Part shown: one piece after another, positions 1 to 64,000 of the stretch | How the letters are laid out: every line of letters begins with the position of its first letter | Numbering within the stretch: the first letter of the stretch is position 1 | Virus record (IMG/VR): IMGVR_UViG_3300046092_000062 | Coordinates: 1-64,000 of that record | Length of the DNA stretch: 64,000 nt | Reading direction: 5' to 3' (one strand) | Translations under genes and position numbers: made by a program | The notes under the pieces: model-generated | The model's database searches: none | What the model was told of the DNA's origin: nothing | The model's input: the letters and a program-made list of their open reading frames with translations, nothing else

Positions 1-2
1 GC

Positions 3-797
3 GACGAGTTCGGTGGTGACGACTTAGGTGGTGACGACATGGGCGGCGAAGGCGATGTTGACGGCAAGTTCCAAGACATTAAATCTGCAATCGACGAATT
101 GCAAGCTGAATTTGACAAGCTAATGGGCGGCGAAGGCGACGGCACTAGCGGCACTGGCTCTGATGAGTTTGGTGGTGACGAAGGCGGCGATGACGAATTT
201 GGCGGCGAGCCAGAAGTTGGCGCAGAGCCAGAAGAAGAAGACATGTACGAAGCAAAAAGCGGTTCTGGTAACCCATTTGCTAAAAAAGGTTCTGGCGCAA
301 GCGGATCCGGTAAGTCTGGTAGCGGCGTAAGCGGCTCTGGTAAGTCTGGTTCTGGTAACCCATTTGCTAAAAAGGGTTCCGGCTCTGGTAAAGTAATGTC
401 AGAAACTGAAATGATGCGTGAATACGTAGAAAAGATTTCTGCTCCTTCTAACACAGAATTTACTCCAGTAGGTACTGGCACTGGTGGCGACAAAGCTGCT
501 GGTCTAACTAAAGGTATCGTTGCTGGTAAGAACGACATGGGCGGTACAACTGCTAACATCGCTAAAGGCGGTAGCGAAGCTGCTCCTGATGGACAATCTC
601 CAAAAGGCAAAGCAAGTGGTTTCGTTAAGCCAGCACAAGAAATTGATGTTGCAAAACGTAACGTAAACAAAGTTGGTGGCAACAAAGGCGCACAAGACTT
701 TTACGGCACCAAAGCAAAAGCTAAAACTGGCGAAGGCCAAACTACCGACGGTTCTGTTCCTGTAAGCAAGAACAGCATCGAAGGTGGTAAGAAGTAA
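3..797 (+). CDS. Acidic/Gly-rich prohead core (internal head) protein, 5'-truncated by the window edge
   Basis: Frame open from base 3; D/E/G-rich N-part, SGSGK/GSGNPFAKKG repeats; lies directly upstream of gp21-gp22-gp23. Confidence 0.55.
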   Translation, partial: DEFGGDDLGGDDMGGEGDVDGKFQDIKSAIDELQAEFDKLMGGEGDGTSGTGSDEFGGDEGGDDEFGGEPEVGAEPEEEDMYEAKSGSGNPFAKKGSGASGSGKSGSGVSGSGKSGSGNPFAKKGSGSGKVMSETEMMREYVEKISAPSNTEFTPVGTGTGGDKAAGLTKGIVAGKNDMGGTTANIAKGGSEAAPDGQSPKGKASGFVKPAQEIDVAKRNVNKVGGNKGAQDFYGTKAKAKTGEGQTTDGSVPVSKNSIEGGKK

Positions 798-810
798 TTA
801 GGGCAATAAT

Positions 811-1449
811 ATGGCTTTGTACCTAAAAGAGAACTTAACTTTTGACCGAGCAGGTCTACAGATTATTTCTGAAGACTCTGCTGACGGGAAGGGTAAGAAT
901 CTCTATATGAAAGGGATATTCATCGAGGGAGGCGTGAAGAACGCTAACCAACGTGTTTATCCCGTTCATGAAATCGGAAAAGCTGTGGAAACCATCAATG
1001 AACAAATCAAAGGTGGTTATTCAGTCCTGGGCGAAGTGGATCATCCAGACGACCTAAAGATCAACTTGGACCGTGTGTCCCACATGATTGAACAAATGTG
1101 GATGGACGGACCATGCGGCTACGGAAAACTAAAAGTCTTGCCAACTCCAATGGGTAAACTTGTGGAAGCAATGATTACCAGCGGTGTTAAGCTAGGTGTT
1201 AGTTCTCGTGGTAGCGGAAACGTAAACGAAAGCAGTGGTCATGTTAGTGATTTTGAAATCATTACTGTGGACATTGTTGCTCAACCGAGTGCTCCTCACG
1301 CTTATCCTAAAGCAATTTATGAAGGTTTGATGAACATGCGTGGCGGCAATCGAATTTTTGAGATGGCGAAAGATGCTACTCAAGATCAAAAAGTGCAAAA
1401 GCACCTGAGAGAAGCTATGACAAGCTTCATCAAAGACCTTAAGATATAA
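811..1449 (+). CDS. gp21: Prohead core scaffold protease (T4 gp21-like)
   Basis: KNANQRVYP, GEVDHP, LGVSSRGSG and DIVAQPSAP motifs of T4-type prohead proteases; synteny. Confidence 0.93.
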   Translation: MALYLKENLTFDRAGLQIISEDSADGKGKNLYMKGIFIEGGVKNANQRVYPVHEIGKAVETINEQIKGGYSVLGEVDHPDDLKINLDRVSHMIEQMWMDGPCGYGKLKVLPTPMGKLVEAMITSGVKLGVSSRGSGNVNESSGHVSDFEIITVDIVAQPSAPHAYPKAIYEGLMNMRGGNRIFEMAKDATQDQKVQKHLREAMTSFIKDLKI

Positions 1450-1463
1450 CAGGAGAAAACCTA

Positions 1464-2570
1464 ATGTTAGATGCTATCAAACCATTGCTAGACAGCGGCA
1501 TTATCAACGAAAGCACTCAAACGGCTATTAACGAAGCATGGGAAGCACGTCTTTCCGAAGCTAAGGAAACAGTACGTGCAGAGCTTCGCGAAGAATTTGC
1601 GCAACGCTATCAGCATGACAAACAAGTCATGGTAGAGGCTCTAGACAAAATGGTAACAGAAAGTCTTACTGCTGAATTAGCTGAATTCCAAGAAGAAAAG
1701 CAAGCCCTTGCTGAAGACCGTGTGAAATTTAAACGTCACATGAGCGAAAGCGCAGGCAAGTTTAACTCTTTCATGGTAAGCAAGCTAAGTGAAGAAATTC
1801 AAGAATTACGTAGTGACCGCAAGGTTTACGAAAACTCTATCGGTAAGTTAGAAAACTTTGTGATCAAGGCGTTAGCCGAAGAACTAAAAGAATTCGAACA
1901 AGACAAGCAAGCAGTCGTTGAAACTAAAGTCCGCTTAATTGCTGGTGCTAAAGAGAAGATGGCAGAGCTACAACAGCAATTTATTGCACGTAGTTCTACA
2001 CTTGTTAAAGAAGCTGTTGCTAAGAATTTAGAGTCAGAGTTGACTCAACTAAAAGAAGACATCCAAATTGCTCGTGAGAACATGTTCGGTCGTCGACTAT
2101 TTGAAGCTTTCGCTAGCGAATTCAGCGTTACTCACTTAAATGAGAACAAAGAAATTCAAAAGCTACAAGCTGCATTGACACAGTCTAAGCAAGAAATTGC
2201 TGAGTCTCGTCGTGCTGCTGAAGAAGCTGCAATGATCGTTGAATCAAAAGAAAAAGAGATTCGTGTAATCAAAGAAAGTTCAGAACGTAGCCAGTTAATG
2301 GCAAACTTGATGAAACCTTTGAGTCGAGAGAAGGCCGCAGTTATGAGCGAACTTCTAGAGAGTGTGCAAACTGCTAAGTTGCAGGGCGCATATGAAAAGT
2401 ATCTTCCAGCGGTACTAAATAACAAAGCAACTGTTGCTACACCTGCTCCACAAAAGCAAGTAATGACAGAAAGCCGAGTTGAAGTTACTGGAGATAAGGC
2501 TGCTAAGAATGCTGCGGACCGAGTTGACACAAATGTGATCGACTTGAAGCGTTTAGCAGGGCTAAAATAA
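1464..2570 (+). CDS. gp22: Prohead core scaffolding protein (gp22-like)
   Basis: Long E/K-rich coiled coil between gp21 and gp23; AGGAGA SD. Confidence 0.8.
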   Translation: MLDAIKPLLDSGIINESTQTAINEAWEARLSEAKETVRAELREEFAQRYQHDKQVMVEALDKMVTESLTAELAEFQEEKQALAEDRVKFKRHMSESAGKFNSFMVSKLSEEIQELRSDRKVYENSIGKLENFVIKALAEELKEFEQDKQAVVETKVRLIAGAKEKMAELQQQFIARSSTLVKEAVAKNLESELTQLKEDIQIARENMFGRRLFEAFASEFSVTHLNENKEIQKLQAALTQSKQEIAESRRAAEEAAMIVESKEKEIRVIKESSERSQLMANLMKPLSREKAAVMSELLESVQTAKLQGAYEKYLPAVLNNKATVATPAPQKQVMTESRVEVTGDKAAKNAADRVDTNVIDLKRLAGLK

Positions 2571-2597
2571 TAAACCCTAATTAGGAGAAATGAAATT

Positions 2598-3773
2598 ATG
2601 ACAACCGCATTACTAGAGAGCCGTTGGGGCGAAACAAAAGACGCCCTACTAGAAGGCTTACAAGGTTCGAAGAGAACTACAATGGGCGTGATCTTAGAGA
2701 ACACCCGTAAACAATTGAGCGAATCTGCAACAGCAGGTGGCACATCTGCAGGTAGCGTGGCTACACTTAACCGTGTAATCTTGCCAGTTATCCGTCGCGT
2801 TATGCCTACAGTTATCGCTAACGAAATCGTTGGTGTTCAGCCAATGACAGGCCCAGTTGCTCAGATTCATACACTACGTGTACGTTATGCTGATGGTACA
2901 ACAGGTCCAGACAGCAGCCAAAACACTGGCGCTGGTGACGAAGCATTGAGCCCATTCAAGATTGCTACTCAGTACTCAGGTACAGGTACAACTGGTAAGG
3001 CTGCAAGCACAGCTACTTTGGAAGGCGTACCTGGTAACCGTATCAACGTACAAATCTTGAAGCAAGTTGTTGAAGCTAAGACACGTAAATTGTCTGCACG
3101 TTGGACATTTGAAGCTGCTCAAGACGCACAAGCTATGCACGGTTTGGACGTTGAAGCAGAAGTTATGGCTGCTTTGGCACAAGAAATCACAGTTGAAATC
3201 GACCAAGAGATCCTAGGTTCTCTACGTTCGTTGGCAGCTACTGAATTCACATTCAACCAAGCTACTGTATCTGGTACAGCTACATTCGTTGGTGACGAGC
3301 ACGCCGCATTGGCAGTATTGATCAACCGCGCAAGCAACTTGATCGCTCAACGCACACGTCGTGGTGCTGGTAACTGGGCAGTTGTGTCTAGTGCTGCTTT
3401 GACAGTATTGCAATCTGCTACAACTAGCGCATTTGCACGTACTACAGAAGGTACATTCGAAGCTCCTACAAACACTAAGTTTGTTGGTACATTGAACGGT
3501 GCTATGAAGATTTATGTTGACGGCTATGCCCAAGACGGACAATCTGTATTGGTTGGTTACAAAGGTTCGAGCGAAGCTGATGCAGCAGCGTTCTATTGCC
3601 CATACGTACCATTGATGAGCTCTGGTGTTGTTCTAGACCCAAGCACATTCGAACCAGTAGTTGGCTTCATGACCCGTTACGGTTATGTTGAGTTGACAAA
3701 CACAGCTAGCTCTTTGGGCAACGCTGGTGACTACTTGGCAGAAATCGCTGTAAGCAACTTGAGCTTCCAGTAA
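2598..3773 (+). CDS. gp23: Major capsid protein (gp23-like)
   Basis: LPVIRRVMP..IANEIVGVQPMTGP, KTRKLSARWTFEAAQD, EIDQEIL, FYCPYVPL, GFMTRYG motifs. Confidence 0.97.
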   Translation: MTTALLESRWGETKDALLEGLQGSKRTTMGVILENTRKQLSESATAGGTSAGSVATLNRVILPVIRRVMPTVIANEIVGVQPMTGPVAQIHTLRVRYADGTTGPDSSQNTGAGDEALSPFKIATQYSGTGTTGKAASTATLEGVPGNRINVQILKQVVEAKTRKLSARWTFEAAQDAQAMHGLDVEAEVMAALAQEITVEIDQEILGSLRSLAATEFTFNQATVSGTATFVGDEHAALAVLINRASNLIAQRTRRGAGNWAVVSSAALTVLQSATTSAFARTTEGTFEAPTNTKFVGTLNGAMKIYVDGYAQDGQSVLVGYKGSSEADAAAFYCPYVPLMSSGVVLDPSTFEPVVGFMTRYGYVELTNTASSLGNAGDYLAEIAVSNLSFQ

Positions 3774-3810
3774 TATCTACCCACAGCACCGCAAGGTGCT
3801 GTCCCCTAAG

Positions 3811-3834
3811 AAGCCCCTTAATTGGGGCTTTTTT
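3811..3834 (+). terminator. Intrinsic terminator after major capsid gene
   Basis: AAGCCCC-TTAATT-GGGGCTT + TTTT; extra hairpin ACAGCACC-GCAA-GGTGCTGT just upstream. Confidence 0.85.
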
Positions 3835-3855
3835 ACGACTACACCACTTTATCAG

Positions 3856-3861
3856 TAAATA
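3856..3861 (+). promoter_or_regulatory. T4-type late promoter core TAAATA (recurs before many late genes)
   Basis: TAAATA also at 24506, 39514, 43859, 51579, 60929 and on the minus strand at 32920-32925 and 62229-62234; matches the core of the gp55 TATAAATA box. Confidence 0.75.
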
Positions 3862-3865
3862 CTAT

Positions 3866-4735
3866 ATGAAACAGATTTTTCGATATTCCCCGCTAGACGC
3901 CTTGTTGTTATTGAACTTAATACTTGTTGGATCTATTCCATATATGGTAGCATACTTTGACCCTCCTGTATGGTCTTGGTTTTTGATTAGCGTATTCCAT
4001 ATTTGGTTTATTGTTAACGTGCAAAATACATGTTTACATCATCATGCTCATTGCAGCGTTTTTGTTTCAACGACTGCCAATAGAATATATGAATTATTTG
4101 TAAGTGCAGTAGCCGGATTACCGCTTCAATTATGGCGCTACGGGCACTTGCTACACCACAAGCACATAAATGATAAGCCAGTTAATGGTAAAACAAAAGA
4201 TCCAGTTTCTGTTTTTAAATATAGCAAAACGGATGAGCCTACTAATTTTTGGGTCTACTGCTGGAAATCTGCACTCTACGGTGACGCCAAGTGGTCTTGG
4301 GTATCAGTGATTCCTGACATTCTAAAAGTTAAAGAGTTGTATACTCGATTTAAAAGAGAACAATGGGCAGTTAGAATTTACTTGCTAAGTATATTTTTAA
4401 TAAATCCTGTGTACGGTTTATTTTTAATTCCAGTATACTTTTTAGCCTACTTTGTTAATAATGCAAATAGCTACGGGGAACACTGGGGAGTACTAGATCG
4501 CAGAGGCGATACTACACAGGACTCTATTGGCATTTATAGCACATGGTATAATATCTTTGGATTCGGTGCAGGGTACCATCAAGAACACCATCATAGACCG
4601 GGCGTTCATTGGACGCAAATGCACACGGTGACGTCGTCACTACACCCCGACAGAAAAATAGTTAAAGGGATACACATCCTAAACAATCCATTTTGGAGTC
4701 ACTTTAAGCTACTGTTTAAGAAAAACGCTAAATAG
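3866..4735 (+). CDS. Membrane fatty-acid desaturase/hydroxylase family protein
   Basis: Three His boxes (LHHHAH, HLLHHKH, HQEHHH) and hydrophobic TM segments. Confidence 0.8.
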   Translation: MKQIFRYSPLDALLLLNLILVGSIPYMVAYFDPPVWSWFLISVFHIWFIVNVQNTCLHHHAHCSVFVSTTANRIYELFVSAVAGLPLQLWRYGHLLHHKHINDKPVNGKTKDPVSVFKYSKTDEPTNFWVYCWKSALYGDAKWSWVSVIPDILKVKELYTRFKREQWAVRIYLLSIFLINPVYGLFLIPVYFLAYFVNNANSYGEHWGVLDRRGDTTQDSIGIYSTWYNIFGFGAGYHQEHHHRPGVHWTQMHTVTSSLHPDRKIVKGIHILNNPFWSHFKLLFKKNAK

Positions 4736-4819
4736 TATGTTCGCTCTTAATTGAGAGTTTATGCAGTTACCCAACTGCGTAGGCCTAGAACGCTATTCAC
4801 ATTTTTAAGGAGAAACAAA

Positions 4820-5770
4820 ATGGGACGTCCTTTAGCAAAAAGATTTTTCGGTAACCGTAACATCGGTACCAACGGTGGTTATACAGCAGACGATGGCATC
4901 GGCGGTGAAGGTGTAGCAAGCGCAGCAGTTAGCGGCGGTGCATACACAACTCGTCCAGTATTCACATTTACTGCACCATCATTACCGGCTGGCGTGACTG
5001 CTACTGCTACAGTAACATCAAAAGCAAAAACAGGTGCAGTAACTACAGCCGGTACAGGTTATGTAGTTGGTGATTTGTTAACTTTAACATCCACAGGCGG
5101 CTCTGCTATTGCTTATGTTGCAACAGTTGACACAGGCGGCGAGATTTTATCCGTTAACTTCAGTGGTACCGGCGCAAGCGTTGGTAGCTTTGAAGCATTG
5201 CCTGGTGCAAAATTTCCTTCTACCCCAACTGGTGGCCGTAGCTGCACAAGCAACAGCGTAGCAGGTACAGGTGCAGAAATTACTGTTACATTTGAAGCCC
5301 TATCAACGGTTATCACTAACAGCGGTTCTGGTTATACAGCAGCCCCAACAGCGGCAACTGGCCCAACACAGTCAGTTACACTAGGCGTAGTAACATTGAC
5401 AACAGACAGCGGCGATGTTGGTTCAGTAACTAACCAAGAAAATGCTATTATCGCTTACGCTTATGTAACTGGTAACAGCTTGGTTGCTGACATTAACGCA
5501 CAAAAAGGTAGCAACCGCTATCGCGTTACCACTAGCGAAGGTACAGAAGTATGTAAGCTAGTTGCAGCTACTCCAGCAGCGGTGGGCGAAATGTCTATTA
5601 CTGCTACAGACAGCAGCGGCAAGACTTACTATGTAACTAAGCTAACTAGCCACAACGCATTGTTAACACAATACGGCACAGCTGGGCACGAATTTACTGA
5701 CGGTACTATGGTTCGTTGGACATTTGATGCTCCTACATTGAACACTACTGTTCAAATTGCTAACGCTTAA
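4820..5770 (+). CDS. Virion structural protein (G/T/A-rich, fibre or decoration)
   Basis: Start MGRPLAKRFFG after AAGGAG; ITNSGSGYTAAPT-type repeats seen in phage structural proteins. Confidence 0.55.
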   Translation: MGRPLAKRFFGNRNIGTNGGYTADDGIGGEGVASAAVSGGAYTTRPVFTFTAPSLPAGVTATATVTSKAKTGAVTTAGTGYVVGDLLTLTSTGGSAIAYVATVDTGGEILSVNFSGTGASVGSFEALPGAKFPSTPTGGRSCTSNSVAGTGAEITVTFEALSTVITNSGSGYTAAPTAATGPTQSVTLGVVTLTTDSGDVGSVTNQENAIIAYAYVTGNSLVADINAQKGSNRYRVTTSEGTEVCKLVAATPAAVGEMSITATDSSGKTYYVTKLTSHNALLTQYGTAGHEFTDGTMVRWTFDAPTLNTTVQIANA

Positions 5771-5784
5771 TTGCAAGCAAACTA

Positions 5785-5813
5785 AAAATAGCACCTTCGG
5801 GTGCTATTTTTTT
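5785..5813 (+). terminator. Intrinsic terminator with UUCG tetraloop
   Basis: AAAATAGCACC-TTCG-GGTGCTATTTT + T run. Confidence 0.9.
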
Positions 5814-5864
5814 GGCCCTAAGTAATATTTTGTTAGCATAAATATCTAATAACGGAATTTATAA

Positions 5865-6482
5865 ATGTCTCAAACTACAAGATTTAACGGTATATGGACA
5901 ATTACTGGTACAGAAGCAACTAGTAACGTTCAAATAAACAACCATACTTTAATTGTCAACGGCAACTTAAAGGTGTTAGGTACGGTAGCAAACATTTCGT
6001 CAACTAACACTCAAGTTGTTGACAACATTATCACTTTGAACCAAGGCGAAACAGGTGCTGGCGTAACAGCAGTTTACTCGGGTATTGAAGTAGATCGTGG
6101 CATATCTCCTAAGGTTGCACTCCGTTGGAACGAAGGTACTCTTATTTGGGAACTAACTAAAAACGGAGCTACATACGAGCCAATTTACTCAGGCGCGCCT
6201 GGTATTGCTAGTTTAGGCGATGACCCAAACCCACAACTAGGCGCAAACCTAGATGTATTAAGCAGAAGTATTTTTAGTTCAAACACTGAAATTATTAAAC
6301 ACGACACTAACGTTGCGATTCAAAATACAACGATAGCACCGAGCGCACACACTGGATACAATGTTATCTATAGCCAGATTCCGGACAGCGGACGCACTGG
6401 TATATTTGTAACAAACGACTCGGTGCAACAACAAGAATTAATCTCTAAGAACAAAGCACTATTTTACTCTTTGATGATGTAA
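5865..6482 (+). CDS. Virion structural protein (tail/baseplate associated)
   Basis: DNIITLNQGE...GIEVDRG...WNE fibre-type module; PQLGANLDV motif. Confidence 0.55.
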   Translation: MSQTTRFNGIWTITGTEATSNVQINNHTLIVNGNLKVLGTVANISSTNTQVVDNIITLNQGETGAGVTAVYSGIEVDRGISPKVALRWNEGTLIWELTKNGATYEPIYSGAPGIASLGDDPNPQLGANLDVLSRSIFSSNTEIIKHDTNVAIQNTTIAPSAHTGYNVIYSQIPDSGRTGIFVTNDSVQQQELISKNKALFYSLMM

Positions 6483-6492
6483 GGAAAAGAAA

Positions 6493-6795
6493 ATGATTAC
6501 AAGCGTACAACTAACAACTACCGCAGCAAATATTATCTACGGTACAAGCACACAATCAAAGGGTATTACAGCGATGTATCTTTGCAATACCGATGGGACA
6601 TCAGCAACGGCTAACGTGTTCCTAGTACCAGCTGGTGGTACTGTAGCAGATTGCAGAATCTACAGCAATCTAAGCATTGCAGCATCTGATACACACATTT
6701 CAGATTTGGAGCGCATTGTCTTAGATGCAGGCGACAGTATCTGGGCAAACGCAAGTGGTAACATTGTAATGACCATTAGCTCAATGGGAGCTTAA
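6493..6795 (+). CDS. Small virion structural protein
   Basis: 100 aa, SD AAGGA, in structural operon. Confidence 0.5.
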   Translation: MITSVQLTTTAANIIYGTSTQSKGITAMYLCNTDGTSATANVFLVPAGGTVADCRIYSNLSIAASDTHISDLERIVLDAGDSIWANASGNIVMTISSMGA

Positions 6796-6797
6796 TA

Positions 6798-7226
6798 ATG
6801 GCCCGCTTCTTAAAGAACACACAACTTAAAGGTGGCAGCTACGCTATTCAATTACCTCTTGGTACAAGTAGCTTAGGCCCCGACTTTCCAGTTAACGGAC
6901 AGATTCGTTACAATCAAACAAATAGTAAAATTGAATTCTTTTACAACAGTGCATGGAACCAAGTTGCTAAAATTGGTACAGTGGCATTAGTGGTAGATGA
7001 ATTCACTGGCGATAATGCCACAGTAGATTTTACTATGAGCCAAAGCGAAAGCAGCGCAAGTAACATTCTAGTAACAGTTAGCGGAGTATACCAAGCGCCG
7101 GTAAACAACTACACCGTGTCTGGAACACAGTTGACATTTACAAGCCCTCCTCCTGCAATTGATGCAAGTGGTAACCCAAACAAAATCATTGTTGTACATA
7201 ACATCAATAGCACAAACGCAGCTTAA
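6798..7226 (+). CDS. Virion structural protein
   Basis: GQIRYN..IEFF module and 'VSGVYQ.P..NYTVSGTQLTFTSPP' module shared with downstream fibres. Confidence 0.55.
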   Translation: MARFLKNTQLKGGSYAIQLPLGTSSLGPDFPVNGQIRYNQTNSKIEFFYNSAWNQVAKIGTVALVVDEFTGDNATVDFTMSQSESSASNILVTVSGVYQAPVNNYTVSGTQLTFTSPPPAIDASGNPNKIIVVHNINSTNAA

Positions 7227-7237
7227 CGGAGAACTAG

Positions 7238-9271
7238 ATGGCAATCGGTAGAATATCAGGTTCAATGCTAGTGTCCAATTTGGACAGACAAGGCACGGAT
7301 CTACAGTTCACAACAAATAGTCAGCCATTATTCTACATGAACTTTAGTCAGTTCCGGACTGGCATTAACACAAACGTAGCGACCCAAACACTAACAATTA
7401 ACGGTAACCTAAGTACAAGTGGTATTCTAATTGATGGTAATACTATTTCTGCCTTAAACGGCGGAGCTGTTACATTTGCCGGTAACGCAAACTTAGGCCC
7501 AATCGGTAATGTTAAAATTACTGGTGGTACAAACGGGTACTTGATCTTTACAGACGGCGCAGGTAATTTGTCATTCGGCGATCCTAGTGTAGTAGTTGGA
7601 GAAACCATCAATGCAAACGTTATTTCATTAGGATCCAATGCAACAGGCTCTTTTAACAGCGCATTAACATTTACCAATACTACTAAAGTCACTGATGCAA
7701 TCGCAAGCCTAAACCAATTAGTTGGTACAGTCACTGATGCAACAGGTTCGGTGATTCATGTTGCTGGTAACATAACAGCGGGTAATGTAAATAGTAATTT
7801 CTACGGCAACGTAGTGGGCAATACTACTGGAATTCACACCGGTGACGTTAGCGGCAACATTACAGGCACAACAGCTTCGTTTACGAACGTATCTGGCACG
7901 TTATTAACAGCAAACCAACCCAACATTACCTCAGTTGGAACTCTTGTAGCTCTTAGTGTTACAGGTAACGTAGCAGCAGGCAATGTTTCGGCAGCTACCC
8001 TTAATGGTAGTCTTAGCGGAGTGGTACTTACACCTGCACAGCCAAATATTACCAGTGTTGGCTCCTTGACAAGTTTGGTAGTAACAGGAAACGTTCAAGC
8101 CGGTAATGTGTCTGCCACTCAATTCAATGGTGACACATTTGGCATTCATACTGGTAATGCAAGTGGAACAAGTGCTAGTTTTACTAGTATTGCAGGTACG
8201 TTAACTACTGCCGCACAAACTAACATTACCACAGTCGGTACTCTAATCAGTTTAGCAGTTACTGGAAACGTTAGTGCAGCAAATGTTAACGCAACAATGC
8301 ACGGAAACATTGTTGGGGCGTCGGCTTTGTTTAGCAGCAACGTAACATCCACTGGATTTATTGCAGTTGGTACCGGAGCCGATAATCGTGACGCAGGAGC
8401 TATTGGATTTGTAAACGACAGTTTTGGATTCACAACACAAAACAACGATGCGGTAGTGATTTTAAACGAGCAAGGTGTAACAGAACAAGTATTGTTCTTA
8501 GGCGACACAGGATTGGGTAACAGTGGAACACTATTAGGTGTAGCAGTTGGTAGTACTCCGGTTCTGAATTTAACAGGCGCCGGAGATCTAACAGTTACTG
8601 GAAACGTAAATGCAGGAACGTTTAACGGTGTCCATCACGGCAATGTTAGCTCAAACAACATCACGGGTATTAACGGCAATTTAACAATCACAGTTCCTGC
8701 AAACCAGGTAGCAATCTTTGCTTCAACTACTGCATTACAAATTCCATCAGGTGACGATGCTGCACGACCAGCTGGTGTTGCAGGATATACTCGCTATAAT
8801 ACTTCTAGCTCTGTCTTAGAGTATTACGATGGCGCAACTTGGGTTCCTGTAACTAACAAAGTTACAAGTCAGACGTTTAGCGGTAACGGAGTTGATGACA
8901 CGTTTGCACTAACTCGTGCAACCACGTTAGCCGGGGTGTTAGTGAGCATCAACGGTACATTGCAACAGCCGACAGTAGCATACACCATTGGACTAACTGG
9001 TGATACTATTACCTTTGCTGAAATTCCATTATCAACTGATGTAATTGAAATTCGTTTCTTGGGCGGCGTAACTAGTGTCAGCGGAACAGTTACTGGTGAC
9101 CTAAGCGTTCAAGGTAATGTTACATTAAGTGGAATATTAAAAGCTCCGCAAACAACTAAAGCATCAAACGCAATCGGAACACCTGGGCAAATTTGCTGGG
9201 ATGCCAACTACTTATATATCTGCACTGCAACAAATACGTGGAAACGCACGTTGCTATCTGGCGGATACTAA
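7238..9271 (+). CDS. Tail fibre / baseplate structural protein
   Basis: T/G/N-rich, repeated QPNITSVGTL..L.VTGNV units, RYNT..LEYYDG module. Confidence 0.7.
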   Translation: MAIGRISGSMLVSNLDRQGTDLQFTTNSQPLFYMNFSQFRTGINTNVATQTLTINGNLSTSGILIDGNTISALNGGAVTFAGNANLGPIGNVKITGGTNGYLIFTDGAGNLSFGDPSVVVGETINANVISLGSNATGSFNSALTFTNTTKVTDAIASLNQLVGTVTDATGSVIHVAGNITAGNVNSNFYGNVVGNTTGIHTGDVSGNITGTTASFTNVSGTLLTANQPNITSVGTLVALSVTGNVAAGNVSAATLNGSLSGVVLTPAQPNITSVGSLTSLVVTGNVQAGNVSATQFNGDTFGIHTGNASGTSASFTSIAGTLTTAAQTNITTVGTLISLAVTGNVSAANVNATMHGNIVGASALFSSNVTSTGFIAVGTGADNRDAGAIGFVNDSFGFTTQNNDAVVILNEQGVTEQVLFLGDTGLGNSGTLLGVAVGSTPVLNLTGAGDLTVTGNVNAGTFNGVHHGNVSSNNITGINGNLTITVPANQVAIFASTTALQIPSGDDAARPAGVAGYTRYNTSSSVLEYYDGATWVPVTNKVTSQTFSGNGVDDTFALTRATTLAGVLVSINGTLQQPTVAYTIGLTGDTITFAEIPLSTDVIEIRFLGGVTSVSGTVTGDLSVQGNVTLSGILKAPQTTKASNAIGTPGQICWDANYLYICTATNTWKRTLLSGGY

Positions 9272-9352
9272 TCTAAACCTACTTAATTCATTCTTTGCCG
9301 TAATTGGCAAGGAATGTCTTTTGGCTAAATATGTTATATTGGAGCGTTTGGC

Positions 9353-12300
9353 ATGGCCGTAACTAGAATTAAGAATAATCAGATCACTGATAGTACAATT
9401 ACCTATACCAAGATTGCGGCCGGCACATTAGTTGGTAGTAACTTTAACCAGGATTTAACATTAAATTCTAACATTAGCATTGTTGGTAACCTAACGGTAA
9501 CTGGAGTCTCTAGTTCGGTTAATAGTACAAACACATACGTTAATGACCCTATTGTGGTATTCAACAATGGGTACACTGGATCCCTAGCTGGATACGACAT
9601 TGGTATGCTAGTAAACCGTAACCTTGCTAGTTTAGCAGGATACGGAAGTGTGAACACAGCATGGGTTTGGGTCGAAGCAGATCAAGCCTTTGAGGCAATT
9701 ACTACAACCGATACTGGTAACGGAATAACAACAATTAACAACAGCGGTTTTGCTAACGTTAAAATTGGTAACTTAAATGCAGTAAGTGGATCGTTCTCTG
9801 GGACCATTGAGGCAACAACCTTAACTGGTTCTCATACTGGAACAGCAGCATTCAGCACAGCAACCGCGACTAACTTCTCAACTGGCAACGCACAAATTCT
9901 AGGTGGTAATGTACAAGGAATTGCATACTTACAAGCATCAAGTTTCTCAACTGGTAATGCGGTTATCACCGGTGGATCTTTAAACGCAATTTCAATTGGT
10001 GCAACTACTCCGGCAGCAGGGTTTTTTACTACTGCCACTTCTGCCCAATCGGTTATTACCGGTAATGCCAGTGTTGGCGGCAACCTAAGTGTAAACGGTA
10101 ATATTATTTTGGTTAGCGGTAACATTACAACTGCTAACTCTGCATTCTTTGTAGGTAACACAGTAACGGGCTTTAACGCTCTATACGCCGGCATCCCGGC
10201 AGGTTACGCAATCTTACCACAAGTGGTTGCTCAGTTCTCGGAAGATTACAACGGGTACGCACAACTCAACACACAAAACATTAACGCAGGCGGAAGTGCA
10301 ACCACTGACTACGTTGCCACAGCTAATAATGGATCTGATACAACATTTTATGTTGACCTTGGTATAGCAAGTGATGGGTACGATGGATCGAGCCCTAATA
10401 ATAGTTTAGGTACTGCACTATTCCAAAATGATGCGTACCTATATACTCAAGCAAATACTCCATCTAGTTACGGCGGTAACCTGGTGCTTGGTACAACTAC
10501 CGGACAGAGATTTGTTAAATTTGTAAGCGGTGGCGGCAACGTCGAGCACGTAGTAGTAGAAATGTCACATGCTGGCGCTACTTCAACATCAACCACATCT
10601 GGTGCGTTAACTGTTGTTGGTGGTATTGGCGCTACCGGAGACATTTACGCATCATCATTTAATGGCAACATCAACACATTAAATGCGTCTGTGACTAATC
10701 TAACTAGCGGCAATGTTCAGATCACAAGTGGATCAATCACTGGCATTACAGGCGCAGCAACTACTTTCGCAGCAACTAACTTTAGTTCTGGTAACGCACA
10801 AATCTCAGGTGGCAATGCTCAAGGCATTGTATATCTACAGTCCACAAATCTTAGCACAGGTAATGCTTTAATTACTGGCGGATCAATCACTGGCATTACA
10901 GGCGCAGCAACTACTTTCGCAGCAACTAACTTTAGTTCTGGTAACGCACAAATCACAGGTGGATCAGTAACTGGCGTCACTGGTGCAGCAACAACGTTAA
11001 CAGCAACTAACTTCAGTACAGGTAACGCACAGGTAACAGGCGGCAGCTTAATTAATTTTGATGCTCAATCAAATACATTTACTGCAACAAACTTCAGTAC
11101 AGGTAACGCACAGATCAGCGGCGGCTTTATCCAAGGTATCAACACTATTCAAGTTGATAACTTTTCAACTGGTAACGCTTTAGTTACTGGGGGCAGCTTA
11201 ACTGGAGTAACAGGTCAGTTTAATACCTTAGTTGCAACGAATTTTAGCAGCGGAAACATTGTTGGTGTTCTAACTGGCACAGCTAGTACCGCTAACGTTT
11301 CGTTGTATCAAACTGTAAACAATTCAGTAGTTAACACAGACTTCTACCCAGAATTTACAGACCGTTACACAACCGGTAACAGTGCAGCATACGTATCAGC
11401 AGCATTTAAGATGAATCCCTACACCGGCATATTCAGTGCAAGCGGTGTAAATGTTACTGCGGTAACTCCATCTAATTCAACTGGCTCTGGCGCACTAATC
11501 GTAACTGGTGGTGCAGGCATTGGTGGTAATTTGTATGTTGGTGCTGATGCAGTAGTAATTGGTAACTTAACAGTTCAAGGTACAATGACTGCTATCCAAT
11601 CGCAGACATTGGACGTAACAGATTTAAACATTACTGTAGCCAAAGGCGCAGGCAGTGCAGCAGCAGCCAATGGTGCAGGTATCACCGTTGATGGAGCAGC
11701 AGCGAGCTTGGTATATGCGTCAGCTACAGATAGCTGGAACTTTAACAAACAAGTAATTGGTCAGTTTACTACAAGTAATATACAAGCAACTGGCGGCTCA
11801 GTTACTGGCATCACTGGTGCAGCAACAACGTTAACAGCAACTAACTTTAGTTCTGGTAACGCACAAATCACAGGTGGTAATGCTCAAGGCATCGGATACC
11901 TACAATCAACAAATTTCTCAACTGGTAACGCATTAGTAACTGGCGGCTCAGTTACTGGCATCACTGGTGCAGCAACAACGTTCCATGTTGACAACTTTAG
12001 CAGTGGGAACATTGTTGGAGTGCTTACCGGAACTGCCAGCACAGCCAACGTTAGTTTATACTCTGAAGTAACAGACACAACTAACACTGCAAACTTCTAT
12101 CCAATGTTCACTGACAGGTCAACAGTTGGAAATAGTTCTGCGTTTGTTACTTCTGGTATCACAATGAATCCAGGGACTAATACAGTTCAAGCAACAACAT
12201 TCATTGGTACGTTCAATGGCACTGCATCTATTACCAGTGGATCTATTACTGGAGTAACGGGCGCAGCAACTTACTGGCATGCCAACAACTTTAGCTCAGC

Positions 12301-14359
12301 TAACGTAAGAATTCAATCTGGTAATATCACCATTCAGAATCTGCTAGCAAACACAGTGGCAGCTGGAAATATATTCTCAGCAAACGTAAACTTTGATGGT
12401 GGTACAATTACTGGTATTAGTGGTAACGCGATTGTTTTCCACGTTGGTACCTTGTCTGCTAGTGTTGCAAATATCGTTGGTGGCACACTAACTAGCCTTA
12501 CAAACGTTGCTACTAATAATTTCTTTACCTCAAACGCATATATCACTGGCGGCGTAATTACTGGAGTCACAGTAGATGCGGATACATTAGGTGTAACTAA
12601 CTTCTCTACTGCCAACGCAGTACTAACCGGCGGTAGTATTGACTCAATGGCCATTGGGTTGAATGATCCGAGCTCAGGTAAATTTACGAATATTGAAACC
12701 ACTGGCGTAATTATAACCACCGGGAATCTAGTCATTGAGTCTACTGCTCCTTTATTAAACCCATTGGACGCAGCATTTATTATTCCCAATGGCGGCGCAG
12801 CAATTGGTGGCGATGCCTTTGTTAAAGGAACTCTAAACGTAGGCGAAGCTTCGTTAACTACAGCATTGTCTAACTCGTCTATCGCAGCAGTTAACGCAGT
12901 AGGCGACTTTGCACAGATGTACATGCTGAATACTACTAGCAGTGGTAGTGCAGACTTCTCAGCATACGGCGACAACGGAACTGACACCGGAGGCTGGTCA
13001 GACTTAGGTATGACTGGTAGTGAGTTTAGTGACCCTAACTACACTATCACTAAGCCAAATGACGGTTATGTAATTGTTCGTCCTCAATTGGGGTATGGCG
13101 GTAACTTAGTATTGGCCACAAGTGAAGTTGGAACACACAATGACGTGATCATTGGTGTTGGTAGCTTTGATGAATCCGCAGAAGTTGCACGTTTCCATGG
13201 CAACGCATCCACTGGCGGATACCTTCAGTTAACACAAGGCACCGCAGCAACAAGCACATCCACTGGTGCTTTGCGTATAATCGGCGGTGCCGGAGTAAGC
13301 GGAAATGTATACGTAGGCTCAAATCTTTCAGTCACAGGCACTAGTTTGTTAACTGGTAACGCAACCTTAAGTAAGGCCGTTACTATTAACAGTACCCAAA
13401 CAGCAGGCATGGACTTTAGGGTAGCAGGTGTAAACTCTAGTACTTTAATTTGGGCAAGACCTGACACCACATACGATCAGGTATTGATTGGTAATTCAGC
13501 AACAGTTGGAACATTAGTACAGGGTGCTAAGTTGTTCATTAACAGTACTGACAGTATGATGCTACCAGCTGGTACTAGTGGACAACGTCCTGGTAATAGT
13601 GGTGGGTCTGACGTACCGGGCATGTTCCGATACAACACTACATTAAATGCGATTGAATATTTTGGTGGTAGCGAAGGTGCGTGGAGTACAGTAAGTACAC
13701 AATTTACTTTAATTAGCGATCAACAGTTTAGTGGAACTGGGTCTCAAACAAACTTTACATTATCGTCTAATCAAACGACCAACAATTGTATTGTTAGTAT
13801 AAATGGTATCATTCAGCTGCCATTGTTGGCATACTCAATTACGGCCAACGTACTGACATTCACAACTGCGCCAGCTAACGGCACAGTAATTGACGTTCGT
13901 AAATTAACAACCACGAACCAAATTACTGAATTGGCGAGCCAAAATGATCGAGTGATTGTGGCAATGGACAACACTGCTGGTATTCAACTATACAGCGGCA
14001 CAAGTGGAAGAACATTGCAGCGCACACTAGATCCAAGTGGTGCATGGGTTGGGCAAACAGCACCAGTGGTAGTATTTGGTATTGATGTAGACACAGCAGT
14101 TGATATTTTCCCAACAGCAACCTATCGTAGTGCAAAATACTTGATTCAAGCTACAGTAACAGGAAAACATCAGGTCATGGAAGCATTAGTTATTCATGAC
14201 GGAACAACTGCAACAATTACCACTTATGGTATTGTGCAAACAAACGGAAACGTTGGCGTGCTATCGGCTACAGTAAGTGGTGGTAACGTTAATGTAAACT
14301 TTACAGCCGCTAACGCTAACACTAATGTTCGCGTAAGCAAGGAGTATGTGTTAATCTAA
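9353..14359 (+). CDS. Large repetitive tail fibre protein (1668 aa)
   Basis: Many ATNFS(T/S)GNAQITGG repeats; GALTVVGGIG fibre motif. Confidence 0.75.
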   Translation: MAVTRIKNNQITDSTITYTKIAAGTLVGSNFNQDLTLNSNISIVGNLTVTGVSSSVNSTNTYVNDPIVVFNNGYTGSLAGYDIGMLVNRNLASLAGYGSVNTAWVWVEADQAFEAITTTDTGNGITTINNSGFANVKIGNLNAVSGSFSGTIEATTLTGSHTGTAAFSTATATNFSTGNAQILGGNVQGIAYLQASSFSTGNAVITGGSLNAISIGATTPAAGFFTTATSAQSVITGNASVGGNLSVNGNIILVSGNITTANSAFFVGNTVTGFNALYAGIPAGYAILPQVVAQFSEDYNGYAQLNTQNINAGGSATTDYVATANNGSDTTFYVDLGIASDGYDGSSPNNSLGTALFQNDAYLYTQANTPSSYGGNLVLGTTTGQRFVKFVSGGGNVEHVVVEMSHAGATSTSTTSGALTVVGGIGATGDIYASSFNGNINTLNASVTNLTSGNVQITSGSITGITGAATTFAATNFSSGNAQISGGNAQGIVYLQSTNLSTGNALITGGSITGITGAATTFAATNFSSGNAQITGGSVTGVTGAATTLTATNFSTGNAQVTGGSLINFDAQSNTFTATNFSTGNAQISGGFIQGINTIQVDNFSTGNALVTGGSLTGVTGQFNTLVATNFSSGNIVGVLTGTASTANVSLYQTVNNSVVNTDFYPEFTDRYTTGNSAAYVSAAFKMNPYTGIFSASGVNVTAVTPSNSTGSGALIVTGGAGIGGNLYVGADAVVIGNLTVQGTMTAIQSQTLDVTDLNITVAKGAGSAAAANGAGITVDGAAASLVYASATDSWNFNKQVIGQFTTSNIQATGGSVTGITGAATTLTATNFSSGNAQITGGNAQGIGYLQSTNFSTGNALVTGGSVTGITGAATTFHVDNFSSGNIVGVLTGTASTANVSLYSEVTDTTNTANFYPMFTDRSTVGNSSAFVTSGITMNPGTNTVQATTFIGTFNGTASITSGSITGVTGAATYWHANNFSSANVRIQSGNITIQNLLANTVAAGNIFSANVNFDGGTITGISGNAIVFHVGTLSASVANIVGGTLTSLTNVATNNFFTSNAYITGGVITGVTVDADTLGVTNFSTANAVLTGGSIDSMAIGLNDPSSGKFTNIETTGVIITTGNLVIESTAPLLNPLDAAFIIPNGGAAIGGDAFVKGTLNVGEASLTTALSNSSIAAVNAVGDFAQMYMLNTTSSGSADFSAYGDNGTDTGGWSDLGMTGSEFSDPNYTITKPNDGYVIVRPQLGYGGNLVLATSEVGTHNDVIIGVGSFDESAEVARFHGNASTGGYLQLTQGTAATSTSTGALRIIGGAGVSGNVYVGSNLSVTGTSLLTGNATLSKAVTINSTQTAGMDFRVAGVNSSTLIWARPDTTYDQVLIGNSATVGTLVQGAKLFINSTDSMMLPAGTSGQRPGNSGGSDVPGMFRYNTTLNAIEYFGGSEGAWSTVSTQFTLISDQQFSGTGSQTNFTLSSNQTTNNCIVSINGIIQLPLLAYSITANVLTFTTAPANGTVIDVRKLTTTNQITELASQNDRVIVAMDNTAGIQLYSGTSGRTLQRTLDPSGAWVGQTAPVVVFGIDVDTAVDIFPTATYRSAKYLIQATVTGKHQVMEALVIHDGTTATITTYGIVQTNGNVGVLSATVSGGNVNVNFTAANANTNVRVSKEYVLI
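10730..10954 (+). repeat. 75-bp identical direct repeat (10730-10804, 10880-10954) within tail fibre repeat array
   Basis: GGATCAATCACTGGCATTACAGG...GGTAACGCACAAATC occurs twice, 150 nt apart. Confidence 0.9.
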
Positions 14360-14401
14360 ATTTGTAATTTATTTTAACCGCCAGCAGGGATATATGGAAC
14401 T

Positions 14402-17400
14402 ATGGCAAACGGAAATTTTGTAGTACACAACGGGCTAACAGTTGGCCTAGCAAACATTGATGCAACAACTGGTTCGATTTATAGTGATCGTCACCTCTTC
14501 ACTAACGGGGCATCTATTGTAACAAGTATTAGCAACTCTAGTGAGATTTTAGCTAATGCAACAATTGGGCCAACCGTTGGATTAAGCCTAAGCACAACCG
14601 GGGTGTCAGCCGGAAACTACGGTAGCGCGACACTCATTCCAACGGTTGTTGTTGACAGCAAAGGTCGTATTACTGGGGTAACCACAAACACAGCAGTTAC
14701 TACAGTTGGGTTGACTGGCACTAGTGGCACAGGCTCAGTTACCAGTGGTAGCTCATTGGTATTTGCAAGTACAAACGGAGTAGCAGTTGCAGCCAGTGGC
14801 AGCACGATAACTATTTCAACTCCTCAAGATTTACGAACCACTGGATCGGTTATATTTGTGGACGCCACGTTAAGCGGAAACTTATCGGCGACCAAAGTTT
14901 TGGTAACTGGGACTACGGCAAGCTCAAGCAACGTAACTGGAGCAGTCACTGTTGCTGGCGGTGTAGGTATTGCTGGTACTGTGTATGCAGGGGAAATTTA
15001 TGATACTAACCGTCGAGTAGTAAGCACAAGTACCGGCGCTGGTAATCTTACTATTAGCGGACCTACTATTACGCTTCCGTTTACTGGACCAGGAACTACC
15101 ACTGTTGGTGGGTCGACATCCATTCCGATTATCACAACAGATGCGTTTGGTCGCATAAGCGAATTAAGCACAGCGAGCATTAGTACTACTCTTAATACCA
15201 GTGGTACAACAGGAACTGGTGCTGTTAACCTAGCAAACCAGACTCTAACATTCTCTAGTACAAATGGATTTGTTGCCGCGGTAAGCGGAACTAACGTTTC
15301 ACTATCGAGTCCGCAGGATTTACGCACAACTGCCTCTCCACAATTTGCTGGGATTACCTCAACTGGTGCAGCACAAATTAACAGTACACTTGGAGTAACT
15401 GGTGCAACAACTATCACTAGCTCTACTAACAGCACTGGTAGTGGTAATGGCGCACTAGTTGTAACAGGTGGTGTTGGGGTTGGTGGCACACAATACATTG
15501 GTGGAGACTTACACGTTATTGGTAACGTGTATACTCCAAACTTGATTGCAACTAGTACTAGTACGCTAAACACAAGTAGTCCAATGGTTTACTTCCAAGG
15601 AAGTCCTTACCCATATAACTTTGAGACAGGATTCTATGGACACTTTGTTGGCGGTCCTGCTAACGTCTACTCGCACATGGGTTTCGTTCGTAATCACAAT
15701 AACAATCATTGGACATTGTTTAGTAACGTAGCAAGCGAGCCGACTTCGACTACTATCAACTTTGCGGATCCTGGACTGATTTATGACACACTAGATCTTG
15801 GTGATATTAATGTAGTAAATACTACCCAAAGCATTAGTACAACAACAGGTGCAGCAGTCGTTGCTGGTGGCGTAGGCATTGGCGGTAACTTAAACGTAAA
15901 CAGTGCAGGTTACTTTGGTTACTTAGCAAGCTCGACTAACTTAAACAACCCAACATTGATTTCTACTGCGTCAAGTCAGTCAGTTGACGCAGGTGCGTTC
16001 TATGTGCAGACTGCGGTTATTAACAGTTCTGCAACTGGCTCTGCGGATATGATCGCATATCCTAATAACTATGATGGGTTAACTGGATTTGCAGACATTG
16101 GCGTAACTGGTAACATCTTTAGCGATCCGTTGTATACTATTACCAGCGCCAACGATGGTTATTTCTTTGTTAGCGCATTAGCCGACAGCGGACTTGGCGG
16201 CAATATGGTACTAGCAACAGATAGTACAGGAACATTTAATGACATAGTTATTGCTACAGGCAGCTTCTACTCAAACGCAGAAGTTGCACGTTTCCACGGA
16301 AATGCCAGCACCGGTGGATATTTTTCTCTTACTCAAGGCACGGCTGCAACAAGTGTGTCATCTGGCGCATTGCAAGTAACTGGTGGCGCAGGCATTACTG
16401 GCAGTTTGTATGCTGGCGGCATTTACACTAACAGCCTTAATTTTGCTAACGGTAGTCCGTTCACCTCGACTACGTTAGCAAACACAGCAGACATTACGGC
16501 AAACGTTCCGAGTGGGGCCAACGCGGGATTGAGTCTAACTGCAACTGGTGTAACAGCTGGAAACTATGGTAGCGCAACTAGTATCCCGACTATTGTAGTT
16601 GATAGCAAAGGACGTATTACTAGCATCACAACAAACGCAGCGAGCTCAACAATTACCTTGTCAGGTACTAGCGGCTCAGGTTCTGTGTCGGGTGGTGGTA
16701 CACTAACCTTTACTGGGGCAACGGGAATTACCACTTCAATTAGTGGGTCAACTGTTACCTTTAGTTTGCCGCAGAGTGTTTCTAGCGGTGCATCACCAAC
16801 ATTTGATGGTACTAACTTCACTGGCAACGCCACTGGGTTGAGCATTGGTGGCTCAGCAGTAACCGCAGTAACAGCCACTAACTTAAACGGTGGAACAATA
16901 TCAGCAACGACTGGTGCATTTACTGGTAACGTAACACGCACTAGCAGACCGTTTGTAACTAACTTCTCGGGCAACGTAGCACCCTCTAGCCCAATTCAAG
17001 GTGACGAATGGTTCCGCGGCAATACCGGTACTATGTACAAATACGTATACGATAACGTAAGTAGCACATACAACTGGTTGAACATCAGTAGCGCATTGTA
17101 TAACGCGGCAACTACAGCAACATCTAACACATTGGCTCTAAGAGACAGCGGCGCCAACTTAACAGCAGCTAACTTCATTGGTGTGGCTAGCAGCGCAAAA
17201 TATGCTGACTTGGCAGAGATCTACACAAGCGATAGTGCATACGAAGCAGGCACAGTAGTTGTGTTTGGCGGCGAAGAAGAAATTACAGCAACTAACTTAT
17301 CACATGACACCAGAGTAGCAGGGGTTATTTCTACTAACCCGGCTTACTTGATGAACAGTGAAGCAGTTGGTCTGCCAGTTGCGTTTACAGGGCGTGTCCC

Positions 17401-17578
17401 TTGTAAAGTAGTTGGTATTGTAAATAAAGGTGACATTCTAGTTACGTCTGGTATTCCTGGTGTAGCTCAAAGGATGGAGTCTGCACTATATAAACCTGGT
17501 TGCATTATTGGCAAGGCACTAGGCGAAAACAGAACTAACAACATAGCTACTATTGAAGTAGTGGTAGGGAGATTTTAA
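14402..17578 (+). CDS. Tail fibre protein with C-terminal chaperone-like domain
   Basis: AGNYGSAT.IPT.VVDSKGRIT repeats; C-terminal ADLAEIY...GRVPCKV.G.V.KGD.LV domain common in T4-like fibres. Confidence 0.75.
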   Translation: MANGNFVVHNGLTVGLANIDATTGSIYSDRHLFTNGASIVTSISNSSEILANATIGPTVGLSLSTTGVSAGNYGSATLIPTVVVDSKGRITGVTTNTAVTTVGLTGTSGTGSVTSGSSLVFASTNGVAVAASGSTITISTPQDLRTTGSVIFVDATLSGNLSATKVLVTGTTASSSNVTGAVTVAGGVGIAGTVYAGEIYDTNRRVVSTSTGAGNLTISGPTITLPFTGPGTTTVGGSTSIPIITTDAFGRISELSTASISTTLNTSGTTGTGAVNLANQTLTFSSTNGFVAAVSGTNVSLSSPQDLRTTASPQFAGITSTGAAQINSTLGVTGATTITSSTNSTGSGNGALVVTGGVGVGGTQYIGGDLHVIGNVYTPNLIATSTSTLNTSSPMVYFQGSPYPYNFETGFYGHFVGGPANVYSHMGFVRNHNNNHWTLFSNVASEPTSTTINFADPGLIYDTLDLGDINVVNTTQSISTTTGAAVVAGGVGIGGNLNVNSAGYFGYLASSTNLNNPTLISTASSQSVDAGAFYVQTAVINSSATGSADMIAYPNNYDGLTGFADIGVTGNIFSDPLYTITSANDGYFFVSALADSGLGGNMVLATDSTGTFNDIVIATGSFYSNAEVARFHGNASTGGYFSLTQGTAATSVSSGALQVTGGAGITGSLYAGGIYTNSLNFANGSPFTSTTLANTADITANVPSGANAGLSLTATGVTAGNYGSATSIPTIVVDSKGRITSITTNAASSTITLSGTSGSGSVSGGGTLTFTGATGITTSISGSTVTFSLPQSVSSGASPTFDGTNFTGNATGLSIGGSAVTAVTATNLNGGTISATTGAFTGNVTRTSRPFVTNFSGNVAPSSPIQGDEWFRGNTGTMYKYVYDNVSSTYNWLNISSALYNAATTATSNTLALRDSGANLTAANFIGVASSAKYADLAEIYTSDSAYEAGTVVVFGGEEEITATNLSHDTRVAGVISTNPAYLMNSEAVGLPVAFTGRVPCKVVGIVNKGDILVTSGIPGVAQRMESALYKPGCIIGKALGENRTNNIATIEVVVGRF

Positions 17579-18543
17579 TGGCTTTTCCAGTAAGTCCAAC
17601 AAACGGACAAACATACACAAACAACAACGTCACCTACGTATATGATGCAGGTATGGGCGTATGGGATCCACAAGGATCTGTTGCTACAGCTAGCCCTGTG
17701 CAAAGCGTTGCCGGTAGAACTGGTGCAGTTACATTAACCGCAGCGGACATTGCAGCAGGTACATTCCCTGGTGCTATTTCTATGGCTAGTACATTGAGCG
17801 TAAGTGGCGCAAGTACTATGGCTGCAATATCTGCAAGCACCGGAGCATTTAGTGGTGCAGTAACAATGGCAAATACACTAGCAGTAACTGGTGCCGTCAC
17901 TGGTGCGAGTTTTGCTGGAGCAGGCACTGGGTTAACTGGCACCGCAACATCGTTAAGCATTGGCGGCAGTGCAGCATCTGCAACATCGTCAGTATACACT
18001 TATCGAAGCACAGTTGACACAGTTCCAGCAGTAGTAATGAATAGTGATGGTACATATTATGGCCACATGTCTCGCATTGGTACACAAAGATGGTGTGTGG
18101 GCTACGGCGGTGGCGTAGGAGCCGGTACTACTGCAACATTAACTTGGGGCACAACGGGCGTTGACGTAGTAGGCCCACTAACAGCAACTACAACAGTTAC
18201 AGCTTACTACTCAGATGAGCGGTTAAAAACCAAAATTGGTAATATTGAAAACGCATTAGATAAAGTAGATCAACTAAGTGGCTTCTTATACGTTGAAAAC
18301 GATTTAGCTAGGGAACTTGGCTTTAATAACACTACACAGCAGGTTGCGTTAAGTGCCCAGGCGGTACAGCGTGTGCAGCCAGAAGCAGTGGCTTTAGCAC
18401 CGTTTGATAGAGATGCACAAGGTAACAGCAAAAGTGGCGAGAACTACTTAACTGTGCAATACGAACGACTGGTTCCTTTATTAGTAGAAGCAATTAAAGA
18501 ATTGCGTCAAGAAGTAAATACAATTAAGAAACAACTCAAATAA
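17578..18543 (+). CDS. Tail fibre protein with intramolecular chaperone (peptidase S74-like) domain
   Basis: YYSDERLK..I.N AL.KV..L.G...YERLVPLLVEAIKEL. Confidence 0.85.
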   Translation: MAFPVSPTNGQTYTNNNVTYVYDAGMGVWDPQGSVATASPVQSVAGRTGAVTLTAADIAAGTFPGAISMASTLSVSGASTMAAISASTGAFSGAVTMANTLAVTGAVTGASFAGAGTGLTGTATSLSIGGSAASATSSVYTYRSTVDTVPAVVMNSDGTYYGHMSRIGTQRWCVGYGGGVGAGTTATLTWGTTGVDVVGPLTATTTVTAYYSDERLKTKIGNIENALDKVDQLSGFLYVENDLARELGFNNTTQQVALSAQAVQRVQPEAVALAPFDRDAQGNSKSGENYLTVQYERLVPLLVEAIKELRQEVNTIKKQLK

Positions 18544-18546
18544 ACT

Positions 18547-19206
18547 ATGGCAGTATCAATTGACAACAGCGGACTAACATTCAGCGATGGCTCCAAGCAA
18601 AATGGGTCACCTACATCTAACAACGACTATGGTCAATTAGTCTCTATTACTACTTTTACATCAAGCGGCACATATACTGCGCCAACACCGTGTAGGAAAC
18701 TATTGGTTAAAGTACACGGAGCAGGTGGCGGCGGGGCTGGACATTTTGAAAGTGGTGGTGCTGGCGGGTACGCAGAACGCTTGATTCATGCAGTAAGCCC
18801 TGGGCAAACATTTGCAGTCACAGTAGGCGGAGGTGGCGGAGGTGTTGGTTATTACGCAGCAGGCGGCACTGGAGGCACTAGCAGCTTTGCAGGTTTAGTC
18901 ACAGCCACTGGCGGCTACGGAGCAAACGCAAACTACAGTCACACTGGTGGACATGGTGGAACTGGATCAGGCGGACAAGTGACAATCGCCGGAGGCGGTG
19001 GCGTAGGTCATACAAACGGATTTGGTGCCTACGGCGCACGTGGCGTTTCTGGATACTACGGTGGCGGCATGGGAACACGACATAGCGGCGGCGAACAAAT
19101 TGGCCCAGGTGCACCGGGTGCGGGTGCAAGTGGTGGAACAACTAGTAACGCAGGCGGCGGCAAAACAGCAGCAGCCGGTATTGTTGTAGTATATGCTTAC
19201 TCTTAA
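18547..19206 (+). CDS. Glycine-rich adhesin-like virion protein, paralog 1
   Basis: FTSSGTYT, GAGGGG, ESGGAGGY, GGHGG motifs. Confidence 0.65.
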   Translation: MAVSIDNSGLTFSDGSKQNGSPTSNNDYGQLVSITTFTSSGTYTAPTPCRKLLVKVHGAGGGGAGHFESGGAGGYAERLIHAVSPGQTFAVTVGGGGGGVGYYAAGGTGGTSSFAGLVTATGGYGANANYSHTGGHGGTGSGGQVTIAGGGGVGHTNGFGAYGARGVSGYYGGGMGTRHSGGEQIGPGAPGAGASGGTTSNAGGGKTAAAGIVVVYAYS

Positions 19207-19214
19207 GGAATAAT

Positions 19215-19871
19215 ATGGCAATTACATTAGGTGCAAGCGGCATTACATTCGGTGATGGGTCTTCTCAGACAACAACGTACTCTGACAGAGGTCAGCCAAT
19301 TAGTATTCAAATGTTTACATCAACGGGTACATATACTGTTCCATCTAACTGCACTAGAATATTAGTGCAAGTACAAGGTGGCGGCGGTGGCAGTGCTGGC
19401 TACTGCGAAAGTGGTGGCGCTGGTGGATACGCAGAAGGTATGTACTCAGTCTCTCCGGGTGCAACATACACAGTAACCATTGGTGGCGGAGGTGGTGGCG
19501 TTGGCTATTACGCAGCCGCAGGATCAGGCGGCACTACTAGCTTTGGGTCATTGTTGTCGGCCTCGGGCGGGCATGGCGCAAATAACAACGCCAGTCACGG
19601 TGGTGGGCACGGCGGTAACAGCTTTAGTGGAGCACAACTATCAACAGTTGGCGGTACAGGTGCAGGGCACGGAAATTCAGCAAGCCACGCAGCAACAGCA
19701 GGCGGTGGTGCAAGTTTCTTCGGAGGAACTGGCGTATACAATAGGGGTTCCACAACTGCAACAAATTACGGTGCTGCATGGGGAGCCGGTGCATCGGGCG
19801 GCAGAACTAACGACGGCGGAGCCGGCACAACCGGCCAAGTTGGAGTATGCGTAATAATTGCATACACATAA
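19215..19871 (+). CDS. Glycine-rich adhesin-like virion protein, paralog 2
   Basis: Same motif scaffold as 18547 ORF. Confidence 0.65.
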   Translation: MAITLGASGITFGDGSSQTTTYSDRGQPISIQMFTSTGTYTVPSNCTRILVQVQGGGGGSAGYCESGGAGGYAEGMYSVSPGATYTVTIGGGGGGVGYYAAAGSGGTTSFGSLLSASGGHGANNNASHGGGHGGNSFSGAQLSTVGGTGAGHGNSASHAATAGGGASFFGGTGVYNRGSTTATNYGAAWGAGASGGRTNDGGAGTTGQVGVCVIIAYT

Positions 19872-19880
19872 GGATATAAC

Positions 19881-20600
19881 ATGGCAGTAACATTAGGTGC
19901 AAGCGGCATTACATTTAGTAACGGAACAACGCAGACTTCGCGATTAAACGGTGGACTTGCGTTAAACGGTACAGACCGCGGAGATTTAATTGATATACAG
20001 TCATTTAGACAAAGCGGCACATGGACTAATCCTGGGGCCACAGTGGTACACGTTAAATTAGTTGGTGGCGGCGGCGGCGGAGCTGGTTATTGCGAAGGCG
20101 GCGGAGCTGGCTGCTATGCAGAAAACGTATTTGGCGTAAGCGGTGTGGCATCAGTTGCAGTTACAGTTGGTGGTGGTGGATCATATGCAGCATACTATAG
20201 TGCGGCCGGTAATGGTGGCACTAGCAGTTTTGGTTCTTATATGAGCGCCATTGGCGGCTACGGAGCCAATCAGCAATACAGCCACAGCGGAGGTCACGGC
20301 GGAAACAGTGCAGCTGGCCAAGCAGTTCACGTACAAGGCGGTGCAGGGTGGGGCCATACTAACAGCGTGGGCCACGGATCACTTGGCTCACTCGGCGGCG
20401 CAAGTTATTTTGGCGGAGCACAGGCACACATACGAAATCACAGTAATCTAGGATGGAACGTGCAGCACGGCATATCAACCGGTGCACCTGGATCTGGTGG
20501 GCCCGGCAACGTAACAGATTGGGGTTATAGTCACCCACGCGGGCACAGTGCCGGCGAGTACGGACAAGCTGGACTAGTTATTGTTTACTCTTATAGATAA
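19881..20600 (+). CDS. Glycine-rich adhesin-like virion protein, paralog 3
   Basis: Same motif scaffold; N-terminus MAVTLGASGITF shared with paralog 2. Confidence 0.65.
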   Translation: MAVTLGASGITFSNGTTQTSRLNGGLALNGTDRGDLIDIQSFRQSGTWTNPGATVVHVKLVGGGGGGAGYCEGGGAGCYAENVFGVSGVASVAVTVGGGGSYAAYYSAAGNGGTSSFGSYMSAIGGYGANQQYSHSGGHGGNSAAGQAVHVQGGAGWGHTNSVGHGSLGSLGGASYFGGAQAHIRNHSNLGWNVQHGISTGAPGSGGPGNVTDWGYSHPRGHSAGEYGQAGLVIVYSYR

Positions 20601-20616
20601 TCAAAAGGAAAATAAA

Positions 20617-21039
20617 ATGACATTACGAGCACTTTTACACAATACAGAACCTGGAAGAATTTGCGAAATTCGAGAAGTTGGTGACGAATTTGAAGTTCAC
20701 CCAGAATTCCAATGGGTTGACGTCCCGGATGGAACAACCTCACACGATACATACAACGAAGATGGTACTATTACCAAATTTGATATTACCAAGCTGCCTG
20801 GATTTGCTGAAACAGCATACCAAGTAGCACGTGGTATTGCATATACCTCAGTTGGCAATCAAATGGACATGCTTTTTAAAGAGCTCCAGGCTACAGGCAC
20901 GATAAGTAATAGTGGGCCCTGGGCAACACACATTGCAAACGTTAAAGCAATGATTCCAAAAGATGATCCTCAAGCGGTGCATGAGTGGAATCAACGACAT
21001 TGGGAATCAATTCAAGCAGGTATGCAGGGCAACATTTAA
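20617..21039 (+). CDS. Putative tail fibre assembly protein
   Basis: Start after AAGGA; F.VH..FQWVD.PD and Q.DML(F/W)..L...W..HI..VK..IPK pattern typical of fibre chaperones. Confidence 0.5.
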   Translation: MTLRALLHNTEPGRICEIREVGDEFEVHPEFQWVDVPDGTTSHDTYNEDGTITKFDITKLPGFAETAYQVARGIAYTSVGNQMDMLFKELQATGTISNSGPWATHIANVKAMIPKDDPQAVHEWNQRHWESIQAGMQGNI

Positions 21040-21053
21040 CCCTAAGGTGATTT

Positions 21054-22280
21054 ATGGATTTCAATAAACGGTTTTCGGTCGCACATTACGATCGATTTCA
21101 TGGTGAACACGCTGGCGTATTTTATGAAACAATGAAAAATGCGGACCCAAAGTACCTGGCAAATTTGCACGATGTGTACTTTGGGAAATTCTTCTATTAC
21201 GAATACAACGGTCAACAAAAACGCTGCGGCAACCCAATGGGCGTTGAAGCAAGCGACGAGCAAATTGATTATTTGTTTAAGCTACAAGAAGAAACCGGTG
21301 TTGAAATCAGTTTAACATTCAATACAGTTGAAGTGCCGCACGAAGTTGCTTTTGATCAGTCAGTAAGAGATCAATTTGTAGAATGGATTGGCGGCTACTA
21401 CGATCGCGGCCTGCGTAGTTGCACAATGAGCAGCGAGCATATCCTACGTATGGGTATCCTACAGCAGCGTTGTCCTGACATGCGTTGGAAAAGCACAGTG
21501 AATCAAATTGTAGCCGACGCACAGCAGTTCATTGATTACGCATACTTGGGCTACAACACCATTCTATTAGATCGCAGTTTGAATCGTAACATTCGCGAAC
21601 TAAAGCGCATCAAGAGAGCACAGGATTACTTAAACAGTCTTAACCCACAGAAGAAGTTAATGACCAGTCTGTTAGTGGCTGAGGCCTGCATCTATCACTG
21701 CCCGTTTAAGAAAGAGCATGACAGCGTTGGCGAAGTAATTGGCACTGAGTATTTTAAAAGCATTGCAGATTTAAGTTGTAATGGTTGGAGACAACATCAA
21801 GACTTTGCAGCCCTTCCACGCAGCGGAATTAATTTAGTAGCAGGGCAAGCAGATACATTTAAAGAGTTTGCAGAGCTAGTGGATATTTTTAAATATTCGG
21901 GGCGACTAACTGCTCCAATGTTTAAACCAGAAGATGCCAAATACATGAAAGCATGTTGGTACTACGACGATGTTAACAAATTTAAGCAAAGCATTAGCTT
22001 CGTGGGGAAAACTGTTTATGCAGACGACTTTAACGAAGTAATTGACAATAACGCAGGTCCGATGCACAATTGGATCCCTGGTTGGATCGACACTCGACAT
22101 ACCAAAGAAGACTTTAAAACTACCTATAAGCCGTACACAGGAATCTGGGCAACTGATCCCGGTAAACGACTGGAAAAGATTTTGCGCACATGTCGCAATC
22201 AGTGTTGGGACTGCCACGAATGTGAACGCACATTTGGTATGCAGGATGTTGATTCTGCTCTGCAAATTAGAAAGCAATAA
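21054..22280 (+). CDS. U32-family-like (Fe-S hydroxylase/'peptidase U32') protein
   Basis: Cys clusters EACIYHCPF, LSCNGW, CRNQCWDCHEC; LLDRSLNRN and FKYSGR segments resembling U32 TIM barrels. Confidence 0.5.
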   Translation: MDFNKRFSVAHYDRFHGEHAGVFYETMKNADPKYLANLHDVYFGKFFYYEYNGQQKRCGNPMGVEASDEQIDYLFKLQEETGVEISLTFNTVEVPHEVAFDQSVRDQFVEWIGGYYDRGLRSCTMSSEHILRMGILQQRCPDMRWKSTVNQIVADAQQFIDYAYLGYNTILLDRSLNRNIRELKRIKRAQDYLNSLNPQKKLMTSLLVAEACIYHCPFKKEHDSVGEVIGTEYFKSIADLSCNGWRQHQDFAALPRSGINLVAGQADTFKEFAELVDIFKYSGRLTAPMFKPEDAKYMKACWYYDDVNKFKQSISFVGKTVYADDFNEVIDNNAGPMHNWIPGWIDTRHTKEDFKTTYKPYTGIWATDPGKRLEKILRTCRNQCWDCHECERTFGMQDVDSALQIRKQ

Positions 22281-22876
22281 TGTCTGACATACAGATCTTT
22301 GATAAAATAATCCCACAAGGGTATGCAGATCAAATTGAATTTGATGTAACTAGTACCCCATTTCCGTGGCACTATATTAATGATGTCACTAACAAAAGCT
22401 ACGGCAATAATTCTGGCATGGTACATCTTGCTTATGACCTTGGCGCAAATCCGAGCGAATGGTTTCCATTTATTAAGCCGATTGTATACGCAATCACTGA
22501 AGCAGCGGGCCACACCATCGAGCAACTGTTACGCATTAGGATTGGGTACTTGAGTCAAACACTCAAAGAGGGATATGACCATAATACACCTCACGTGGAT
22601 TTCACGATGCCACACTATACTGCATGTTACTACATCAGTGATAGCGACGGGGACACAGTGATATTTGACCAGACACTTGCAGAAATACAAGAATCAAATA
22701 TCACCGAGCAGGCGCTTTATGATTTTGTGGCGAACAATAAATTCACTGTAGCACAACGTTGCAGTCCAAAGAAAGGTCGTGTTTGCGTGTTTGATGGACT
22801 TAGATTTCATGCAAGTACAAAGCCAGCAGAGCACGATAGACGATTAGTAATCACAGTAAACTACACAGCGAGATAA
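22280..22876 (+). CDS. 2OG-Fe(II) oxygenase
   Basis: PHVD (HxD), YYI.DSDGDT, FDG..FHAS, R.VI.VNY. Confidence 0.85.
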   Translation: MSDIQIFDKIIPQGYADQIEFDVTSTPFPWHYINDVTNKSYGNNSGMVHLAYDLGANPSEWFPFIKPIVYAITEAAGHTIEQLLRIRIGYLSQTLKEGYDHNTPHVDFTMPHYTACYYISDSDGDTVIFDQTLAEIQESNITEQALYDFVANNKFTVAQRCSPKKGRVCVFDGLRFHASTKPAEHDRRLVITVNYTAR

Positions 22877-22877
22877 A

Positions 22878-24500
22878 ATGCACCATAACGTAAAATCAAT
22901 TACCATCGTGGGCGGTGGATCAAGTGGATGGATGACAGCAGCAGCAATAGCTAGGCTTCTACCCAACATTAAACTAACTCTAGTTGAGAGTCCCAATATC
23001 CCTACTATTGGTGTAGGCGAAAGTACTATTGGACATATTAATCAATACCTAGCATTAATTGGTATTAAAGACGAAGACTGGATGGCAGCATGTAATGCAA
23101 CATACAAGACCAGTATCAAGTTCATTGACTTTAGAGAAAACCCAAAAGAAGAACCACACAAGTTTCATTACCCATTTGGTATCCTGGACTTTACAGATAA
23201 GCCACGCGGCCCAATGGAATGGTTTTTAGCAGCAGCCGATCGCGGCAATCTTGATCCCAGTAACTTTGCAGAGTTTTATCACGACAGTATTTTAATGACT
23301 GACAAGAATAAAATTACACGCAACGAGGATTACAAAATTCGTGGGTTTAACTTTAAAGAAGATACAGCGTACCACATGGATGCTACCTTATTCGGCGCAT
23401 GGCTCAGAGATAACCTGTGCTTACCAAGTGGTATGACTCACATTCTAGATACCGTCACTGACGTTGTGCAACGTGAAGATGGATCGATTGAAAAAGTTGG
23501 AACAGAGAACAGCGGATACCTTGAAGCAGACTTGTTTGTTGATTGTACTGGATTCAAGAGCTTGCTATTAGACCAAACTCTCAATGAGCCATTTACTAGC
23601 TTCCACGACACACTGTTAAATGATAGAGCAGTAGCTACAGTAATTCCCTACATTGACAAAGAAGCAGAAATGGAAAACTACACAAGCTGCACTGCCATTG
23701 AGTGCGGCTGGGTATGGAACATTCCATTATGGAATCGCATTGGCACAGGCTATGTTTATAGCAGCAAACATGCCACTGAAGAAGAAGCAGAAGCGCAATT
23801 CCGCAAACACCTAAAGAGCAATCGCATGATGTTTCCGGATGCAGAACGTGCAGACACATGTGAGCTAAGACATATTAAGATCAAGCACGGCGTCCATGAA
23901 CGTGCATGGGTCAAAAACGTAGTAGGTATCGGACTTGCTAACGGTTTCATTGAGCCACTGGAAAGTACAGGACTGATGCTAACGCACGAAGGGATTGTTA
24001 AATTATGCAATACTCTGTTAATGCGTAACGGCGTTGTTAGCAACTACGATGTAGATTTGTTTAACTATGGATTCCAAGAACAGATTCTAGGATTCAAAGA
24101 CTTTATCAGTCAGCACTATGCACTAAGCTGCCGCAACGATACTCCATACTGGAAAGAAGTTACAGGCGATTTAACGTATTCACGAGCAATGGGCGGGACT
24201 ATTAACTTGTCTGGGCTAGCACACGATGTACGGTCAGCGTCCGATTTGGGTATGCGTATGCACCGCACCCGAACATTTGATAACAACATGGGCGGGATTT
24301 TGTATATTGCAGCAGGACAGGGATACAATCCAGTTGAGCCAAACTACATAAGATACGAGGACACAAGACGCCACGAGTCGCCTGAACTGCGTGCCACTAT
24401 CTACGATAAATGGCTAGAGCACAAAGAAGAAGTAATGGCACACATCGAGACTTTGCCGACGCACTACCAATTCTTATACGATAACTTCTATAGCAAGTAA
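22878..24500 (+). CDS. Flavin-dependent (tryptophan) halogenase family protein
   Basis: GGGSSGWM, IGVGES, FVDCTGF, GWVWNIPL (WxWxIP), GFIEPLESTG. Confidence 0.92.
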   Translation: MHHNVKSITIVGGGSSGWMTAAAIARLLPNIKLTLVESPNIPTIGVGESTIGHINQYLALIGIKDEDWMAACNATYKTSIKFIDFRENPKEEPHKFHYPFGILDFTDKPRGPMEWFLAAADRGNLDPSNFAEFYHDSILMTDKNKITRNEDYKIRGFNFKEDTAYHMDATLFGAWLRDNLCLPSGMTHILDTVTDVVQREDGSIEKVGTENSGYLEADLFVDCTGFKSLLLDQTLNEPFTSFHDTLLNDRAVATVIPYIDKEAEMENYTSCTAIECGWVWNIPLWNRIGTGYVYSSKHATEEEAEAQFRKHLKSNRMMFPDAERADTCELRHIKIKHGVHERAWVKNVVGIGLANGFIEPLESTGLMLTHEGIVKLCNTLLMRNGVVSNYDVDLFNYGFQEQILGFKDFISQHYALSCRNDTPYWKEVTGDLTYSRAMGGTINLSGLAHDVRSASDLGMRMHRTRTFDNNMGGILYIAAGQGYNPVEPNYIRYEDTRRHESPELRATIYDKWLEHKEEVMAHIETLPTHYQFLYDNFYSK

Positions 24501-24515
24501 AGCAATAAATACGGT

Positions 24516-25253
24516 ATGAAGACAATACAACCACTATACCGTAGCACCTATGTTGATGAGCAATATATTAGAGACCGCACTGCCACTGACGGAGTGTGGA
24601 CAGAGTCTTTAACAAAACAACGCATTGAATCAACTGGGACGCAGTTTGGCACAAAGGCACTGGTAATTGGAAATGGCGAAAGCAGAGCCAAGTTTAACTT
24701 AGCAAACATTAAAAATCACAAAAATGGTGCAATATCTTTAGGAGCGTTACAGACATACGGTTGCAATGCGTTGCACCGAGAGTACACTCCGCACTTTTTG
24801 TTTGTTACTAGACCTGAAATTCTCAAAGAAGTAGTAGATAGCAACTACACAGCAGCTAATATTGTGTACGCTAATAGATCTTACGTTAATGCTGATCCAA
24901 CGCAGCTATACTACATACCACAAGACCCATGCTGGAACAGTGGAGCAATGGCAGCATATATGGCCTGTTTCGACGGCCACTCCAAAGTCTACATGGTGGG
25001 ATTTGATGGAGTAGATACCCCAACGCATAGCTACAACCTGTATCAAGATACCAATGGATATCCAGAATTAAAAGATGGATACAGCGAAGCGTTCTATATT
25101 CAGTCGATGCTGCAAGTCTTTAACACCTATCCTGATGTTGATTTTGTACGAGTCAAGCCAACTGACTCATTCAGACTTCCTGAAGAATGGAAGTGGGTAC
25201 CTAACTTACGTCAAATTGATTTTAACCAATTTGTAAACGAAGTAGATTTATAA
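24516..25253 (+). CDS. Rossmann-like transferase (DUF115/glycosyltransferase-like)
   Basis: LVIGNGESR, YGCNALHRE, NSGAMA, VYMVGFD motifs. Confidence 0.45.
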   Translation: MKTIQPLYRSTYVDEQYIRDRTATDGVWTESLTKQRIESTGTQFGTKALVIGNGESRAKFNLANIKNHKNGAISLGALQTYGCNALHREYTPHFLFVTRPEILKEVVDSNYTAANIVYANRSYVNADPTQLYYIPQDPCWNSGAMAAYMACFDGHSKVYMVGFDGVDTPTHSYNLYQDTNGYPELKDGYSEAFYIQSMLQVFNTYPDVDFVRVKPTDSFRLPEEWKWVPNLRQIDFNQFVNEVDL

Positions 25254-25670
25254 GATACTCTCTAGTGTTTTGATCTTTTCCAACACGCTTTGGAAATTAA
25301 ATGTGCGCCACACACCTGGATGCAATGGCTTAGGGTGATCCTCGATGCTAGTCCAGGCGTACCCTCTATGCTCGTGATTTAGTTCGGGCACAAACTCACG
25401 CTCTACTGTAACTAGATATGTGTGATATTCAAAGTTAGCGTTATCACTAGTAAAGTGTTCTAGCGGAATAATCTTGTTTGAATCAACTGGGCCAATCTCT
25501 TCAATGATTTCTCTACCCAGTGCTTGAATAGCAGTTTCGTCTTTTTCAACCTTACCGCCAACTAGTCCCCAATGGCCATTATGCTTGTGTCCATTGCGTA
25601 ACACAAACAAATAACGTTTTGTTTTCTGGCTGTAGAATAAAGCTCCTACGCCTACAGTATGATTGACCAT
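25248..25670 (-). CDS. NUDIX hydrolase
   Basis: Nudix box GGKVEKDETAIQALGREIIEEIG. Confidence 0.9.
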   Translation of the reverse strand: MVNHTVGVGALFYSQKTKRYLFVLRNGHKHNGHWGLVGGKVEKDETAIQALGREIIEEIGPVDSNKIIPLEHFTSDNANFEYHTYLVTVEREFVPELNHEHRGYAWTSIEDHPKPLHPGVWRTFNFQSVLEKIKTLESIL

Positions 25671-27028
25671 TCGCCTTCGTGATATACACCGTCGATGCTC
25701 TTGGTCCAGTTGCCTGCAAGCCATTTATATTGAACACCGGTAGTTAAGTTAGTAACGTATTCTAACGTAGAGTGATCGGTGCTGTCAAGACTTACGGTCC
25801 AATTGGTTCCGTTAAACTCAATAATATCGTTTGCGCTTGCAGTTAAGTTACCCCACACTGTGGTGCCTTGCCCGATGCCATCTAAGATAAGATATCGTGT
25901 GCCCGCAGTTGGTGCTAATAAATTGTTGTCATCTACGTTAACATTTCGTGGATCAATAATAGCGTCAATTGGATCTAGTGTGTTAGCTGGCGCAGTGTCT
26001 GTGTCTAGCGTAAACAATAACAAGGTATCATCGGTTGGATGATATGCAATAGTGCCCACTAGTTCAGTGGTTGCAGTTACTCCGTCAATTTCGTCGTATG
26101 CTACTGCTAACTGTAAACGAACCTGACTTGCACCATCTTTAAGACTACCGTACATGCCAATCAGTGGCTTCCAGAAATCAGCAGTGCCAATCTTATCTGT
26201 GCCGTCTGCATTAGACATTTCGTTTTTCTTTAATAGCTTTAGGGTGTTGCCAGTAAACAATACGCTATAGTGCAGCGGAGTTAGCATTTTACGTGCTAAC
26301 AAATTGCTTTCAGCCATTGCGTTCTCGTCTAAGTTACCATTGGCATCAAAAATGCTAGTGATGATCTTTTGCACAACACCAAGTTGTTTGACTTTTGCAG
26401 GACCGCTGATCCAAATTGGAATCTCAAAAGTCATTGTGCAAATATCAATTGGTTCTTCGCCACCTGTTGGCACACTTCTACTTGACCAGTTTAGGTCAGT
26501 GCGAGTGACCACAGTTAAGCTAGTCCAGTCAATGTAGTTGTCTGTGCTTTGAATTTCCATGCTGGGATTAAACAGCACACCAATTTGCTCAACCAGTTGC
26601 AGCTTTTGCTCAGTATTACTAGTCCAGATATCCAACTTCAATGTTAGCTTGTAAGGTACCGGCATCATACGCTCAACAGTGTACGCACTGTCTTGCGTAG
26701 TACCATATTCGCCAGTCATTGGGTCGTAACTCTTTTGTCGTAAGTTTAGTTTGCTAACAAAGAACGGCTCTTGCATACGGGACTGATCGTATTGCAGTCC
26801 GTTAATATAAACAGCCATTGCGGGCACAGCGTTTAAACTGTTTTCGCTATTGTTGCGTAGAATCATTGCAGCTTGTCTACTAACATCGCCGTAGACAACA
26901 GGCACACGTTGTAGCGCAGTTGCACCGTTACGGTCCTTACCAAACTCCACTTGGAAGTTGCTCATCATACGGATGAACTGTGTTACGAATCGACGGATCT
27001 GACCGTCATAAAAATATTGTTGAGCCAT
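25652..27028 (-). CDS. gp15: Tail terminator / sheath stabilizer (gp15-like)
   Basis: N-terminal QYFYDGQIRRFV.QF..MMSNFQV...VPVVYG; PVPY.L..KLDIW; EQI.VLFNP. Confidence 0.8.
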   Translation of the reverse strand: MAQQYFYDGQIRRFVTQFIRMMSNFQVEFGKDRNGATALQRVPVVYGDVSRQAAMILRNNSENSLNAVPAMAVYINGLQYDQSRMQEPFFVSKLNLRQKSYDPMTGEYGTTQDSAYTVERMMPVPYKLTLKLDIWTSNTEQKLQLVEQIGVLFNPSMEIQSTDNYIDWTSLTVVTRTDLNWSSRSVPTGGEEPIDICTMTFEIPIWISGPAKVKQLGVVQKIITSIFDANGNLDENAMAESNLLARKMLTPLHYSVLFTGNTLKLLKKNEMSNADGTDKIGTADFWKPLIGMYGSLKDGASQVRLQLAVAYDEIDGVTATTELVGTIAYHPTDDTLLLFTLDTDTAPANTLDPIDAIIDPRNVNVDDNNLLAPTAGTRYLILDGIGQGTTVWGNLTASANDIIEFNGTNWTVSLDSTDHSTLEYVTNLTTGVQYKWLAGNWTKSIDGVYHEGEWSIIL

Positions 27029-28125
27029 TAATTATCTGCCGTTGGTTTAAGGATCTTACTTAGACCCTGCAATGTAGTGTGTGTACCACCACTATGGTCA
27101 GTGTAGGTACTAGTGTCGTTAACAAAGCTGCTACGAAGAGTGTGATTCTCTGGACCATTGGTTAAGTTGGTGCGCACCGCATCTTCGATTTTAACCCAAC
27201 GACTGCCGTCAAATCTAAACAGTCTATTAGGAACATAGTCAAGGCGCAAGTAATAATCGCCCTCGTCTGGAGTACCAGGAAATGCAATTCCGGCAGCAAC
27301 AGCAATACCGTTTGGCGCTAGCCCGTCACCAGTTAAGTAACCGTGTACTTTGTCTGTTGGGGTATTGCTAGCAACATCTGGTGGAGTGTTGGATTGAATG
27401 TAAATGCCGCTAGTGTCATACCCCGAAGCCGGCACGTCAGACTCAGCTTGAGCAATAATAGCGTCATTGATGTTTTGATATTTCTGGATAGTACTCAAAA
27501 TGTCTCCCACTGGTGTAGTGGTGTTTGTCCCGCCTGGGATATTCTTAAGAATATCTTTGTACTCCTGGCTATCAGTTAGAGGGTTCAACTTAACACGCCA
27601 AATGTGTGGCCACCAAGTTGGGGTAAACCCTTCACTGCCAAATTGTGCATCACTACAAACATAAAAACGCTTTAGGGCAACGGGAGTACTTTGATCCAAA
27701 CTGTTATAGTCCATCAAGTGCATAAGTTCAAGAACGTCGCCGTTCATGATTTTTCGCCCAATGTTATCAATCATGTCGTTTAAGTGGAACGTCATAAACA
27801 GTGTGCCAGTTTGCAAGAACAAACCAAATTGGCTCAAGTCAAAACTGTTATCTGCTACTTGATACTGCCCGCGCATGTTGTATACGCTGGTATCATATTT
27901 GCGATCCCTATTTTCCAAGAACAGCAAGTCTTGAATATTCATTTCACTTTGGTTAGTGTAAACAGGCTTAGTAGCATCTGTGCTACCAGTTTGTTCAGTT
28001 GGTCCCAAGTATTTGTGCAGCAACACGCCTGTTCCGCCAATGGTGTACATTTCGCTAATTCTGCGATCCAAGAACTTGTAATCATTTGTATGCTTACCGT
28101 CTTTCCAAAGACTTAAACGTGCCAT
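27028..28125 (-). CDS. gp14: Neck protein (gp14-like head-tail connector)
   Basis: DLLFLENRDRKY, LSQFGLFL, GDVLEL, FRFDG.RW; adjacent to gp15. Confidence 0.7.
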   Translation of the reverse strand: MARLSLWKDGKHTNDYKFLDRRISEMYTIGGTGVLLHKYLGPTEQTGSTDATKPVYTNQSEMNIQDLLFLENRDRKYDTSVYNMRGQYQVADNSFDLSQFGLFLQTGTLFMTFHLNDMIDNIGRKIMNGDVLELMHLMDYNSLDQSTPVALKRFYVCSDAQFGSEGFTPTWWPHIWRVKLNPLTDSQEYKDILKNIPGGTNTTTPVGDILSTIQKYQNINDAIIAQAESDVPASGYDTSGIYIQSNTPPDVASNTPTDKVHGYLTGDGLAPNGIAVAAGIAFPGTPDEGDYYLRLDYVPNRLFRFDGSRWVKIEDAVRTNLTNGPENHTLRSSFVNDTSTYTDHSGGTHTTLQGLSKILKPTADN

Positions 28126-28153
28126 GCTATTTCCTCAATGTAGTATTTATGGT

Positions 28154-28182
28154 TTGACTCATTAACCATTTTGTTGTATAAT
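28154..28182 (+). promoter_or_regulatory. Sigma70-type early promoter
   Basis: TTGACT-N17-TATAAT, ATG 6 nt downstream. Confidence 0.85.
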
Positions 28183-28188
28183 AGCCCT

Positions 28189-28452
28189 ATGCAAGCCAAA
28201 CACCAAGCACATCACGACGAGCTAGACGCATGTCTAGTTGTATTGCAAAATACCAAAGATATTGTTGCTAAAAGCGCACTGTGGAAGTTTTACAACAATC
28301 TACGCCTAACTTGGGTTGCACTGGACAATGAAATGATTGAGTGCAGACGCCGCGGGCGGGTAACATCAAAGTACACAGAATTGGAAGTGCAGTTTGCCGA
28401 GCACTGTAAAAACTTTGAACACTGGCAGATTATGGCTGCACTTTTGTACTAA
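28189..28452 (+). CDS. Hypothetical protein (likely leaderless)
   Basis: ATG at predicted +1 of promoter; 87 aa. Confidence 0.6.
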   Translation: MQAKHQAHHDELDACLVVLQNTKDIVAKSALWKFYNNLRLTWVALDNEMIECRRRGRVTSKYTELEVQFAEHCKNFEHWQIMAALLY

Positions 28453-28453
28453 C

Positions 28454-28482
28454 TTGACCTAAAATGGTTTCGCTGCTATAAT
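28454..28482 (+). promoter_or_regulatory. Sigma70-type early promoter
   Basis: TTGACC-N17-TATAAT, ATG 6 nt downstream. Confidence 0.85.
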
Positions 28483-28488
28483 ACAGTT

Positions 28489-28920
28489 ATGGAATATAAA
28501 GTAGAGTCAAACAGCAAAACAACCCAAAAGTTTTTGGAAAGTTTGATGCCATCCTTTATCAAGCAATTGGGCTTGCAAAGTAGTACGAAAGCATTACTCG
28601 TTAAAGTAACAGCAGATACCCCAGAAGGTATGGAAGGCGCGACCCTGTTTATGGAGTTTGCGGACTGCTATCTTGTGCTAATCAAGCCCCCAAAGAAACG
28701 TATCAACAAGGTCAAGCTGATCGACTTGGCGACTACACTGGCACACGAAATGGTGCATGTGCGCCAGCTTGCTAAGGGCATGATGAAATTTTTGCCCAAC
28801 AATGCACGTATGTGGATGGGAAAGCGTTATAATAAGTCAGTAACTTATTTGAACCAGCCCTGGGAGTTGGACGCATTTTCTAAACAAGAAATTTTGGTTC
28901 GCAGAGCCATTGAGGAATAA
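28489..28920 (+). CDS. HExxH zinc-metallopeptidase-like protein
   Basis: TLAHEMVHVRQ and PWELDA motifs. Confidence 0.65.
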   Translation: MEYKVESNSKTTQKFLESLMPSFIKQLGLQSSTKALLVKVTADTPEGMEGATLFMEFADCYLVLIKPPKKRINKVKLIDLATTLAHEMVHVRQLAKGMMKFLPNNARMWMGKRYNKSVTYLNQPWELDAFSKQEILVRRAIEE

Positions 28921-29148
28921 ATGTATAAATTAATAAACAAAGCAGGAACAGAGTTAGATGGGTTTGAAACCTTAGACTCTGCTATGCAAGCTGCAAAGGC
29001 AGTGGGATTCTTTGTAACAATCAAAGGCCCTGAGTTTGAAGTATGTGGTGTGTTTGGAGTAGACACAGTTGCGGATGGCAAGTGCCCAGATGGCATCGCA
29101 TACGATTGGAACAAAGCATCGCGCATTGGCGCACCGAAACGACGTTAA
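28921..29148 (+). CDS. Hypothetical protein
   Basis: 75 aa ORF abutting upstream stop, GAGGA SD. Confidence 0.6.
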   Translation: MYKLINKAGTELDGFETLDSAMQAAKAVGFFVTIKGPEFEVCGVFGVDTVADGKCPDGIAYDWNKASRIGAPKRR

Positions 29149-29157
29149 GGAAAAGAC

Positions 29158-30324
29158 ATGGCAACAGTAGCTGGCATTAAGATTAAAGTTAAAGCACCGC
29201 GAGCACAGCGCATCGCATTTGCTGACGAAAAGTACACAGGCCCCGAGCCAGAGTGGCCAGCTGAATCTGCAGACTGGGACGGAGATAAGTTTGACAACCT
29301 TCTGCGTAAGAGTTTCTATTACTACAATTACTACTACAGTCAAAAAGACTGTAAGAAGTATGTAGTTGAGTGGCTGCAAAAGAACAGCAAGCTAACAGCA
29401 GAAGAAATCCGTGCGTTTAACCGAGCAGGAGATCGTTTGCTGCCAATGACAGTGTGCAGTTTGATCATGGCACATCGACAAGGCATGCCGTTCCGTGGAC
29501 GCCACATTGAGTTTATTATTAACAGCGTACAAACTGTTATTGACCAAGCTGAACCGGAAGTTGTAGAGACTGCGGAGGGAGACAAACCCAAAGCATACGT
29601 GCCAACTATCCAGGATCGCCTTAACGAAAAGACCAGCGAAATCATTGGAGAGCTTGAGGGCATCTTTGACGATATTGCAACAGGAGTTAAAAACCCTTCC
29701 AAGTTGTATGACTTCTTGGTTGCTAACAACGTGGTGCAAAGCCAGTTAGGAAAGTATGAAGGACTATTTCGCAAGCGCAAAGACGAACTATTACTCGCAC
29801 AGTCTAAAACCGATGACCAAGTACGAGAAGGTTACAGCCATCTTAAAGCCGCTGATTTCAAACGAATTATTGGCTGGATCGATGACTTGCTCTCAGCTGT
29901 GGACCAATACCGCGGGGTCAAGAAAGCAACTAAAAAGGCTCGAGTTAAGAAAGCCCCGAGCAAAGAAAAGTTGGTGGCAAAGCTCAAGTATGCTAAAGCA
30001 GATGCTGCACTTAAAATTGTTTCTATCAATCCTGCGGACATTATCGGAGCAGGCGAGCTCTGGGTCTATAACACTAAGACTCGGAAGCTGGGCAAATACG
30101 TGGCCGCTGCATATAAGCAGCTCAGCATCAAAGGTACTAGCATTGAAGGCTTCGACACAGACAAAAGCACAAGTAAGACTCTACGTAAACCGGACGAAAA
30201 GCTGAAAGAGTTTGCTAAAGCAGGTAAAATCCAACTTCGCAAGTTCTTGGACGATATCAAAGCAACAGAGACCAAGCTAAACGGCCGCATTAGTGCAGAC
30301 GTAGTATTGCTCCGCATTCAGTAA
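29158..30324 (+). CDS. Hypothetical basic protein
   Basis: 388 aa ORF with AAGGA SD; Lys-rich C-terminal domain. Confidence 0.7.
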   Translation: MATVAGIKIKVKAPRAQRIAFADEKYTGPEPEWPAESADWDGDKFDNLLRKSFYYYNYYYSQKDCKKYVVEWLQKNSKLTAEEIRAFNRAGDRLLPMTVCSLIMAHRQGMPFRGRHIEFIINSVQTVIDQAEPEVVETAEGDKPKAYVPTIQDRLNEKTSEIIGELEGIFDDIATGVKNPSKLYDFLVANNVVQSQLGKYEGLFRKRKDELLLAQSKTDDQVREGYSHLKAADFKRIIGWIDDLLSAVDQYRGVKKATKKARVKKAPSKEKLVAKLKYAKADAALKIVSINPADIIGAGELWVYNTKTRKLGKYVAAAYKQLSIKGTSIEGFDTDKSTSKTLRKPDEKLKEFAKAGKIQLRKFLDDIKATETKLNGRISADVVLLRIQ

Positions 30325-30373
30325 GCCACAAGTCCTGTCTATCGGTAATAAATACTGGTAACAGGACTTTTCT

Positions 30374-31270
30374 ATGGCCATTAAAAACACAACACTCTAC
30401 GATGCAAACGGTAATCTTCCAACAGATACCCTTTTCCAATCCAACACAGGCACAGGTAGCGGGCATATTCAATATGATTCGGCAGACTACGATAGCGCCA
30501 ATGCAAAACGTGCGGAAATAACAGACTACATCCGTATGCGCTTAGGCGACGGCATGGTAGACGTAGAACTTGAAAAAGAGCACTACGAAATGGCTATCAA
30601 ACAAGCCATGGTCAAGTACCGCCAACGCAGCAGTAATGCAGTAGAGGAAAGCTATGCGTTCCTACAGCTATTGCCAGAAACACAAGAATACATCCTTCCT
30701 AAAGAAATTATGGAAGTGCGCCAAGTTAACCGCCGCGGTATTGGTAGCGTAACCGGAACAACAGCCAGCCAGTTTGAACCATTTGCATCGGGTTACCTAA
30801 ACACTTACATGTTAGTAGCAGGGCGTGTGGGCGGTTTAGCCAGCTATGAACTATTTGTAGACTATCAAAAGCAATCCATGAAGATGTTTGGTGGCTTCAT
30901 GAACTTTACATTCAATCCAGTTACTAAAAAGCTAACCATTGTTCGTAAGATTCCGTTCCAGGGACAAGGCGACACCAACTTTGAAAACGCAGAGTCCTGC
31001 TTGCTATGGTGCTACAACTACAAACCAGACTGGCACTTGCTAAACGACTATCGTGTTATGCCTTGGTTACAGGAATATGCCTATGCGTTTGCTAAAGAGT
31101 TGTTGGGACATGCCTACAGCAAGTTTGCAAGTATTGCTGGCCCACAAGGTGGTACCACTCTAAACGGTGCAGCATTGGTTAGCGAAGCTAGAGAAGAAAT
31201 GGCAGCACTTGAGGAAGAACTAAAACGATTCCAAGATGGTGGTACTCCAATGACATGGGTGACAGGTTAA
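30374..31270 (+). CDS. gp13: Neck protein (gp13-like)
   Basis: YIRMRLG..MVDVEL..EHY..AI; WLQEYA.A..KE.LG....KF..I.GPQGG.TLNG. Confidence 0.85.
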   Translation: MAIKNTTLYDANGNLPTDTLFQSNTGTGSGHIQYDSADYDSANAKRAEITDYIRMRLGDGMVDVELEKEHYEMAIKQAMVKYRQRSSNAVEESYAFLQLLPETQEYILPKEIMEVRQVNRRGIGSVTGTTASQFEPFASGYLNTYMLVAGRVGGLASYELFVDYQKQSMKMFGGFMNFTFNPVTKKLTIVRKIPFQGQGDTNFENAESCLLWCYNYKPDWHLLNDYRVMPWLQEYAYAFAKELLGHAYSKFASIAGPQGGTTLNGAALVSEAREEMAALEEELKRFQDGGTPMTWVTG

Positions 31271-31275
31271 TCATA

Positions 31276-31923
31276 ATGAGAATCAATGAAGTTATAACAG
31301 AATCACTTGTCGACGAAGCCCAAATGGACGATGATATTAAGAAAGTCATGCAGAAGCAAGGCTATAAGTTCTTGGGTCACGGGCAGGACCAAGACGCTTA
31401 CCTAGCACCAGACGGTACTATCTTAAAGATATTTGGTTACGAAACTGATAGCAGAGGAATGTCTGAAGGGCAACGCAGCTTTATTGACTTTGCCAACTTC
31501 TGTATGGCAAACGCTAACAACCCATTCTTGCCACAGTTCGGGGGATGGACTAAGTTTCATTTCAAAGGCCAAGGGTATTTGCAAATCAAATGTGAGCGAT
31601 TATTTGAGGTATCAGAAGATTTGGGCGAAATGCTGGCAGATTTAGTTGATAGAATTGAACTCTTTAGTCCAGAACAGGCTATAGAAAGATTCATGCACTG
31701 GGATGTTGATAATGATAGATATCCCGAACGCGCCGGAGAGTTAATTACTATGATTGGTGGTGAACAACAGCTCTTGTTGTTTGCTCGAACAGTTAAGCAA
31801 TTATCCATTATTGGGCGTAAAAAAGGTTACGGAATAGATTTGCATAGCGGAAACTTTATGCTCGGCAGTGATGGAGAGATTGTGATTAACGATCCGTTCT
31901 TTACTGGCAGTATGCGCCGTTGA
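31276..31923 (+). CDS. Protein-kinase-like fold protein
   Basis: FLGHGQD (Gly loop), ILKIF (Lys), DLHSGN catalytic loop, VINDP. Confidence 0.6.
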   Translation: MRINEVITESLVDEAQMDDDIKKVMQKQGYKFLGHGQDQDAYLAPDGTILKIFGYETDSRGMSEGQRSFIDFANFCMANANNPFLPQFGGWTKFHFKGQGYLQIKCERLFEVSEDLGEMLADLVDRIELFSPEQAIERFMHWDVDNDRYPERAGELITMIGGEQQLLLFARTVKQLSIIGRKKGYGIDLHSGNFMLGSDGEIVINDPFFTGSMRR

Positions 31924-31972
31924 CCTTTAGCATACAATATGCAATAATGCCCTTATACGTAAGGGCTTTTTT

Positions 31973-32584
31973 ATGATTATAGGAATTTGTGGTTTTATTG
32001 GGTCGGGTAAAGATACAGCAGCAGACTATTTGGTGAACTTCCACGAGTTTAAGCGCGAAAGCTATGCAAACACTCTTAAGGATGCAGTGGCATCGGTGTT
32101 CGGATGGGATAGAGAAATGCTGGAAGGGCGCACAGGGCAAAGTAGACTCTGGCGAGAAGAGACTGACCTGTGGTGGAGCAGCCGACTTGGCATGCCAATT
32201 ACCCCACGTTGGGTATTACAAAACTGGGGAACAAACGTTCTTAGAGCACACTTCCATGATGACATCTGGATTGCTAGCTTAGAAAACAAATTGCGTACCA
32301 GCAAGGACAGTATTGTTATTAGTGACTGCCGATTCCCTAACGAAATCGCGGGACTAAAAGCTCAAGCTGCTAAGGTAGTGTGGGTGCAGCGCGGCATTAC
32401 TCCGCATTGGTATAGCATTGCAGAACAAGCCAATAGAGGTGATATCAAAGCGCAGGAATGGTTAGCTAAAGAAGGCATCCATGCCAGTGAGTATAGCTGG
32501 GCAGGTACACATTTTGATCATATCATTGACAACAATGGCACTATTGATCAGCTATACAGCCAACTTAAAAGTCTGGTAGTATAG
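31973..32584 (+). CDS. gp1: Deoxynucleoside monophosphate kinase (T4 gp1-like)
   Basis: IIGICGFIGSGKDT P-loop; PRWVLQNWGT; ISDCRFPNE; HASE. Confidence 0.9.
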   Translation: MIIGICGFIGSGKDTAADYLVNFHEFKRESYANTLKDAVASVFGWDREMLEGRTGQSRLWREETDLWWSSRLGMPITPRWVLQNWGTNVLRAHFHDDIWIASLENKLRTSKDSIVISDCRFPNEIAGLKAQAAKVVWVQRGITPHWYSIAEQANRGDIKAQEWLAKEGIHASEYSWAGTHFDHIIDNNGTIDQLYSQLKSLVV

Positions 32585-32915
32585 TACTGGTCTTCCAAGG
32601 TAACTTGCTCTTACTAACTTCTATTGCACAGTTGGCGCAAATGGTCTTGAGATTAGTCCAGTTAGTGTTATTCAACTTACCATCTAAATGAAACACCTGT
32701 AACTGATCAGGATGTTTAGCACTAAAGCCGCATTTTTCACATTGCGGCTTTTTCTTGTACCCGCTCAGTGCCCACGCCGGTCTTTTAGGCTTTAATTTCT
32801 TGCCTTTACGTAGACAGCTATCGCATTGCTTGCGATAATGCGTTACACCTTCCTTGATGTAGTTAACTGCAACCGGTCTAGTGTTGCAAGTAGGGCAGAT
32901 TGGGCGTTGTTCCAT
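32565..32915 (-). CDS. Zn-finger / degenerate HNH protein
   Basis: CPTC, CDSC, CEKC, HLDG...N...NL.TICANC; start preceded by TAAATA-N4. Confidence 0.65.
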   Translation of the reverse strand: MEQRPICPTCNTRPVAVNYIKEGVTHYRKQCDSCLRKGKKLKPKRPAWALSGYKKKPQCEKCGFSAKHPDQLQVFHLDGKLNNTNWTNLKTICANCAIEVSKSKLPWKTSTILPDF

Positions 32916-33015
32916 AATGTATTTATGGGCAAACCTTTGCAAAGGGCACCGTAACGGACCAATTTTGTCATATCCAAATAAATATTGATATCGTGTATTA
33001 TAAAGGAAACACAAT

Positions 33016-36000
33016 ATGGCACTAATTTCTCCAGGTTTACAATTAAGTGTAACCGACGAAAGTCAATATGTACCAGGCGCAGTTGGATCTGTACCATTGG
33101 TCATCTTGGCTACCGCTCAAGACAAAACAAATCCGGCAGGCGCAACTGCATTGGGTACAACAAAAGCAAATGCAGGTAAGTTACAAGCGTATGCTAGCCA
33201 ACGTGAGTTAGTTAGTGCATTTGGTTATCCATCATTCCAACAAAGCAGTGCTGGTACAGCATTGCACGGTGACGAGCGTAACGAATACGGCTTGATGGCA
33301 GCTTACAGTGCATTGGGCATTGGTAACCGCGTGTATGCAATCCGTGCTGATATCGACTTAGCTCAATTGGAAGCAACAAGCAACCGTCCTACAGGTACTG
33401 TAGCCGATGGTACATACTGGTTAGATCTATTAGATACTAACTGGGGTATCAACGAATGGGATGCTAGCGCAGGCGTATTCAATGCAGTAACTCCAGCAGT
33501 TATTACAGATAGCGCTCAATACTCAAACGTTGGTGGTATTAACACTCCGTTAGCGAGCGTTGGCGAAATTGGTTCTTATGCAGTGGTATTAAACCCAGCT
33601 GGTTCGGGCGGATTCTCTTCTAGCGTTTGGTATACATTCAAGAAGTTAACAACAAACGCATGGGCAGTTCTAGGTAGCCGTACATGGCAAGCCGACCACG
33701 CTACAATCCGTGGTACAACTTCTAGTCCAGTAATTGCATCTGCATCACCAGCAGCAGCAATCACAATCAACGGTACTACAGTTACAGTTGGTAGCACAAG
33801 CGTTACTAAATCATTGGCTGACGTAGTTACTGCAATTAACGCAGCAACTATCACAGGTGTTACAGCCCGTGCAGTAAACAACAAGCTAGAAATCCTTGCA
33901 ACTGATTTGGCATTAAACGATGCAGTAGTTATTGCTGACAGCGCACAAACTCCATTGGCAACATTGGGTATTGCTGCTGGTACATACAATGCACCAACAT
34001 CAACATACGGTTCTTATGTTGCTATTCCGGCATGGAGAAGCACAGACACAACACCACGTCCAAGTGGTAGCGTATTCTTTAAGACTAGCGCAATTGGCGG
34101 CGGCGCTGACATCGTTATCAAGAAGTACAGCGCAGGAACAGGTACATGGACTACTCAAGCAGCTCCGTTGTACAACCACCCAAACAATGCAATCTTTAAC
34201 TTGGATCCAACCGCAGGCGGATTTAACATTGCAGCAGGCACACTATATGTTCGTTACGATGTAACTGATGGTACTGTTGGCGACTTTAAGCCTTACTACC
34301 GTCGTGTAGCAGGTGCAACAAAGATCACTAGTAATGCAGCGGCCAGTGTAAACCCATTTACATCTGGTAACGCATTTACAATCACTGTGACTTCGATTGG
34401 AACTAGTGCGCTAACCACTTACTCAATCTCATTGAGCAGCACAGGATTGGCTAACTTTGCAGCAGCAATCCAAGCAGCAAACATTCCTGAACTTACAGTT
34501 TCTGCAGATACTACTGCTAAGACAATCACATTGACTCACAAGTACGGTGGTGATATCACATTGACTAACGTGACTGGTACTCCGGTTGCTGATGCAGGTT
34601 TTGATACAACTATTGCAGGTGTGCAAGCTGATGCAACTGGTGCATTGGAACTAACGAACTGGAGCCCATTGGCATATACATACAGTGTAAATGAGCCAAC
34701 CCAAGATCCAGTTGACGGTACACTATGGTACTATGGTTCTGCAACAGATGTTGATATCATGATCAATACAACAACTGGTTGGATGGGCTACCAAAACGAA
34801 ACCAACGATGCACGTGGTTACAACTTGTCGTTGACTGACGACAACGGGGTTATTGTTAGTGCAAGCAAGCCAACTACTCAAGTTAGCGGCAGCGCATTGG
34901 CAGCAGGTGATTTGTGGTTAGACACAAGCGACTTAGAAAACTGGCCAGCATTGTATCGCTTCAGCTCTACTACATGGGTTAAGATCGATAACACAGACCA
35001 AATTGGTCAAAACGGTATCATCTTTGCTGATGCACGTTGGGGAACAGCAGGTACAGTAGATCCAGTTAGCGGTAGCTTGCCAGCTATTACAGATTTGTTG
35101 ACTAGCGATTACTTGGATCTTGACGCTCCTGACTATCGTTTGTATCCACGTGGTACATTGTTGTTTAACACACGCCGTAGCGGTTATAACGTTAAGCGTT
35201 TTGTAAGCAACTACTTCAGCGAAGCTAATTTCCCAGACGATTCATTGCCAACTGTGGCTAACGCATGGGTAAGCGCAAGCGGATTAAAGGACAATGGCAG
35301 CATGTATGCTGGTCACCAAGCTCAACGCCACATGGTTGTTAGCGCATTGAAGGCAGCATTGGACGGCAACACAGCAGTTCGTGAAGACCAATACGCATTC
35401 AACTTGATTGCAGCTCCTGGTTACCAAGAACTTATTGCTAACATGGTTGCTCTAAACAACGACCGTCAAAACACAGCGTTTATTATCGGTGACACACCGT
35501 TCCGTTTAGCTCCAAACACAATTGACTTGATCAATTGGAGCAACAACACAGACAACGCAACTGGTTTGACAACAAACGATCCGTACCTAGGTGTTTACTA
35601 CCCAGGCGCAGCGCAAACAAACGACGTGCAAGGTAACACTATTGTTGTTCCAGCAAGTCACGTTGCTCTACGTACATTCTTGCACAGTGATAACATTAGC
35701 TATCAATGGTTTGCACCAGCTGGTACACGCCGTGGTTTAGTTGACAACGCTAACAGCGTAGGTTACATTGACGCAGCAACTGGTGAGTATAACCCAATTG
35801 GTGTTAACCAAGGACTACGTGATAGCTTGTATGAAAACAAGATTAACCCAATCACTAACTTGCCAGGAATTGGTTTAGTTGTATGGGGCCAAAAGACTCG
35901 TAACCCAGTTGCAAGCGCAATGGATCGTGTAAACGTAGCTCGTCTAGTTAACTACATCCGTACAATTCTTGCTAGCGTTGGTAACGGCTTCTTGTTTGAA

Positions 36001-36246
36001 CCAAACGACAAGATCACTCGTGATCAGTTGAAGACTATTATCAGTGGTGCAGTAAACGACTTGGTAAGCAAGCGCGGAGTATACGACTACTTGGTAGTAT
36101 GTGACGACAGCAACAACACACCAACACGTATTGCACGTAATGAGTTGTATGTTGATATCGCTATTGAGCCAATGAAGGATGTTGAGTTTATCTACATTCC
36201 AATCCGCTTGTATAATCCAGGTGGCATTAAGCAATTAGGCGCATAA
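33016..36246 (+). CDS. gp18: Tail sheath protein (gp18-like) with large insertion
   Basis: LISPGLQLSVTDES; WFAPAG.RRG; RD.LYENKINPI; VWGQKT; DRVNVARL; FEPND. Confidence 0.95.
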   Translation: MALISPGLQLSVTDESQYVPGAVGSVPLVILATAQDKTNPAGATALGTTKANAGKLQAYASQRELVSAFGYPSFQQSSAGTALHGDERNEYGLMAAYSALGIGNRVYAIRADIDLAQLEATSNRPTGTVADGTYWLDLLDTNWGINEWDASAGVFNAVTPAVITDSAQYSNVGGINTPLASVGEIGSYAVVLNPAGSGGFSSSVWYTFKKLTTNAWAVLGSRTWQADHATIRGTTSSPVIASASPAAAITINGTTVTVGSTSVTKSLADVVTAINAATITGVTARAVNNKLEILATDLALNDAVVIADSAQTPLATLGIAAGTYNAPTSTYGSYVAIPAWRSTDTTPRPSGSVFFKTSAIGGGADIVIKKYSAGTGTWTTQAAPLYNHPNNAIFNLDPTAGGFNIAAGTLYVRYDVTDGTVGDFKPYYRRVAGATKITSNAAASVNPFTSGNAFTITVTSIGTSALTTYSISLSSTGLANFAAAIQAANIPELTVSADTTAKTITLTHKYGGDITLTNVTGTPVADAGFDTTIAGVQADATGALELTNWSPLAYTYSVNEPTQDPVDGTLWYYGSATDVDIMINTTTGWMGYQNETNDARGYNLSLTDDNGVIVSASKPTTQVSGSALAAGDLWLDTSDLENWPALYRFSSTTWVKIDNTDQIGQNGIIFADARWGTAGTVDPVSGSLPAITDLLTSDYLDLDAPDYRLYPRGTLLFNTRRSGYNVKRFVSNYFSEANFPDDSLPTVANAWVSASGLKDNGSMYAGHQAQRHMVVSALKAALDGNTAVREDQYAFNLIAAPGYQELIANMVALNNDRQNTAFIIGDTPFRLAPNTIDLINWSNNTDNATGLTTNDPYLGVYYPGAAQTNDVQGNTIVVPASHVALRTFLHSDNISYQWFAPAGTRRGLVDNANSVGYIDAATGEYNPIGVNQGLRDSLYENKINPITNLPGIGLVVWGQKTRNPVASAMDRVNVARLVNYIRTILASVGNGFLFEPNDKITRDQLKTIISGAVNDLVSKRGVYDYLVVCDDSNNTPTRIARNELYVDIAIEPMKDVEFIYIPIRLYNPGGIKQLGA

Positions 36247-36322
36247 AGTAGGTATATAACGGGACCATACCGGTCCCGTTAACTCACCCAAAATTAGGTA
36301 AATACCTTAACAGGAGAATAAG

Positions 36323-36940
36323 ATGGCAGTATCATCATTAACAAGAATTACAGTACCATTGGCAACTAACCAAAGTGCATCGGCACAGGGTTTGCTAATG
36401 CCAAAGTTGAAGTATCGCTTCCGCGCTACTTTTGAAAACTTTGGTGTAAGTGCTGACAAAACAGAATTAACAAAACAAGTAGTTGACATCAAACGTCCTA
36501 ACGTTAACTTCAACCCTATTACTGTTGACGTTTACAACAGCAAAGTATATTTGCAAGGTAAACCAGAATGGCAAGAGATTACAGTTAACCTACGCGACGA
36601 TGCCGCTGGTAACGTAAGCCGCTTAGTTGGCGAACAGATCCAGAAGCAGTTTGACTTTGCTGAACAATCTAGTGCAGCAAGTGGTATTGACTATAAGTTC
36701 TTGTTACGTTACGAAGTACTAGACGGCGGTAATGGTGCTAACCAGCCTAACGTTTTAGAAACTTGGGAACTATACGGTTGTATGTTGAGCAGCGTAGACT
36801 ACGGTGACATGGCATATAGCTCTAGTGACCCTGTGCAAATCGCATTAACCATGCGCTTTGATAACGCAGTACAGACTCCAACAGGTACCGGTATTGGTAC
36901 AGCGGTTGGTAGAACACTAGGCACAATGATCTCCGGATAA
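36323..36940 (+). CDS. gp19: Tail tube protein (gp19-like)
   Basis: Follows sheath; KYRFR..F, GKPEWQ.IT..LRDD, ETWELYGC, D.VQI.LT.RFD. Confidence 0.85.
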   Translation: MAVSSLTRITVPLATNQSASAQGLLMPKLKYRFRATFENFGVSADKTELTKQVVDIKRPNVNFNPITVDVYNSKVYLQGKPEWQEITVNLRDDAAGNVSRLVGEQIQKQFDFAEQSSAASGIDYKFLLRYEVLDGGNGANQPNVLETWELYGCMLSSVDYGDMAYSSSDPVQIALTMRFDNAVQTPTGTGIGTAVGRTLGTMISG

Positions 36941-36973
36941 GCCTAGACGAGCATTATTATAAAAAAGCACTTG

Positions 36974-37000
36974 AGCCCGGTTTAATCACCGGGCTTTTTT
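36974..37000 (+). terminator. Intrinsic terminator after tail tube
   Basis: AGCCCGGT-TTAATC-ACCGGGCT + T run. Confidence 0.85.
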
Positions 37001-37032
37001 CTGGCTAAATAATACATAATAGGATACGTATT

Positions 37033-38706
37033 GTGAGCATTAATCAGTTTTTACAACAAGTGGGCAAAGGTGATCAGATTAAAGATTATCAACACGCCGC
37101 TAAGTTATACGTTGGAGACAACTTCAACTTAGCACCACGTCAGGGCTACCTGTTTCACGTGTTCTTGGACTTGGCTCCTGCATTTCTTAATAAGATTGGT
37201 GACGACTCTAGAGTAAAAGCGGGTATGCTAGTTAAAAGCGTAGACCTTCCTAAGTTTACTGTTGATACCAAGACACTAAACAGCTATAACAAATACGACA
37301 TTGTACAAACTAAAGTAAAGTACGATCCGATTACTATTACATTCCACGACGACCATGCTGACGTAGTTCGCAGCATTTGGTTTCAGTACTATAACCACTA
37401 CTTCCGTGATTCTGATTTAGGATATTCGGACTCAGGCGGCCAAGTTAATCCTGCATACATGCAATCAACTAAGTACGGACAACGCCCAAACAACAGTTGG
37501 GGTTACACTCCTCGTTCAGACGTTGGTAGACTGATTAATGCTATCCGTATCTATAGCATGAGCCAAAAACGTTTTGCAGAATACACACTAATTAACCCTG
37601 TTATTACTAGCTTTAAGCATGGGCAACACCAAGCCGGGTCAAGTGACCCAATTCAGCACGAAATGACTATTTCATATGAATCCGTTATCTACGGAGCAGG
37701 ATGGGTAAGTAGTCAAACCGTGCGTGGATTTGCTGGAGCAATTTACGATCACTCTCCGAGCCCACTAACCCCTGCAGGTGGTGGTACACAAAGCATTATT
37801 GGCCCAGGCGGCCTGTTAGCAACAGCAGACAGCATTGTTGGCGACCTAAGTAAAACCCCACCCGCTGAAACTAATCCGGGTGCAGCGTTCTTTAAGGCCT
37901 TTAGAGGTTACCAAAACTTAAAGAATATGAACTTAGGTGCGGTGGCTAAAACAGAACTAACACAACTTGGTATGGACATGCTACGTGGTAACAATCCATT
38001 GAATCGATTGTTTGTGCCTAACGCAGGTAATTTAGCAAACGGCTCTCCAATTTATGAATACGGCAAAGGCGCAAGCCCGGGCGCAGGCGGAAACGGTAAC
38101 GCCAATGGAGTAACAAGTAATGGTACTGGTATTGGCAGCTCGAGTATGCTGGGTCTAGCCGGTACAGTACTTGGTGGACTTGGAGCAAGTGTTCTAGTTG
38201 GTAGTAGAGCTGGCGGTGGAATTTCTGGGCTGTTAGCAGTGGGCGGATTAGTGACAGGCGCCGGGGCACTAAACAAATTAATCAAAATCAACCCAACAAC
38301 TGGCGCAGCAGAAAGTGTGTCAACATTATCTGACAAGACACTAGCCGAACAGAAACTTGCATCAATTCCTGGAGCCAATGTAAACGAGCAATTAAACAAC
38401 ACCTTATCTTCAACAAATACTAATACTGAAGATGCGGTAGCAAATGCAACAGATACTGCAATGACTAACCCTTCTTTCTTTGAAAACGACGGATCGGTAT
38501 CTACAGCAACTAATCCGAACCCAACTGCGGTAGCATCGTTTGATGAGTTTGGTACTCCAACGACCACAGCAGCGCAAAGCCCGTACGAGGTCGCAGGAGA
38601 CACAGTAGACTATGCAACATCACAAGCGGAACAAAACTCAAACTTCTCAATGAGCGACTTTGGTAGCTTGGACTTACCAACTGACCAAGGTGACGTAGAG
38701 GCATAA
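37033..38706 (+). CDS. Tail-tube-fold baseplate protein (gp48/gp54-like)
   Basis: LVKSVDLPKF, YDPITITFHDD, YTLINP.ITSF, MTISYE: tube-like domain plus long C-terminal tail; GTG start. Confidence 0.6.
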   Translation: MSINQFLQQVGKGDQIKDYQHAAKLYVGDNFNLAPRQGYLFHVFLDLAPAFLNKIGDDSRVKAGMLVKSVDLPKFTVDTKTLNSYNKYDIVQTKVKYDPITITFHDDHADVVRSIWFQYYNHYFRDSDLGYSDSGGQVNPAYMQSTKYGQRPNNSWGYTPRSDVGRLINAIRIYSMSQKRFAEYTLINPVITSFKHGQHQAGSSDPIQHEMTISYESVIYGAGWVSSQTVRGFAGAIYDHSPSPLTPAGGGTQSIIGPGGLLATADSIVGDLSKTPPAETNPGAAFFKAFRGYQNLKNMNLGAVAKTELTQLGMDMLRGNNPLNRLFVPNAGNLANGSPIYEYGKGASPGAGGNGNANGVTSNGTGIGSSSMLGLAGTVLGGLGASVLVGSRAGGGISGLLAVGGLVTGAGALNKLIKINPTTGAAESVSTLSDKTLAEQKLASIPGANVNEQLNNTLSSTNTNTEDAVANATDTAMTNPSFFENDGSVSTATNPNPTAVASFDEFGTPTTTAAQSPYEVAGDTVDYATSQAEQNSNFSMSDFGSLDLPTDQGDVEA

Positions 38707-38707
38707 T

Positions 38708-39085
38708 ATGGCAAATCCAACAAACTTAAATGCAGTTGACTTATCAGTTAACGACAGTACAAATCCAAATACTTACTTCAACAACTATTTTGGGTCAAAC
38801 GTAAAAGTTAGCCCAAACGTTGATGCTGCTATTCTAAGTTACTTCGAAGAAGTGACATATAATAAAGAAGCAGCTAAGGCATTGGCAGCAGCGGTTATTT
38901 ACACTAGTTCACAGCAGGGCATCAACCCAATGGAATCACTAAAAGAATTTACCAAGTTACCTAAGGGCGAATTAAACGCATACCTGGTAATGTTCTTGAA
39001 TATGAATCGCAAAGGCACTAGTTACCTTGGTATTACTAACCAGCCTATTGCTAACAAGTATGTTAGCCGCTCAATTATTTTATGA
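38708..39085 (+). CDS. Hypothetical protein (tail/baseplate region)
   Basis: 125 aa ORF in operon. Confidence 0.6.
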   Translation: MANPTNLNAVDLSVNDSTNPNTYFNNYFGSNVKVSPNVDAAILSYFEEVTYNKEAAKALAAAVIYTSSQQGINPMESLKEFTKLPKGELNAYLVMFLNMNRKGTSYLGITNQPIANKYVSRSIIL

Positions 39086-39516
39086 GTAAGTATGCACAGG
39101 GGCAGTTCCAAATCAAGAACCCTGAAAAGTATGTGGGGTTAAAAACCCCTACATACCGCTCTAGCTGGGAATTTGTGTTTATGCAGTTCTTAGACAATAA
39201 TCCTAGTGTAGTACAATGGGCAAGCGAAGCTATACGCATTAACTATCGCAACCCGTTAACAAATAAAAACACAATCTACGTACCAGATTTTTTAATGGTC
39301 TATGTAGATGCAGCAGGGCAGCAACATGCCGAAGTTATTGAAGTCAAGCCCACTAAAGAAACCAGTCTGCAAGAAGCAGGCAAAAGCCCACGAGCACAGG
39401 CAGCAGCCATTATAAACATGGCTAAGTGGGAAGCAGCTAGGGCTTGGTGTAGGAGCCAGGGGTTGACGTTTAGAGTGATTACAGAAAACGAAATCTTCCA
39501 CCAAGGCGGCAAATAA
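39082..39516 (+). CDS. gp4: Head completion nuclease (gp4-like, TnsA fold)
   Basis: KNPEKY.G, YRSSWE..FM, WASE.I.I.Y, Y.PDF, IEVKP, F.VITE. Confidence 0.9.
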   Translation: MSKYAQGQFQIKNPEKYVGLKTPTYRSSWEFVFMQFLDNNPSVVQWASEAIRINYRNPLTNKNTIYVPDFLMVYVDAAGQQHAEVIEVKPTKETSLQEAGKSPRAQAAAIINMAKWEAARAWCRSQGLTFRVITENEIFHQGGK

Positions 39517-39523
39517 ATACCAT

Positions 39524-40036
39524 ATGACTAAAAAATTAGAATCGTTGTTTAACTTGCCCGACACCAAAGTTGACACTGATATGACTATCGACGAAGCGGT
39601 GCAGTTTGCAAAAGACAACAAAGACATCATTACACAAGTAGATGATGCAATAGATAAGATTGATGCTAGCTTACCCCTAGTGCGAGACTTAGAAGCAGGC
39701 GATGAAGAGCTAGATGAGCTAGCTAAACTAGCCAAGGAAAAGTTTGAGGACCTAATGGATTTGGGCATGAACGTTGATCCACGCTTTGGGGGCCCTATTA
39801 TGCAAACAGCAGGCGTATTGCTTGGTCATGCTATTAGTGCAAAAACAGCTAAAATGGACAAGAAGTTGAAAATGATTCAGCTACAGTTAGCCAAAGCCAA
39901 ACACGATCATCAAGTTAAAAAGGACGCTGCTAAAGCAGGCCCGGACGAAGACGAAGAACCAATTGATGGTAAAGGTATGGTGCTAGATCGCAACGCATTG
40001 CTAGCACAGATTATCGAAAACTCAAAGAAACAATAA
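39524..40036 (+). CDS. Hypothetical helical protein, possibly terminase small subunit
   Basis: Helical 170 aa protein near gp4/terminase; assignment by context only. Confidence 0.35.
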   Translation: MTKKLESLFNLPDTKVDTDMTIDEAVQFAKDNKDIITQVDDAIDKIDASLPLVRDLEAGDEELDELAKLAKEKFEDLMDLGMNVDPRFGGPIMQTAGVLLGHAISAKTAKMDKKLKMIQLQLAKAKHDHQVKKDAAKAGPDEDEEPIDGKGMVLDRNALLAQIIENSKKQ

Positions 40037-40051
40037 ATATACGATATAGGA

Positions 40052-40651
40052 ATGACGATGAAACCATACCAACAATACATTTTTGAACTTAACAAAGTAT
40101 ACGAATACCGTGTTAAGATCGCAGGTACAAACCCAACAGGTGAAGTAATGGAGCGCATTAAAAACGCACTAGACGCTTACCAAGTTGAAACGGTAACTCC
40201 AGCTAAGAGCATGCCAATCCAAGAGCACAGAGATTTCCCGCACATGGGTGCAACTGAGTGCTGGACATTTGAGGTGGCTGTTAAATACCCAACAACTAGC
40301 GCACAATTACGCCAAATTATCAAAGAACGTGCAGGCCTTAACGCCGATTGCGTTTGTGTATACGGCAAGAACGAGTATGACTTCAATGAAGAATTTGAAG
40401 CACACGGAAAAGATCACGAAGGTAGCTTATTAGAGCAACCTGAATTGAAAGCAGATGAAGGCGGCCAAGAACTAGTTGGTAAAAGCCGTTTCGATAGCTT
40501 GTTAAAAGAGCTAAGTGCCCGCACATATGAATTTGCCGAAGACAGCAAAGAAGCTGGCAAAACAACAAACTCAGCTCCTACAAACGATAAGAGTCCAGTA
40601 GGCAGCACACAAGTTAAATTACCAACACCACCTAAAGGATCTGTGAGATGA
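40052..40651 (+). CDS. Hypothetical protein
   Basis: 199 aa ORF, ATGA overlap with next gene. Confidence 0.65.
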   Translation: MTMKPYQQYIFELNKVYEYRVKIAGTNPTGEVMERIKNALDAYQVETVTPAKSMPIQEHRDFPHMGATECWTFEVAVKYPTTSAQLRQIIKERAGLNADCVCVYGKNEYDFNEEFEAHGKDHEGSLLEQPELKADEGGQELVGKSRFDSLLKELSARTYEFAEDSKEAGKTTNSAPTNDKSPVGSTQVKLPTPPKGSVR

Positions 40652-42450
40652 GCAACAGCAACGGAATGTATAACGTTCTAAACGTTTTTAAAAAGTTATT
40701 ACCACTTAACGAGTCTACTGCAAAAGAAGTAGCAAAAGAAGTCTACGACGAAGTAGAAGCTAAAGGCAGCATCTTAGAAGGTGTTAGCAAGGTTGAAGCT
40801 AAACTACGTGAGCAATTTGAAAAGTCTAAGAAGGCTAACAAAGACTACGACAAAGATGGTAAAGTTGAAACTGAAAAAGACGAAGTCATTGGCTCACGTC
40901 GTAAAGCAGCGGGACTAGACGAAGAATACGAACAACTAAAGACCAAGCAAGGCACAATCCACAAGGTTGGCCGCTATGGTAACGAATACGATGTAGGGGA
41001 TGATGGCACTAAAAAAGCCAAGCACGTACCTAAGACAGGTCAAAAGGGCCGTCCTAAGAAAGAAAAGCCAGCTGAGATTAACGCTCCTAAAGGCGACATC
41101 TTTGGTCGTACTACAGGTAAAGCTCCTAAGGGCAAGGGTACCGTAGTTAAAGGTAAAGACACTTACGATACAGTAGACGAAGGAGAAGTAGTGCCGGTCA
41201 AAGGTGGATCAGTTCACAAAGGCACATACGGCTACCAGACTGACGTGAACGATGATGGCACTAAAAAAGCCAAGCACGTACCTAAGACAGGTCAAAAGGG
41301 CCGTCCTAAGAAAGAGCGTGAGCCAGAATTCAAAGCACCAAAGGGTGATATTTTTGGTCGTACTACAGGTAAAGCTCCTAAGGGCAGCACAGGTACAGTA
41401 ATTCGCGGCAAGGCCAACATTGACACAGTAGACGAAAGCTCTGCATTAAAGCAAGCTAAACGTGGCTACAATCAAGCAGCCAAAGATGCAAACACTGATC
41501 AAGTAGGTGCAGGTAAGAAAATTGACACTATGAAGAACAGCTTGCGCCACAAGGATGTAGTTAAGTCTCATAGTATTTCTGAAAGCCGTTTAGTGCTTGA
41601 AAGCGTTAACTTCCGTAAAATGATGGACGAAGCTGACATGAATATGAATGAAATGCTTGAAGCTATTAATCAAGACATCCAGTCGTACAAAATGTCCGGT
41701 GACATGCCAGAGCGTTTACGTGACTTTATGCACTTGCATTCACATGCTAAAAAGCAAATGGAAGAAGCAAGCGTATTGCCGCAAAACATTCCAGCAGTAC
41801 AACGCAAGGCAGCAGGTCAAAACTTCCCAGTAACAATGGATCAAGTTCAAGACACTAGCCGTAACATCAGCGATCCAAAGACGTTAGCACAGAACACAGG
41901 ACGTGGCCCTGCAGAAGAATTAGACGAGCTAGCTAAGTTGGCCGGTCTAACTATGGAAAGCAAGAATGTTAACGAAAACTTTGGCGAAGAAGCAGCAGCA
42001 ATGCAAGACACTCACGGCAAGATTAACGTTAATACCAATGCTAGCAGCGATGGTAGCAAGAACATTAACATTACAGCAGACGGCGAAGCAGCAGAGCAAC
42101 TATTGCAGATGTTGAAAATTGCTGGATTGGGTAACGGCGCAGCAGCAGCTCACGCACAGGACGTTGTGTCTAGTGGTAGCGGAGTTGAAATGTGTGATGA
42201 GCCAATTGAAATTGAAATGGACGAAGCTGAAGAGCAGTATGCTAACACTCCCGAAGAATGTTACCAAGGCCAAGATGTTATCACACATCAAGGCGATGAC
42301 ATGAACCGCGAGAAGAAGCAGTTCAAGCGTGAGTATCCTGGGGACAACCCAATGGCTGTTAACAAAATGGCCACTGAGAACATTGACGTTGTGTCCAATA
42401 TGGGCCGTGATTTAATGGCACAGTATCAGGCAATGAAACTACGTAAATGA
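40648..42450 (+). CDS. Hypothetical (probably internal head) protein with duplicated basic AT-hook-like module
   Basis: Two 84-aa units each with GQKGRPKK; ELAKLAGL motif. Confidence 0.6.
   Translation: MSNSNGMYNVLNVFKKLLPLNESTAKEVAKEVYDEVEAKGSILEGVSKVEAKLREQFEKSKKANKDYDKDGKVETEKDEVIGSRRKAAGLDEEYEQLKTKQGTIHKVGRYGNEYDVGDDGTKKAKHVPKTGQKGRPKKEKPAEINAPKGDIFGRTTGKAPKGKGTVVKGKDTYDTVDEGEVVPVKGGSVHKGTYGYQTDVNDDGTKKAKHVPKTGQKGRPKKEREPEFKAPKGDIFGRTTGKAPKGSTGTVIRGKANIDTVDESSALKQAKRGYNQAAKDANTDQVGAGKKIDTMKNSLRHKDVVKSHSISESRLVLESVNFRKMMDEADMNMNEMLEAINQDIQSYKMSGDMPERLRDFMHLHSHAKKQMEEASVLPQNIPAVQRKAAGQNFPVTMDQVQDTSRNISDPKTLAQNTGRGPAEELDELAKLAGLTMESKNVNENFGEEAAAMQDTHGKINVNTNASSDGSKNINITADGEAAEQLLQMLKIAGLGNGAAAAHAQDVVSSGSGVEMCDEPIEIEMDEAEEQYANTPEECYQGQDVITHQGDDMNREKKQFKREYPGDNPMAVNKMATENIDVVSNMGRDLMAQYQAMKLRK
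40999..41315 (+). repeat. 65-bp identical direct repeat (40999-41063, 41251-41315)
   Basis: GATGATGGCACTAAAAAAGCC...CCTAAGAAAGA twice, period 252 nt. Confidence 0.9.
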
Positions 42451-42839
42451 AAACGTTAAAAGAGTATATCTCGGAAGTTGAGCACATGATCGCCGAAGGC
42501 GGCATGTTGCCAATGACTAAGGACCAGAAAGGTGCAATTAAAAATGCAACTACCTTTCCGGACCAAAACATGAGTACTGGCTCTGCATATAAGGGTTGGC
42601 GTTTTGGTATTGCTTTAGCAGGAGCACCGGAGTTTCCTACTAAAGCCGATAACTGGATTGGCGGCGATCCTTTGCTAGCACCATATACTAAAGAAGAAAT
42701 GGACATCATTAACTATGCTTCGCAGCAAGTTGGTGACGGAAGTAAGCAGACTTGGAGCGGTAGTCGCAGCAAAGAAATGGATAACGTTCAAAAGACTAGT
42801 CCAACAGCTAAACCTAAGAAAAACAAGTACGGCGTTTAA
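42447..42839 (+). CDS. Hypothetical protein
   Basis: 130 aa; MKTLKEYISE N-terminus. Confidence 0.65.
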   Translation: MKTLKEYISEVEHMIAEGGMLPMTKDQKGAIKNATTFPDQNMSTGSAYKGWRFGIALAGAPEFPTKADNWIGGDPLLAPYTKEEMDIINYASQQVGDGSKQTWSGSRSKEMDNVQKTSPTAKPKKNKYGV

Positions 42840-43222
42840 TGAAACAGTACCGAATTACGTCAGCTGATTATGTACCATCTGCAAAAGAGTCATTGATTCC
42901 TGATGCGGTGTTACATGATCCTGCCGCAGTTGGTATGCACGATTTAGCACGTATGCAGGAATTGGCAGGAATCACAGAAACTCGTGATAAAGCTGCACAT
43001 GCTGGCAACCACAATCCCGGTGGAAAAATGAGTCCTGTGGGCAGCAACATTAGCGACACAGCAATGGACAAGAAACGTTTAGAGCACGAACATCACATCA
43101 AGCCTGGTAGCCCAGAATGGTTCCAGTTGTGGTTCTCTAGACCGTACCTAACAGGCGAAAAGCCAGTGGGCAAAACTGCACCCACTGGCAATACGCTTTT
43201 CTCTAAACCTAGTAGTAATTAA
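42839..43222 (+). CDS. Hypothetical protein
   Basis: 127 aa; MQELAGI motif, IKPGSPEWFQLWF. Confidence 0.65.
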   Translation: MKQYRITSADYVPSAKESLIPDAVLHDPAAVGMHDLARMQELAGITETRDKAAHAGNHNPGGKMSPVGSNISDTAMDKKRLEHEHHIKPGSPEWFQLWFSRPYLTGEKPVGKTAPTGNTLFSKPSSN

Positions 43223-43752
43223 CCGTTAGCAACGGCTCGGTCAATACCCAAGTACTGATTCCAGCTCGGGTGTCCAACGTTGAATTGACGGTCTTTCCAA
43301 GTCTTAATCAATGAATGGTAAGTTGGTTTAAACGGCATACGCAGAGGCGTTTGCAGCTTATGTCCTTTCTTACTATTACATGGCTTACATGCAGTTACGG
43401 AGTTTTCCCAAGTAGTTTTACCACCAGCGGCACGTGGAATCACGTGGTCGATAGTTAGCTCTGCGTTGGGGAATGTATCGCCGCAGTATTGGCATTGATA
43501 CAAGTCACGTAGGTACATGTTGTGGCGACTAAACTTAACAGCCTTCTTAAAGTTGAAGTACTCTTTAGTCATCGCTACCGCCGGAATTTTAATCGTCAAG
43601 TGCTCACTACGGATCTCGCGATCTTCGTAGGATTCGAGCACATGGATACGATCCAAAAACATTAGTTTTACGGCGTGCTGCCAGCCGATTACACTCAGCG
43701 GAAGGATGCTGATAGGTTGTAAGTCGGCATTAAGTAATAGCGTGTCTGACAT
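43219..43752 (-). CDS. HNH endonuclease
   Basis: RD.YQCQYCG...TIDHVIPRAAGG...WEN.VTAC..CN..KG. Confidence 0.92.
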   Translation of the reverse strand: MSDTLLLNADLQPISILPLSVIGWQHAVKLMFLDRIHVLESYEDREIRSEHLTIKIPAVAMTKEYFNFKKAVKFSRHNMYLRDLYQCQYCGDTFPNAELTIDHVIPRAAGGKTTWENSVTACKPCNSKKGHKLQTPLRMPFKPTYHSLIKTWKDRQFNVGHPSWNQYLGIDRAVANG

Positions 43753-43799
43753 AATTTCTCTTTTCGAATGTTAAAGACCCAACTGTATTTAACCCTTTT

Positions 43800-43828
43800 A
43801 GTATAGCAGAACAGTCATTTCGTGTCAA
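43800..43828 (-). promoter_or_regulatory. Sigma70-type promoter for the HNH gene
   Basis: Minus strand TTGACA-N17-TATACT. Confidence 0.8.
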
Positions 43829-43868
43829 CCAAAACTTATATAAACGGCGCACTTATCGTAAATACATT

Positions 43869-45437
43869 ATGAGCAAAGCACTTGAAACAACCATCGTAAA
43901 GACGCCATACCAAAAGGCATCTTACACCCAACAGCAAATTGTAGAATTTGCACGTTGCTCGGATCCTGTAACGGGACCTGAGTACTTTATGAGCAACTAC
44001 TTCTTCATCCAGCACCCAACTAAGGGTAAGATGTTGTATCAGCCATTTGAGTACCAAAAGCGACTAATCGAAAATTACCACAATTATCGTTTCTCCATTT
44101 CGTTGATGCCACGTCAAACTGGTAAATCGACTAGTGCAGCAGGATACTTGTTGTGGTATGCTATGTTTGTGCCAGACTCAACTATTCTAATTGCAGCTCA
44201 CAAGTACACAGGCGCACAGGAAATTATGCAGCGTATCCGCTACGCATACGAACTATGTCCGGACTTTATTAGAGCAGGGGCAACCAGTTACAATAAAGGA
44301 TCCATTGACTTTGAAAACGGATCACGCTTAGTATCACAAACCACAACTGAAACAACAGGACGTGGTATGTCCATTTCCTTGCTATACGCTGACGAATTTG
44401 CATTCGTTAGACCGGGTATTGCTAAAGAGTTTTGGACTTCTATTTCGCCTACACTATCTACTGGTGGTAAAGCGATTATTACGTCAACTCCAAACAGTGA
44501 CGAAGACCAATTTGCGTTAATCTGGAAAGGGGCCAACAAGTGTATTGACGAGTTTGGCAATGAAACTGCATTAGGCACAAACGGCTTCCGTGCATATCAA
44601 GCCAATTGGTGGGAGCATCCAGACCGCGATGAAAAGTGGAAAGCAGAAGAAATTGGGCGTATCGGTGAAGAACGTTTCCGTCGTGAACACGGTTGCGAGT
44701 TCTTGATCTATGATGAAACCTTAATTAACGCTACTACTCTAATCGAAATGGCAAGCATTGATCCAATTGAGCGACAAGGACAAGTGCGGTGGTATGCAAA
44801 GCCGCAACGCGATAAGACTTATGTGGTTGCTCTTGATCCAAGTTTAGGCACAGGTGGAGACCCTGCTGCTATCCAAATTTTAGAATTGCCCACACTTAAA
44901 CAAGTAGGGGAATGGCAGCACAACAAAACCCCTGTTCAACGACAAGTTGTTATTCTCAAAGAGATTTGCAATTATCTATATGAAGTAACGGGAACGGAAA
45001 ACTCCATTTACTACAGTGTTGAAAACAATACCTTAGGCGAAGCAGCACTAGTTGCTATTGCAGAAGTAGGCGAAGAAAACATTCGTGGACTATTCCTATC
45101 TGAGCCATACAAGAGTGGGGGTGGCCGTAGATCGCGCAAGGGATTTACTACCACAAGCAAGAGCAAGATTGCAGTGTGTGCTAAGTTTAAGAGTTTGGTA
45201 GAGCAGAAGAAGTTGTTTATTGCATCACGCAATTTAATCGGCGAGCTTAAAACCTTTGTGGCAATGGAAAACAGTTTTAAAGCCAAAATCGGTGAAACAG
45301 ACGACTTGGTAATGGCTATGCTTCTAGCAGTTAGAATGGTACAAGCACTACAGAGCTTTGATGCACAGTTAGATGATCATGTTAAGGACATGGATGAATA
45401 TATACAACCTATGCCCTTCATTATGTCTATGGGCTAA
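43869..45437 (+). CDS. gp17: Terminase large subunit (gp17-like)
   Basis: LMPRQTGKST Walker A, LLYADEFAF Walker B, IITSTPN, DDLVMA. Confidence 0.96.
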   Translation: MSKALETTIVKTPYQKASYTQQQIVEFARCSDPVTGPEYFMSNYFFIQHPTKGKMLYQPFEYQKRLIENYHNYRFSISLMPRQTGKSTSAAGYLLWYAMFVPDSTILIAAHKYTGAQEIMQRIRYAYELCPDFIRAGATSYNKGSIDFENGSRLVSQTTTETTGRGMSISLLYADEFAFVRPGIAKEFWTSISPTLSTGGKAIITSTPNSDEDQFALIWKGANKCIDEFGNETALGTNGFRAYQANWWEHPDRDEKWKAEEIGRIGEERFRREHGCEFLIYDETLINATTLIEMASIDPIERQGQVRWYAKPQRDKTYVVALDPSLGTGGDPAAIQILELPTLKQVGEWQHNKTPVQRQVVILKEICNYLYEVTGTENSIYYSVENNTLGEAALVAIAEVGEENIRGLFLSEPYKSGGGRRSRKGFTTTSKSKIAVCAKFKSLVEQKKLFIASRNLIGELKTFVAMENSFKAKIGETDDLVMAMLLAVRMVQALQSFDAQLDDHVKDMDEYIQPMPFIMSMG

Positions 45438-45460
45438 ATATACAAATAACAGGTTTAACT

Positions 45461-46909
45461 ATGCGCGAATTAGACAAGATTGCAGAGAATTTATTTAACA
45501 AGATCCGTACTCGTTTTGAGAACGTGAACTTAGGCGACGAGAACGCCAAACATACCGAAGACCCAGCACAAGCACGTTTCATTAACTTTGATTACGTTGA
45601 CTCGGCTGGTAAGAACTACGGTAACATCACAATCAGTATCATCGACGAAACAGGCTTGAAGATCTATTTCAGCAAGCACATTACTGATGCACTAGAAGGT
45701 GAAGAACAAGACAATTGGTTCAACTTCCTTAAAGGTATCCGTCGCTTTGCTAAAGCTAACTTATTGAGCTTTGACGTTCGCGACATTACCAAGAGCAACT
45801 TGGACCTACGTGACCTAAAGCAACAAAGTAAATCAGACAGCACATACACTGATGATGAAGTTACAATGAACGAAAGCAAGATGTGGGGCACTAGCCGCAG
45901 CAGCTATCAAGAAATGGGCCCTGCTCGTATTATTGTTCGCCACAGTAACAACGTAGACGAAGAAAAACGCGGAAGCCGTAGCCGTAACATTGAAGCAGTA
46001 TTCATTGAAAACCACGTTGGCGAACGCAGATTGCTAGACTTTAAAAATCTACACGGTGCCCGTGCAATGGCACAACACTGCTCACAAGGTGGATCAGTTG
46101 ATGATGAGTTAGGCGAAAGCATTACTAGCATTGTGAAAGAAATGGGTGCAATGAGCCATTTTGTTCGCGAAGCTAAACGTCGCCAATTTGAAGATACAGA
46201 AACTAGCAGCATGGCTCAAGCAGCAGTGCAGCGTTACGGTGAACTAAAGAATCAACTGAAACATTTGGGTGGACGCAGAGGTTACGACAGCTACAAGCAA
46301 TCGTATCATCCAGCACACGACATTGAAGAAGAAATTGATGTAGACGCATTACGCGAACGCTTTGTTAAAAAGGTTTACGATGATCGTTTCACTGAAGCAT
46401 TGCCGTTTGTATATAAAGCCTACAAGGATCAACAAAAGCGTATGCACACACCAATGGGCGAAGAATTTGAACAGTGGGCAAATGATATCACTGAAGATAC
46501 ATTCGAGTCTGACGACGAAGAGTACGAAGCATTGTCTAGAGTAATGAGTAAGCCAATTAACGCTGGTATGGATGGTCTAGACGCAGCTCAAGCTATTGCC
46601 CACATTTTTGGTGAAGAGAGCTTAGAAGAGAAGCTAACTGACTTGGGTCGTACCGCAGGTCCGGATGCAGACGCTCGCCAAACAATTTTGGATTGGATGA
46701 GAGCAAACGGCATGACCATCGTAGCCAACAAGATCCAAGCAGAAATTGCACCAGAAAACACTGCTCCAACAGATGGTACTGCACCAGCGCAACCTGCGCC
46801 AGCAGCTGGATCGCAACCAATGGCAGCAACCACAACAGACGAAGTACCGACAAATGAGTCACATGACCCACTTGATGTTATGAAACGTCTTGCAAGACTA
46901 GTTCGATAA
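45461..46909 (+). CDS. Hypothetical protein
   Basis: 482 aa ORF; C-terminal MKRLARL motif. Confidence 0.7.
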   Translation: MRELDKIAENLFNKIRTRFENVNLGDENAKHTEDPAQARFINFDYVDSAGKNYGNITISIIDETGLKIYFSKHITDALEGEEQDNWFNFLKGIRRFAKANLLSFDVRDITKSNLDLRDLKQQSKSDSTYTDDEVTMNESKMWGTSRSSYQEMGPARIIVRHSNNVDEEKRGSRSRNIEAVFIENHVGERRLLDFKNLHGARAMAQHCSQGGSVDDELGESITSIVKEMGAMSHFVREAKRRQFEDTETSSMAQAAVQRYGELKNQLKHLGGRRGYDSYKQSYHPAHDIEEEIDVDALRERFVKKVYDDRFTEALPFVYKAYKDQQKRMHTPMGEEFEQWANDITEDTFESDDEEYEALSRVMSKPINAGMDGLDAAQAIAHIFGEESLEEKLTDLGRTAGPDADARQTILDWMRANGMTIVANKIQAEIAPENTAPTDGTAPAQPAPAAGSQPMAATTTDEVPTNESHDPLDVMKRLARLVR

Positions 46910-46929
46910 TAGTTCAAACTTGTTTAGCC

Positions 46930-46954
46930 AAAGGCGCAGAAAATTGCGCCTTTT
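46930..46954 (+). terminator. Intrinsic terminator
   Basis: AAAGGCGCA-GAAAAT-TGCGCCTTT + T. Confidence 0.8.
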
Positions 46955-46957
46955 CTT

Positions 46958-46987
46958 TTGACTTAGCTAAATACATTATCGTATACT
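46958..46987 (+). promoter_or_regulatory. Nested sigma70 (TTGACT-N18-TATACT) and late (TAAATA, 46968) promoters for ssb
   Basis: Both motifs read directly upstream of gp32. Confidence 0.65.
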
Positions 46988-47054
46988 ACACACTGTGCCG
47001 TATACGATTAGGCACATTAAAAGACCATCTTAATTTATATAAAGGAAATACATC

Positions 47055-48065
47055 ATGGCTATGACACTTGCAGAAATTCGCGCTAAACTACAATCACAAG
47101 AGAACCGCACAGGCGGTAATCGTCCCCAAGGCGACAACGCCATTTACGCACACTGGAACATTCCAGAAAACACGACAGCTCGTGTTCGATTCCTCCCAGA
47201 CGCAGACACTAAAAACTCATTCTTTTGGGTTGAACGTGCTATGATCAAATTGCCATTTGCTGGCATTAAAGGTCAAAGCGACAGCAAGCCTGTTGTGGTC
47301 CAAGTACCTTGCGTTGAGATGTGGGGCGATGCTTGCCCAATCTTGGCAGAAGTACGTACATGGTTTAAAGACCCAGCAATGGAAGAAATGGGTCGCAAGT
47401 ACTGGAAAAAGCGCAGCTACTTGTTCCAAGGTTTCGTTCGTGAAAACCCACTGAGCGATGACAAAACTCCAGAGAACCCAATCCGTCGATTCATCATCAG
47501 CCCACAAATCTTTACTTTGGTAAAGAACGCATTGATGGATCCAGAAATGGAAAACTTGCCAACTGACTACGCAGGCGGTCTTGACTTCAACATCAAGAAG
47601 ACTAGCAAGGGTGGTTATGCTGACTACAACAGCAGCACATGGGCACGTAAAGAAAGTTCTTTGAACTCCACAGAAGCTGAGGCCATTGAGACTCACGGCT
47701 TGTACAACTTGGCAGACTTCTTGCCAAAGCGTCCAGACGCTACAGCGTTGCAAGTCATGAAGGAAATGTTTGAAGCATCAGTTGACGGTCAACCGTACGA
47801 TGCAGATCGTTGGGCCAACTACTTCAAGCCAGCTGGCTTGCAAGTTGGTTCTGGTTCTACTGGTGACGAAGTGGCAGCTAAACCTGTCCCACAAGCTCGT
47901 CCAGCAGTTGCAGCACCTGCCGCAGCTCCGGTAGTTAACGAGACCCCAGCATGGGAAGATGATGCAGCAGAAGCCGCAGAAGCTCCAGTTGTTGCTCCAG
48001 CAGCTAAGCCAAGCAGCCAAAAAGCTGAAGACATCCTTGCGATGATTCGCAACCGTAAGCAGTAA
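47055..48065 (+). CDS. gp32: Single-stranded DNA-binding protein (gp32-like)
   Basis: VRFLPDAD, C.EMWG..CP, RKYWKKRSY, D..G.DF.IK.T.KGGYADY..S. Confidence 0.92.
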   Translation: MAMTLAEIRAKLQSQENRTGGNRPQGDNAIYAHWNIPENTTARVRFLPDADTKNSFFWVERAMIKLPFAGIKGQSDSKPVVVQVPCVEMWGDACPILAEVRTWFKDPAMEEMGRKYWKKRSYLFQGFVRENPLSDDKTPENPIRRFIISPQIFTLVKNALMDPEMENLPTDYAGGLDFNIKKTSKGGYADYNSSTWARKESSLNSTEAEAIETHGLYNLADFLPKRPDATALQVMKEMFEASVDGQPYDADRWANYFKPAGLQVGSGSTGDEVAAKPVPQARPAVAAPAAAPVVNETPAWEDDAAEAAEAPVVAPAAKPSSQKAEDILAMIRNRKQ

Positions 48066-48127
48066 TCTGCACAAGGGAGAGACTAGACATTGCTCTAGCT
48101 CTCCTTTATTTTTCAAGGAACAATAAT

Positions 48128-49207
48128 ATGGCAAAACCATTTGACGTAAGTAAATTTCGTAAGACTCTTACGAAAAGCATTGAAGGCCTGAGCGTAGGCT
48201 TTAACGACCCAACAGACTGGGTTAGCACAAACAATTTCGCACTTAACTACTTGATCAGCGGAGACTTTACAAAAGGTGTTCCAATGGGCAAGGTTACAGT
48301 GTTTGCTGGTGAATCCGGCGCAGGCAAGAGTTTCATCTGCTCGGGCAACTTAGTTGCCAACGCACAAAAGCAAGGCATTTTCCCTATCTTAATTGACACT
48401 GAAAACGCTCTTGATGAAAAGTGGCTACACGCATTGAACGTGGACACAAGCGAAGACAAGTTGCTGAAACTTAACATGGCTATGATCGACGACGTTGCTA
48501 AAATGATTAGCGAGTTTGTTAAAGAATACAAAGCCATGCCAGAAGACCAACGCCCTAAGGTCTTGTTTATTCTCGACTCGTTAGGTATGTTGTTGACTCC
48601 AACTGACGTTAACCAGTTTAATGCAGGTGACATGAAGGGTGACATGGGTCGTAAGCCTAAAGCACTTACTGCACTTGTTCGTAACTGTGTAAACATGTTT
48701 GGCGATTTGAACTTGGGCTTGGTTGCAACTAACCACACATACGCATCGCAAGATATGTTTGACCCAGACGACAAAATCTCCGGTGGTCAAGGCTTTATCT
48801 ACGCTAGCTCTATTGTAGTTGCTATGCGCAAGTTGAAGTTGAAGGAAGACGAAGACGGTAACAAGGTATCCGAAGTTAAGGGTATCCGTGCTGCATGTAA
48901 GATCATGAAGACACGTTACGCAAAGCCGTTTGAGTCAGTTCAAGTTAAGATCCCATACGAAACAGGTATGAACCCATACTCTGGTATGACTGACTTAATT
49001 GAAGCCAAAGGCATGTTGAAGAAAGAAGGCAACAGCCTTGTTTACACAACAGTCGATGGCGAGATTATCAAGAAGTTCCGCAAGGCATGGGAACGCAACG
49101 ATGACGGTTGCTTGGATACAGTAATGGCAGACATTACAAACAATCCACACATCTTTGACAAGAGTGTTGCAGAAGACGCTCCTGATATTGAAGAAGCAGC
49201 AGAGTAA
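48128..49207 (+). CDS. uvsX: RecA-like recombinase (UvsX)
   Basis: GESGAGKS P-loop, IDTENAL, DSLGML, NHTY, SGGQG..YASS. Confidence 0.95.
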   Translation: MAKPFDVSKFRKTLTKSIEGLSVGFNDPTDWVSTNNFALNYLISGDFTKGVPMGKVTVFAGESGAGKSFICSGNLVANAQKQGIFPILIDTENALDEKWLHALNVDTSEDKLLKLNMAMIDDVAKMISEFVKEYKAMPEDQRPKVLFILDSLGMLLTPTDVNQFNAGDMKGDMGRKPKALTALVRNCVNMFGDLNLGLVATNHTYASQDMFDPDDKISGGQGFIYASSIVVAMRKLKLKEDEDGNKVSEVKGIRAACKIMKTRYAKPFESVQVKIPYETGMNPYSGMTDLIEAKGMLKKEGNSLVYTTVDGEIIKKFRKAWERNDDGCLDTVMADITNNPHIFDKSVAEDAPDIEEAAE

Positions 49208-50145
49208 TGCTACTAAAGGACATCAAGAGCTTACATGTTGAACTAAGCTCAAAATGTAATGCTTGGTGTCCTAGTTGTGCTCGAAATAAAAATGGATTTG
49301 GCCTCAAAGACGGCCTGGTACCGCAGAATCTAGTAGTTGACAAGCTACGCACTGCAATCGACGCATTGCCTGGTTTGACCAAAGTACAGTTCTGCGGTCG
49401 CTACGGAGATCCGGCTATTCACCCAGACTTGAGTGAAATCCTTGACTGGACTATTCCGCGAGTGAAACAGATTACGATCCACACAAATGGAAGTGTGCGA
49501 AATGCAGACTGGTGGGCGGAAATCGGCTGCAAGTTAAGCAATACAGATCATAGAGTCTGGTTTGGGATCGATGGCCTAGCAGGAGTCCACGAGATATATA
49601 GACAGGGCACGGACTTTGACAAAGTGATTGAAAACGCAACAGCATTTATCAACGCAGGCGGCAAAGCAGTTTGGCAATTTATTCCATTTAAGCACAACGA
49701 GCACCAACTTAATGCTTGCATTAAGCTAGCGAATCAGTTAAAATTCGCAGACTTTGAATTAGTTGAGGGAGTGCGTAACGTTGAGACAGCACGAAACTAT
49801 CGTACAGGCGAAGAGTTTATTCTTGAGCCTTGGACAAAAGATCAAACCTTTAACTTCAGAGTGAACCATGAGCGAAAGTTAAGTACAAAGAATTGTGCCC
49901 ACCTTGAAGCTCCTGGGCTATATATAACAGCTAGCGGAAAGTACACTTTGTGCTGCCACTTTGACCCGTTTGATGATAGGTTTGATCCAATTGGATTTGA
50001 CACCATTGAAGAAACAGAACAATTGGATATCGCTAGTGAAATAAATACCCAGCCTAGACCGTTATGTGTTTTTGCATGTGCCGGGCTAAAGATGGATCGT
50101 AAACTAATACCGTTAACAAAATTAAGGAAATCAAATGAGCATTGA
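49207..50145 (+). CDS. Radical SAM protein with SPASM/twitch-like C-terminus
   Basis: CNAWCPSC (CxxxCxxC), GDP, TNGS, later Cys cluster. Confidence 0.9.
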   Translation: MLLKDIKSLHVELSSKCNAWCPSCARNKNGFGLKDGLVPQNLVVDKLRTAIDALPGLTKVQFCGRYGDPAIHPDLSEILDWTIPRVKQITIHTNGSVRNADWWAEIGCKLSNTDHRVWFGIDGLAGVHEIYRQGTDFDKVIENATAFINAGGKAVWQFIPFKHNEHQLNACIKLANQLKFADFELVEGVRNVETARNYRTGEEFILEPWTKDQTFNFRVNHERKLSTKNCAHLEAPGLYITASGKYTLCCHFDPFDDRFDPIGFDTIEETEQLDIASEINTQPRPLCVFACAGLKMDRKLIPLTKLRKSNEH

Positions 50146-50371
50146 AGCAGATGTACTAAGTGAAGTGTACACGATTCTAAAACAATACATTCCCGTTAAA
50201 GACCGACAGGAAGCAGCAGACAACCTCATGGGCCTGTTAGTTGACGCATTAAATGATCTTGAATTAAAAGAGTTTAGCGGGACCGATGCTGCACTTGGCC
50301 GTGCATACAAGGAGTATGCAGCAGGGTACGAAGACGACGAAGACGACATTGATTCTGGTTACGAAGATTAA
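50135..50371 (+). CDS. Hypothetical acidic protein
   Basis: 78 aa, D/E-rich C-terminus. Confidence 0.6.
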   Translation: MSIEADVLSEVYTILKQYIPVKDRQEAADNLMGLLVDALNDLELKEFSGTDAALGRAYKEYAAGYEDDEDDIDSGYED

Positions 50372-50373
50372 TT

Positions 50374-50829
50374 ATGTGGTATAACCGTGTTGTTAGCGAC
50401 CTAAGTAAAATTCCTGATTGCATTGAGTACTTTGAAAAAGAGTTAATAAATGCACGTGGGGAAATTGCTATCCGCGGAAACGTTGAGAAAAGCATTAGTA
50501 ATCTCCCGGGAGTGACAGAGTATAGATTCAACCAACTGCAAGAGATTGAAGCTATCCTGAACTTCCTTAACATTCAGTTGCGAAAAATTAGGCAGAAGCA
50601 TTACAAGAAATACCTCGAGGGGTATAACCGTGCATTAACTAGTCGCGATGCTGAAAAGTACGCAGAAGCAGAAGACGAAGTGGTTGATATGGAAACTATC
50701 ATTAACGAAGTTGCACTATTGAGAAATAAGTGGCTTGGTGTAATGAAGGGTTTAGAAAGCAAAAACTTCATGATGGGACACGTTGTTCGTTTACGCACAG
50801 CGGGTATGGAAGATATTGTAATTCAATAA
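50374..50829 (+). CDS. uvsY: Recombination mediator UvsY-like protein
   Basis: Helical; Y.EAEDEV...E..LLRNK(W).G.MKG(L)E.K.F...V.LR.AG, near uvsX. Confidence 0.75.
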   Translation: MWYNRVVSDLSKIPDCIEYFEKELINARGEIAIRGNVEKSISNLPGVTEYRFNQLQEIEAILNFLNIQLRKIRQKHYKKYLEGYNRALTSRDAEKYAEAEDEVVDMETIINEVALLRNKWLGVMKGLESKNFMMGHVVRLRTAGMEDIVIQ

Positions 50830-51581
50830 TGGCATTTAAAAACGCCCAAGCAAGTCACGAGCATAGCAGACGAGTTTTAGATTTACTATACGAATACGAT
50901 AGTTTTCTAGATAGCTTAACTGTAGTTGCAGACTTTGGCTGCGGCGCAGGATTAGATGCAGCGTGGTGGGCAGGGTTACAAACACGCGATGACCCGCCTG
51001 AGCCACGCAATCTTATTGTATATGCAGTCGATCAAACTATATCACAGATTGATCAGCGGGTAAAGCAGCTACATAACGTAAAACCTATAGAAGCAAACTT
51101 TGAGCATGACCACGTTATCCCTAGAGCGTGTGATCTCATGTGGGTACACGACAGTTTCCAATATTGCCTTAATCCAATACAGACGCTACGGTATTGGAAC
51201 CAGCAAATTAATCTAAACGGAATGTTAGTTCTAAGTATTCCGCAAAACACCTTTAGTCAATACAACCGCCCGCAATCGCATAGTTATAACGGAGTCTACC
51301 ATAACTATACTCTTGTTAATCTCATGTACATGCTGGCCGTAAGTGGGTTTGATTGCAGAGATGCGTACTTCTATAAAGAGGCAAACGATCCGTGGCTATA
51401 TGCGGCTGTGTACAAAACAAGCGACCCTTTAGACGCCAAAACCACTACTTGGTACACCCTTGCGGAGCAGAATCTAGTCAATGACAGCACTATTGCAAGC
51501 CTTAATGCGCATGGGTACGTTAGGCAAGAAGACTTAATAGTAACGTGGCTAGACAAAGATTTCTACCGTATAAAAGAATAA
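50829..51581 (+). CDS. Class I SAM-dependent methyltransferase
   Basis: VADFGCGAG motif I; TAATG stop/start overlap. Confidence 0.8.
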   Translation: MAFKNAQASHEHSRRVLDLLYEYDSFLDSLTVVADFGCGAGLDAAWWAGLQTRDDPPEPRNLIVYAVDQTISQIDQRVKQLHNVKPIEANFEHDHVIPRACDLMWVHDSFQYCLNPIQTLRYWNQQINLNGMLVLSIPQNTFSQYNRPQSHSYNGVYHNYTLVNLMYMLAVSGFDCRDAYFYKEANDPWLYAAVYKTSDPLDAKTTTWYTLAEQNLVNDSTIASLNAHGYVRQEDLIVTWLDKDFYRIKE

Positions 51582-51588
51582 ATACTTC

Positions 51589-52719
51589 ATGCGAAATTTA
51601 ATTAACATTTTTGAAGATCCTGCATTAAAGAAACAAGTTATTGACGTGGTAAAAACCACCGACGATACCTCCGTATTGCAGAAGGTACTTAACACTCTGA
51701 AAGCCGGTAACATCGAGGAACGTATTACTGGCGTTCTATCTAAAGATGCTGATGCGTCACGATTCATTAAACAAATTGCACAAGTGATTGTGCAAATTGA
51801 TGCTCCGGTAGAGAGTAAGGATGCGTTCCTTAAACAATACAAGCAAGGTATTATTGATACTGGAAAGTTAATGGATGGCAATGCTCATTCGTTTGATGAC
51901 TTGATTAGAGGCGACGACTTTGCAAAAGAGTTGTTTATTGTGCTATCCAAAACCCTAACATCACAAGGCGTGGGTCCCGGCGAAGTTGCTCTTGCAGTAA
52001 TGAGTCCGGATATTTCCTGGAGTGGACGTGCAGTCGGCGGCGGCGACATCCAAGTTGGTAGCAAAGCAGTTGAAGTTAAAACCAGCATCTCCAGTGGCGG
52101 ACGTTGGATCAACACTCGTAAAGCCAACATGAACATGCAAGGCATTCTTAAAGCGATTCAAGGTGCAATGGTTCCGGGCCCAAATGGTCAAATCGAAGCA
52201 TTGCCTGAGCGTATCAATCCAGACTACTGGATAAACAAGATCCGCCCAGTTATTGAGCCAACACAGCTCAATGCAGTTACCAAAGTGATGGCCGACGGAC
52301 TGTTTAATGCAGTTGATAACTCTCGTTACCAGCAAGCCCTAGAAGGTGGAGCAGCCGCAGACATCCGTGAAGCTATCCTGGCAGTTGGTTTTGACAACTA
52401 CAAAGAGTATAGTAAGTTTGACGGAATGTTGCTAATGGATGTAAAGACTGAATCCGCGCAGTACTTTGAAGATTACGACTCAATGATTGGCAAGATCAAA
52501 AGCGATATGCCATACATCTATGGCCCCGAGAGCGAAGGTATGCCAAAAGTAACATTACTGCTAGGTGATGCTGGATACGACATGGGCGCAGCAGATTCTG
52601 CACCAGCTGCACCTGTTGCAGCACCAAAGTCTATTGTTGGCGGACATACTAAGATAACCCCTCCTGGTAAGAGATCTGCGCCAGCTGGTGCCGACAACGG
52701 GATGAGAGCAAAACGATGA
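51589..52719 (+). CDS. Hypothetical protein with PD-(D/E)xK-like motif
   Basis: GPGEVAL...GDIQVG.K.VEVKT. Confidence 0.45.
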   Translation: MRNLINIFEDPALKKQVIDVVKTTDDTSVLQKVLNTLKAGNIEERITGVLSKDADASRFIKQIAQVIVQIDAPVESKDAFLKQYKQGIIDTGKLMDGNAHSFDDLIRGDDFAKELFIVLSKTLTSQGVGPGEVALAVMSPDISWSGRAVGGGDIQVGSKAVEVKTSISSGGRWINTRKANMNMQGILKAIQGAMVPGPNGQIEALPERINPDYWINKIRPVIEPTQLNAVTKVMADGLFNAVDNSRYQQALEGGAAADIREAILAVGFDNYKEYSKFDGMLLMDVKTESAQYFEDYDSMIGKIKSDMPYIYGPESEGMPKVTLLLGDAGYDMGAADSAPAAPVAAPKSIVGGHTKITPPGKRSAPAGADNGMRAKR

Positions 52720-52762
52720 AGTTACAATAAAACAACATCAACTAACCCAAAAACGGTACCTG

Positions 52763-52771
52763 TGCTATAAT
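52763..52771 (+). promoter_or_regulatory. Extended -10 promoter
   Basis: TGCTATAAT upstream of lipoprotein gene. Confidence 0.55.
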
Positions 52772-52793
52772 GCAACGTACCGTTTTTTAATGG

Positions 52794-53978
52794 ATGAACA
52801 GAATGCGTAAAACTTTAGTATTACTTTCTTGCCTAGCACTAGTCGCATGTGGCGGCGGTGGGGGTAGTGCTGGCAGCACCGTTGGGGCGCAGCAAAGCAC
52901 AGTAGCTGGAGCAATGACGCAAGTGACATCTGTGGGTCTACACCCAAACACAGTATACAACACAGCAGTCGGCGACCTAACAGGCGATGGACTTGATGAT
53001 GTAGTTATTAGTGGGTGGAATTTTGACGGAACCCCTGCACGGATCTGGGTGTTTGTGCAAAACTCAAATGGTACACTAACTGACAGAACAGATCTGCTCC
53101 CAGTTAATACAGTAAACGGAAGCCAGCATGTGTTTATTGCAGACTTTGACAACGACGGCCGAAACGACATTTTTGTTCCGGGATTTAAAGACGGCGGGGT
53201 TATGGACTCTACTAACAGCGTAATGTTTTGGAACAACGGCGCTTTTACACGTGATGTATTTGCAGATCGCGTAATGGCCCACGGTGCGTGTATTGACGAC
53301 ATCGACAATGATGGTGACATGGATATGTTGGTCTCGGGGGACCAAGGAGCAAGTATTTTATATGTAAATAATGGTAATCGTAACTTTACTGCCGATGTAT
53401 GGAAGTTTGGTGGCCAGTGGTTTGCAACATGCTCAATCACACATCAAGCAAACGGTGATGTTAACGTATTAATGGGTAACAATCGCAGCGTAGCAGGATA
53501 CTCTAGCATTGTGGCAGTTTACAACAGCGCACTACAATTGCAGTACAGTATTGGCATTGGTGCAACAGGGCAGGATGTGATTAATTCGGCAGCAATTGAT
53601 GTTAACGGTGATGGTCGTAAGGATTTTGTGGTAGCCGCAAGCAATTTGCATCCAGCATTACCATCTCGCTATATACTGCTAAACACCGGATTAAATACAT
53701 ACAGTAACGGCGGTCAAATTGATTCGTTGGGTAGCGACTACTACACAGAAATCACAACAGTAAACGGGACTCCTGCTTTACTTCTTGCAGCAACAGCAGG
53801 CGATAGCAGGCTTTATACATTTGCAAACGGAATAGCAACAGCATATCAACCACATGCGTTTAGTGCAATGGCAGGAACAAAGACTGCACAAGCTAATGCA
53901 GTTTACCGAAATATGCACTCAGGAAAGATTTTTATGCTACAATTACTGGATGATGCGTTTTATACGCAAGAGATGTAA
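52794..53978 (+). CDS. Lipoprotein with FG-GAP/VCBS beta-propeller repeats
   Basis: Lipobox LALVAC-GGGG; repeats GDLTGDGLDD, DFDNDGRND, DIDNDGDMD, DVNGDGRKD. Confidence 0.85.
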   Translation: MNRMRKTLVLLSCLALVACGGGGGSAGSTVGAQQSTVAGAMTQVTSVGLHPNTVYNTAVGDLTGDGLDDVVISGWNFDGTPARIWVFVQNSNGTLTDRTDLLPVNTVNGSQHVFIADFDNDGRNDIFVPGFKDGGVMDSTNSVMFWNNGAFTRDVFADRVMAHGACIDDIDNDGDMDMLVSGDQGASILYVNNGNRNFTADVWKFGGQWFATCSITHQANGDVNVLMGNNRSVAGYSSIVAVYNSALQLQYSIGIGATGQDVINSAAIDVNGDGRKDFVVAASNLHPALPSRYILLNTGLNTYSNGGQIDSLGSDYYTEITTVNGTPALLLAATAGDSRLYTFANGIATAYQPHAFSAMAGTKTAQANAVYRNMHSGKIFMLQLLDDAFYTQEM

Positions 53979-53989
53979 ATAAGAATACC

Positions 53990-54064
53990 GCACCAATAGC
54001 TTAATGGTAAAGCAGCCGACTCATAATCGGTCGAGTCTTGGTTCAATTCCAAGTTGGTGCACCA
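53990..54064 (+). tRNA. tRNA-CAT (Ile2-like loop CTCATAA)
   Basis: Cloverleaf, encoded CCA; anticodon arm resembles Ile2 tRNAs. Confidence 0.85.
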
Positions 54065-54069
54065 AATAT

Positions 54070-54144
54070 CTGGCGTTAGTACAATGGATAGTACAATGAG
54101 CTTCTACCTCATGAATGTGGGTTCGATTCCTGCACGCCGGACCA
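54070..54144 (+). tRNA. trnR: tRNA-Arg(TCT)
   Basis: ATGAG-CTTCTAC-CTCAT; CCA. Confidence 0.9.
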
Positions 54145-54154
54145 AACAAATTGC

Positions 54155-54183
54155 TTGACACTCTTGTGTTAAGCATATATAAT
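54155..54183 (+). promoter_or_regulatory. Consensus sigma70 promoter
   Basis: TTGACA-N17-TATAAT. Confidence 0.92.
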
Positions 54184-54192
54184 AGAAGTATT

Positions 54193-54276
54193 GCGAGAGT
54201 GGAGAAATGGTATACTCAGGAGACTTAAAATCTCCCGTCGAAAGGCATACGGGTTCGAGTCCCGTCTCTCGCACCA
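54193..54276 (+). tRNA. trnL: tRNA-Leu(TAA), long variable arm
   Basis: GGAGA-CTTAAAA-TCTCC; CCA. Confidence 0.92.
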
Positions 54277-54293
54277 AATGGTAAAAGTTGTAG

Positions 54294-54322
54294 TTGACAC
54301 AGAAAGACAAGTGTCATACAAT
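54294..54322 (+). promoter_or_regulatory. Sigma70 promoter
   Basis: TTGACA-N17-TACAAT. Confidence 0.85.
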
Positions 54323-54397
54323 TGAGGCTTGTAACAAACAAAGAAACGAAAGTTTAAACAAAGAGATAAATAAATTTACCAGATGTTGTTAAAGAGG

Positions 54398-54426
54398 TTG
54401 ACAACAAAGGTAAATAAACATACAAT
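54398..54426 (+). promoter_or_regulatory. Sigma70 promoter of the main tRNA operon
   Basis: TTGACA-N17-TACAAT; ATG 6 nt downstream. Confidence 0.85.
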
Positions 54427-54432
54427 ACTAAC

Positions 54433-54582
54433 ATGATGCAAAACATTCTTCATTCACTTAAACAACAACAGTCTACCTTAGGCACAGTGGCCTATTGGTC
54501 AGCGATGTCGTTTAGTTTGAATACGAATGATCGCGCACCGGAGATTAGTTTAGGGTTCTTAGAGGGAAGTGGTTACGCTTAA
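54433..54582 (+). CDS. Putative leaderless leader peptide (49 aa) of tRNA operon attenuator
   Basis: ATG at predicted +1; MMQNILHSLKQQQSTLGTVAYWSAMSFSLNTNDRAPEISLGFLEGSGYA*. Confidence 0.55.
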   Translation: MMQNILHSLKQQQSTLGTVAYWSAMSFSLNTNDRAPEISLGFLEGSGYA

Positions 54583-54608
54583 CAAGTAGTAGCTAACAAA
54601 CTTAAAGG

Positions 54609-54638
54609 ACCCTAGGATTAAAAACCCTAGGGTTTTTT
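54609..54638 (+). terminator. Intrinsic terminator / attenuator hairpin
   Basis: ACCCTAGG-loop-CCTAGGGT + TTTTT; left arm can alternatively pair with 54551-54560. Confidence 0.85.
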
Positions 54639-54655
54639 GTTTTAAGGAAGAAATT

Positions 54656-54808
54656 TTGAAGGTAGACTTTAATAAAAGAATTCGTGAAGTAAAGTTTACT
54701 GCCGAGCATACGCTAACAACAGAACAACGTAATACGTTGATTCAAGAAAAGTTAGAACGTGCAAGGAAGGAACTAGAAAGCCGTAAAAAGTTTTCACTTC
54801 ACGCATAG
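54656..54808 (+). CDS. Small hypothetical protein (50 aa, TTG start)
   Basis: AAGGAAG SD; charged helical sequence; first ORF after attenuator. Confidence 0.45.
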   Translation: MKVDFNKRIREVKFTAEHTLTTEQRNTLIQEKLERARKELESRKKFSLHA

Positions 54809-54969
54809 ACAGTGTTAGATAAGTGCTATATGCCCAGGTAACGAGGACCTGAAAGAACACTATAATAATCTTTAAACGGGCGGACAGTTGGATGAAATGC
54901 TGGCGGTAACAGCAGAGTACAAATAACTGGTTAGGGCATTGACCCTAACATATCCTGTAGCAATACAGG

Positions 54970-55048
54970 GTATTCACAAACAAACTAGACGAATCAATTA
55001 TATGATACATTATTGTTGGCAGCGACCCACTAGTTTGTTTATGAATAC
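54970..55048 (+). ncRNA. Long closed-stem RNA element
   Basis: GTATTCACAAACAAACTAG / CTAGTTTGTTTATGAATAC, one C-A mismatch. Confidence 0.55.
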
Positions 55049-55128
55049 CTTAAGGATGAAGATGATAGATAGATTCTGATTCTATACTATGTCCGAGCCC
55101 AGCGCCGGAAACCTTAAGGGATATATTT

Positions 55129-55202
55129 GGGCTGTTCGTATAATGGGATTACACTGGCCTTGCACGTCAGTTATTGGGGTTCGATCCCCCAACGGTCCAC
55201 CA
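55129..55202 (+). tRNA. trnA: tRNA-Ala(TGC)
   Basis: Loop CTTGCAC; G3:U70; CCA. Confidence 0.92.
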
Positions 55203-55207
55203 AATTT

Positions 55208-55282
55208 GGATGTATAGCAAAGTGGTAATGCACTACCTTCATACGGTAACTATCGCTAGTTCGAATCTAGCTACATCCACCA
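55208..55282 (+). tRNA. tRNA-CAT (Met or Ile2)
   Basis: Loop TTCATAC; CCA. Confidence 0.85.
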
Positions 55283-55284
55283 AG

Positions 55285-55431
55285 TTTTGAGATAGACGTA
55301 GGACTTGAGTCCCACATAGCATAGTGTAGTGTCTGCTACATGATAACGCCAGGCTGCTATAGTGGTTGATAAACTCGTCCATACGAGACAATCCAGTGAG
55401 TCCTCCCAGGAGGATAGTTGGGCTCTCAAAA
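55285..55431 (+). ncRNA. Multi-hairpin structured RNA
   Basis: TTTTGAGA...TCTCAAAA closing stem; inner hairpins GGACTTGAGTCC, CTCGTCCATACGAG, TCCTCCCAGGAGGA. Confidence 0.5.
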
Positions 55432-55439
55432 ATCTATTC

Positions 55440-55524
55440 GGGGTTTGAATACGTAACATATAGGACGAAACTGCGTGTAACTCACGTGGGCAGTATCAGG
55501 TGAAAGCCCTGACAAACTCCACCA
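55440..55524 (+). ncRNA. tRNA-like RNA with Ala-type acceptor and non-canonical arms
   Basis: GGGGTTTG/CAAACTCC-ACCA, G3:U70; 5-bp T-stem with TGAAAGC loop; no 7-nt anticodon loop. Confidence 0.6.
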
Positions 55525-55530
55525 ATTTTT

Positions 55531-55605
55531 AGGCTTGACATGAACTGGTGTTCATACTATCCTTACACGATAGATTAGGGAGTTCAATTCTCCACTAGCC
55601 CACCA
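55531..55605 (+). tRNA. trnV: tRNA-Val(TAC)
   Basis: CTATC-CTTACAC-GATAG; weak acceptor; CCA. Confidence 0.8.
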
Positions 55606-55612
55606 AGTTAAT

Positions 55613-55686
55613 CTGGGTATAGGATAATGGTAGTCGACGAGTCTTGGATACTCGAGGCGCTGGTTCGATTCCAGCTACCCAGACCA
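55613..55686 (+). tRNA. trnP: tRNA-Pro(TGG)
   Basis: CGAGT-CTTGGAT-ACTCG (A37); CCA. Confidence 0.9.
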
Positions 55687-55691
55687 ATCAC

Positions 55692-55780
55692 GGGGAGTTA
55701 TGCAGGCTGGGCCTGTCACGGTCTTGAAAACCGATGGACTGCGAAAGTGGTTAGAGTTCGATTCTACTATCTCCCCGCCA
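55692..55780 (+). tRNA. trnS: tRNA-Ser(TGA)
   Basis: Loop CTTGAAA, long variable arm, G73. Confidence 0.9.
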
Positions 55781-55786
55781 ATATAT

Positions 55787-55860
55787 TGCTCGTTAGCTCA
55801 ATGGTAGAGCAGTCGACTGATAATCGACCGACACAAGTTCGATTCTTGTACAAGCAACCA
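55787..55860 (+). tRNA. trnI: tRNA-Ile(GAT)
   Basis: GTCGA-CTGATAA-TCGAC; CCA. Confidence 0.9.
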
Positions 55861-55868
55861 AAGTTAAT

Positions 55869-55952
55869 GGATACTCGACACAGTTGGAGAGGTGTGGCTG
55901 GCTGTAACCCAGTTCGTAAAGTGAGTAGGTTCGATTCCTACAGTATCCACCA
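55869..55952 (+). tRNA. trnY: tRNA-Tyr(GTA)
   Basis: Loop CTGTAAC, long variable arm; CCA. Confidence 0.9.
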
Positions 55953-55959
55953 AGTTTAT

Positions 55960-56036
55960 ATACCAGTAGTTCCAATTGGCAGAACAGCAGTCTCCAAAAT
56001 TGCGTGTTGGGAGTTCGAATCTCTCCTGGTATGCCA
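55960..56036 (+). tRNA. trnW: tRNA-Trp(CCA) with A24
   Basis: Loop CTCCAAA, G73; D-stem GTTC/GAAC. Confidence 0.92.
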
Positions 56037-56041
56037 TATAC

Positions 56042-56117
56042 GCCCCTGAAACCTTTAATGGATGAGGTCCTGTCTTGTAAGCAGGAGAAGTCGGTTCGAT
56101 TCCGGACTGGGGCACCA
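56042..56117 (+). tRNA. trnT: tRNA-Thr(TGT)
   Basis: CCTGT-CTTGTAA-GCAGG; CCA. Confidence 0.88.
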
Positions 56118-56123
56118 AGTTAT

Positions 56124-56202
56124 TCCGAGAAATCCAAGCAAGGTGCAGGGACCTGACTGTTAATCAGTGGTTAGGTGGGTTCGATCCCCACACTCGGAGC
56201 CA
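56124..56202 (+). tRNA. trnN: tRNA-Asn(GTT)
   Basis: Loop CTGTTAA, G73; CCA. Confidence 0.88.
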
Positions 56203-56207
56203 ATCAT

Positions 56208-56379
56208 GTCTAGTTGGAAATGAAAGTAACCCAAAGGGAGCGACCTGAACAATCGCTGTCTAGTACGCTTACAAAGTAATTGTCCTGACTGTTCGACCCA
56301 AGAGGTGTTAAACCCGTAGATTCAGTTCCTACGCTCTCGCTCAAGGGATGTCGCTGTGTCACAGCAGCACTAGGCTCCA
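56208..56379 (+). ncRNA. 172-nt RNA closed by an acceptor-like stem ending in TCCA
   Basis: GTCTAGT/ACTAGGC-T-CCA; interior not a cloverleaf. Confidence 0.45.
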
Positions 56380-56387
56380 ATTTTTAT

Positions 56388-56462
56388 CACTGTGTTTAGC
56401 GGGTCTGCGCAAACCTTGCCAATAGATGGGAATGTGTATTTCGACGTACACCACAGTGGCCA
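56388..56462 (+). pseudogene. Degenerate tRNA (anticodon arm not assignable)
   Basis: CACTGTG/CACAGTG-G-CCA and T-arm present; D and anticodon stems poorly paired. Confidence 0.55.
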
Positions 56463-56469
56463 ATTTTGT

Positions 56470-56543
56470 TCGGGGATGGTGTAATGGTAACACAACAGAC
56501 TTTGACTCTGTCGTTCCGGGTTCGAGCCCCGGTTCCCGTGCCA
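56470..56543 (+). tRNA. trnQ: tRNA-Gln(TTG)
   Basis: ACAGA-CTTTGAC-TCTGT; CCA. Confidence 0.9.
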
Positions 56544-56550
56544 GTTTTAT

Positions 56551-56625
56551 AGTTCCTTAGTTCAGCGGTAGAACGCTACATTGACATTGTAGAGGTCAGT
56601 GGTTCGACACCACTAGGAACTACCA
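56551..56625 (+). tRNA. trnV: tRNA-Val(GAC)
   Basis: CTACA-TTGACAT-TGTAG; CCA. Confidence 0.92.
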
Positions 56626-56628
56626 AAT

Positions 56629-56704
56629 GCAACTTTAGCTGATGTGGTCATAGCGGTGGTCTGAAGAGCCATTGAAGCAGGTTCGATCCCTGCAGGTTGC
56701 ACCA
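56629..56704 (+). tRNA. trnF: tRNA-Phe(GAA)
   Basis: Loop CTGAAGA (G37); CCA. Confidence 0.9.
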
Positions 56705-56714
56705 AAATTTAAAT

Positions 56715-56791
56715 GCCCCGTTACGCTAATTGGTAGTGCGGATTCTCTCAAAAGGAGTTGGCTGTCTGTTCGAATCAGACACGGGGTACCA
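56715..56791 (+). tRNA. trnL: tRNA-Leu(CAA), short variable loop
   Basis: Loop CTCAAAA; 5-nt variable region; CCA. Confidence 0.85.
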
Positions 56792-56797
56792 TACAAT

Positions 56798-56874
56798 GCC
56801 TTCGTACGCTAATTGGTAGTGCGGATAGTTTTAGAAACTGTTGGTTGGGGGTTCGAATCCGCCCGAAGGTACCA
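56798..56874 (+). tRNA. trnL: tRNA-Leu(TAG), short variable loop
   Basis: Loop TTTAGAA; same D-arm as neighbours; CCA. Confidence 0.85.
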
Positions 56875-56877
56875 CAT

Positions 56878-56954
56878 GCCCCTGTACGCTAATTGGTAGT
56901 GCGGACAGACTTAAAATCTTTTGGTTGCAGGTTCGAATCCAGCCAGGGGTACCA
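56878..56954 (+). tRNA. trnL: tRNA-Leu(TAA), short variable loop
   Basis: Loop CTTAAAA; same D-arm; CCA. Confidence 0.85.
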
Positions 56955-56957
56955 AAT

Positions 56958-56986
56958 TTGACACTTAATGAAATGGCTGCTATAAT
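56958..56986 (+). promoter_or_regulatory. Consensus sigma70 promoter (second at 57053-57081, TTGTCC-N17-TACAAT)
   Basis: TTGACA-N17-TATAAT. Confidence 0.92.
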
Positions 56987-57181
56987 ACACACATGTTAAG
57001 AAATTAGCATAAAGTGCAGAGTAGCATAAAAACAACAGTTAGAAAATAACAGTTGTCCAATAAAGAAATTGGTGCTACAATACATACATGTTAAACAAAC
57101 AACGCAGCGCAGTGATCGTACTGTAATGCTAACAGTCTTTAAAAAGATACTGTCATATATCCCTGTTAAGTTCAGGGCTCT

Positions 57182-57262
57182 ATATGCAAACACATTAATT
57201 AACCTGGAGTGCGGTCACAGGGCATCGCAAGGTGTGGTAGCCGTGTTAATGTGTTTACATAT
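57182..57262 (+). ncRNA. Closed-stem RNA element, copy 1
   Basis: ATATGCAAACACATTA ... TAATGTGTTTACATAT. Confidence 0.6.
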
Positions 57263-57265
57263 AGT

Positions 57266-57340
57266 GGAGCTATCGTCTATCGGTTAGGACATCTGGTTTT
57301 CATCCAGGCAAGCGGGGTTCGATTCCCCGTAGCTCTTCCA
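57266..57340 (+). tRNA. trnE: tRNA-Glu(TTC)
   Basis: Loop TTTTCAT; CCA. Confidence 0.88.
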
Positions 57341-57414
57341 AGTTTTTACATTGTTTAAACCGCGGCTGATTTTAAAGTCGGATGAAGGCGAAACTAACAA
57401 TGTGATTCTATTTT

Positions 57415-57559
57415 GTGCTTCATACTATCAATTGGGAGAGCATTACCTAAAACACTAAGTAGGACATCGACAGTAAAGGCCAGTGGCCTAGGATGTGTAA
57501 GCCGTAAGTATACGGTATGTTCAGGTGATGTGTGTAGGTTCGAATCCTACTGATGTACA
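57415..57559 (+). ncRNA. tRNA-like RNA with ~75-nt insert in the anticodon loop
   Basis: Acceptor GTGCTTC/GATGTAC-A (G3:U70), TTACCT/AGGTGA stem around insert, GTAGG-TTCGAAT-CCTAC T-arm; CCA not encoded. Confidence 0.6.
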
Positions 57560-57567
57560 CAAGTTAT

Positions 57568-57719
57568 GCGGGGTCTCACATGGTGTGGCTGAAGAGATTG
57601 ATCACTCGGAGGCGAATGCGAAAATGCGAGGCCTTATGCAAGCAACCCCAAAGAGTAATTCCGAGTAAGGCACTGTAAGCATAAGGGCTTTCAGGGTTCG
57701 AATCCCACGCCCTGCACCA
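57568..57719 (+). ncRNA. tRNA-like RNA with pseudoknotted insert replacing the anticodon loop
   Basis: GCGGGGT/GCCCTGC-A-CCA (G3:U70), TTCGAAT T-loop; ACTCGGA/TCCGAGT and CCTTATGC/GCATAAGG helices cross. Confidence 0.65.
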
Positions 57720-57787
57720 ATCAAGACACATCAAAGTAGCGACTATTGCTGGAGGCGGTAGCACGTAATTAGTGTGTCGAGTTTTTC

Positions 57788-57926
57788 GTGGTAAGTCTGG
57801 AGACAAGTTATTTGACTGTATGCGTAGCAGGATTGCAAACCCGAGGGGCATATGGCGATGGGAAGTGATATCACCCGTTTGTAAAAACAGATGACTAGTT
57901 GGGTTCAACTCCCAATTACTACACCA
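57788..57926 (+). ncRNA. tRNA-like RNA (139 nt) with Ala-type acceptor and long insert
   Basis: GTGGTAA/TTACTAC-A-CCA (G3:U70); TTGGG-TTCAACT-CCCAA T-arm. Confidence 0.65.
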
Positions 57927-58000
57927 TATGCAAACACATTATACAAACCTGAATCAGCAATAGCATTGCAAAGGTTTAAATGTGTAGTGTGTTTACATAT
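57926..58000 (+). ncRNA. Closed-stem RNA element, copy 2
   Basis: Same ATATGCAAACACATTA / TGTGTTTACATAT ends as 57182, different interior. Confidence 0.6.
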
Positions 58001-58002
58001 TG

Positions 58003-58183
58003 TGTTGTTAAGGCTGATGACGGCAATCTGAAAGCAGTCTGAAATCTGACCCTGAAACAAAGTAGCTTTGCCGAGCGAATGTAGACGGAGTCTCTATAGT
58101 GTAGTGGAAGCACACCGGCATAATACGCCGGGGGCCTAGGTTCGATTCCTAGTAGGGTTTATTAGATATCAGCCTTAACAGCA
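58003..58183 (+). ncRNA. Long hairpin RNA enclosing a tRNA-like domain with AAT anticodon
   Basis: TGTTGTTAAGGCTGAT/ATCAGCCTTAACAGCA outer stem; inner D-arm, CCGGC-ATAATAC-GCCGG, CTAGG-TTCGATT-CCTAG; no CCA. Confidence 0.55.
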
Positions 58184-58195
58184 TAAAGAAATAAT

Positions 58196-58281
58196 GGGGA
58201 TACGGCGCAGTTGGAGAGGCGCGGCAGACTGTAAATCTGTTTCCACTGGATGAGTTGGTTCGAATCTAACTATCCCCACCA
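58196..58281 (+). tRNA. trnY: tRNA-Tyr(GTA)
   Basis: Loop CTGTAAA, long variable arm; CCA. Confidence 0.92.
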
Positions 58282-58282
58282 A

Positions 58283-58740
58283 GAATACTAAGACAACACT
58301 TAGTAAGATGAGTAGACGGAAACCGACCCGGGAGAGAATTCCCGGGCTTCAATAATACGAATCACCGGCGAAACGCTGCGGGTCCCGCCCGCTGTATTAT
58401 TGACGAACGATAAGCAAAGTCGGTCCAGTAGGGGTAAGAAAAGTGTTGTTAGCGGAAAGAGCTGCAACGAGACAGAAGTTAAGCGGGCATAGGCCGACAG
58501 TTTAACGCCGTGTATTCTCGAACTAATTCAAGAATTGATCGGAAAGCAAGAGCCGAAGAGTAGACACTAGCGAATGGCGGGCTGCGTTCGCATAAGTTGG
58601 GATAACTGACTAGTAGGGTAAGAGTCCCTAGTATGCCTCCTAATTCACAAATGTAAGATAGTTGCAAATGCGTCCTGCAGGTAAGTTTGCAACCGTAACA
58701 TCACAGACGGGCGACTCTGTGTAAGAAATACGACCCAGAA
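58283..58740 (+). ncRNA. Large (~450 nt) multi-domain structured ncRNA candidate
   Basis: No credible ORF; many hairpins plus long-range ACAACACTT/AAGTGTTGT and CAATAATAC/GTATTATTG helices, between tRNAs. Confidence 0.6.
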
Positions 58741-58746
58741 ATTTAT

Positions 58747-58822
58747 GCTCCATTAGCTCAATTGGGAGAGCGCGACACTGTCACTGTCGAGGTAAGCGGA
58801 TCGAAACCGCTATGGGGCGCCA
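58747..58822 (+). tRNA. trnD: tRNA-Asp(GTC)
   Basis: CGACA-CTGTCAC-TGTCG; CCA. Confidence 0.92.
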
Positions 58823-58829
58823 GTTTTAT

Positions 58830-58904
58830 ATCCTGTTAGATTATCGGTTAGATCAACAGCCTTTCAAGTTGTAGAGACGGGTTCGATTCCCGTACAGGAT
58901 GCCA
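58830..58904 (+). tRNA. trnE: tRNA-Glu(TTC)
   Basis: Loop CTTTCAA, G73; CCA. Confidence 0.9.
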
Positions 58905-58909
58905 GTTAT

Positions 58910-58996
58910 GGATAGTAGTGTGCATGGTGCCGAGTTGGTTTGCTAAACCGATCTACTGCGAAAGCGGTAACAGTTCGATTCTGTTTCTATCCTCCA
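58910..58996 (+). tRNA. trnS: tRNA-Ser(GCT)
   Basis: Loop TTGCTAA, long variable arm; CCA. Confidence 0.88.
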
Positions 58997-59003
58997 AGTT
59001 TTA

Positions 59004-59078
59004 GCGGGTAAGGTGTTTACGGATACACACTAGTCTTCCAAACTTGAGTAGTCGGTTCGATACCGACTACCCGCTCCA
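59004..59078 (+). tRNA. trnG: tRNA-Gly(TCC)
   Basis: Loop CTTCCAA, U73; CCA. Confidence 0.9.
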
Positions 59079-59085
59079 AGTTAAT

Positions 59086-59160
59086 GCCGTGGTAGCTCTC
59101 TGGGAGGGTGCCTCACTGTCGATGAGTTTTAGGCGGGTTCGATTCCCGTCCACGGCGCCA
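59086..59160 (+). tRNA. trnD: tRNA-Asp(GTC)
   Basis: Loop CTGTCGA (G37); CCA. Confidence 0.88.
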
Positions 59161-59163
59161 GTT

Positions 59164-59366
59164 TTGTAAGTGTCAGCAAGAGAAAGTCACGCTATACAAT
59201 ATTCTTCGAAGGTGTTGTATAGTAAAAGGTTAATGGGTTCGAATCCCACCGTGCGCGGGCCATTTGGAGGCTGTACTGGACAAGTATTCCTAGTGGCAGA
59301 CTGCCCCCGTCCGGACTTGTTAATTCGGGTGAAGCGTTGAGATAACAGCGGCTCAACTACTTACAA
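59164..59366 (+). ncRNA. ~200-nt structured RNA with an internal T-loop hairpin
   Basis: TTGTAAGT/ACTTACAA closing stem; GGG-TTCGAAT-CCC at 59235-59247; CTATACAA/TTGTATAG hairpin. Confidence 0.55.
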
Positions 59367-59375
59367 ATTCAATTT

Positions 59376-59450
59376 ACCCGGTTAGCTCAGTGGTAGAGCA
59401 GCGGCTTGATAAGCCGTTGGTCGCAAGTTCAAATCTTGCATCGGGTACCA
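59376..59450 (+). tRNA. trnI: tRNA-Ile(GAT)
   Basis: GCGGC-TTGATAA-GCCGT; CCA. Confidence 0.92.
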
Positions 59451-59459
59451 AAATTTATA

Positions 59460-59487
59460 TTGACATACACAGTTTGTCATATATAAT
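59460..59487 (+). promoter_or_regulatory. Sigma70 promoter
   Basis: TTGACA-N16-TATAAT. Confidence 0.85.
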
Positions 59488-59495
59488 AGTGTTAT

Positions 59496-59571
59496 TGGCA
59501 TATAGCTCAGTTGGTAGAGCGCTTGACTGTTAATCAAGATGTCCCTGGTTCGAGCCCAGGTTTGCCAGCCA
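59496..59571 (+). tRNA. trnN: tRNA-Asn(GTT)
   Basis: CTTGA-CTGTTAA-TCAAG; CCA. Confidence 0.93.
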
Positions 59572-59577
59572 AATTTC

Positions 59578-59651
59578 GCCCCATTAGTTAAATGGTAGAA
59601 CACCGGTTTTGTAATCCGGGGATAGCAGTTCGATTCTGTTATGGGGCACCA
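59578..59651 (+). tRNA. trnT: tRNA-Thr(TGT)
   Basis: Loop TTTGTAA; CCA. Confidence 0.9.
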
Positions 59652-59658
59652 AGGTTAT

Positions 59659-59732
59659 AGCGGGTAGGGCGGCCACCACTCCAGTCTCATAAGCTCGGAG
59701 CATCGCAAGTTCAAATCTTGCACCCGCATCCA
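59659..59732 (+). tRNA. tRNA-CAT with 1:72 mismatch and reduced D-arm (initiator-like?)
   Basis: Loop CTCATAA; A1/A72 unpaired; CCA. Confidence 0.7.
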
Positions 59733-59737
59733 TATAA

Positions 59738-59813
59738 GGGGGATTAGCTCATTTGGGAGAGCGGCTGCTTTGCAAGCAGTAGGTGACCAGTTCGATCCTG
59801 GTATCCTCCACCA
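59738..59813 (+). tRNA. trnA: tRNA-Ala(TGC)
   Basis: Loop TTTGCAA; G3:U70; CCA. Confidence 0.93.
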
Positions 59814-59924
59814 ATATTCACTGAACCAGCAGTAAGCTGGAATGTATAGTAGACGAGAATTAGTGTACTGCTATATGTCTGACACGGACTTGAGTGGACA
59901 GCCCACAGTGTTGTAAATCATATT

Positions 59925-60001
<77 letters not shown>

Positions 60002-60005
60002 ATTT

Positions 60006-60080
60006 GCGTCTGTAGTACAATGGAAAGTACACTAGGCTACGAACTTAGGAATGGTGGTTCGATTCCATCCAGACGCACCA
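60006..60080 (+). tRNA. trnR: tRNA-Arg(ACG)
   Basis: Loop CTACGAA; CCA. Confidence 0.92.
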
Positions 60081-60098
60081 ATCAACAAAGGAAATACA

Positions 60099-60527
60099 AT
60101 GTCAGCATTCAAAGTATTGCGCGGTGAGCGCATTAACGGAATCTTTCTAGGCAACGACAGCTGGGCATTAGTATTCCGTACAGTCAACGGCAAGTATTTT
60201 CGTTTTGACACTCAGAACGATTGTTGCAACAGCGTGTGGTTCAATCACATTAATGGTGCTACTATCCTAGGTGAAGGCAACAGCTTTGACCTATTGCGCG
60301 GCGCATTAGTGACTGAAACAGAAGACAAGGGTTGGGGCGATAATCGCGAAGAAGACGGATACGAAGTAGTTCAAGACGGGTTCTGGACTATCAAAACCGA
60401 CCGCGGCTACATTGATATTGAAGTGCGTAACAGCCACAATGGCTACTACGGCGGATCAGTTAAGCACATCGAAGACTTTGAGCTTGACCAAATCGAAGGC
60501 TTAAAGCAAGTTACGGAAGATTTTTAA
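60099..60527 (+). CDS. Hypothetical protein
   Basis: AAGGA SD; DCCNSVWF and RNSHNGYYGG motifs. Confidence 0.7.
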   Translation: MSAFKVLRGERINGIFLGNDSWALVFRTVNGKYFRFDTQNDCCNSVWFNHINGATILGEGNSFDLLRGALVTETEDKGWGDNREEDGYEVVQDGFWTIKTDRGYIDIEVRNSHNGYYGGSVKHIEDFELDQIEGLKQVTEDF

Positions 60528-60537
60528 AAGGGTAGTT

Positions 60538-60747
60538 ATGTCAAATAGTAGAAACACTTCGTCAGCAGCAGTAGAGCAAGTAGGCAACCGATTTGATTTG
60601 GTGCTTATTGCAAGTGCGCGAGCACGTGAACTCAAGCGAGGACATGCTGCAAAAGTAAGTGGTGCCGGCGGCATTACTGCAACAGTGTTGAAAGAAATTG
60701 AAGAAGGAAAAATTGGCCGCGAGTACTTGAAAAAGTTGCGCGACTAA
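60538..60747 (+). CDS. rpoZ: RNA polymerase omega subunit
   Basis: AVEQVGNRFDLVLIASARAREL..G....V.....AT.L.EIEEGKI. Confidence 0.88.
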   Translation: MSNSRNTSSAAVEQVGNRFDLVLIASARARELKRGHAAKVSGAGGITATVLKEIEEGKIGREYLKKLRD

Positions 60748-60754
60748 GAGTTAT

Positions 60755-60829
60755 GGAGTTGTTAGTTTAGTGGCAAAACCGCGGGTTGTGATTCCGCTAT
60801 CACGGGTTCGATTCCCGTACTTCTCCCCA
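60755..60829 (+). tRNA. trnH: tRNA-His(GTG)
   Basis: Encoded G-1:C73; loop TTGTGAT; CCA. Confidence 0.92.
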
Positions 60830-60938
60830 GAGCCTCGCCGTTGCTAGTGGCGTATAATAGGATAAATTATTAGCACACAGACCCCGTCTTTGGGCAATCG
60901 GACGTTAAACGGTTGTCCACCAATTCATTAAATACTGT

Positions 60939-61997
60939 ATGAAGATAATTGATTGCGATAGCCATTACCTACCACCTACAGTATTTGACCATGTACCAGA
61001 GCATCTAAGGCATTTGTTGCCTACGTTTGATTTCTCGGTTGACGGAAAGTTAAATCGCGTAAATTTTGAAATTGATCCAGTTAAAATTAGTGAAGGTAAG
61101 CCGCCTGAGTCGTTTGGGCAGACTGCCGGAGTAACTAACATTGACAGCAGGATTGAGGATTTTGCTAAGTTAAAAATCACAAAGCAACTGTTGTGTCCGC
61201 AAGAGCTTGCTATGCGGTTTAACTATTCTGTTGAACCAGAACTAGCCGCTGCAATGTGCAGAAGCTACAATATAGAGATTAAGAAAGTGGTTGACGCACA
61301 TCCTGACAAGTTCTTTGCAACTGCACTAGTACCATTGCAGGACATGAAGGCAGCAACAGTTGAACTCAATTGGGCTATACGTCACGGATTTAAAGCAGTA
61401 TATCTTGATAACTCGTTTATATCTGCAGATGGCACAAGTATGCCTACCATGTGTATGCCTGATATTAGTGATCTAATTGAAATCTGTGCAATGCAGAGAA
61501 TAACAATTTATTTTCATAGCATGATGCACCACGTGTTTCCCTTTGACGATCATTATCGCAAATTGCAAAGATTTTTACCCGGGTCAATCCAGCTAAACAT
61601 ATACAGCTTATTGATGTCTGGTATTTTTGATCGTTACCCTGTAATGCAGGTAGTATTCGCAGAAGGGGCAGATGTACATGCGATGCGATCGTACAATACA
61701 GTGCAGGGAGTATTTGAGCGTAAGCTGCCAGACGTACAAATGAAAAATCATCCGCTAGTGTATTTTAAAAATAACATCAGCTTTACAGTTGACATAGAGA
61801 ATACTGCTCTAATGCAACTGCTAATAAAAACTTTCGGAAGCGAACGATTGCTGTTCAGTACAGATTATCCGCACGATGACGAGTCGGGACTAAACCAATT
61901 GCACGACGTGGACGATTTGATTGCATTAAAATTAAGCAATAATGATTTAGAGAACATCGCTTACAAAAACGCCGAACGAATTTTTCGGTTAGTATAG
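60939..61997 (+). CDS. Amidohydrolase-2 family metal-dependent hydrolase/decarboxylase
   Basis: IIDCDSHY, YFHSMMH, LLFSTDYPHDD, NAERIF. Confidence 0.88.
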   Translation: MKIIDCDSHYLPPTVFDHVPEHLRHLLPTFDFSVDGKLNRVNFEIDPVKISEGKPPESFGQTAGVTNIDSRIEDFAKLKITKQLLCPQELAMRFNYSVEPELAAAMCRSYNIEIKKVVDAHPDKFFATALVPLQDMKAATVELNWAIRHGFKAVYLDNSFISADGTSMPTMCMPDISDLIEICAMQRITIYFHSMMHHVFPFDDHYRKLQRFLPGSIQLNIYSLLMSGIFDRYPVMQVVFAEGADVHAMRSYNTVQGVFERKLPDVQMKNHPLVYFKNNISFTVDIENTALMQLLIKTFGSERLLFSTDYPHDDESGLNQLHDVDDLIALKLSNNDLENIAYKNAERIFRLV

Positions 61998-62003
61998 AAT
62001 TGT

Positions 62004-62077
62004 TGGGGATTAGTTAAACGGTATAACTACGGATTTTGATTCCGTCATTAGTGGTTCGATTCCACTATCCTCTGCCA
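62004..62077 (+). tRNA. trnQ: tRNA-Gln(TTG)
   Basis: ACGGA-TTTTGAT-TCCGT; CCA. Confidence 0.9.
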
Positions 62078-62224
62078 AAATTTCATATCCTGTACGAACG
62101 GCAGCTCTTGCTTTTCAGGATAATCTCGTGTAAAATGTTTAACACAAGAGAAGCTCTTAGCATCGGAATAAGTTCCGTTGCCGAGTTTAAGTAATTCATC
62201 GAATCCAGGATTGGGTTTGCTCAT
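62048..62224 (-). CDS. Small antisense late protein (58 aa)
   Basis: Start preceded by TAAATA-CAGT, the spacing seen for other late genes; 3' end overlaps tRNA-Gln. Confidence 0.4.
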   Translation of the reverse strand: MSKPNPGFDELLKLGNGTYSDAKSFSCVKHFTRDYPEKQELPFVQDMKFWQRIVESNH

Positions 62225-62249
62225 ACTGTATTTAACACAAGGAAACAAA

Positions 62250-62753
62250 ATGCCCTGGATCCAAAACGTAGCACGTAGCGATGTCACTAAAGGGTTTCAC
62301 ATCAACCCCGGTGATAACGCTATGTTGATTCAAATCGTTGACTGCGGCAGCGAATTTCCTACTCCCCTTTACAAGTTTAAAGAAGCTCATCAATTTGAGT
62401 TTTTAGATGTAGAGGAAAAGGACTACGTTCTTGAAGAAGAAATGAAGTGCAGTCACGAACAAGCCGCAGAGCTAGTTCGTTTGTTGCAACATGCACTAGA
62501 GAATCGCATGAACGTTATTGTTCATTGCCATGCTGGTGTTTGCCGCAGCGGTGCAGTATGTGAAGTTGGAGTCATGCTTGGCTTTGATGACACTGAAGCA
62601 TTTCGTGCTCCTAACTTGCTAGTCAAGCATCGCATGATGAAGCAGCTGGGTTGGACGTATGATGAGAACGAAGAGCCAACGATCAATGGTCAACCATATC
62701 AATACAGCGCAGGCGGGATCATTTTACCCCCAAGTCACGAAGGTGATATTTAA
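62250..62753 (+). CDS. Cys-dependent (PTP/DSP-type) phosphatase
   Basis: HCHAGVCRS = HCxxGxxR signature; AAGGA SD. Confidence 0.85.
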   Translation: MPWIQNVARSDVTKGFHINPGDNAMLIQIVDCGSEFPTPLYKFKEAHQFEFLDVEEKDYVLEEEMKCSHEQAAELVRLLQHALENRMNVIVHCHAGVCRSGAVCEVGVMLGFDDTEAFRAPNLLVKHRMMKQLGWTYDENEEPTINGQPYQYSAGGIILPPSHEGDI

Positions 62754-63094
62754 TGCACAAAATCTACGTTGATGTTCCGTACGAGTACAACTATGTGTAC
62801 CGAGTTGATCATGATGAGTCCACTGGTCCAGAAGTGCTAGCAAGGGACTTTGGGGTAAAGTTTGCGTTTATTTGCAACGCTGCTCAGAGATTCAGCAACC
62901 CCGAAGGACTTGGAGCAGTGGGCAATACAGGTGATGCTCACGTGGTATGGCTTGAGTCGGAGAAAGACGAATTGTTCTTTCTAATCAAGTCCGGATTTAC
63001 CAAGTTAAATAAAGATGTAGTTGAACTATTCTTGAAAGCAAGATTGGAAGCTATGCGATTAAAAGAGAGGAATGATTATGAAACGTGTAATTGA
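62753..63094 (+). CDS. Hypothetical protein
   Basis: 113 aa ORF, TAATG overlap. Confidence 0.55.
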   Translation: MHKIYVDVPYEYNYVYRVDHDESTGPEVLARDFGVKFAFICNAAQRFSNPEGLGAVGNTGDAHVVWLESEKDELFFLIKSGFTKLNKDVVELFLKARLEAMRLKERNDYETCN

Positions 63095-63749
63095 GGTCCG
63101 TGCCGCAGAAGGTGGCGAAGACAGTAAACTATTTGTAAAAGACTTGGCACAAGCCTACATTAAATTTGCACACAGCAAAGGCTGAACTAGCCGCCTGATA
63201 AATGAGTATCTTGGCGAAGTTCATATCTTAGTCGAGGGTGCTGATTTATCTGGCTTATACAACGAGCCAGGTGGACACCGAATACAGCGTGTACCACCAA
63301 CAGAGCGAAAAGGACGAGTACATACCAGTACTGTTACTGTCGCTGTTGTTGATCCAAGTGTGCCGACCACTACCATAAAAGAATCTGATTTGCGGATTGA
63401 ATGGTACAGCGGAACAGGCGCAGGAGGACAACACCGTAACAAGCACCAAAACAGTGCCCGCGTTACGCACATACCTAGTGGCACAGTAGTAACAGCACAG
63501 TGTCGCAGTAGGGAAAATAGTTTGGCAGAAGCTATGCAAACTATTCGAGAAAGAGTTGACAAGATAACAAAAGACTGTTATAATAACAACTTAGCAAGCA
63601 ACAGAAAGCAACAAGTTGGTTCAGGGATGCGAGGAGACAAAATTCGCACATACCGCTTTCAGGACGATACAGTTAAAGATCACGTAAGTGACAAGACTGC
63701 AAGCGTTAAGAAAGTGTTAGCCGGCAACTTTGACTTACTTTGGAATTAA
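63078..63749 (+). CDS. prfA: RF1-type peptide chain release factor lacking domain 1, interrupted by in-frame TGA at codon 36 (63183-63185)
   Basis: EVRAAEGG..., HRIQRVPPTE.KGRVHTS (PxT), GAGGQH.NK (GGQ), IRTYRF; one frame from ATG 63078 with one TGA. Confidence 0.85.
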
Positions 63750-63763
63750 AAAGGAAAATTGAC

Positions 63764-63787
63764 ATGAAACGTTCAGGTAAACGATAG
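63764..63787 (+). CDS. Mini-ORF MKRSGKR ending in TAG followed by a hairpin
   Basis: AAGGAA SD 7 nt upstream; stem GTGTCATCC/GGATGGCAC starts at the G of TAG. Confidence 0.4.
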   Translation: MKRSGKR

Positions 63788-63849
63788 TGTCATCCTAGAC
63801 CCCCGTATGGTCCTGGATGGCACGTAAAAGAAAAATATTTACGATCCAT

Positions 63850-63924
63850 CCACAGCAAACTTTGCTGGCGAAGTACCCGGCTCTTACCCGGACTAACAGA
63901 GTTCGATTCTCTGGCTGTGGACCA
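63850..63924 (+). tRNA. trnK: tRNA-Lys(CTT)
   Basis: Loop CTCTTAC; CCA. Confidence 0.85.
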
Positions 63925-63927
63925 TAT

Positions 63928-64000
63928 GGGGGTATAACTTAGCGGCTAAAGTATCTGGCTTTTAACCAGAGAACCAGAGTTCGATTCTCTGTGCCCCTAC
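63928..64000 (+). tRNA. trnK: tRNA-Lys(TTT), 3' end at window edge
   Basis: TCTGG-CTTTTAA-CCAGA. Confidence 0.9.

Follow-up and report, generated by a model that had tools for sequence, protein, structure and literature searches.

How are the large tRNA gene arrays of jumbo phages regulated? As far as we know and could find, this is essentially unknown. The question is raised by a short segment at the head of such an array in the window analyzed here (a 64,000-nucleotide stretch of a giant phage, positions 1 to 64,000). The original prediction proposed that a sigma-70 promoter, a 49-codon ORF opening at the predicted transcription start, an intrinsic terminator, and a helix competing with this terminator together formed a trp/his-type attenuator that samples the whole tRNA pool and controls the tRNA operon. 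Every sequence element of this observation was confirmed, and the arrangement was also conserved in 21 distinct homologous sequences from about 24 metagenomic contigs of related jumbo phages. On the other hand, the interpretation was only partly supported, as described below.

Sequence elements of the leader region

The promoter (54398-54426, + strand, as for all of the following features) consists of a -35 box TTGACA (54398-54403), a 17-nt spacer, and a -10 box TACAAT (54421-54426), and matches the consensus at 11 of 12 positions. The spacer contains a copy of a conserved motif (GGTAAATAAA, 54409-54418), and another copy (GATAAATAAA, 54365-54374) is located about 30 nt before the -35 box and is conserved in the closer homologs. 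Since GATAAATAAA was not enriched in the window and occurred only at this locus, it was rejected as a general (late) promoter motif; the upstream copy may be an operator or an UP-like element. The ORF (ORF A; 54433-54582) encodes 49 amino acids followed by TAA, and its ATGATG start lies 7 nt after the -10 box at the predicted transcription start site, suggesting that the mRNA is leaderless. Codons 1-37 use 19 amino-acid types, with only Cys absent; the 35 tRNAs in the window serve the same 19 amino acids and none serves Cys, and no tRNA-Cys was found in a further ~6 kb of the same contig. A C/A-rich stretch (AAA CAA CAA CAG, Lys-Gln-Gln-Gln; 54460-54471) is largely conserved at the nucleotide level, and could be an enhancer of leaderless translation, since CA repeats have this effect in E. 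coli (PMC9031893), or a short run of Gln codons.

The predicted terminator consists of ACCCTAGG (54609-54616) pairing with CCTAGGGT (54626-54633), followed by six T (54633-54638). The stem is 8 bp (12 bp with its A/U extension), and the extended hairpin has a free energy of -15.6 kcal/mol. A consensus scan did not list this + strand terminator because its 9-nt loop exceeded the limit of 8, while the same palindrome was listed on the - strand. The competing helix, originally described as 10 bp, was longer: 12 bp between region 2 (54549-54560), inside codons 39-43 of ORF A with the core A-GGG-UUC at 54552-54558, and region 3 (54605-54616), including 3 G-U pairs. Region 3 is the shared arm, which can pair either with region 2 or with region 4 (54626-54643), the latter comprising the 3' arm of the terminator (54626-54633) and the U-tract TTTTTTGTTTT. 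The 2:3 helix was part of the minimum-free-energy fold of 54433-54645 (-57.9 kcal/mol, z = -2.87). In the window alone, it was only moderately beyond chance: the duplex energy was -16.5 kcal/mol against -10.9 +/- 2.2 for dinucleotide shuffles, and 1.8% of shuffles did as well; the real weight comes from its conservation in every homolog. Between regions 2 and 3 lies an inner hairpin (54571-54594; GGUUAC at 54571-54576 with GUAGCU at 54589-54594), with the stop codon (54580-54582) in its loop, which may act as a pause or nucleation hairpin.

The gene immediately downstream is not a tRNA but a small protein gene (ORF B; 54644-54808), with a Shine-Dalgarno sequence AAGGAAG at 54644-54650, a TTG start at 54656, and 50 amino acids. 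No promoter was found in the 18-nt gap after the terminator, so ORF B would be the first gene that depends on read-through. ORF B was present 20-40 nt after the T-tract in every locus with downstream sequence. It is followed by a conserved structured RNA (54809-55128), for which RNAalifold on 5 sequences predicted 78 pairs, 20 of them with compensatory changes, and by the first tRNAs of the main array (Ala-UGC and Met-CAU; 55129-55282), which continues to the end of the window. Control of this array can only be partial, because consensus promoters lie upstream at 54155 and 54294 and inside the array at 56958, 59460, and 63556.

No DNA similarity to cultured phages was detected at blastn sensitivity, the upstream 376-amino-acid protein had no match, and the closest TerL (53% identity) was in PA5oct-like Pseudomonas jumbo phages. 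Rfam searches returned only tRNAs over 52000-64000 at E <= 1, and only noise (all E >= 1.7) on 54380-55135 at E <= 10, with no T-box (RF00230), no curated leader family (Trp, His, Leu, Thr, and others), and no match for the structured RNA. Neither ORF A nor ORF B matched a Pfam or PHROG family. An AlphaFold2 model of ORF A, using a 26-sequence alignment, had low confidence (pLDDT 58.8, pTM 0.14) and no secondary structure, so that the peptide is predicted to be unfolded, and a covariance model of the switch found only the one copy in the window.

Conservation and covariation among related phages

The ATG was located 6-9 nt after the -10 box in 21 of 21 homologs. The promoter with the ATAAATAAA spacer was conserved in 20 of them, while the locus L041 (handles of this type denote individual homologous loci) had TTGACA-17-TATAGT. 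ORF A (43-63 codons) was open in all homologs and every indel was a multiple of three, whereas indels after the stop codon were not. A T-run was present in all homologs, and the terminator stem was kept through three variants with compensatory changes: CCCUAGG/CCUAGGG, CCCUGG/CCAGGG, and ACCCUGGA/UCCAGGGU. For the inner hairpin, 91.7% of cells in the 21-sequence alignment were paired, and 3 of 6 pairs showed a change on both sides. tRNA arrays followed the module in 17 of the 18 loci with enough downstream sequence.

Covariation of the competing helix (7-13 bp among homologs), which had been set as a test of the original prediction, was examined in several ways. Region 2 was inside the last codons in 21 of 21 homologs. 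The 7-bp core paired in 18 of 18 haplotypes, the flanking positions +4 and +6 covaried (position +4 showed UA 10, UG 4, CG 4, and CA 0, and position +6 showed UA 4 and CG 4), and pairing was 83% in register against at most 57% when the partner strand was slid. Cognate strands paired better than permuted ones (P about 0.0004-0.001), although a comparison of cognate with non-cognate duplex energies over the whole upstream region was too noisy (-15.0 against -13.6 kcal/mol). MAFFT alignments put the GGGG subgroup one column out of register and misplaced L023, and realignment with a covariance model kept the offset; on this model-fitted alignment, 76.3% of cells paired against 73.7 +/- 0.6 in shuffles (0 of 500 reached the observed value), with a covariation score of 0.139 against 0.103 (0 of 500), so that pairing is underestimated, and the core counts and the comparison with permuted strands above came from an analysis anchored on the GGG/CCC core. 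These statistics are modest, were not corrected for phylogeny, and rest on perhaps 5-7 independent lineages.

The two folds were nearly iso-energetic, differing by -5.6 to +5.3 kcal/mol in 17 homologs, and masking a ribosome footprint at the stop codon gave the terminator fold in 15 of 17. The distance from region 2 to the P-site of a terminating ribosome was 17-21 nt in 16 of 17 homologs, even in C-terminally frame-shifted variants (L033 and L043), while that in L023 was 4 nt. In the window, region 2 lies just outside a canonical footprint of a ribosome at the stop codon; therefore, blocking would have to be steric or come from a trailing ribosome.

High amino-acid diversity was a family-wide property: 18-20 types were used in 45 of 45 peptides (null 16.1 +/- 2.2; P(>=19) = 0.11). 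Codon diversity was also high, with 36 of 49 codons being distinct (null 28.3 +/- 3.5; P = 0.011) and 35-39 distinct codons in the family. These results gave moderate support to the proposal that the ORF samples the whole tRNA pool, although the excess in amino-acid diversity has a P of only about 0.02-0.1 if family members are treated as one observation. In contrast, the claimed agreement with the 19 amino acids of the phage tRNAs did not generalize, because the peptides of L002, L017, and L019 contain Cys while no tRNA-Cys lies in about 10 kb downstream. Furthermore, ORF A codons were no better matched to phage tRNAs than those of ordinary phage genes (38 of 49, 78%, against 80%), and "moving singletons" of Cys and Val were, by our estimate, compatible with chance given proteome frequencies and were not accepted as proof of selection for completeness.

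Interpretation as a putative ribosome-dependent attenuator

We propose, with moderate confidence, that the element is a ribosome-dependent transcription attenuator built around a leaderless upstream ORF. In this model, host sigma-70 RNA polymerase starts at or next to the A of ATG 54433, so that the transcript has no 5' UTR and a 70S ribosome can load as soon as the 5' end emerges. If a ribosome translates to the stop codon (54580) in step with the polymerase, it would cover or sterically block region 2 and melt the inner hairpin, region 3 would pair with region 4, and transcription would end at the U-tract to give a ~205-nt RNA. If initiation fails, or the ribosome lags or stalls anywhere in roughly the first 35 codons, region 2 would be free to capture region 3 before region 4 is made, and the polymerase would read through into ORF B, the structured RNA, and the tRNA array. 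Since the ORF uses 19-20 amino-acid types and about 36 different codons rather than a run of one codon, the read-out would be general translation capacity (tRNA supply, charging, and ribosome availability) rather than one amino acid, giving homeostatic feedback on phage tRNA expression. The analysis itself established the anatomy, its conservation, the covariation, the near-equal energies of the two folds, and the downstream synteny, whereas the transcription start site, termination, translation of the ORF, the ribosome as effector, the dependence of read-through on translation, the sensing of stalls, and the direction and physiological trigger of the switch were inferred from sequence alone.

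Sequence variability was consistent with an ORF that doubles as regulatory RNA: synonymous sites were constrained (pS 0.43 against 0.70 for ORF B), and variability was flat across codon positions (0.22/0.19/0.22), while ORF B showed a normal coding pattern (0.32/0.25/0.42). Several points weigh against the model. Leaderless translation is inefficient in many Proteobacteria. Transcripts from the upstream promoters at 54155 and 54294 would carry the ATG internally with no Shine-Dalgarno sequence and, on this model, would read through constitutively, diluting any control, and strong internal promoters feed most of the array. In addition, the invariance of several peptide positions (W22, S23, D33, and nearly R34) goes beyond what a pure "any codon" sensor needs.

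Other explanations appear less likely. ORF A may be an ordinary small-protein gene acting in trans, with the hairpin being a leaky or bidirectional terminator of its short mRNA and the 2:3 complementarity tuning terminator efficiency or 3'-end stability constitutively, independent of ribosome position. The wide peptide family (32 protein clusters), the invariant W22, S23, and D33, synonymous changes at several conserved residues, a median dN/dS of about 0.6, and the trans functions of attenuator leader peptides such as peTrpL (PMC7968998) are in line with this reading. However, it is unlikely because of the constrained synonymous sites and flat codon-position variability, the conservation of GGGTTC as nucleotides across a 1-nt frame offset in the GVREG subgroup, the tolerance of frame-shifted C-termini while the stop-codon position is kept, the unstructured, low-confidence AlphaFold2 model, and the absence of Pfam or PHROG matches, and it does not explain why region 2 covaries with arm positions that are neutral for the terminator. 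Similarly unlikely is an RNA switch operated by a trans factor, in which the nucleotide-conserved 5' domain (54433-54545) would bind a phage or host protein, a tRNA, or a metabolite, and the ORF would be secondary. Conservation there is strong, including at four-fold degenerate sites (GGC, GCC, GAT-CGC, and UGGUC are invariant), small conserved hairpins are predicted, with the indel-rich segment in a predicted loop, and the locus-specific GATAAATAAA repeat hints at extra regulation. In spite of this, no Rfam family matched, T-box included, even at E <= 10 on the short region, no covariation supported any 5' helix because those pairs never vary, and the frame-preserving indels, the universal 5'-terminal ATG, and the fixed stop position are left unexplained.

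The most doubtful alternative is that the ~205-nt terminated transcript is mainly a trans-acting small RNA (possibly also coding), made in large amounts, with conserved single-stranded stretches as seed regions and the two folds as conformers of the mature RNA. The strong consensus promoter followed by a terminator, the conservation at synonymous sites, and known attenuator-derived sRNAs such as rnTrpL (PMC6614838) are compatible with this, but no target was identified, ORF B and the downstream RNAs would still need read-through, and ORF conservation is unexplained; this reading does not exclude the attenuator.

The proposed link to anticodon-nuclease defence is pure inference. In its boldest form, which is unlikely on present evidence but not excluded, the module would be a phage-encoded sentinel for attacks on the translation apparatus: stalling on any of the ~36 different codons, caused by host tRNA-targeting defences (anticodon nucleases or tRNA-depleting abortive-infection systems) or starvation, would boost the phage's own replacement tRNAs, ORF B, and the structured RNA, as an inducible counter-defence circuit monitoring nearly the whole decoding repertoire. 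Large phages often carry dozens of tRNA genes, and a conserved translation-sensing attenuator at the head of such arrays would be the first cis-regulatory logic proposed for them, linking phage tRNA supply to the state of the host's translation machinery. This bears directly on the current debate over whether phage tRNAs serve codon-usage compensation or escape from tRNA-cleaving defences. The element is compact (about 245 nt) and easy to move into reporter systems.

Comparison with known attenuation systems

By its anatomy, the element has the short upstream ORF in cis, the (predicted) intrinsic terminator before the downstream genes, and the mutually exclusive antiterminator within reach of the ribosome that are found in leader-peptide attenuators in the broad sense. 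T-box riboswitches are also transcription attenuators that read tRNA status, but they bind uncharged tRNA directly without a ribosome, and neither Stem I nor the T-box motif was detectable here; UGGU near the inner hairpin is not universal, being AGGU in L016 and L040. Classical leader-peptide attenuators (trp, his, leu, thr, ilv, and phe) share a leader ORF, a 2:3 antiterminator competing with a 3:4 terminator, and a stop codon placed so that a terminating ribosome interferes with region 2. However, the originally claimed match to the trp/his layout was not supported. No conserved 1:2 pause or anti-antiterminator hairpin was found (RNAalifold proposed only a 3-bp contact between CCC and the GGG of region 2, with no compensatory change), and absence of translation should therefore give read-through rather than super-attenuation. 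There is no run of cognate codons apart from KQQQ, which varies among homologs (QKQ, KQQP, and QTTQ), the composition is otherwise maximally diverse, the ORF is 49 codons rather than 14-32, the mRNA is (by prediction) leaderless, and the cargo is RNA genes.

The closest known systems are the mycobacterial whiB7 uORF attenuator and leaderless sensory short ORFs. The leaderless sensory short ORFs of mycobacteria (polycysteine LL-sORF attenuators; bioRxiv 10.1101/834739) also have a 5'-terminal AUG short ORF as the first cistron, on which ribosome position remodels downstream mRNA structure to control operon genes. They differ in sensing one amino acid through a Cys run, in acting on translation by unmasking a ribosome-binding site rather than on an intrinsic terminator, and in occurring in Actinobacteria, where leaderless mRNAs are common. 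In the whiB7 uORF attenuator of mycobacteria, a long, compositionally diverse uORF (about 40-80 codons) without a dominant sensing run, as in the phage element, is followed by alternative antiterminator and Rho-independent terminator structures; efficient uORF translation gives termination, and translation stress of many kinds gives read-through. The M. smegmatis uORF also encodes every amino acid except Cys, and responds to depletion of 18 of 20 amino acids (PMC10274678). The phage element, if it functions as proposed, would extend both leaderless sensory uORFs and such general stall sensors beyond Actinobacteria into phages. On the other hand, the whiB7 attenuator is chromosomal and controls a transcription factor rather than tRNA genes, its uORF is Ala-enriched and poorly conserved in sequence, and it was not described as leaderless in the text that we consulted. 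Since there is no sequence or Rfam relationship, the phage element, which is nucleotide-conserved and located in a phage tRNA region, is an analogue rather than a member of the whiB7 type.

Leader anatomy and its homologs

All of the elements of the original prediction were present at the stated coordinates: a promoter with TTGACA at 54398-403, a 17-nt spacer and TACAAT at 54421-26; an ATG at 54433, 7 nt after the -10 box, opening a 49-codon ORF that ends with TAA at 54580-82; and a terminator with a stem of 54609-16 and 54626-33, followed by six T (-15.6 kcal/mol with its A/U extension). The first 37 codons use 19 amino-acid types (all but Cys), and the 35 tRNAs of the window serve exactly those 19 amino acids; furthermore, no tRNA-Cys appeared in the next ~6 kb of the contig. 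The observation itself was therefore confirmed, although the alternative helix, which had been predicted to be 10 bp, was in fact longer: 12 bp, 54549-60 (region 2) with 54605-16 (region 3, the arm shared with the terminator). This helix was chosen in the minimum-free-energy fold of the whole leader (-57.9 kcal/mol, z = -2.87). On the other hand, since 1.8% of dinucleotide shuffles offered the terminator arm an equally good upstream partner, the evidence from this single sequence was suggestive only.

The window represents the first 64 kb of a 320,767-bp IMG/VR contig of a jumbo phage with T4-like replication and recombination genes, and the large terminase was 53% identical to that of PA5oct-like Pseudomonas phages. 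No DNA match to the leader region was found among deposited phages. Homologs were collected using an anchor protein, a conserved downstream RNA motif, the promoter pattern, and a profile of the peptide followed by inspection of the contigs, giving 32 peptide clusters and 21 distinct DNA versions of the element from about 24 contigs. Peptide identity to the window fell as low as 41-50%.

The promoter was conserved, including an ATAAATAAA motif in the spacer, and the ATG (usually ATGATG) lay 6-9 nt after the -10 box in all 21 versions. The apparent exception, the homologous locus L041, uses a second promoter, again with an ATG 6 nt after its -10 box; upstream of this promoter, which drives the 63-codon leader ORF in that lineage, an ancestral-looking copy of the module's promoter (2895-2940; TTGACA, a spacer containing AAATAAACA, then TATAAT) is followed by a 2-codon ORF (ATG TGT TAA). 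A leaderless mRNA is therefore a conserved design feature, as inferred from spacing alone. The conserved C/A-rich stretch AAACAACAACAG follows shortly after the start, and CA repeats enhance leaderless translation in E. coli (PMC9031893). In the window, (G)ATAAATAAA occurs as a direct repeat, once upstream of the -35 box (54365-54374) and once in the promoter spacer (54409-54418), 44 nt apart. The spacer copy was conserved in 20 of 21 homologs. Since the motif was found nowhere else in the window's promoters, it may be an operator for a dedicated regulator.

Competing helices and evolution of the leader ORF

The terminator was present in all homologs, and its stem occurred in three forms related by compensatory changes. 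To examine the competing helix, the analysis was anchored on the invariant GGG (region 2) and CCC (arm). The 7-bp core R-GGG-U-Y-C with G-R-A-CCC-U was paired in 18 of 18 distinct haplotypes: position +4 showed U-A (10), U-G (4), C-G (4) and never C-A; position +6 showed U-A (4) or C-G (4) where it was paired; and positions -2 and -3 switched between U-A/U-G and C-G. Pairing was 83% in register, against at most 57% when the partner strand was slid by one or more positions. Since the arm positions that covary with region 2 face the U-tract in the terminator fold, where A and G are both acceptable, the covariation is not a by-product of terminator maintenance. Cognate strands paired better than permuted ones (P about 0.0004-0.001, without phylogenetic correction). 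In a general analysis of a model-fitted alignment, 76.3% of cells were paired against 73.7 +/- 0.6 (0 of 500 shuffles), with a covariation score of 0.139 against 0.103 (0 of 500), although these figures underestimate pairing because one subgroup is a column out of register in that alignment.

In the GVREG subgroup of homologs, the GGGTTC motif sits one nucleotide off relative to the reading frame (G-V-R instead of G-F-L); that is, the nucleotides are conserved, not the amino acids. The two folds differed by only -5.6 to +5.3 kcal/mol across 17 homologs, and when pairing was forbidden in a -15 to +15 footprint of a ribosome whose A site holds the stop codon, the terminator fold was obtained in 15 of 17. 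The stop codon always lay between regions 2 and 3, in or near the loop of a conserved inner hairpin, and the distance from region 2 to the terminating P-site was 17-21 nt in 16 of 17 homologs, including variants whose C-terminal frame has shifted.

The leader ORF stayed open in every homolog, and all indels within it were multiples of three, while those just after the stop codon were not. In spite of this, it did not evolve like a normal protein gene: variability was flat across codon positions (0.22/0.19/0.22) and synonymous divergence was low (pS 0.43, pN 0.29), whereas the neighboring ORF B in the same genomes gave 0.32/0.25/0.42, pS 0.70 and pN 0.42. Four-fold degenerate codons such as GGC, GCC and CGC were invariant. 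An AlphaFold2 model of the peptide using a 26-sequence alignment showed no secondary structure (pLDDT 58.8, pTM 0.14), and no protein family matched. We interpret these results to mean that translation and frame, as well as the RNA sequence, are under selection, but a folded protein product is not evident.

The proposal that the ORF samples the whole tRNA pool was examined by its diversity. Among 45 unique family peptides, 15 contain all 20 amino acids, 28 contain 19 (25 lacking only Cys and 3 lacking only Val) and 2 contain 18, whereas random 49-residue windows of this phage's proteins gave 16.1 +/- 2.2 types, with P(>=19) = 0.107 and P(20) = 0.021; the ORF B family has 14-18 types. The window's ORF uses 36 distinct codons in 49 (null, 28.3 +/- 3.5; P = 0.011), and homologs use 31-43. 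Conditional on the amino-acid sequence, the expectation was 31.4 +/- 2.0 (P = 0.016), and all four Gly codons occurred in 17 of 19 homologs. However, since family members share ancestry and several of these codons sit in RNA helices, this signal is moderate, not decisive. Furthermore, the codons were not preferentially those read by phage tRNAs (38 of 49 against a background of 0.80), and Cys in the peptide did not track tRNA-Cys in the loci retrieved.

Genes and RNAs around the module

ORF B (50 aa) starts 18 nt after the U-tract, with an SD at 54644-50 and TTG at 54656; it has no promoter of its own and was present in every locus with downstream sequence. It is followed by a ~320-nt structured RNA (54809-55128 in the window; 8733-9053, 10333-10655, 6510-6861 and 9040-9375 in the homologous loci L001, L002, L016 and L019, respectively), for which RNAalifold predicted 78 pairs, 20 with compensatory changes among these 5 sequences. 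This RNA matched no Rfam family and was far more conserved than the flanking small ORFs. tRNA-Ala and tRNA-Met follow, and then the rest of the array; tRNA arrays followed the module in 17 of 18 informative loci. Rfam also gave tRNA-like hits that were not called by ARAGORN, at 55692-55776 (tRNA-Sec-like, 42.9 bits), 56124-56199 (tRNA, 29.3 bits) and 55537-55605 (Tymo tRNA-like, 28.8 bits), which may be degenerate or unusual tRNAs within the array.

Control of the array can only be partial, because consensus promoters also lie upstream (54155-54183 and 54294-54322) and inside the array (56958-56986, 59460-59487 and 63556-63584). Together with that of the leader (54398-54426), these perfect or near-perfect sigma-70 consensus promoters are concentrated in the tRNA region: all five exact TTGACA-N17-TAYAAT matches in the 64 kb lie there, and allowing one mismatch gave 11 matches in the window, against about 1 expected by chance. 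Just upstream of the module, relatives carry a 92-nt "tRNA-Ile (TAT)" call, possibly intron-containing, next to a 379-423 aa ORF with a PP-loop SGGxDS motif, which could be a tRNA-modifying enzyme (L001, 7019-7110 and 7112-8251; L002, 8482-8573 and 8544-9815; also loci L016, L017, L019, L021, L028, L033 and L045). The window lacks both, and keeps only the promoter that overlaps the end of that ORF (54294-54322). In another relative, L040, ARAGORN called a permuted tmRNA with a 32-residue tag ending in ALVA (2296-2736) immediately upstream of the module, while a second terminator-like hairpin (AACCCTAC/GTAGGGTT followed by a T-run; 4217-4278), preceded by a G-rich GGGTTAC stretch, lies further down the tRNA region and may be another switch of the same style.

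Proposed mechanism and comparison with known systems

The best-supported model is a ribosome-dependent attenuator without a region 1. In this view, a ribosome that reaches the end of the leaderless ORF in step with the polymerase would prevent 2:3 pairing, and the terminator would form, whereas failure or delay of translation at any point would free region 2, and transcription would read through. The attenuator architecture is strongly supported by the comparative data, while the transcription start site, translation of the ORF, ribosome dependence and the physiological trigger are inferred. The interpretation originally proposed was thus supported only in part: ribosome dependence is plausible, being about as likely as not; design as a "whole-pool" sensor is possible, but held only tentatively; and a role as a defence sensor is speculative and unlikely.

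Alternatively, the ORF may encode a trans-acting small protein, with the hairpin as a leaky terminator; the switch may be run by a trans factor binding the conserved 5' RNA; or the transcript may be a trans-acting sRNA. Although each of these readings explains some of the conservation, none explains the combination of a universal 5'-terminal ATG, frame preservation, a fixed stop position and an antiterminator strand that always lies inside the ORF.

In contrast to the original proposal, the element is not of the trp/his type, since no codon run, no 1:2 hairpin and no Rfam leader hit were found. Full-text literature searches found no description of such an element in phage tRNA regions. Functionally, the closest system is the mycobacterial whiB7 attenuator, in which efficient uORF translation gives termination and many kinds of translation stress give read-through. 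Leaderless sensory short ORFs are also known in mycobacteria (10.1101/834739). Compared with these systems, the new aspects are the phage setting, the RNA-gene cargo, the (inferred) leaderless design combined with an intrinsic terminator, and the strong nucleotide conservation.

What the first reader, a model, noticed from the sequence alone, without database searches (positions are those of the whole stretch)
55440..57926. Family of four anticodon-less tRNA-like RNAs that all carry alanine identity (G3:U70, A73)
Seen: elements at 55440-55524, 57415-57559, 57568-57719 and 57788-57926 each have a 7-bp acceptor-type stem with G3:U70 and discriminator A, and a T-arm. Three encode CCA. All replace the anticodon arm with unrelated structure, in 85-152 nt RNAs. 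Their sequences differ, so the shared G3:U70 looks selected. Established: G3:U70 is the anticodon-independent AlaRS determinant and is how tmRNA is charged. Inference: these are alanylatable non-decoding RNAs, e.g. minimal tmRNA-like rescue RNAs, Ala donors, EF-Tu/AlaRS sponges or decoys for tRNA-sensing defences. They are too short for canonical tmRNA.
Basis: partly seen in the sequence, partly recalled or inferred. Interest (0 to 1): 0.82.

Follow-up and report, generated by a model that had tools for sequence, protein, structure and literature searches.

The report
Alanine-type tRNA-like RNAs in a phage
A giant freshwater phage carries, inside its tRNA gene array, four conserved tRNA-shaped RNAs that cannot read codons but keep the exact mark that lets the cell's alanine-loading enzyme charge an RNA, a combination so far known essentially only from the ribosome-rescue RNA tmRNA.

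Summary
All four elements are at the stated coordinates. Each closes with an acceptor stem carrying G3:U70 and A73, each has a T arm, and three encode CCA. ARAGORN and Rfam call none of them.

They are real structured RNAs. Each has homologues in related jumbo-phage contigs with compensatory base changes: 9 of 46 pairs in E2, and 4 of 5 T-stem pairs in E4.

G3:U70 never changes in any full-length homologue. In 448 ordinary tRNAs from related arrays, G3:U70 plus A73 occurs in all 20 tRNA-Ala. Otherwise it occurs only in two odd "Val" calls that belong to the same class.

Splicing into ordinary tRNAs, decaying genes and canonical tmRNA are not supported.

Most likely these are non-decoding RNAs matured like tRNAs and charged by host AlaRS. 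The tRNA-like half would carry family-specific domains. E3 and E4 loops hold self-complementary sequences that stay palindromic as they mutate, which suggests dimerisation.

Charging is inferred, not shown. Caveats:
- Minor alanine determinants are incomplete in E2-E4.
- One relative has G73 in both E2 and E3.
- Short E3 relatives and other long tRNA-like families lack the mark.

The closest known analogue is T4 species 1 RNA. The biological role is unknown.

The parts
55440..55524 (+). E1: 85-nt tRNA-like RNA. Acceptor strands 55440-55446 and 55514-55520 (G1-C72, G2-C71, G3.U70, G4-C69), A73 at 55521, CCA at 55522-55524. It has a 7-bp internal stem with pentaloop UAACU and a non-canonical T loop.
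   Evidence: Sequence. Copies 98.8-100% identical lie in two other phage contigs whose flanks are only about 82% identical; the single change, A-U to G.U, keeps a T-stem pair. No ARAGORN or Rfam call.
57415..57559 (+). E2: 145-nt tRNA-like RNA. It has an 8-bp closing stem (57415-57422 with 57551-57558, G3.U70), A73 at 57559 and no encoded CCA. The T arm is at 57534-57550. A 9-bp stem at the anticodon-arm position opens into a branched domain.
   Evidence: Homologues in L015, L019 and L093 are 87-92% identical. There are 46 predicted pairs, 9 with changes on both sides, and 97.8% of cells are paired against 30-42% when partners are slid. Pairs 1-4 are invariant.
57568..57719 (+). E3: 152-nt tRNA-like RNA. 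Acceptor strands 57568-57574 and 57709-57715 (G3.U70), A73 at 57716, CCA at 57717-57719. D arm at 57577-57587. The arm at the anticodon position has an 8-nt loop holding the palindrome UGAUCA (57599-57604). A variable-arm insertion lies at about 57626-57692. The T arm is at 57693-57707.
   Evidence: Homologues: L093 and L101 (72%, full length), a 101-nt form in L092, L070 and L034, and 79-nt relatives in L020 and L066. The acceptor is invariant in the six full-type copies, and the outer and inner stems of the anticodon-position arm covary.
57788..57926 (+). E4: 139-nt tRNA-like RNA. Acceptor strands 57788-57794 and 57916-57922 (G3.U70), A73 at 57923, CCA at 57924-57926. The T arm is at 57899-57915. 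A 9-bp stem opens into a three-way junction. Two of its apical loops carry self-complementary sequences (57833-57838 and 57866-57873).
   Evidence: Eight contigs carry it at 74-98% identity. The acceptor and ACCA are invariant, 4 of 5 T-stem pairs change on both sides, and 96.9% of cells are paired against 39-45% when slid. The covariance model scores members at 107-164 bits and everything else at 26 bits or less.
56958..56986 (+). Consensus sigma-70-type promoter (TTGACA, 17 nt, TATAAT with an upstream TG). It lies ahead of tRNA-Glu, E2, E3 and E4 on the same strand.
   Evidence: 12 of 12 match. The same sequence is conserved in L015. RNA-run contig depth is low across this spacer and high downstream.

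Best explanation
E1-E4 are four unrelated families of stable, non-decoding tRNA-like RNAs. They are transcribed as part of the phage's tRNA array and cut out by the ordinary tRNA-processing enzymes.

Their acceptor/T-arm half is kept as a functional module. It gives defined ends and a CCA tail. Through G3.U70 with A73, it also makes them substrates of the host alanyl-tRNA synthetase, which needs no anticodon.

Once charged they would look like Ala-tRNA to EF-Tu and to 3'-end surveillance, but they cannot decode. The other half of each RNA is a family-specific structured domain that carries the actual function. In E3 and E4 this domain displays self-complementary loops, which suggests that the RNAs pair with themselves into dimers or larger assemblies.

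Shown: the RNAs' existence as conserved structures, their tRNA-like ends, the invariance of the alanine mark, and its specificity to tRNA-Ala in these genomes.

Inferred: processing, charging, EF-Tu binding and dimerisation. The biological role is not known.
For: Conserved structure with compensatory changes in E2, E3 and E4, and near-identity of E1 against diverged flanks.

Conservation starts exactly at G1 and stops at the CCA. Each element follows the preceding gene after the same short spacer of about 5-12 nt that separates ordinary tRNAs.

G3.U70 is unchanged in 3 of 3 E1 copies, 4 of 4 E2, 6 of 6 full-type E3 and 8 of 8 E4. In E4, most other G.U pairs switch to Watson-Crick pairs in at least one homologue. 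In E2, pairs 5 and 6 of the stem covary but pairs 1-4 do not.

G3:U70 with A73 is exclusive to tRNA-Ala among 448 array tRNAs. The only exceptions are two 78-nt 'Val(aac)' calls, which have 7-bp stems and 5-nt loops and so belong to the same class.

Further alanine-marked non-decoding elements occur in relatives: a 109-nt element at L020:7997-8105, a 70-nt element at L017:287-356, and a 215-nt element in an unrelated 607-kb phage contig.

G3:U70 is the portable major AlaRS determinant, and it confers alanylation in vivo on odd tRNAs (PMC9976931; PMC5389517).

In the randomly primed metatranscriptome X16, contig depth over E2-E4 is 70-295, against 0-9 over the promoter spacer.

The palindromes in the E3 and E4 loops change sequence but stay self-complementary.
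Against: No direct evidence of charging or of the mature ends. The RNA runs are held only as contigs and may contain DNA.

Of the bacterial minor alanine determinants (G2-C71, G4-C69, A73), only E1 has all three. E2 and E4 have U2-A71, E3 has C2-G71, and E2 has C4-G69.

In L093 both E2 and E3 carry G73, while that phage's tRNA-Ala keeps A73.

The 79-nt E3 relatives and one 70-nt element have C3-G70 with G73. Other long tRNA-like families in the same arrays (257 nt and 165 nt) lack the mark. So alanine identity is common in this class but not obligatory.

E1's T loop is non-canonical, and E3's T stem has only 3-4 pairs.

The palindrome evidence rests on only three variants per loop, and 6-nt palindromes are not rare by chance (about 2 per element).
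Confidence: 0.5

Rival explanations
1. tRNA-Ala mimics acting as decoys or sponges. The RNAs copy the acceptor end of tRNA-Ala to soak up a host factor that reads it, such as a tRNA-targeting defence nuclease or toxin, AlaRS itself, EF-Tu or a trans-editing factor. Charging may or may not occur.
For: The same alanine mark and invariant acceptor stems as in the best explanation. Phage tRNA arrays are discussed as counter-defence loci (titles, e.g. PMC13096335 and PMC12803027). The elements come and go as cassettes among close relatives, as accessory anti-defence genes do. The coordinated G73 in E2 and E3 of L093, while its tRNA-Ala keeps A73, hints at a shared reader other than the one that constrains tRNA-Ala.
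Against: No known defence system is tied to the tRNA-Ala acceptor end in these hosts, and the host is unknown. A decoy does not explain the elaborate, strongly covarying inserted domains. Nothing here was testable.
Confidence: 0.17
2. A tRNA chassis without charging. The tRNA-like half serves only for RNase P/3'-end processing and stability of an embedded functional RNA, as in laboratory tRNA scaffolds. G3.U70 would then be kept for some other reason, or be a relic of descent from tRNA-Ala genes.
For: T4 species 1 RNA (139 nt) in the T4 tRNA cluster has the same plan: a canonical T arm and a closing stem of 5 of 7 pairs around a large structured insert. It has A3-U70 and no CCA, so the plan can exist without alanine identity. 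The 257-nt and 165-nt families in related arrays also lack the mark.
Against: Four families with unrelated sequences and different acceptor stems all carry G3.U70 with A73, and never lose the weak G.U pair in their homologues. In the same genomes the pair is otherwise exclusive to tRNA-Ala. A relic would be expected to drift to G-C or A-U.
Confidence: 0.15
3. Minimal tmRNA-like rescue RNAs. Charged with alanine, they would enter stalled ribosomes with SmpB and release them or tag the product.
For: They share the defining tRNA-like-domain features of tmRNA: G3.U70, A73, CCA, a T arm and no anticodon. A possible pseudoknot and short frames exist in the E3 insert (MRGLMQ... in the window, MSDFIQ* and MIDFIQ* in L093 and L101; read). 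The 215-nt element in the 607-kb contig gives a sub-threshold tmRNA hit (24.4 bits against a cut-off of 47).
Against: ARAGORN finds no tmRNA, and Rfam's tmRNA models give nothing for E1-E4. At 85-152 nt they are too short. No frame is conserved across each family: the 101-nt E3 form lacks the AUG and the frame, and changes in the E4 'frame' follow the loop palindrome rather than codons. E3 has a D arm and an extra arm that tmRNA lacks.
Confidence: 0.08
4. Interrupted or decaying tRNA genes: tRNAs with introns that are spliced out, or pseudogenes.
For: At relaxed thresholds ARAGORN can force intron models (E2 as Phe(aaa) with a 50-nt intron, E3 as Ile(aat) with a 46-nt intron). E3's 79-nt relatives are tRNA-sized.
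Against: The forced models ignore the conserved ends or the covarying helices. The putative E2 'anticodon loop' is not conserved: CUAAAAC in the window becomes CAUAACA in L015. The inserts are the best-conserved and most strongly covarying parts. They are too short for group I introns and gave no intron model hit in Rfam. RNA-run contigs show no joint inside E2 or E4; the joints seen are whole-cassette differences between relatives.
Confidence: 0.03

Closest known systems
tmRNA (SsrA), tRNA-like domain
   Same: An acceptor stem with G3.U70, A73 and CCA, a T arm and no anticodon. It is charged by AlaRS independently of any anticodon. A long helix leaves the tRNA-like core where the anticodon arm would be.
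   Different: tmRNA is about 230-400 nt with pseudoknots and a conserved tag reading frame, and it works with SmpB. E1-E4 are 85-152 nt, have no conserved frame, are not found by ARAGORN or the Rfam tmRNA models, and E3 has D and anticodon-position arms.
Phage T4 species 1 RNA (rnaC), with species 2 (rnaD)
   Same: A stable RNA of unknown function encoded at the end of a phage tRNA cluster, on the same strand and in the same transcript as the tRNAs (PMC2330249). It is 139 nt. It has a canonical T arm (CCGGG-UUCGAAU-CCCGG) and a closing stem around a large structured insert.
   Different: No sequence similarity. The T4 RNA has A3-U70, two UxU mismatches in the closing stem and no encoded CCA, so it has no alanine identity. 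The E4 covariance model scores it 17.8 bits, like any tRNA.
Allo-tRNAs and other odd tRNAs bearing G3:U70 (Mukai et al. 2016, PMC5389517)
   Same: Non-standard cloverleaves, some from phages, in which a G3:U70 pair was proposed as, and tested in E. coli as, an AlaRS charging determinant. They were suggested to act as regulatory non-coding RNAs in some cases.
   Different: Allo-tRNAs keep a 7-nt anticodon loop and decode. E1-E4 do not.
tRNA-like structures at the 3' ends of plant RNA viruses
   Same: Viral RNAs that mimic the acceptor end of a tRNA and are aminoacylated by host enzymes without decoding.
   Different: Those lie at the ends of RNA genomes, are built through a pseudoknotted acceptor, and accept Val, His or Tyr. 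Here the elements are free-standing genes in a DNA phage with a normal acceptor stem and an alanine mark. The only Rfam Tymo_tRNA-like hit in the region (28.8 bits, below threshold) falls on a neighbouring odd tRNA-Val-like gene, not on E1-E4.
Engineered tRNA scaffolds for expressing structured RNAs (from my own knowledge, not checked here)
   Same: An RNA of interest replaces the anticodon arm, so that the cell processes and stabilises it like a tRNA. This is the plan of E2 and E4.
   Different: A laboratory design, not tied to alanine identity.

Membership tests
Bacterial alanine identity set (A73, G2-C71, G3.U70, G4-C69; PMC9976931) | G3.U70 wobble pair, third pair from the end of the acceptor helix | tested here: met
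   Present in E1-E4 and in all 21 full-type homologous copies. Among ordinary tRNAs of these arrays it is otherwise exclusive to tRNA-Ala.
Bacterial alanine identity set (A73, G2-C71, G3.U70, G4-C69; PMC9976931) | A73 discriminator | tested here: met
   A73 in all four window elements. Among homologues the only exceptions are E2 and E3 of L093, which have G73.
Bacterial alanine identity set (A73, G2-C71, G3.U70, G4-C69; PMC9976931) | Minor determinants G2-C71 and G4-C69 | tested here: inconclusive
   E1 has both. E3 and E4 have G4-C69 but C2-G71 or U2-A71. E2 has neither. One of the phage's own tRNA-Ala genes also has C4-G69.
Bacterial alanine identity set (A73, G2-C71, G3.U70, G4-C69; PMC9976931) | Actual alanylation by AlaRS | not testable with these tools
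   Needs an enzyme assay or charge-sensitive sequencing.
tmRNA | tRNA-like domain: G3.U70, A73, CCA, T arm, no anticodon | tested here: met
   E2 lacks an encoded CCA.
tmRNA | Recognised by tmRNA gene models | tested here: not met
   ARAGORN with tmRNA search finds nothing. Rfam tmRNA and tmRNA_permuted give no hit on E1-E4 at E<=10.
tmRNA | Conserved tag reading frame with resume codon and stop, plus pseudoknots | tested here: not met
   Short frames can be read in E3 and E4, but they are not kept across homologues (sequences). One possible pseudoknot in the E3 insert is unresolved.
tmRNA | SmpB-dependent entry into stalled ribosomes | not testable with these tools
   No SmpB gene could be searched for in the rest of the 320-kb contig. 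Biochemistry is needed.
Canonical (decoding) tRNA | 5-bp anticodon stem with a 7-nt loop, detected by tRNA models | tested here: not met
   No ARAGORN call. The Rfam tRNA model gives at most 16 bits, on the T arm of E2 only. The loops are 5 nt (E1), 8 nt (E3) or replaced by junctions (E2, E4).
Intron-containing tRNA | Removing an insert restores a standard tRNA; spliced form present in RNA | tested here: not met
   Only forced, non-conserved models appear at relaxed thresholds. There is no joint inside E2 or E4 in four RNA runs, although contigs can miss rare forms.
T4 species-1-type RNA (long tRNA-like stable RNA of a phage tRNA cluster) | Encoded within or at the end of a phage tRNA cluster on the same strand, about 120-150 nt, with a T arm and closing stem around a large insert | tested here: met
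   for the plan. This is a likeness of design, and homology is not shown: there is no sequence similarity, and the E4 model scores T4 rnaC at tRNA level.
Y RNA-like YrlA | Match to the YrlA model, with a Ro-binding stem formed by the 5' and 3' ends | tested here: not met
   The only YrlA hit in the window (22.3 bits against a cut-off of 69) lies on ordinary tRNAs at 59682-59792. In E1-E4 the ends form a tRNA acceptor stem instead.

The most novel reading that the evidence does not exclude
A previously unrecognised class of phage RNAs. They would be aminoacylated (alanine-charged) but non-decoding tRNA-like molecules that carry ornate domains. Some would self-associate through palindromic kissing loops into dimers or larger assemblies that present several Ala-CCA ends. 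The phage would use them to manipulate the host translation or tRNA-surveillance machinery (EF-Tu, stalled ribosomes, tRNA-directed defences), or as alanine donors. If so, tmRNA would no longer be the only free-standing anticodon-less RNA that cells charge with alanine.
Probability: 0.2. Interest if true: 0.9.

Novelty: new variant of a known kind. Interest (0 to 1): 0.75.

Why it matters
Long tRNA-like stable RNAs in phage tRNA clusters have been known since T4's species 1 and 2 RNAs, and they remain unexplained. This clade offers several such families with a clear, testable handle: they keep the alanine-charging mark.

If they are charged, they are the first free-standing aminoacylated non-decoding RNAs besides tmRNA. 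They would also show that phages build functional RNAs on a chargeable tRNA chassis.

The finding further shows that the "gaps" in large phage tRNA arrays are dense with conserved structured RNAs that standard annotation misses.

Tried and rejected
Rfam at gathering and at E<=10, on the whole array and on short sub-windows, placed E1-E4 in no family.

blastn of the region against 50,697 phage records matched only ordinary tRNAs.

ARAGORN with intron search gave only forced models.

Neighbour-gene searches:
- The FG-GAP protein upstream of the array gave only two array-bearing relatives among 11 viral loci.
- The DUF7448 gene search in metagenome contigs returned 12 arrays, none with E1-E4.

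A loose 14-base E3 pattern returned about 120 mostly chance loci. It still happened to include the real E3 and E2 homologues in L034, L066, L070, L092, L093 and L101.

The E4 core pattern in GTDB genomes gave one hit inside a planctomycete coding region. This is a chance match with no tRNAs nearby.

My first E4 fold, with an 8-bp stem UUGCAAAC/GUUUGUAA, was dropped. L018 breaks it, and the alignment supports CUGUAUGC/GCAUAUGG instead.

My first-pass E3 pseudoknot (ACUCGGA/UCCGAGU) was set aside in favour of the covarying arm at the anticodon position.

E1 as part of a 162-nt element closing on the next gene's 3' strand was rejected, because the downstream flank differs in L002 and L014.

PA5oct is the nearest cultured relative (TerL 53.5% identical). 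Its first 40 kb, holding its two abundant ncRNAs, has no tRNAs and nothing similar.

A passing resemblance of 58282-58746 to RNase P RNA was not supported by Rfam.

Literature searches found no prior description of alanine-marked tRNA-like RNAs in phage arrays.

Full report
CONTEXT

The window is the first 64 kb of a 320,767-bp viral contig, IMGVR_UViG_3300046092_000062. Sequencing runs that hold it are freshwater and wastewater metagenomes. Its large terminase is 53.5% identical to that of Pseudomonas jumbo phage PA5oct and its relatives.

From 53990 to the window's end lies a tRNA array on the + strand. ARAGORN tRNAs and no tmRNA. The four elements of the finding sit in the uncalled gaps of this array.

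THE OBSERVATION

Read directly, each element closes with an acceptor-type stem whose third pair is G.U. Each is followed by A, and each has a T arm just before the 3' strand.
- E1 (55440-55524) is GGGGUUU/AAACUCC + A + CCA.
- E2 (57415-57559) is an 8-bp stem GUGCUUCA/UGAUGUAC + A, with a U5xU68 mismatch and no CCA.
- E3 (57568-57719) is GCGGGGU/GCCCUGC + A + CCA.
- E4 (57788-57926) is GUGGUAA/UUACUAC + A + CCA.

No tRNA, tmRNA or other Rfam model reaches them, even at E<=10 on short sub-windows. Single-sequence folding closes the acceptor stems, but the energies are not unusual (z -0.8 to -1.8). The case therefore rests on comparison with homologues.

HOMOLOGUES AND STRUCTURE

E1 recurs at 98.8-100% identity in two other phage contigs, whose flanking sequence is only about 82% identical. 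The single difference turns an A-U pair of the T stem into G.U.

E4 occurs in eight contigs at 74-98% identity.
- Its acceptor stem and ACCA are invariant.
- Four of five T-stem pairs change on both sides.
- The alignment supports a 9-bp stem at the anticodon-arm position, opening into a three-way junction.
- 96.9% of cells are paired, against 39-45% when partners are slid.
- A covariance model separates the family (107-164 bits) from everything else (26 bits or less). Ordinary tRNAs align to it end to end at low score, which shows how tRNA-like its frame is.

E2 has homologues in L015, L019 and L093.
- Of 46 predicted pairs, 9 change on both sides in only three distinct sequences.
- None of 500 shuffles reached that number.
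- The slid controls give zero such pairs.

E3 has full-length homologues in L093 and L101 (72%) and a 101-nt form in L092, L070 and L034. It also has 79-nt relatives in L020 and L066. Comparing them shows four parts:
- a D arm;
- an arm at the anticodon position, whose outer and inner stems covary and which ends in an 8-nt loop;
- a conserved linker;
- an insertion of 0, about 16 or about 70 nt at the variable-arm position.

It is only loosely true for E1 (7-bp stem with a 5-nt loop) and for E3.

The four families show no similarity to one another by blastn.

ENDS

In every family, conservation begins exactly at G1 and stops at the CCA (at N73 in E2). Each element follows the previous gene after the same short AU-rich spacer that separates ordinary tRNAs in the array.

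A perfect sigma-70 consensus promoter lies at 56958-56986, upstream of tRNA-Glu, E2, E3 and E4.

This anatomy is what tRNA-type processing predicts. Processing itself was not observed.

THE ALANINE MARK

I extracted the 3:70 pair and N73 from 448 distinct ARAGORN tRNAs of this and related arrays.
- All 20 tRNA-Ala have G3:U70 with A73.
- No ordinary tRNA of another isotype has both.
- The only other carriers are two 78-nt "Val(aac)" calls, at L020:7912-7989 and L017:625-702. These fold with 7-bp stems and 5-nt loops, so they are members of the same non-decoding class.

The mark therefore means alanine in these genomes, and four of four cannot be chance.

It is also selected. G3.U70 is unchanged in 3 of 3 E1, 4 of 4 E2, 6 of 6 full-type E3 and 8 of 8 E4 copies. 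In E4, most other G.U pairs flip to Watson-Crick pairs in some homologue. In E2, pairs 5 and 6 of the same stem covary while pairs 1-4 do not.

G3.U70 is the major and portable AlaRS determinant, and introducing it confers alanine acceptance (PMC9976931). Odd tRNAs carrying G3:U70 were tested for alanylation in E. coli (PMC5389517).

More alanine-marked non-decoding elements turned up in relatives:
- a 109-nt element at L020:7997-8105;
- a 70-nt element at L017:287-356;
- a 215-nt element in an unrelated 607-kb phage contig, which gives a sub-threshold tmRNA hit.

CAVEATS

- Only E1 has the full bacterial acceptor set. E2-E4 lack G2-C71, and E2 also lacks G4-C69.
- In L093 both E2 and E3 have G73, while that phage's tRNA-Ala keeps A73.
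- The 79-nt E3 relatives have C3-G70 with G73. So does the L015 copy of the 70-nt family, whose L017 copy has G3.U70 with A73.
- A 257-nt family and a 165-nt family of long tRNA-like RNAs in the same arrays have other ends.

Alanine identity is therefore strongly enriched in this class, but not universal.

RNA EVIDENCE

Four metatranscriptome runs hold contigs over the region. In the randomly primed run X16, depth is 0-9 over the promoter spacer (56889-57239). It is 178 over tRNA-Glu and 70-295 over E2-E4. This looks like transcription rather than DNA carry-over, but contig depths are crude and sum over relatives.

The joints seen are differences between relatives: E2+E3 absent, E2 absent, or E1 replaced by 77 other letters. 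The one joint inside E3 is a replaced insert. None lies inside E2 or E4.

Comparison of loci shows the same cassette-like gain and loss. For example, L015 has an odd tRNA-Ala-like gene where the window has E1.

RIVALS TESTED

- Introns or pseudogenes: ARAGORN's intron mode gives only forced models that ignore the conserved ends, and the E2 "anticodon" differs between homologues. The inserts are the most constrained parts.
- tmRNA: no model hit, too short, and no frame kept across homologues.
- T4 species 1 RNA: I fetched it. It has the same overall plan (139 nt, canonical T arm, closing stem around a large insert) but has A3-U70 and no CCA. It is the closest known analogue in design, without the alanine mark and without detectable homology.

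SELF-COMPLEMENTARY LOOPS

The 8-nt loop of the E3 arm contains UGAUCA (window, L020, L066), UCAUGA (L093, L092) or UAAUUG (L101).

The 11-nt loop of one E4 hairpin contains UGAUAUCA, UAACGUUA or UAAUAUUA. A second E4 loop contains UUGCAA or UAAUUA.

The sequences differ but stay self-complementary, including at the two central positions, which cannot pair within a single hairpin. That points to pairing between two copies (kissing dimers), with predicted duplex energies from about 0 to -7.4 kcal/mol.

This rests on three variants per loop, and 6-nt palindromes are common by chance. It is a lead, not a result.

VERDICT

This phage clade encodes at least six structurally distinct families of non-decoding tRNA-like RNAs that keep the alanine mark.

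The best reading is that they are chargeable tRNA-chassis RNAs carrying functional domains. I give that whole reading a confidence of 0.5. Separately, my rough estimates are about 0.9 that they are real structured RNAs and about 0.6 that they are alanylated.

Their role is unknown. Decoy, chassis-only and tmRNA-like rescue functions remain open in that order, and interrupted tRNA genes are very unlikely.

Noticed in passing
window 55283-55439: A conserved RNA of about 155 nt sits immediately upstream of E1, with homologues in at least nine other loci. Of 37 predicted pairs, 14 show changes on both sides. It has strongly conserved unpaired stretches and an internal repeat of GAUAG and GAGUCC motifs. 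There is no Rfam hit. It behaves as its own cassette: it is followed by E1 here and by a tRNA-Ala-like gene in L015.
   Followed up: partly
window 58282-58746: A 465-nt intergenic stretch after tRNA-Tyr is partly conserved in L015, L016, L020, L093 and L101. It has the highest RNA-run contig depth in the region (3596 in X17, 587 in X16 at 58293-58400). It has no ORF of 80 aa or more and no Rfam hit at E<=10. It is probably an abundant unknown non-coding RNA.
   Followed up: partly
window 54277-55128: The 852-nt gap between tRNA-Leu and tRNA-Ala has no ORF of 80 aa or more, yet it is 74-99% conserved in six or more related arrays. Its last part (about 54940-55128) is 83-94% identical in five loci. 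More conserved non-coding RNA or very small genes are likely here.
   Followed up: partly
window 57192-57274 and 57926-58001; also L002:17063-17150 and L014 around 4100-4185: A repeated long hairpin whose arms begin ATATGCAAACAC and end GTGTTTACATAT, with variable centres, flanks tRNA-Glu and E4. One relative lacks the second copy (joint 57926>58008). It may be a processing or termination signal, or a recombination site.
   Followed up: no
window 55537-55609, 55692-55776, 56124-56199, 56389-56462: Four further genes are missed by ARAGORN. The first is a Val(UAC)-like tRNA with an A1xC72 mismatch, and its best Rfam hit is the valine-accepting Tymo_tRNA-like model at 28.8 bits. The second is a Ser(UGA)-like tRNA that hits the tRNA-Sec model at 42.9 bits. 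The third is a borderline tRNA (29.3 bits). The fourth is a weak tRNA-like element.
   Followed up: partly
L002:10739-10995, L015:9785-10041, L017:364-617(-), L014:5190-5442(-): A 254-257-nt tRNA-like family has acceptor UUCGUUA/UAACGAA, G73 and CCA. It carries a large insertion in the D loop and an 8-bp stem enclosing about 130 nt at the anticodon position. It lacks the alanine mark and is absent from the window.
   Followed up: partly
L015:10969-11038 and L017:287-356(-): A 70-nt D-arm-less tRNA-like family has a conserved 8-nt loop, AUUUGAAG. One copy has G3.U70 with A73 and the other has C3-G70 with G73. The same two end states separate full-type E3 from its 79-nt relatives, as if identity switches as a unit.
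   Followed up: partly
L093:9535-9842: In this one relative both E2 and E3 have G73 instead of A73, while its tRNA-Ala (13284-13359) keeps A73. This is a coordinated change in two unrelated families within one genome.
   Followed up: partly
L037:9668-9882(-), from a 607,744-bp viral contig: A 215-nt element at the end of an unrelated phage's tRNA array has GGGGGCG/CGCCUCC, A73, CCA and a normal D arm. It has no anticodon loop and a structured insert of about 125 nt. It gives a sub-threshold Rfam tmRNA hit (24.4 bits against 47), and ARAGORN does not call it.
   Followed up: partly
L020:7440-7830 and L002:8577-9815: Protein genes are embedded in related arrays, both identified from my own reading of their translations with no family search run. 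One looks like an HNH-type endonuclease. The other is a protein of about 410 aa with an SGGxDS (PP-loop) motif, next to an unusually long (92 nt) tRNA-Ile(tat). These may relate to cassette shuffling and to tRNA modification.
   Followed up: no
window 4743-4822: A match to the freshwater-2 RNA motif lies above Rfam's threshold (56.6 bits against 49.9), far from the array.
   Followed up: no

Follow-up and report, generated by a model that had tools for sequence, protein, structure and literature searches.

In-frame UGA with a 3' hairpin in a jumbo-phage release-factor gene as a candidate readthrough site, with Hirsh-type phage tRNA-Trp genes as possible helpers

We analyse here a tRNA-Trp gene of an uncultivated freshwater jumbo phage, together with a release-factor (RF) gene that lies within the same tRNA array, 7 kb downstream, and that is interrupted by an in-frame TGA. 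The reading that we favour, with a probability of roughly 60%, is that positions 55960-56036 hold a genuine tRNA-Trp, that the UGA of the RF gene would be a hairpin-aided programmed readthrough site, and that the phage tRNA-Trp copies with A24, the base of the Hirsh suppressor, would be helpers at this site rather than its dedicated partner. The window, i.e. the whole stretch of DNA that was analysed (64,000 nucleotides), is the first 64 kb of a virus record of 320,767 bp (320.8 kb, G+C 43.8%), which is rated about 92% complete.

The phage, its tRNA array and its tRNA-Trp genes

The window encodes tail sheath, tail tube and large terminase proteins, and its sequence is matched by freshwater metagenome runs. 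The terminase has its nearest cultured relatives among jumbo phages of the PA5oct-like (53% identity) and Atu_ph07-like groups, with identities of about 50%. Within the phages of GenBank only tRNA-sized matches were obtained, and no close relatives. A tryptophan-halogenase-like gene is present at 22878-24500 of the window (PHROG E 8e-152). Outside the window, at genome positions 180876-181270 (L082:460-846), there is a two-piece (permuted) tmRNA with the tag ANDEQFLMVA, which scores 116 bits with the Rfam model beta_tmRNA and 112.6 bits with tmRNA_permuted. This beta-type two-piece tmRNA hints at a betaproteobacterial host; among 151 genomes sampled from the class to which a Rubrivivax genome belongs, none matched the phage tmRNA above the family cut-off.

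The features of the tRNA array and of its first tRNA-Trp gene are as follows.

53990..64000, + strand: in-window part of the tRNA array, 35 tRNA genes (ARAGORN, Rfam)
54155..54183, + strand: perfect sigma-70 promoter-like site TTGACA-17-TATAAT (12/12 pattern match), about 1.8 kb 5' of tRNA-Trp
55960..56036, + strand: tRNA-Trp(CCA), copy 1 of 2 in the genome (ARAGORN; Rfam RF00005, 49.9 bits; aligned with E. coli trpT)
55984, + strand: A24, the Hirsh position, which pairs with U11 (55970); read directly, with the numbering taken as anticodon position minus 10
55994..55996, + strand: anticodon CCA, in the loop CUCCAAA with A37 and A38 (ARAGORN, sequence)
56958-56986, + strand: perfect sigma-70 promoter-like site (12/12 pattern match), between tRNA-Trp and the RF gene
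59460..59487, + strand: perfect sigma-70 promoter-like site (12/12 pattern match), between tRNA-Trp and the RF gene
63556-63584, + strand: perfect sigma-70 promoter-like site (12/12 pattern match), within the 3' part of the RF gene

The whole array consists of 48 tRNAs and extends past the window to genome position 76407. The original prediction treated it as a single tRNA operon, and this part is not borne out. Several separate consensus promoter matches are found within the array, namely four perfect TTGACA-N16/17-TATAAT matches on the + strand, two of which separate tRNA-Trp from the RF gene, and this arrangement suggests several units under one promoter class rather than one operon. The weaker promoter matches are in total as numerous as expected from shuffles. 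Two protein-coding regions were also noted between the tRNAs, an amidohydrolase gene at 60939-61997 (Pfam 2.9e-22) and a weak dual-specificity phosphatase-like ORF at 62178-62753.

The tRNA-Trp gene has the acceptor sequence ATACCAG, U8 and A9, the D-stem strand GTTC (55969-55972), the D loop CAATTGGCA and the opposite strand GAAC (55982-55985), and it ends with the discriminator G73 followed by an encoded CCA end. TrpRS recognises its tRNA by the anticodon CCA and the discriminator G73. With a cloverleaf score of 49.9 bits, well above the RF00005 gathering score of 29, the CCA anticodon and G73, the gene is a genuine bacterial-type elongator tRNA-Trp(CCA). The sequence and ARAGORN thus agree with the original prediction on the D stem GTTC/GAAC and on A24 at 55984 paired with U11. 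The E. coli trpT gene, which we fetched and aligned, has the D stem GTTC/GAGC, that is U11.G24, and so the G24 that had been stated for E. coli is correct as well. Outside the acceptor and anticodon stems, the phage and E. coli tRNAs are near-identical.

The part of the tRNA that matters most for this comparison is the hinge, defined as residues 9-12, 23-26, 44 and 45 (PMC13092985). At these residues both phage copies of tRNA-Trp are exactly equal to the E. coli G24A Hirsh mutant. The second copy lies outside the window, at genome positions 70614-70690 (51 bits), and its D arm and variable loop are identical to those of the first. That the G24A change lets a tRNA-Trp with an unchanged CCA anticodon read UGA is established in the literature, as had been stated; the added hydrogen bond stabilises the distorted tRNA on the ribosome (PMC5311926; PMC11805395). 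Another option considered was the mechanism based on a 4-bp anticodon stem (PMC13092985), which is excluded here, as the anticodon stem has the normal 5 bp in both phage tRNA-Trp copies.

The release-factor gene, its UGA codon and the hairpin

The following features of the RF gene are used below.

63078..63749, + strand: release-factor gene of RF1 type, domain 1 absent; 223 codons, including the GGQ and PPT motifs (Pfam PCRF 3e-22, RF-1 9e-21)
63183..63185, + strand: in-frame TGA at codon 36, aligned with a conserved RF1 Trp (KGW)
63197..63250, + strand: conserved 18-bp hairpin, a candidate readthrough stimulator, 11-12 nt 3' of the UGA (synonymous minimum, covariation)

From the ATG at 63078 to 63749, the TGA at 63183-63185 is the sole interruption of the RF frame, and the context GGC-TGA-ACT named in the original prediction is indeed present, at 63180-63188. 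In comparison with solved PDB structures, the RF protein scores 149 bits with RF1 and 87 bits with RF2, and it contains the GGQ motif and the RF1-type PxT motif (PPT) with its surrounding residues. The alignment does not begin before residue 87 of the Thermotoga RF1, or 112 of that of E. coli, and domain 1 is therefore absent.

About 265 relatives of this RF are found in IMG/VR. The window and 80 fetched IMG/VR loci (67-97% identity) have TGA at codon 36 in 81 of 81 cases, and in the set of 93 sequences, which is the 81 enlarged by 11 more loci from IMG/VR and by the source contigs of three database proteins, the TGA is kept in all 93 (83 distinct coding sequences). The codons beside it vary synonymously (GGC/GGT/GGA before, ACT/GCT/ACA/ATT after), and in 93/93 sequences the residues on both flanks of the TGA are conserved in one frame, with synonymous variation. 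The contigs of the three database proteins (82%, 64% and 64% identity) translate only with TGA read as W. The conserved Trp position and the TGA in all 93 sequences examined indicate that the UGA must be read through; as it is located at codon 36, inside a domain, only the readthrough product could be functional. In the literature searched, whose coverage is incomplete, we found no phage RF with an internal UGA.

Public protein collections (P0001-P0120) hold the full-length RF, of 222-225 amino acids with W at codon 36, and on longer contigs the RF has been called as a fragment of 176-187 amino acids. The full-length entries exist because the gene callers used code 4 (TGA=Trp) on short contigs. 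Metatranscriptome contigs span the RF gene and have no indel listed near the TGA; these come from 94-95% identical relatives and could be of DNA origin, so that they are evidence neither of expression nor of editing. In three metatranscriptome runs, the summed contig depth rises from about 5-60 to 82-1110 at window positions 63753-63800, in the spacer between the RF stop and the tRNA-Lys at 63850. The jump is carried by very short contigs, and Rfam gives nothing there; the signal may come from an abundant small RNA or from a sequence that recurs in many phages.

The database entries just described are also the one point in favour of a simpler view, namely that the phage or its host uses code 4 and that TGA is plainly Trp. 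Its probability is negligible in view of the stop usage. A greedy set of 394 non-overlapping ORFs, which covers 86% of the genome, ends in TAA in 241 cases (61%), in TGA in 131 (about a third) and in TAG in 22. In the 21 confident genes of the window, TGG occurs 112 times and TGA in frame, by construction, not once, and reading TGA as sense extends the long-ORF coverage by no more than reading TAG as sense does. Furthermore, tRNA(UCA) is absent from the genome and from the 80 RF loci, and a pattern search of four complete relatives and the phage genome gave none. What the opal-suppressor pattern matched was a tRNA-Leu(CAA), one non-tRNA site and a tRNA whose loop has 8 nt. A tRNA with an 8-nt anticodon loop (AUUUUCAA) occurs in the relative G001 (L359:1488-1562, - strand); ARAGORN assigns it the four-base anticodon tttc, and it resembles the window tRNA-Glu at 58830.

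Among the TGA-ended ORFs that have a longer first segment and a long in-frame continuation, no other convincing in-frame-TGA gene was found; these candidates are adjacent genes, in which the TGA is directly followed by ATG, or antisense artefacts. With TGA as an ordinary stop, no tRNA(UCA) and no other gene of this kind, the RF UGA would be a single-site recoding event. A separate observation concerns UAG. The genome encodes, outside the window at 187515-187589 (L083:516-587), a tRNA with the anticodon CUA, of the amber-suppressor type (Rfam 66.7 bits), alongside an RF1-type gene whose product would terminate at UAG. In the 22 TAG-ended ORFs of the 394, the median distance to the following in-frame stop is 4.5 codons, compared to 10 for TAA and TGA, and these close stops behind TAG look like back-up stops.

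Judged from the sequence comparisons, the strongest signal at the RF site is the hairpin, whose arms pair 63197-63215 with 63231-63250. When the 83 distinct RF genes are aligned by codon, the normalised synonymous variability falls to 0.30-0.35 at codons 37-46, right after the TGA, which is the low of the whole gene (median 0.80), and a second dip to 0.35-0.40 is seen at codons 51-61; the two dips are the two arms of the hairpin. In the window, the hairpin folds with -27 kcal/mol (z = -3.4). It was taken from this fold and then tested by pair counts, which means that the source of the structure is one of the tested, related sequences; in 73 distinct sequences its pair cells are paired in 87.1% of cases, as compared to 32-45% after a shift of the partner by 1-3 columns. 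For the same sequences, the covariation score is 0.242, while shuffles give 0.172, and there are 58 double-change cells, while shuffles give 18; for both measures none of the 500 shuffles reaches the observed value. The compensating changes include AU to GC (columns 35/66), AU to UA (32/69) and UA to AU (26/75). Even the most distant RF members have kept a hairpin, with a largely different sequence, and throughout the set the stem is conserved and the apical pairs and the loop are variable. An RNAalifold calculation on the RF site yielded no consensus structure. We infer that the hairpin is probably a stimulator of readthrough at the UGA. It starts slightly farther from the stop codon than the classical readthrough and frameshift stimulators, and it could also act otherwise, for example in the processing of RNA or the binding of a protein.

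The layout of a UGA closely followed by a hairpin is shared with bacterial SECIS elements. It could be, then, that the RF UGA is not read as Trp at all: the hairpin might direct selenocysteine insertion, translation might terminate and reinitiate, or a truncated product might be functional. This group of explanations is highly improbable. Selenocysteine is disfavoured because the apical loop varies and RF1 has Trp, not Cys or Sec, at the aligned position; no tRNA-Sec was found in the genome or in the 80 RF loci. Reinitiation is unlikely because the conserved spacer after the TGA has no in-frame ATG, GTG or TTG. The amino-acid conservation on both sides of the TGA, in one frame and in all 93 sequences, speaks against the whole group.

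The relation between A24 and the UGA

To see how special A24 is, tRNA-Trp(CCA) genes were collected with a pattern (anticodon loop CTCCAAA, 14 nt, T loop) that finds only 5-nt variable loops and is hence biased; the following counts are thus from a biased sample of phylogenetically related sequences, and those for bacteria and archaea were taken after correcting 1-nt start offsets.

Bacteria and archaea, 114 genes: C11:G24 in 102, U11.G24 in 7, A24 in 5
Viral contigs, 92 genes: A24 in 32 (35%)
RF-clade loci, 26 genes: C11:G24 in 2, U11.G24 in 1, A24 in 22 (85%); the remaining gene (L004) has an irregular D stem

A24 in tRNA-Trp is thus unusual in bacteria and frequent in the RF phage clade. 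The five bacterial cases are cyanobacteria-like sequences and one Tissierella, and the two sampled betaproteobacteria, Burkholderia and Rubrivivax, both have C11:G24. The statement that some wild-type bacterial tRNA-Trp carry A24 agrees with these five and also with a published catalogue, in which natural A24 (and A9C) tRNA-Trp(CCA) of bacteria are listed as possible UGA readers (PMC13092985). In the RF clade, the A24 genes are spread over several different D-stem backgrounds.

It is important to note that U11:A24 is a general trait of these AT-leaning phage arrays and not peculiar to tRNA-Trp. When all tRNAs are counted, it is found in 354 of 853 at the RF-clade loci (41%), in 245 of 869 in the viral sample and in 17 of 258 at bacterial loci. 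Several other RF-clade isotypes have it just as often as tRNA-Trp, namely Arg-TCT (25/29), Gly-TCC (21/25), His (19/22), Thr-GGT (20/25) and Val-GAC (17/21). Since 16 of the 49 tRNAs of the phage genome have U11:A24, its presence in tRNA-Trp, taken on its own, is not beyond chance. The enrichment in the RF clade (22/26), compared to the viral sample (32/92) and to bacteria (5/114), may nevertheless reflect some selection for A24.

The co-variation of A24 tRNA-Trp with the RF stop fails in both directions. Every RF-clade genome has the RF TGA, and the 11:24 state of its tRNA-Trp varies. The clearest case is G001, a complete 364-kb genome with terminal repeats that has the RF TGA and the hairpin; its sole tRNA-Trp is U11.G24, as in wild-type E. 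coli, and no tRNA(UCA) was found in it. In L061 and L071 the tRNA-Trp near the RF gene is C11:G24. For the converse, five contigs with an A24 tRNA-Trp were chosen outside the RF clade (G161-G165). No RF homologue was found in G161 (172 kb, complete), G162 (343 kb, 99%), G163 (a 476-kb provirus) or G165 (221 kb), all of which are at least 97% complete, and G164 has only a short GGQ-domain ORF without stops. In G161 and G162, the D arms of the tRNA-Trp genes are near-identical and belong to the type seen in the window. In view of G001 and of the A24 phages that lack the RF, A24 is neither necessary for nor specific to the RF UGA. For the proposal that the A24 tRNA reads this UGA, what stands is the UGA at a Trp position, the hinge equal to that of the Hirsh mutant and the lack of a UCA tRNA; what does not stand is the A24-specific link, which on the present comparison is weak. 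A24 may still boost the readthrough.

These data bear on two opposite explanations. According to the one, the A24 tRNA-Trp is a dedicated suppressor that is selected for and required by the RF UGA, such that expression of the array gates the RF. The Hirsh hinge, the A24 enrichment on several D-stem backgrounds, the two tRNA-Trp copies in the phage genome and the position of the RF gene inside the array would all fit, but G001, with only a U11.G24 tRNA-Trp, and the C11:G24 genes of L061 and L071 speak against a requirement, and the four A24 phages without the RF, together with the equally high U11:A24 frequency in other isotypes, speak against dedication. In addition, general UGA suppression would extend a third of the phage proteins. 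We regard this explanation as distinctly unlikely.

According to the other, A24 is a neutral by-product of AT drift in the tRNA stems, the phage tRNA-Trp decodes only UGG, and host tRNA-Trp together with the hairpin reads the RF UGA. The overall U11:A24 frequencies, the uncoupling of A24 from the RF across genomes and the hairpin as the strongest signal at the site agree with it. On the other hand, U:A occurs in 85% of the clade's tRNA-Trp, compared to an array mean of 41%, and A24 raises UGA reading in the body of E. coli tRNA-Trp, which the phage tRNAs share. Because of the latter, a tRNA with the Hirsh hinge and no effect at all at UGA would be surprising, and we consider this explanation unlikely too.

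Proposed mechanism and comparison with known systems

In the explanation that we prefer, with A24 copies as helpers at a hairpin-aided site, the RF UGA would be a programmed readthrough site to which the hairpin gives its specificity. Such specificity would be required in a phage in which about one gene in three has TGA as its regular stop. The most likely decoder would be Trp-tRNA(CCA), via a C34-A mismatch and in competition with the host RF2. The two A24 tRNA-Trp genes would probably raise the readthrough, both by providing more tRNA-Trp and by their Hirsh-type hinge. They would be helpers at most, neither dedicated nor required, considering that the RF UGA is retained also with a phage tRNA-Trp of the G24 type.

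Of the release factors RF1 and RF2, only the latter recognises UGA. With an RF2-specific stop in the gene of an RF1-type product, the site may, speculatively, sense a shortage of RF2, and the extra RF1-like factor would then take over termination at UAA, which accounts for 61% of the phage stops. This is a hint of interplay between RF2 and RF1-type termination in the infected cell. The wider proposal, that freshwater jumbo phages of a widespread clade gate a domain-1-less RF1 via an RF2-specific UGA and a 3' hairpin, with Hirsh-type tRNA-Trp as a booster in trans, is tentative, and we would call it possible rather than probable.

The Hirsh suppressor is the textbook case of a mutation in the body of a tRNA that alters decoding, and it is known as a laboratory mutant (E. 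coli tRNA-Trp G24A, trpT Su9). The phage tRNA-Trp has in common with it the unchanged CCA anticodon, the U11-A24 pair and residues 9-12, 23-26 and 44-45, and there is almost no difference in the variable loop (GUGUU) or in the T arm. The phage tRNA has one D-loop nucleotide more and different acceptor and anticodon stems, and, unlike the mutant, it is a natural gene of a phage. The combination of natural Hirsh-hinge tRNAs with a gene that needs UGA as Trp makes it testable whether nature uses the Hirsh mechanism. If the proposed role as a booster is true, this would be a natural, virus-encoded instance of that mechanism, coupling host-cell tRNA supply and RF2 availability to termination capacity.

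In the phage Q-beta, the A1 protein is made from the coat gene by leaky UGA readthrough with ordinary tRNA-Trp(CCA). The phage RF resembles this case in that the full product would require UGA to be read as Trp by tRNA-Trp(CCA). In Q-beta, the result is a C-terminal extension of a complete protein, whereas the UGA of the RF is at codon 36 within a domain and is followed by a conserved hairpin. The natural A24 tRNA-Trp of bacteria (PMC13092985) are, like those of the phage, wild-type genes with the Hirsh base; the phage genes differ from them in the normal 5-bp anticodon stem, in being phage-encoded and in having a candidate UGA target in the same genome.

Phage-encoded release factors are already known (PMC7162821), but in the literature searched, with incomplete coverage, no phage RF1-type gene has been described with a conserved internal UGA and a 3' hairpin. 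The closest cellular counterpart is prfB, which encodes RF2 and has an RF2-specific UGA early in the gene (bioRxiv 10.1101/2024.09.24.614795), as the phage RF gene does. In prfB, a +1 frameshift takes place at CUU UGA with an upstream SD-like element, while in the phage gene the 0 frame would be kept at GGC UGA ACU, with a hairpin on the 3' side. Furthermore, RF2 (SPF) reads its own UGA, whereas the phage product is RF1-type (PPT), so that any feedback would be cross-regulation and not autoregulation.

The layout itself is most similar to the stop-codon readthrough of eukaryotic viruses with an extended 3' stem-loop (PMC3159437), with which the phage RF shares the UGA, the short spacer, the long conserved stem-loop and the suppressed synonymous variation. 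Our literature search, again of incomplete coverage, gave no bacterial or phage case of this UGA-spacer-stem-loop readthrough layout. Unlike the eukaryotic viral cases, the phage RF would be translated with bacterial ribosomes and release factors. The gene, with the UGA and the hairpin in 93 sequences drawn from numerous freshwater samples, clearly qualifies as a candidate for structure-stimulated readthrough on bacterial ribosomes.
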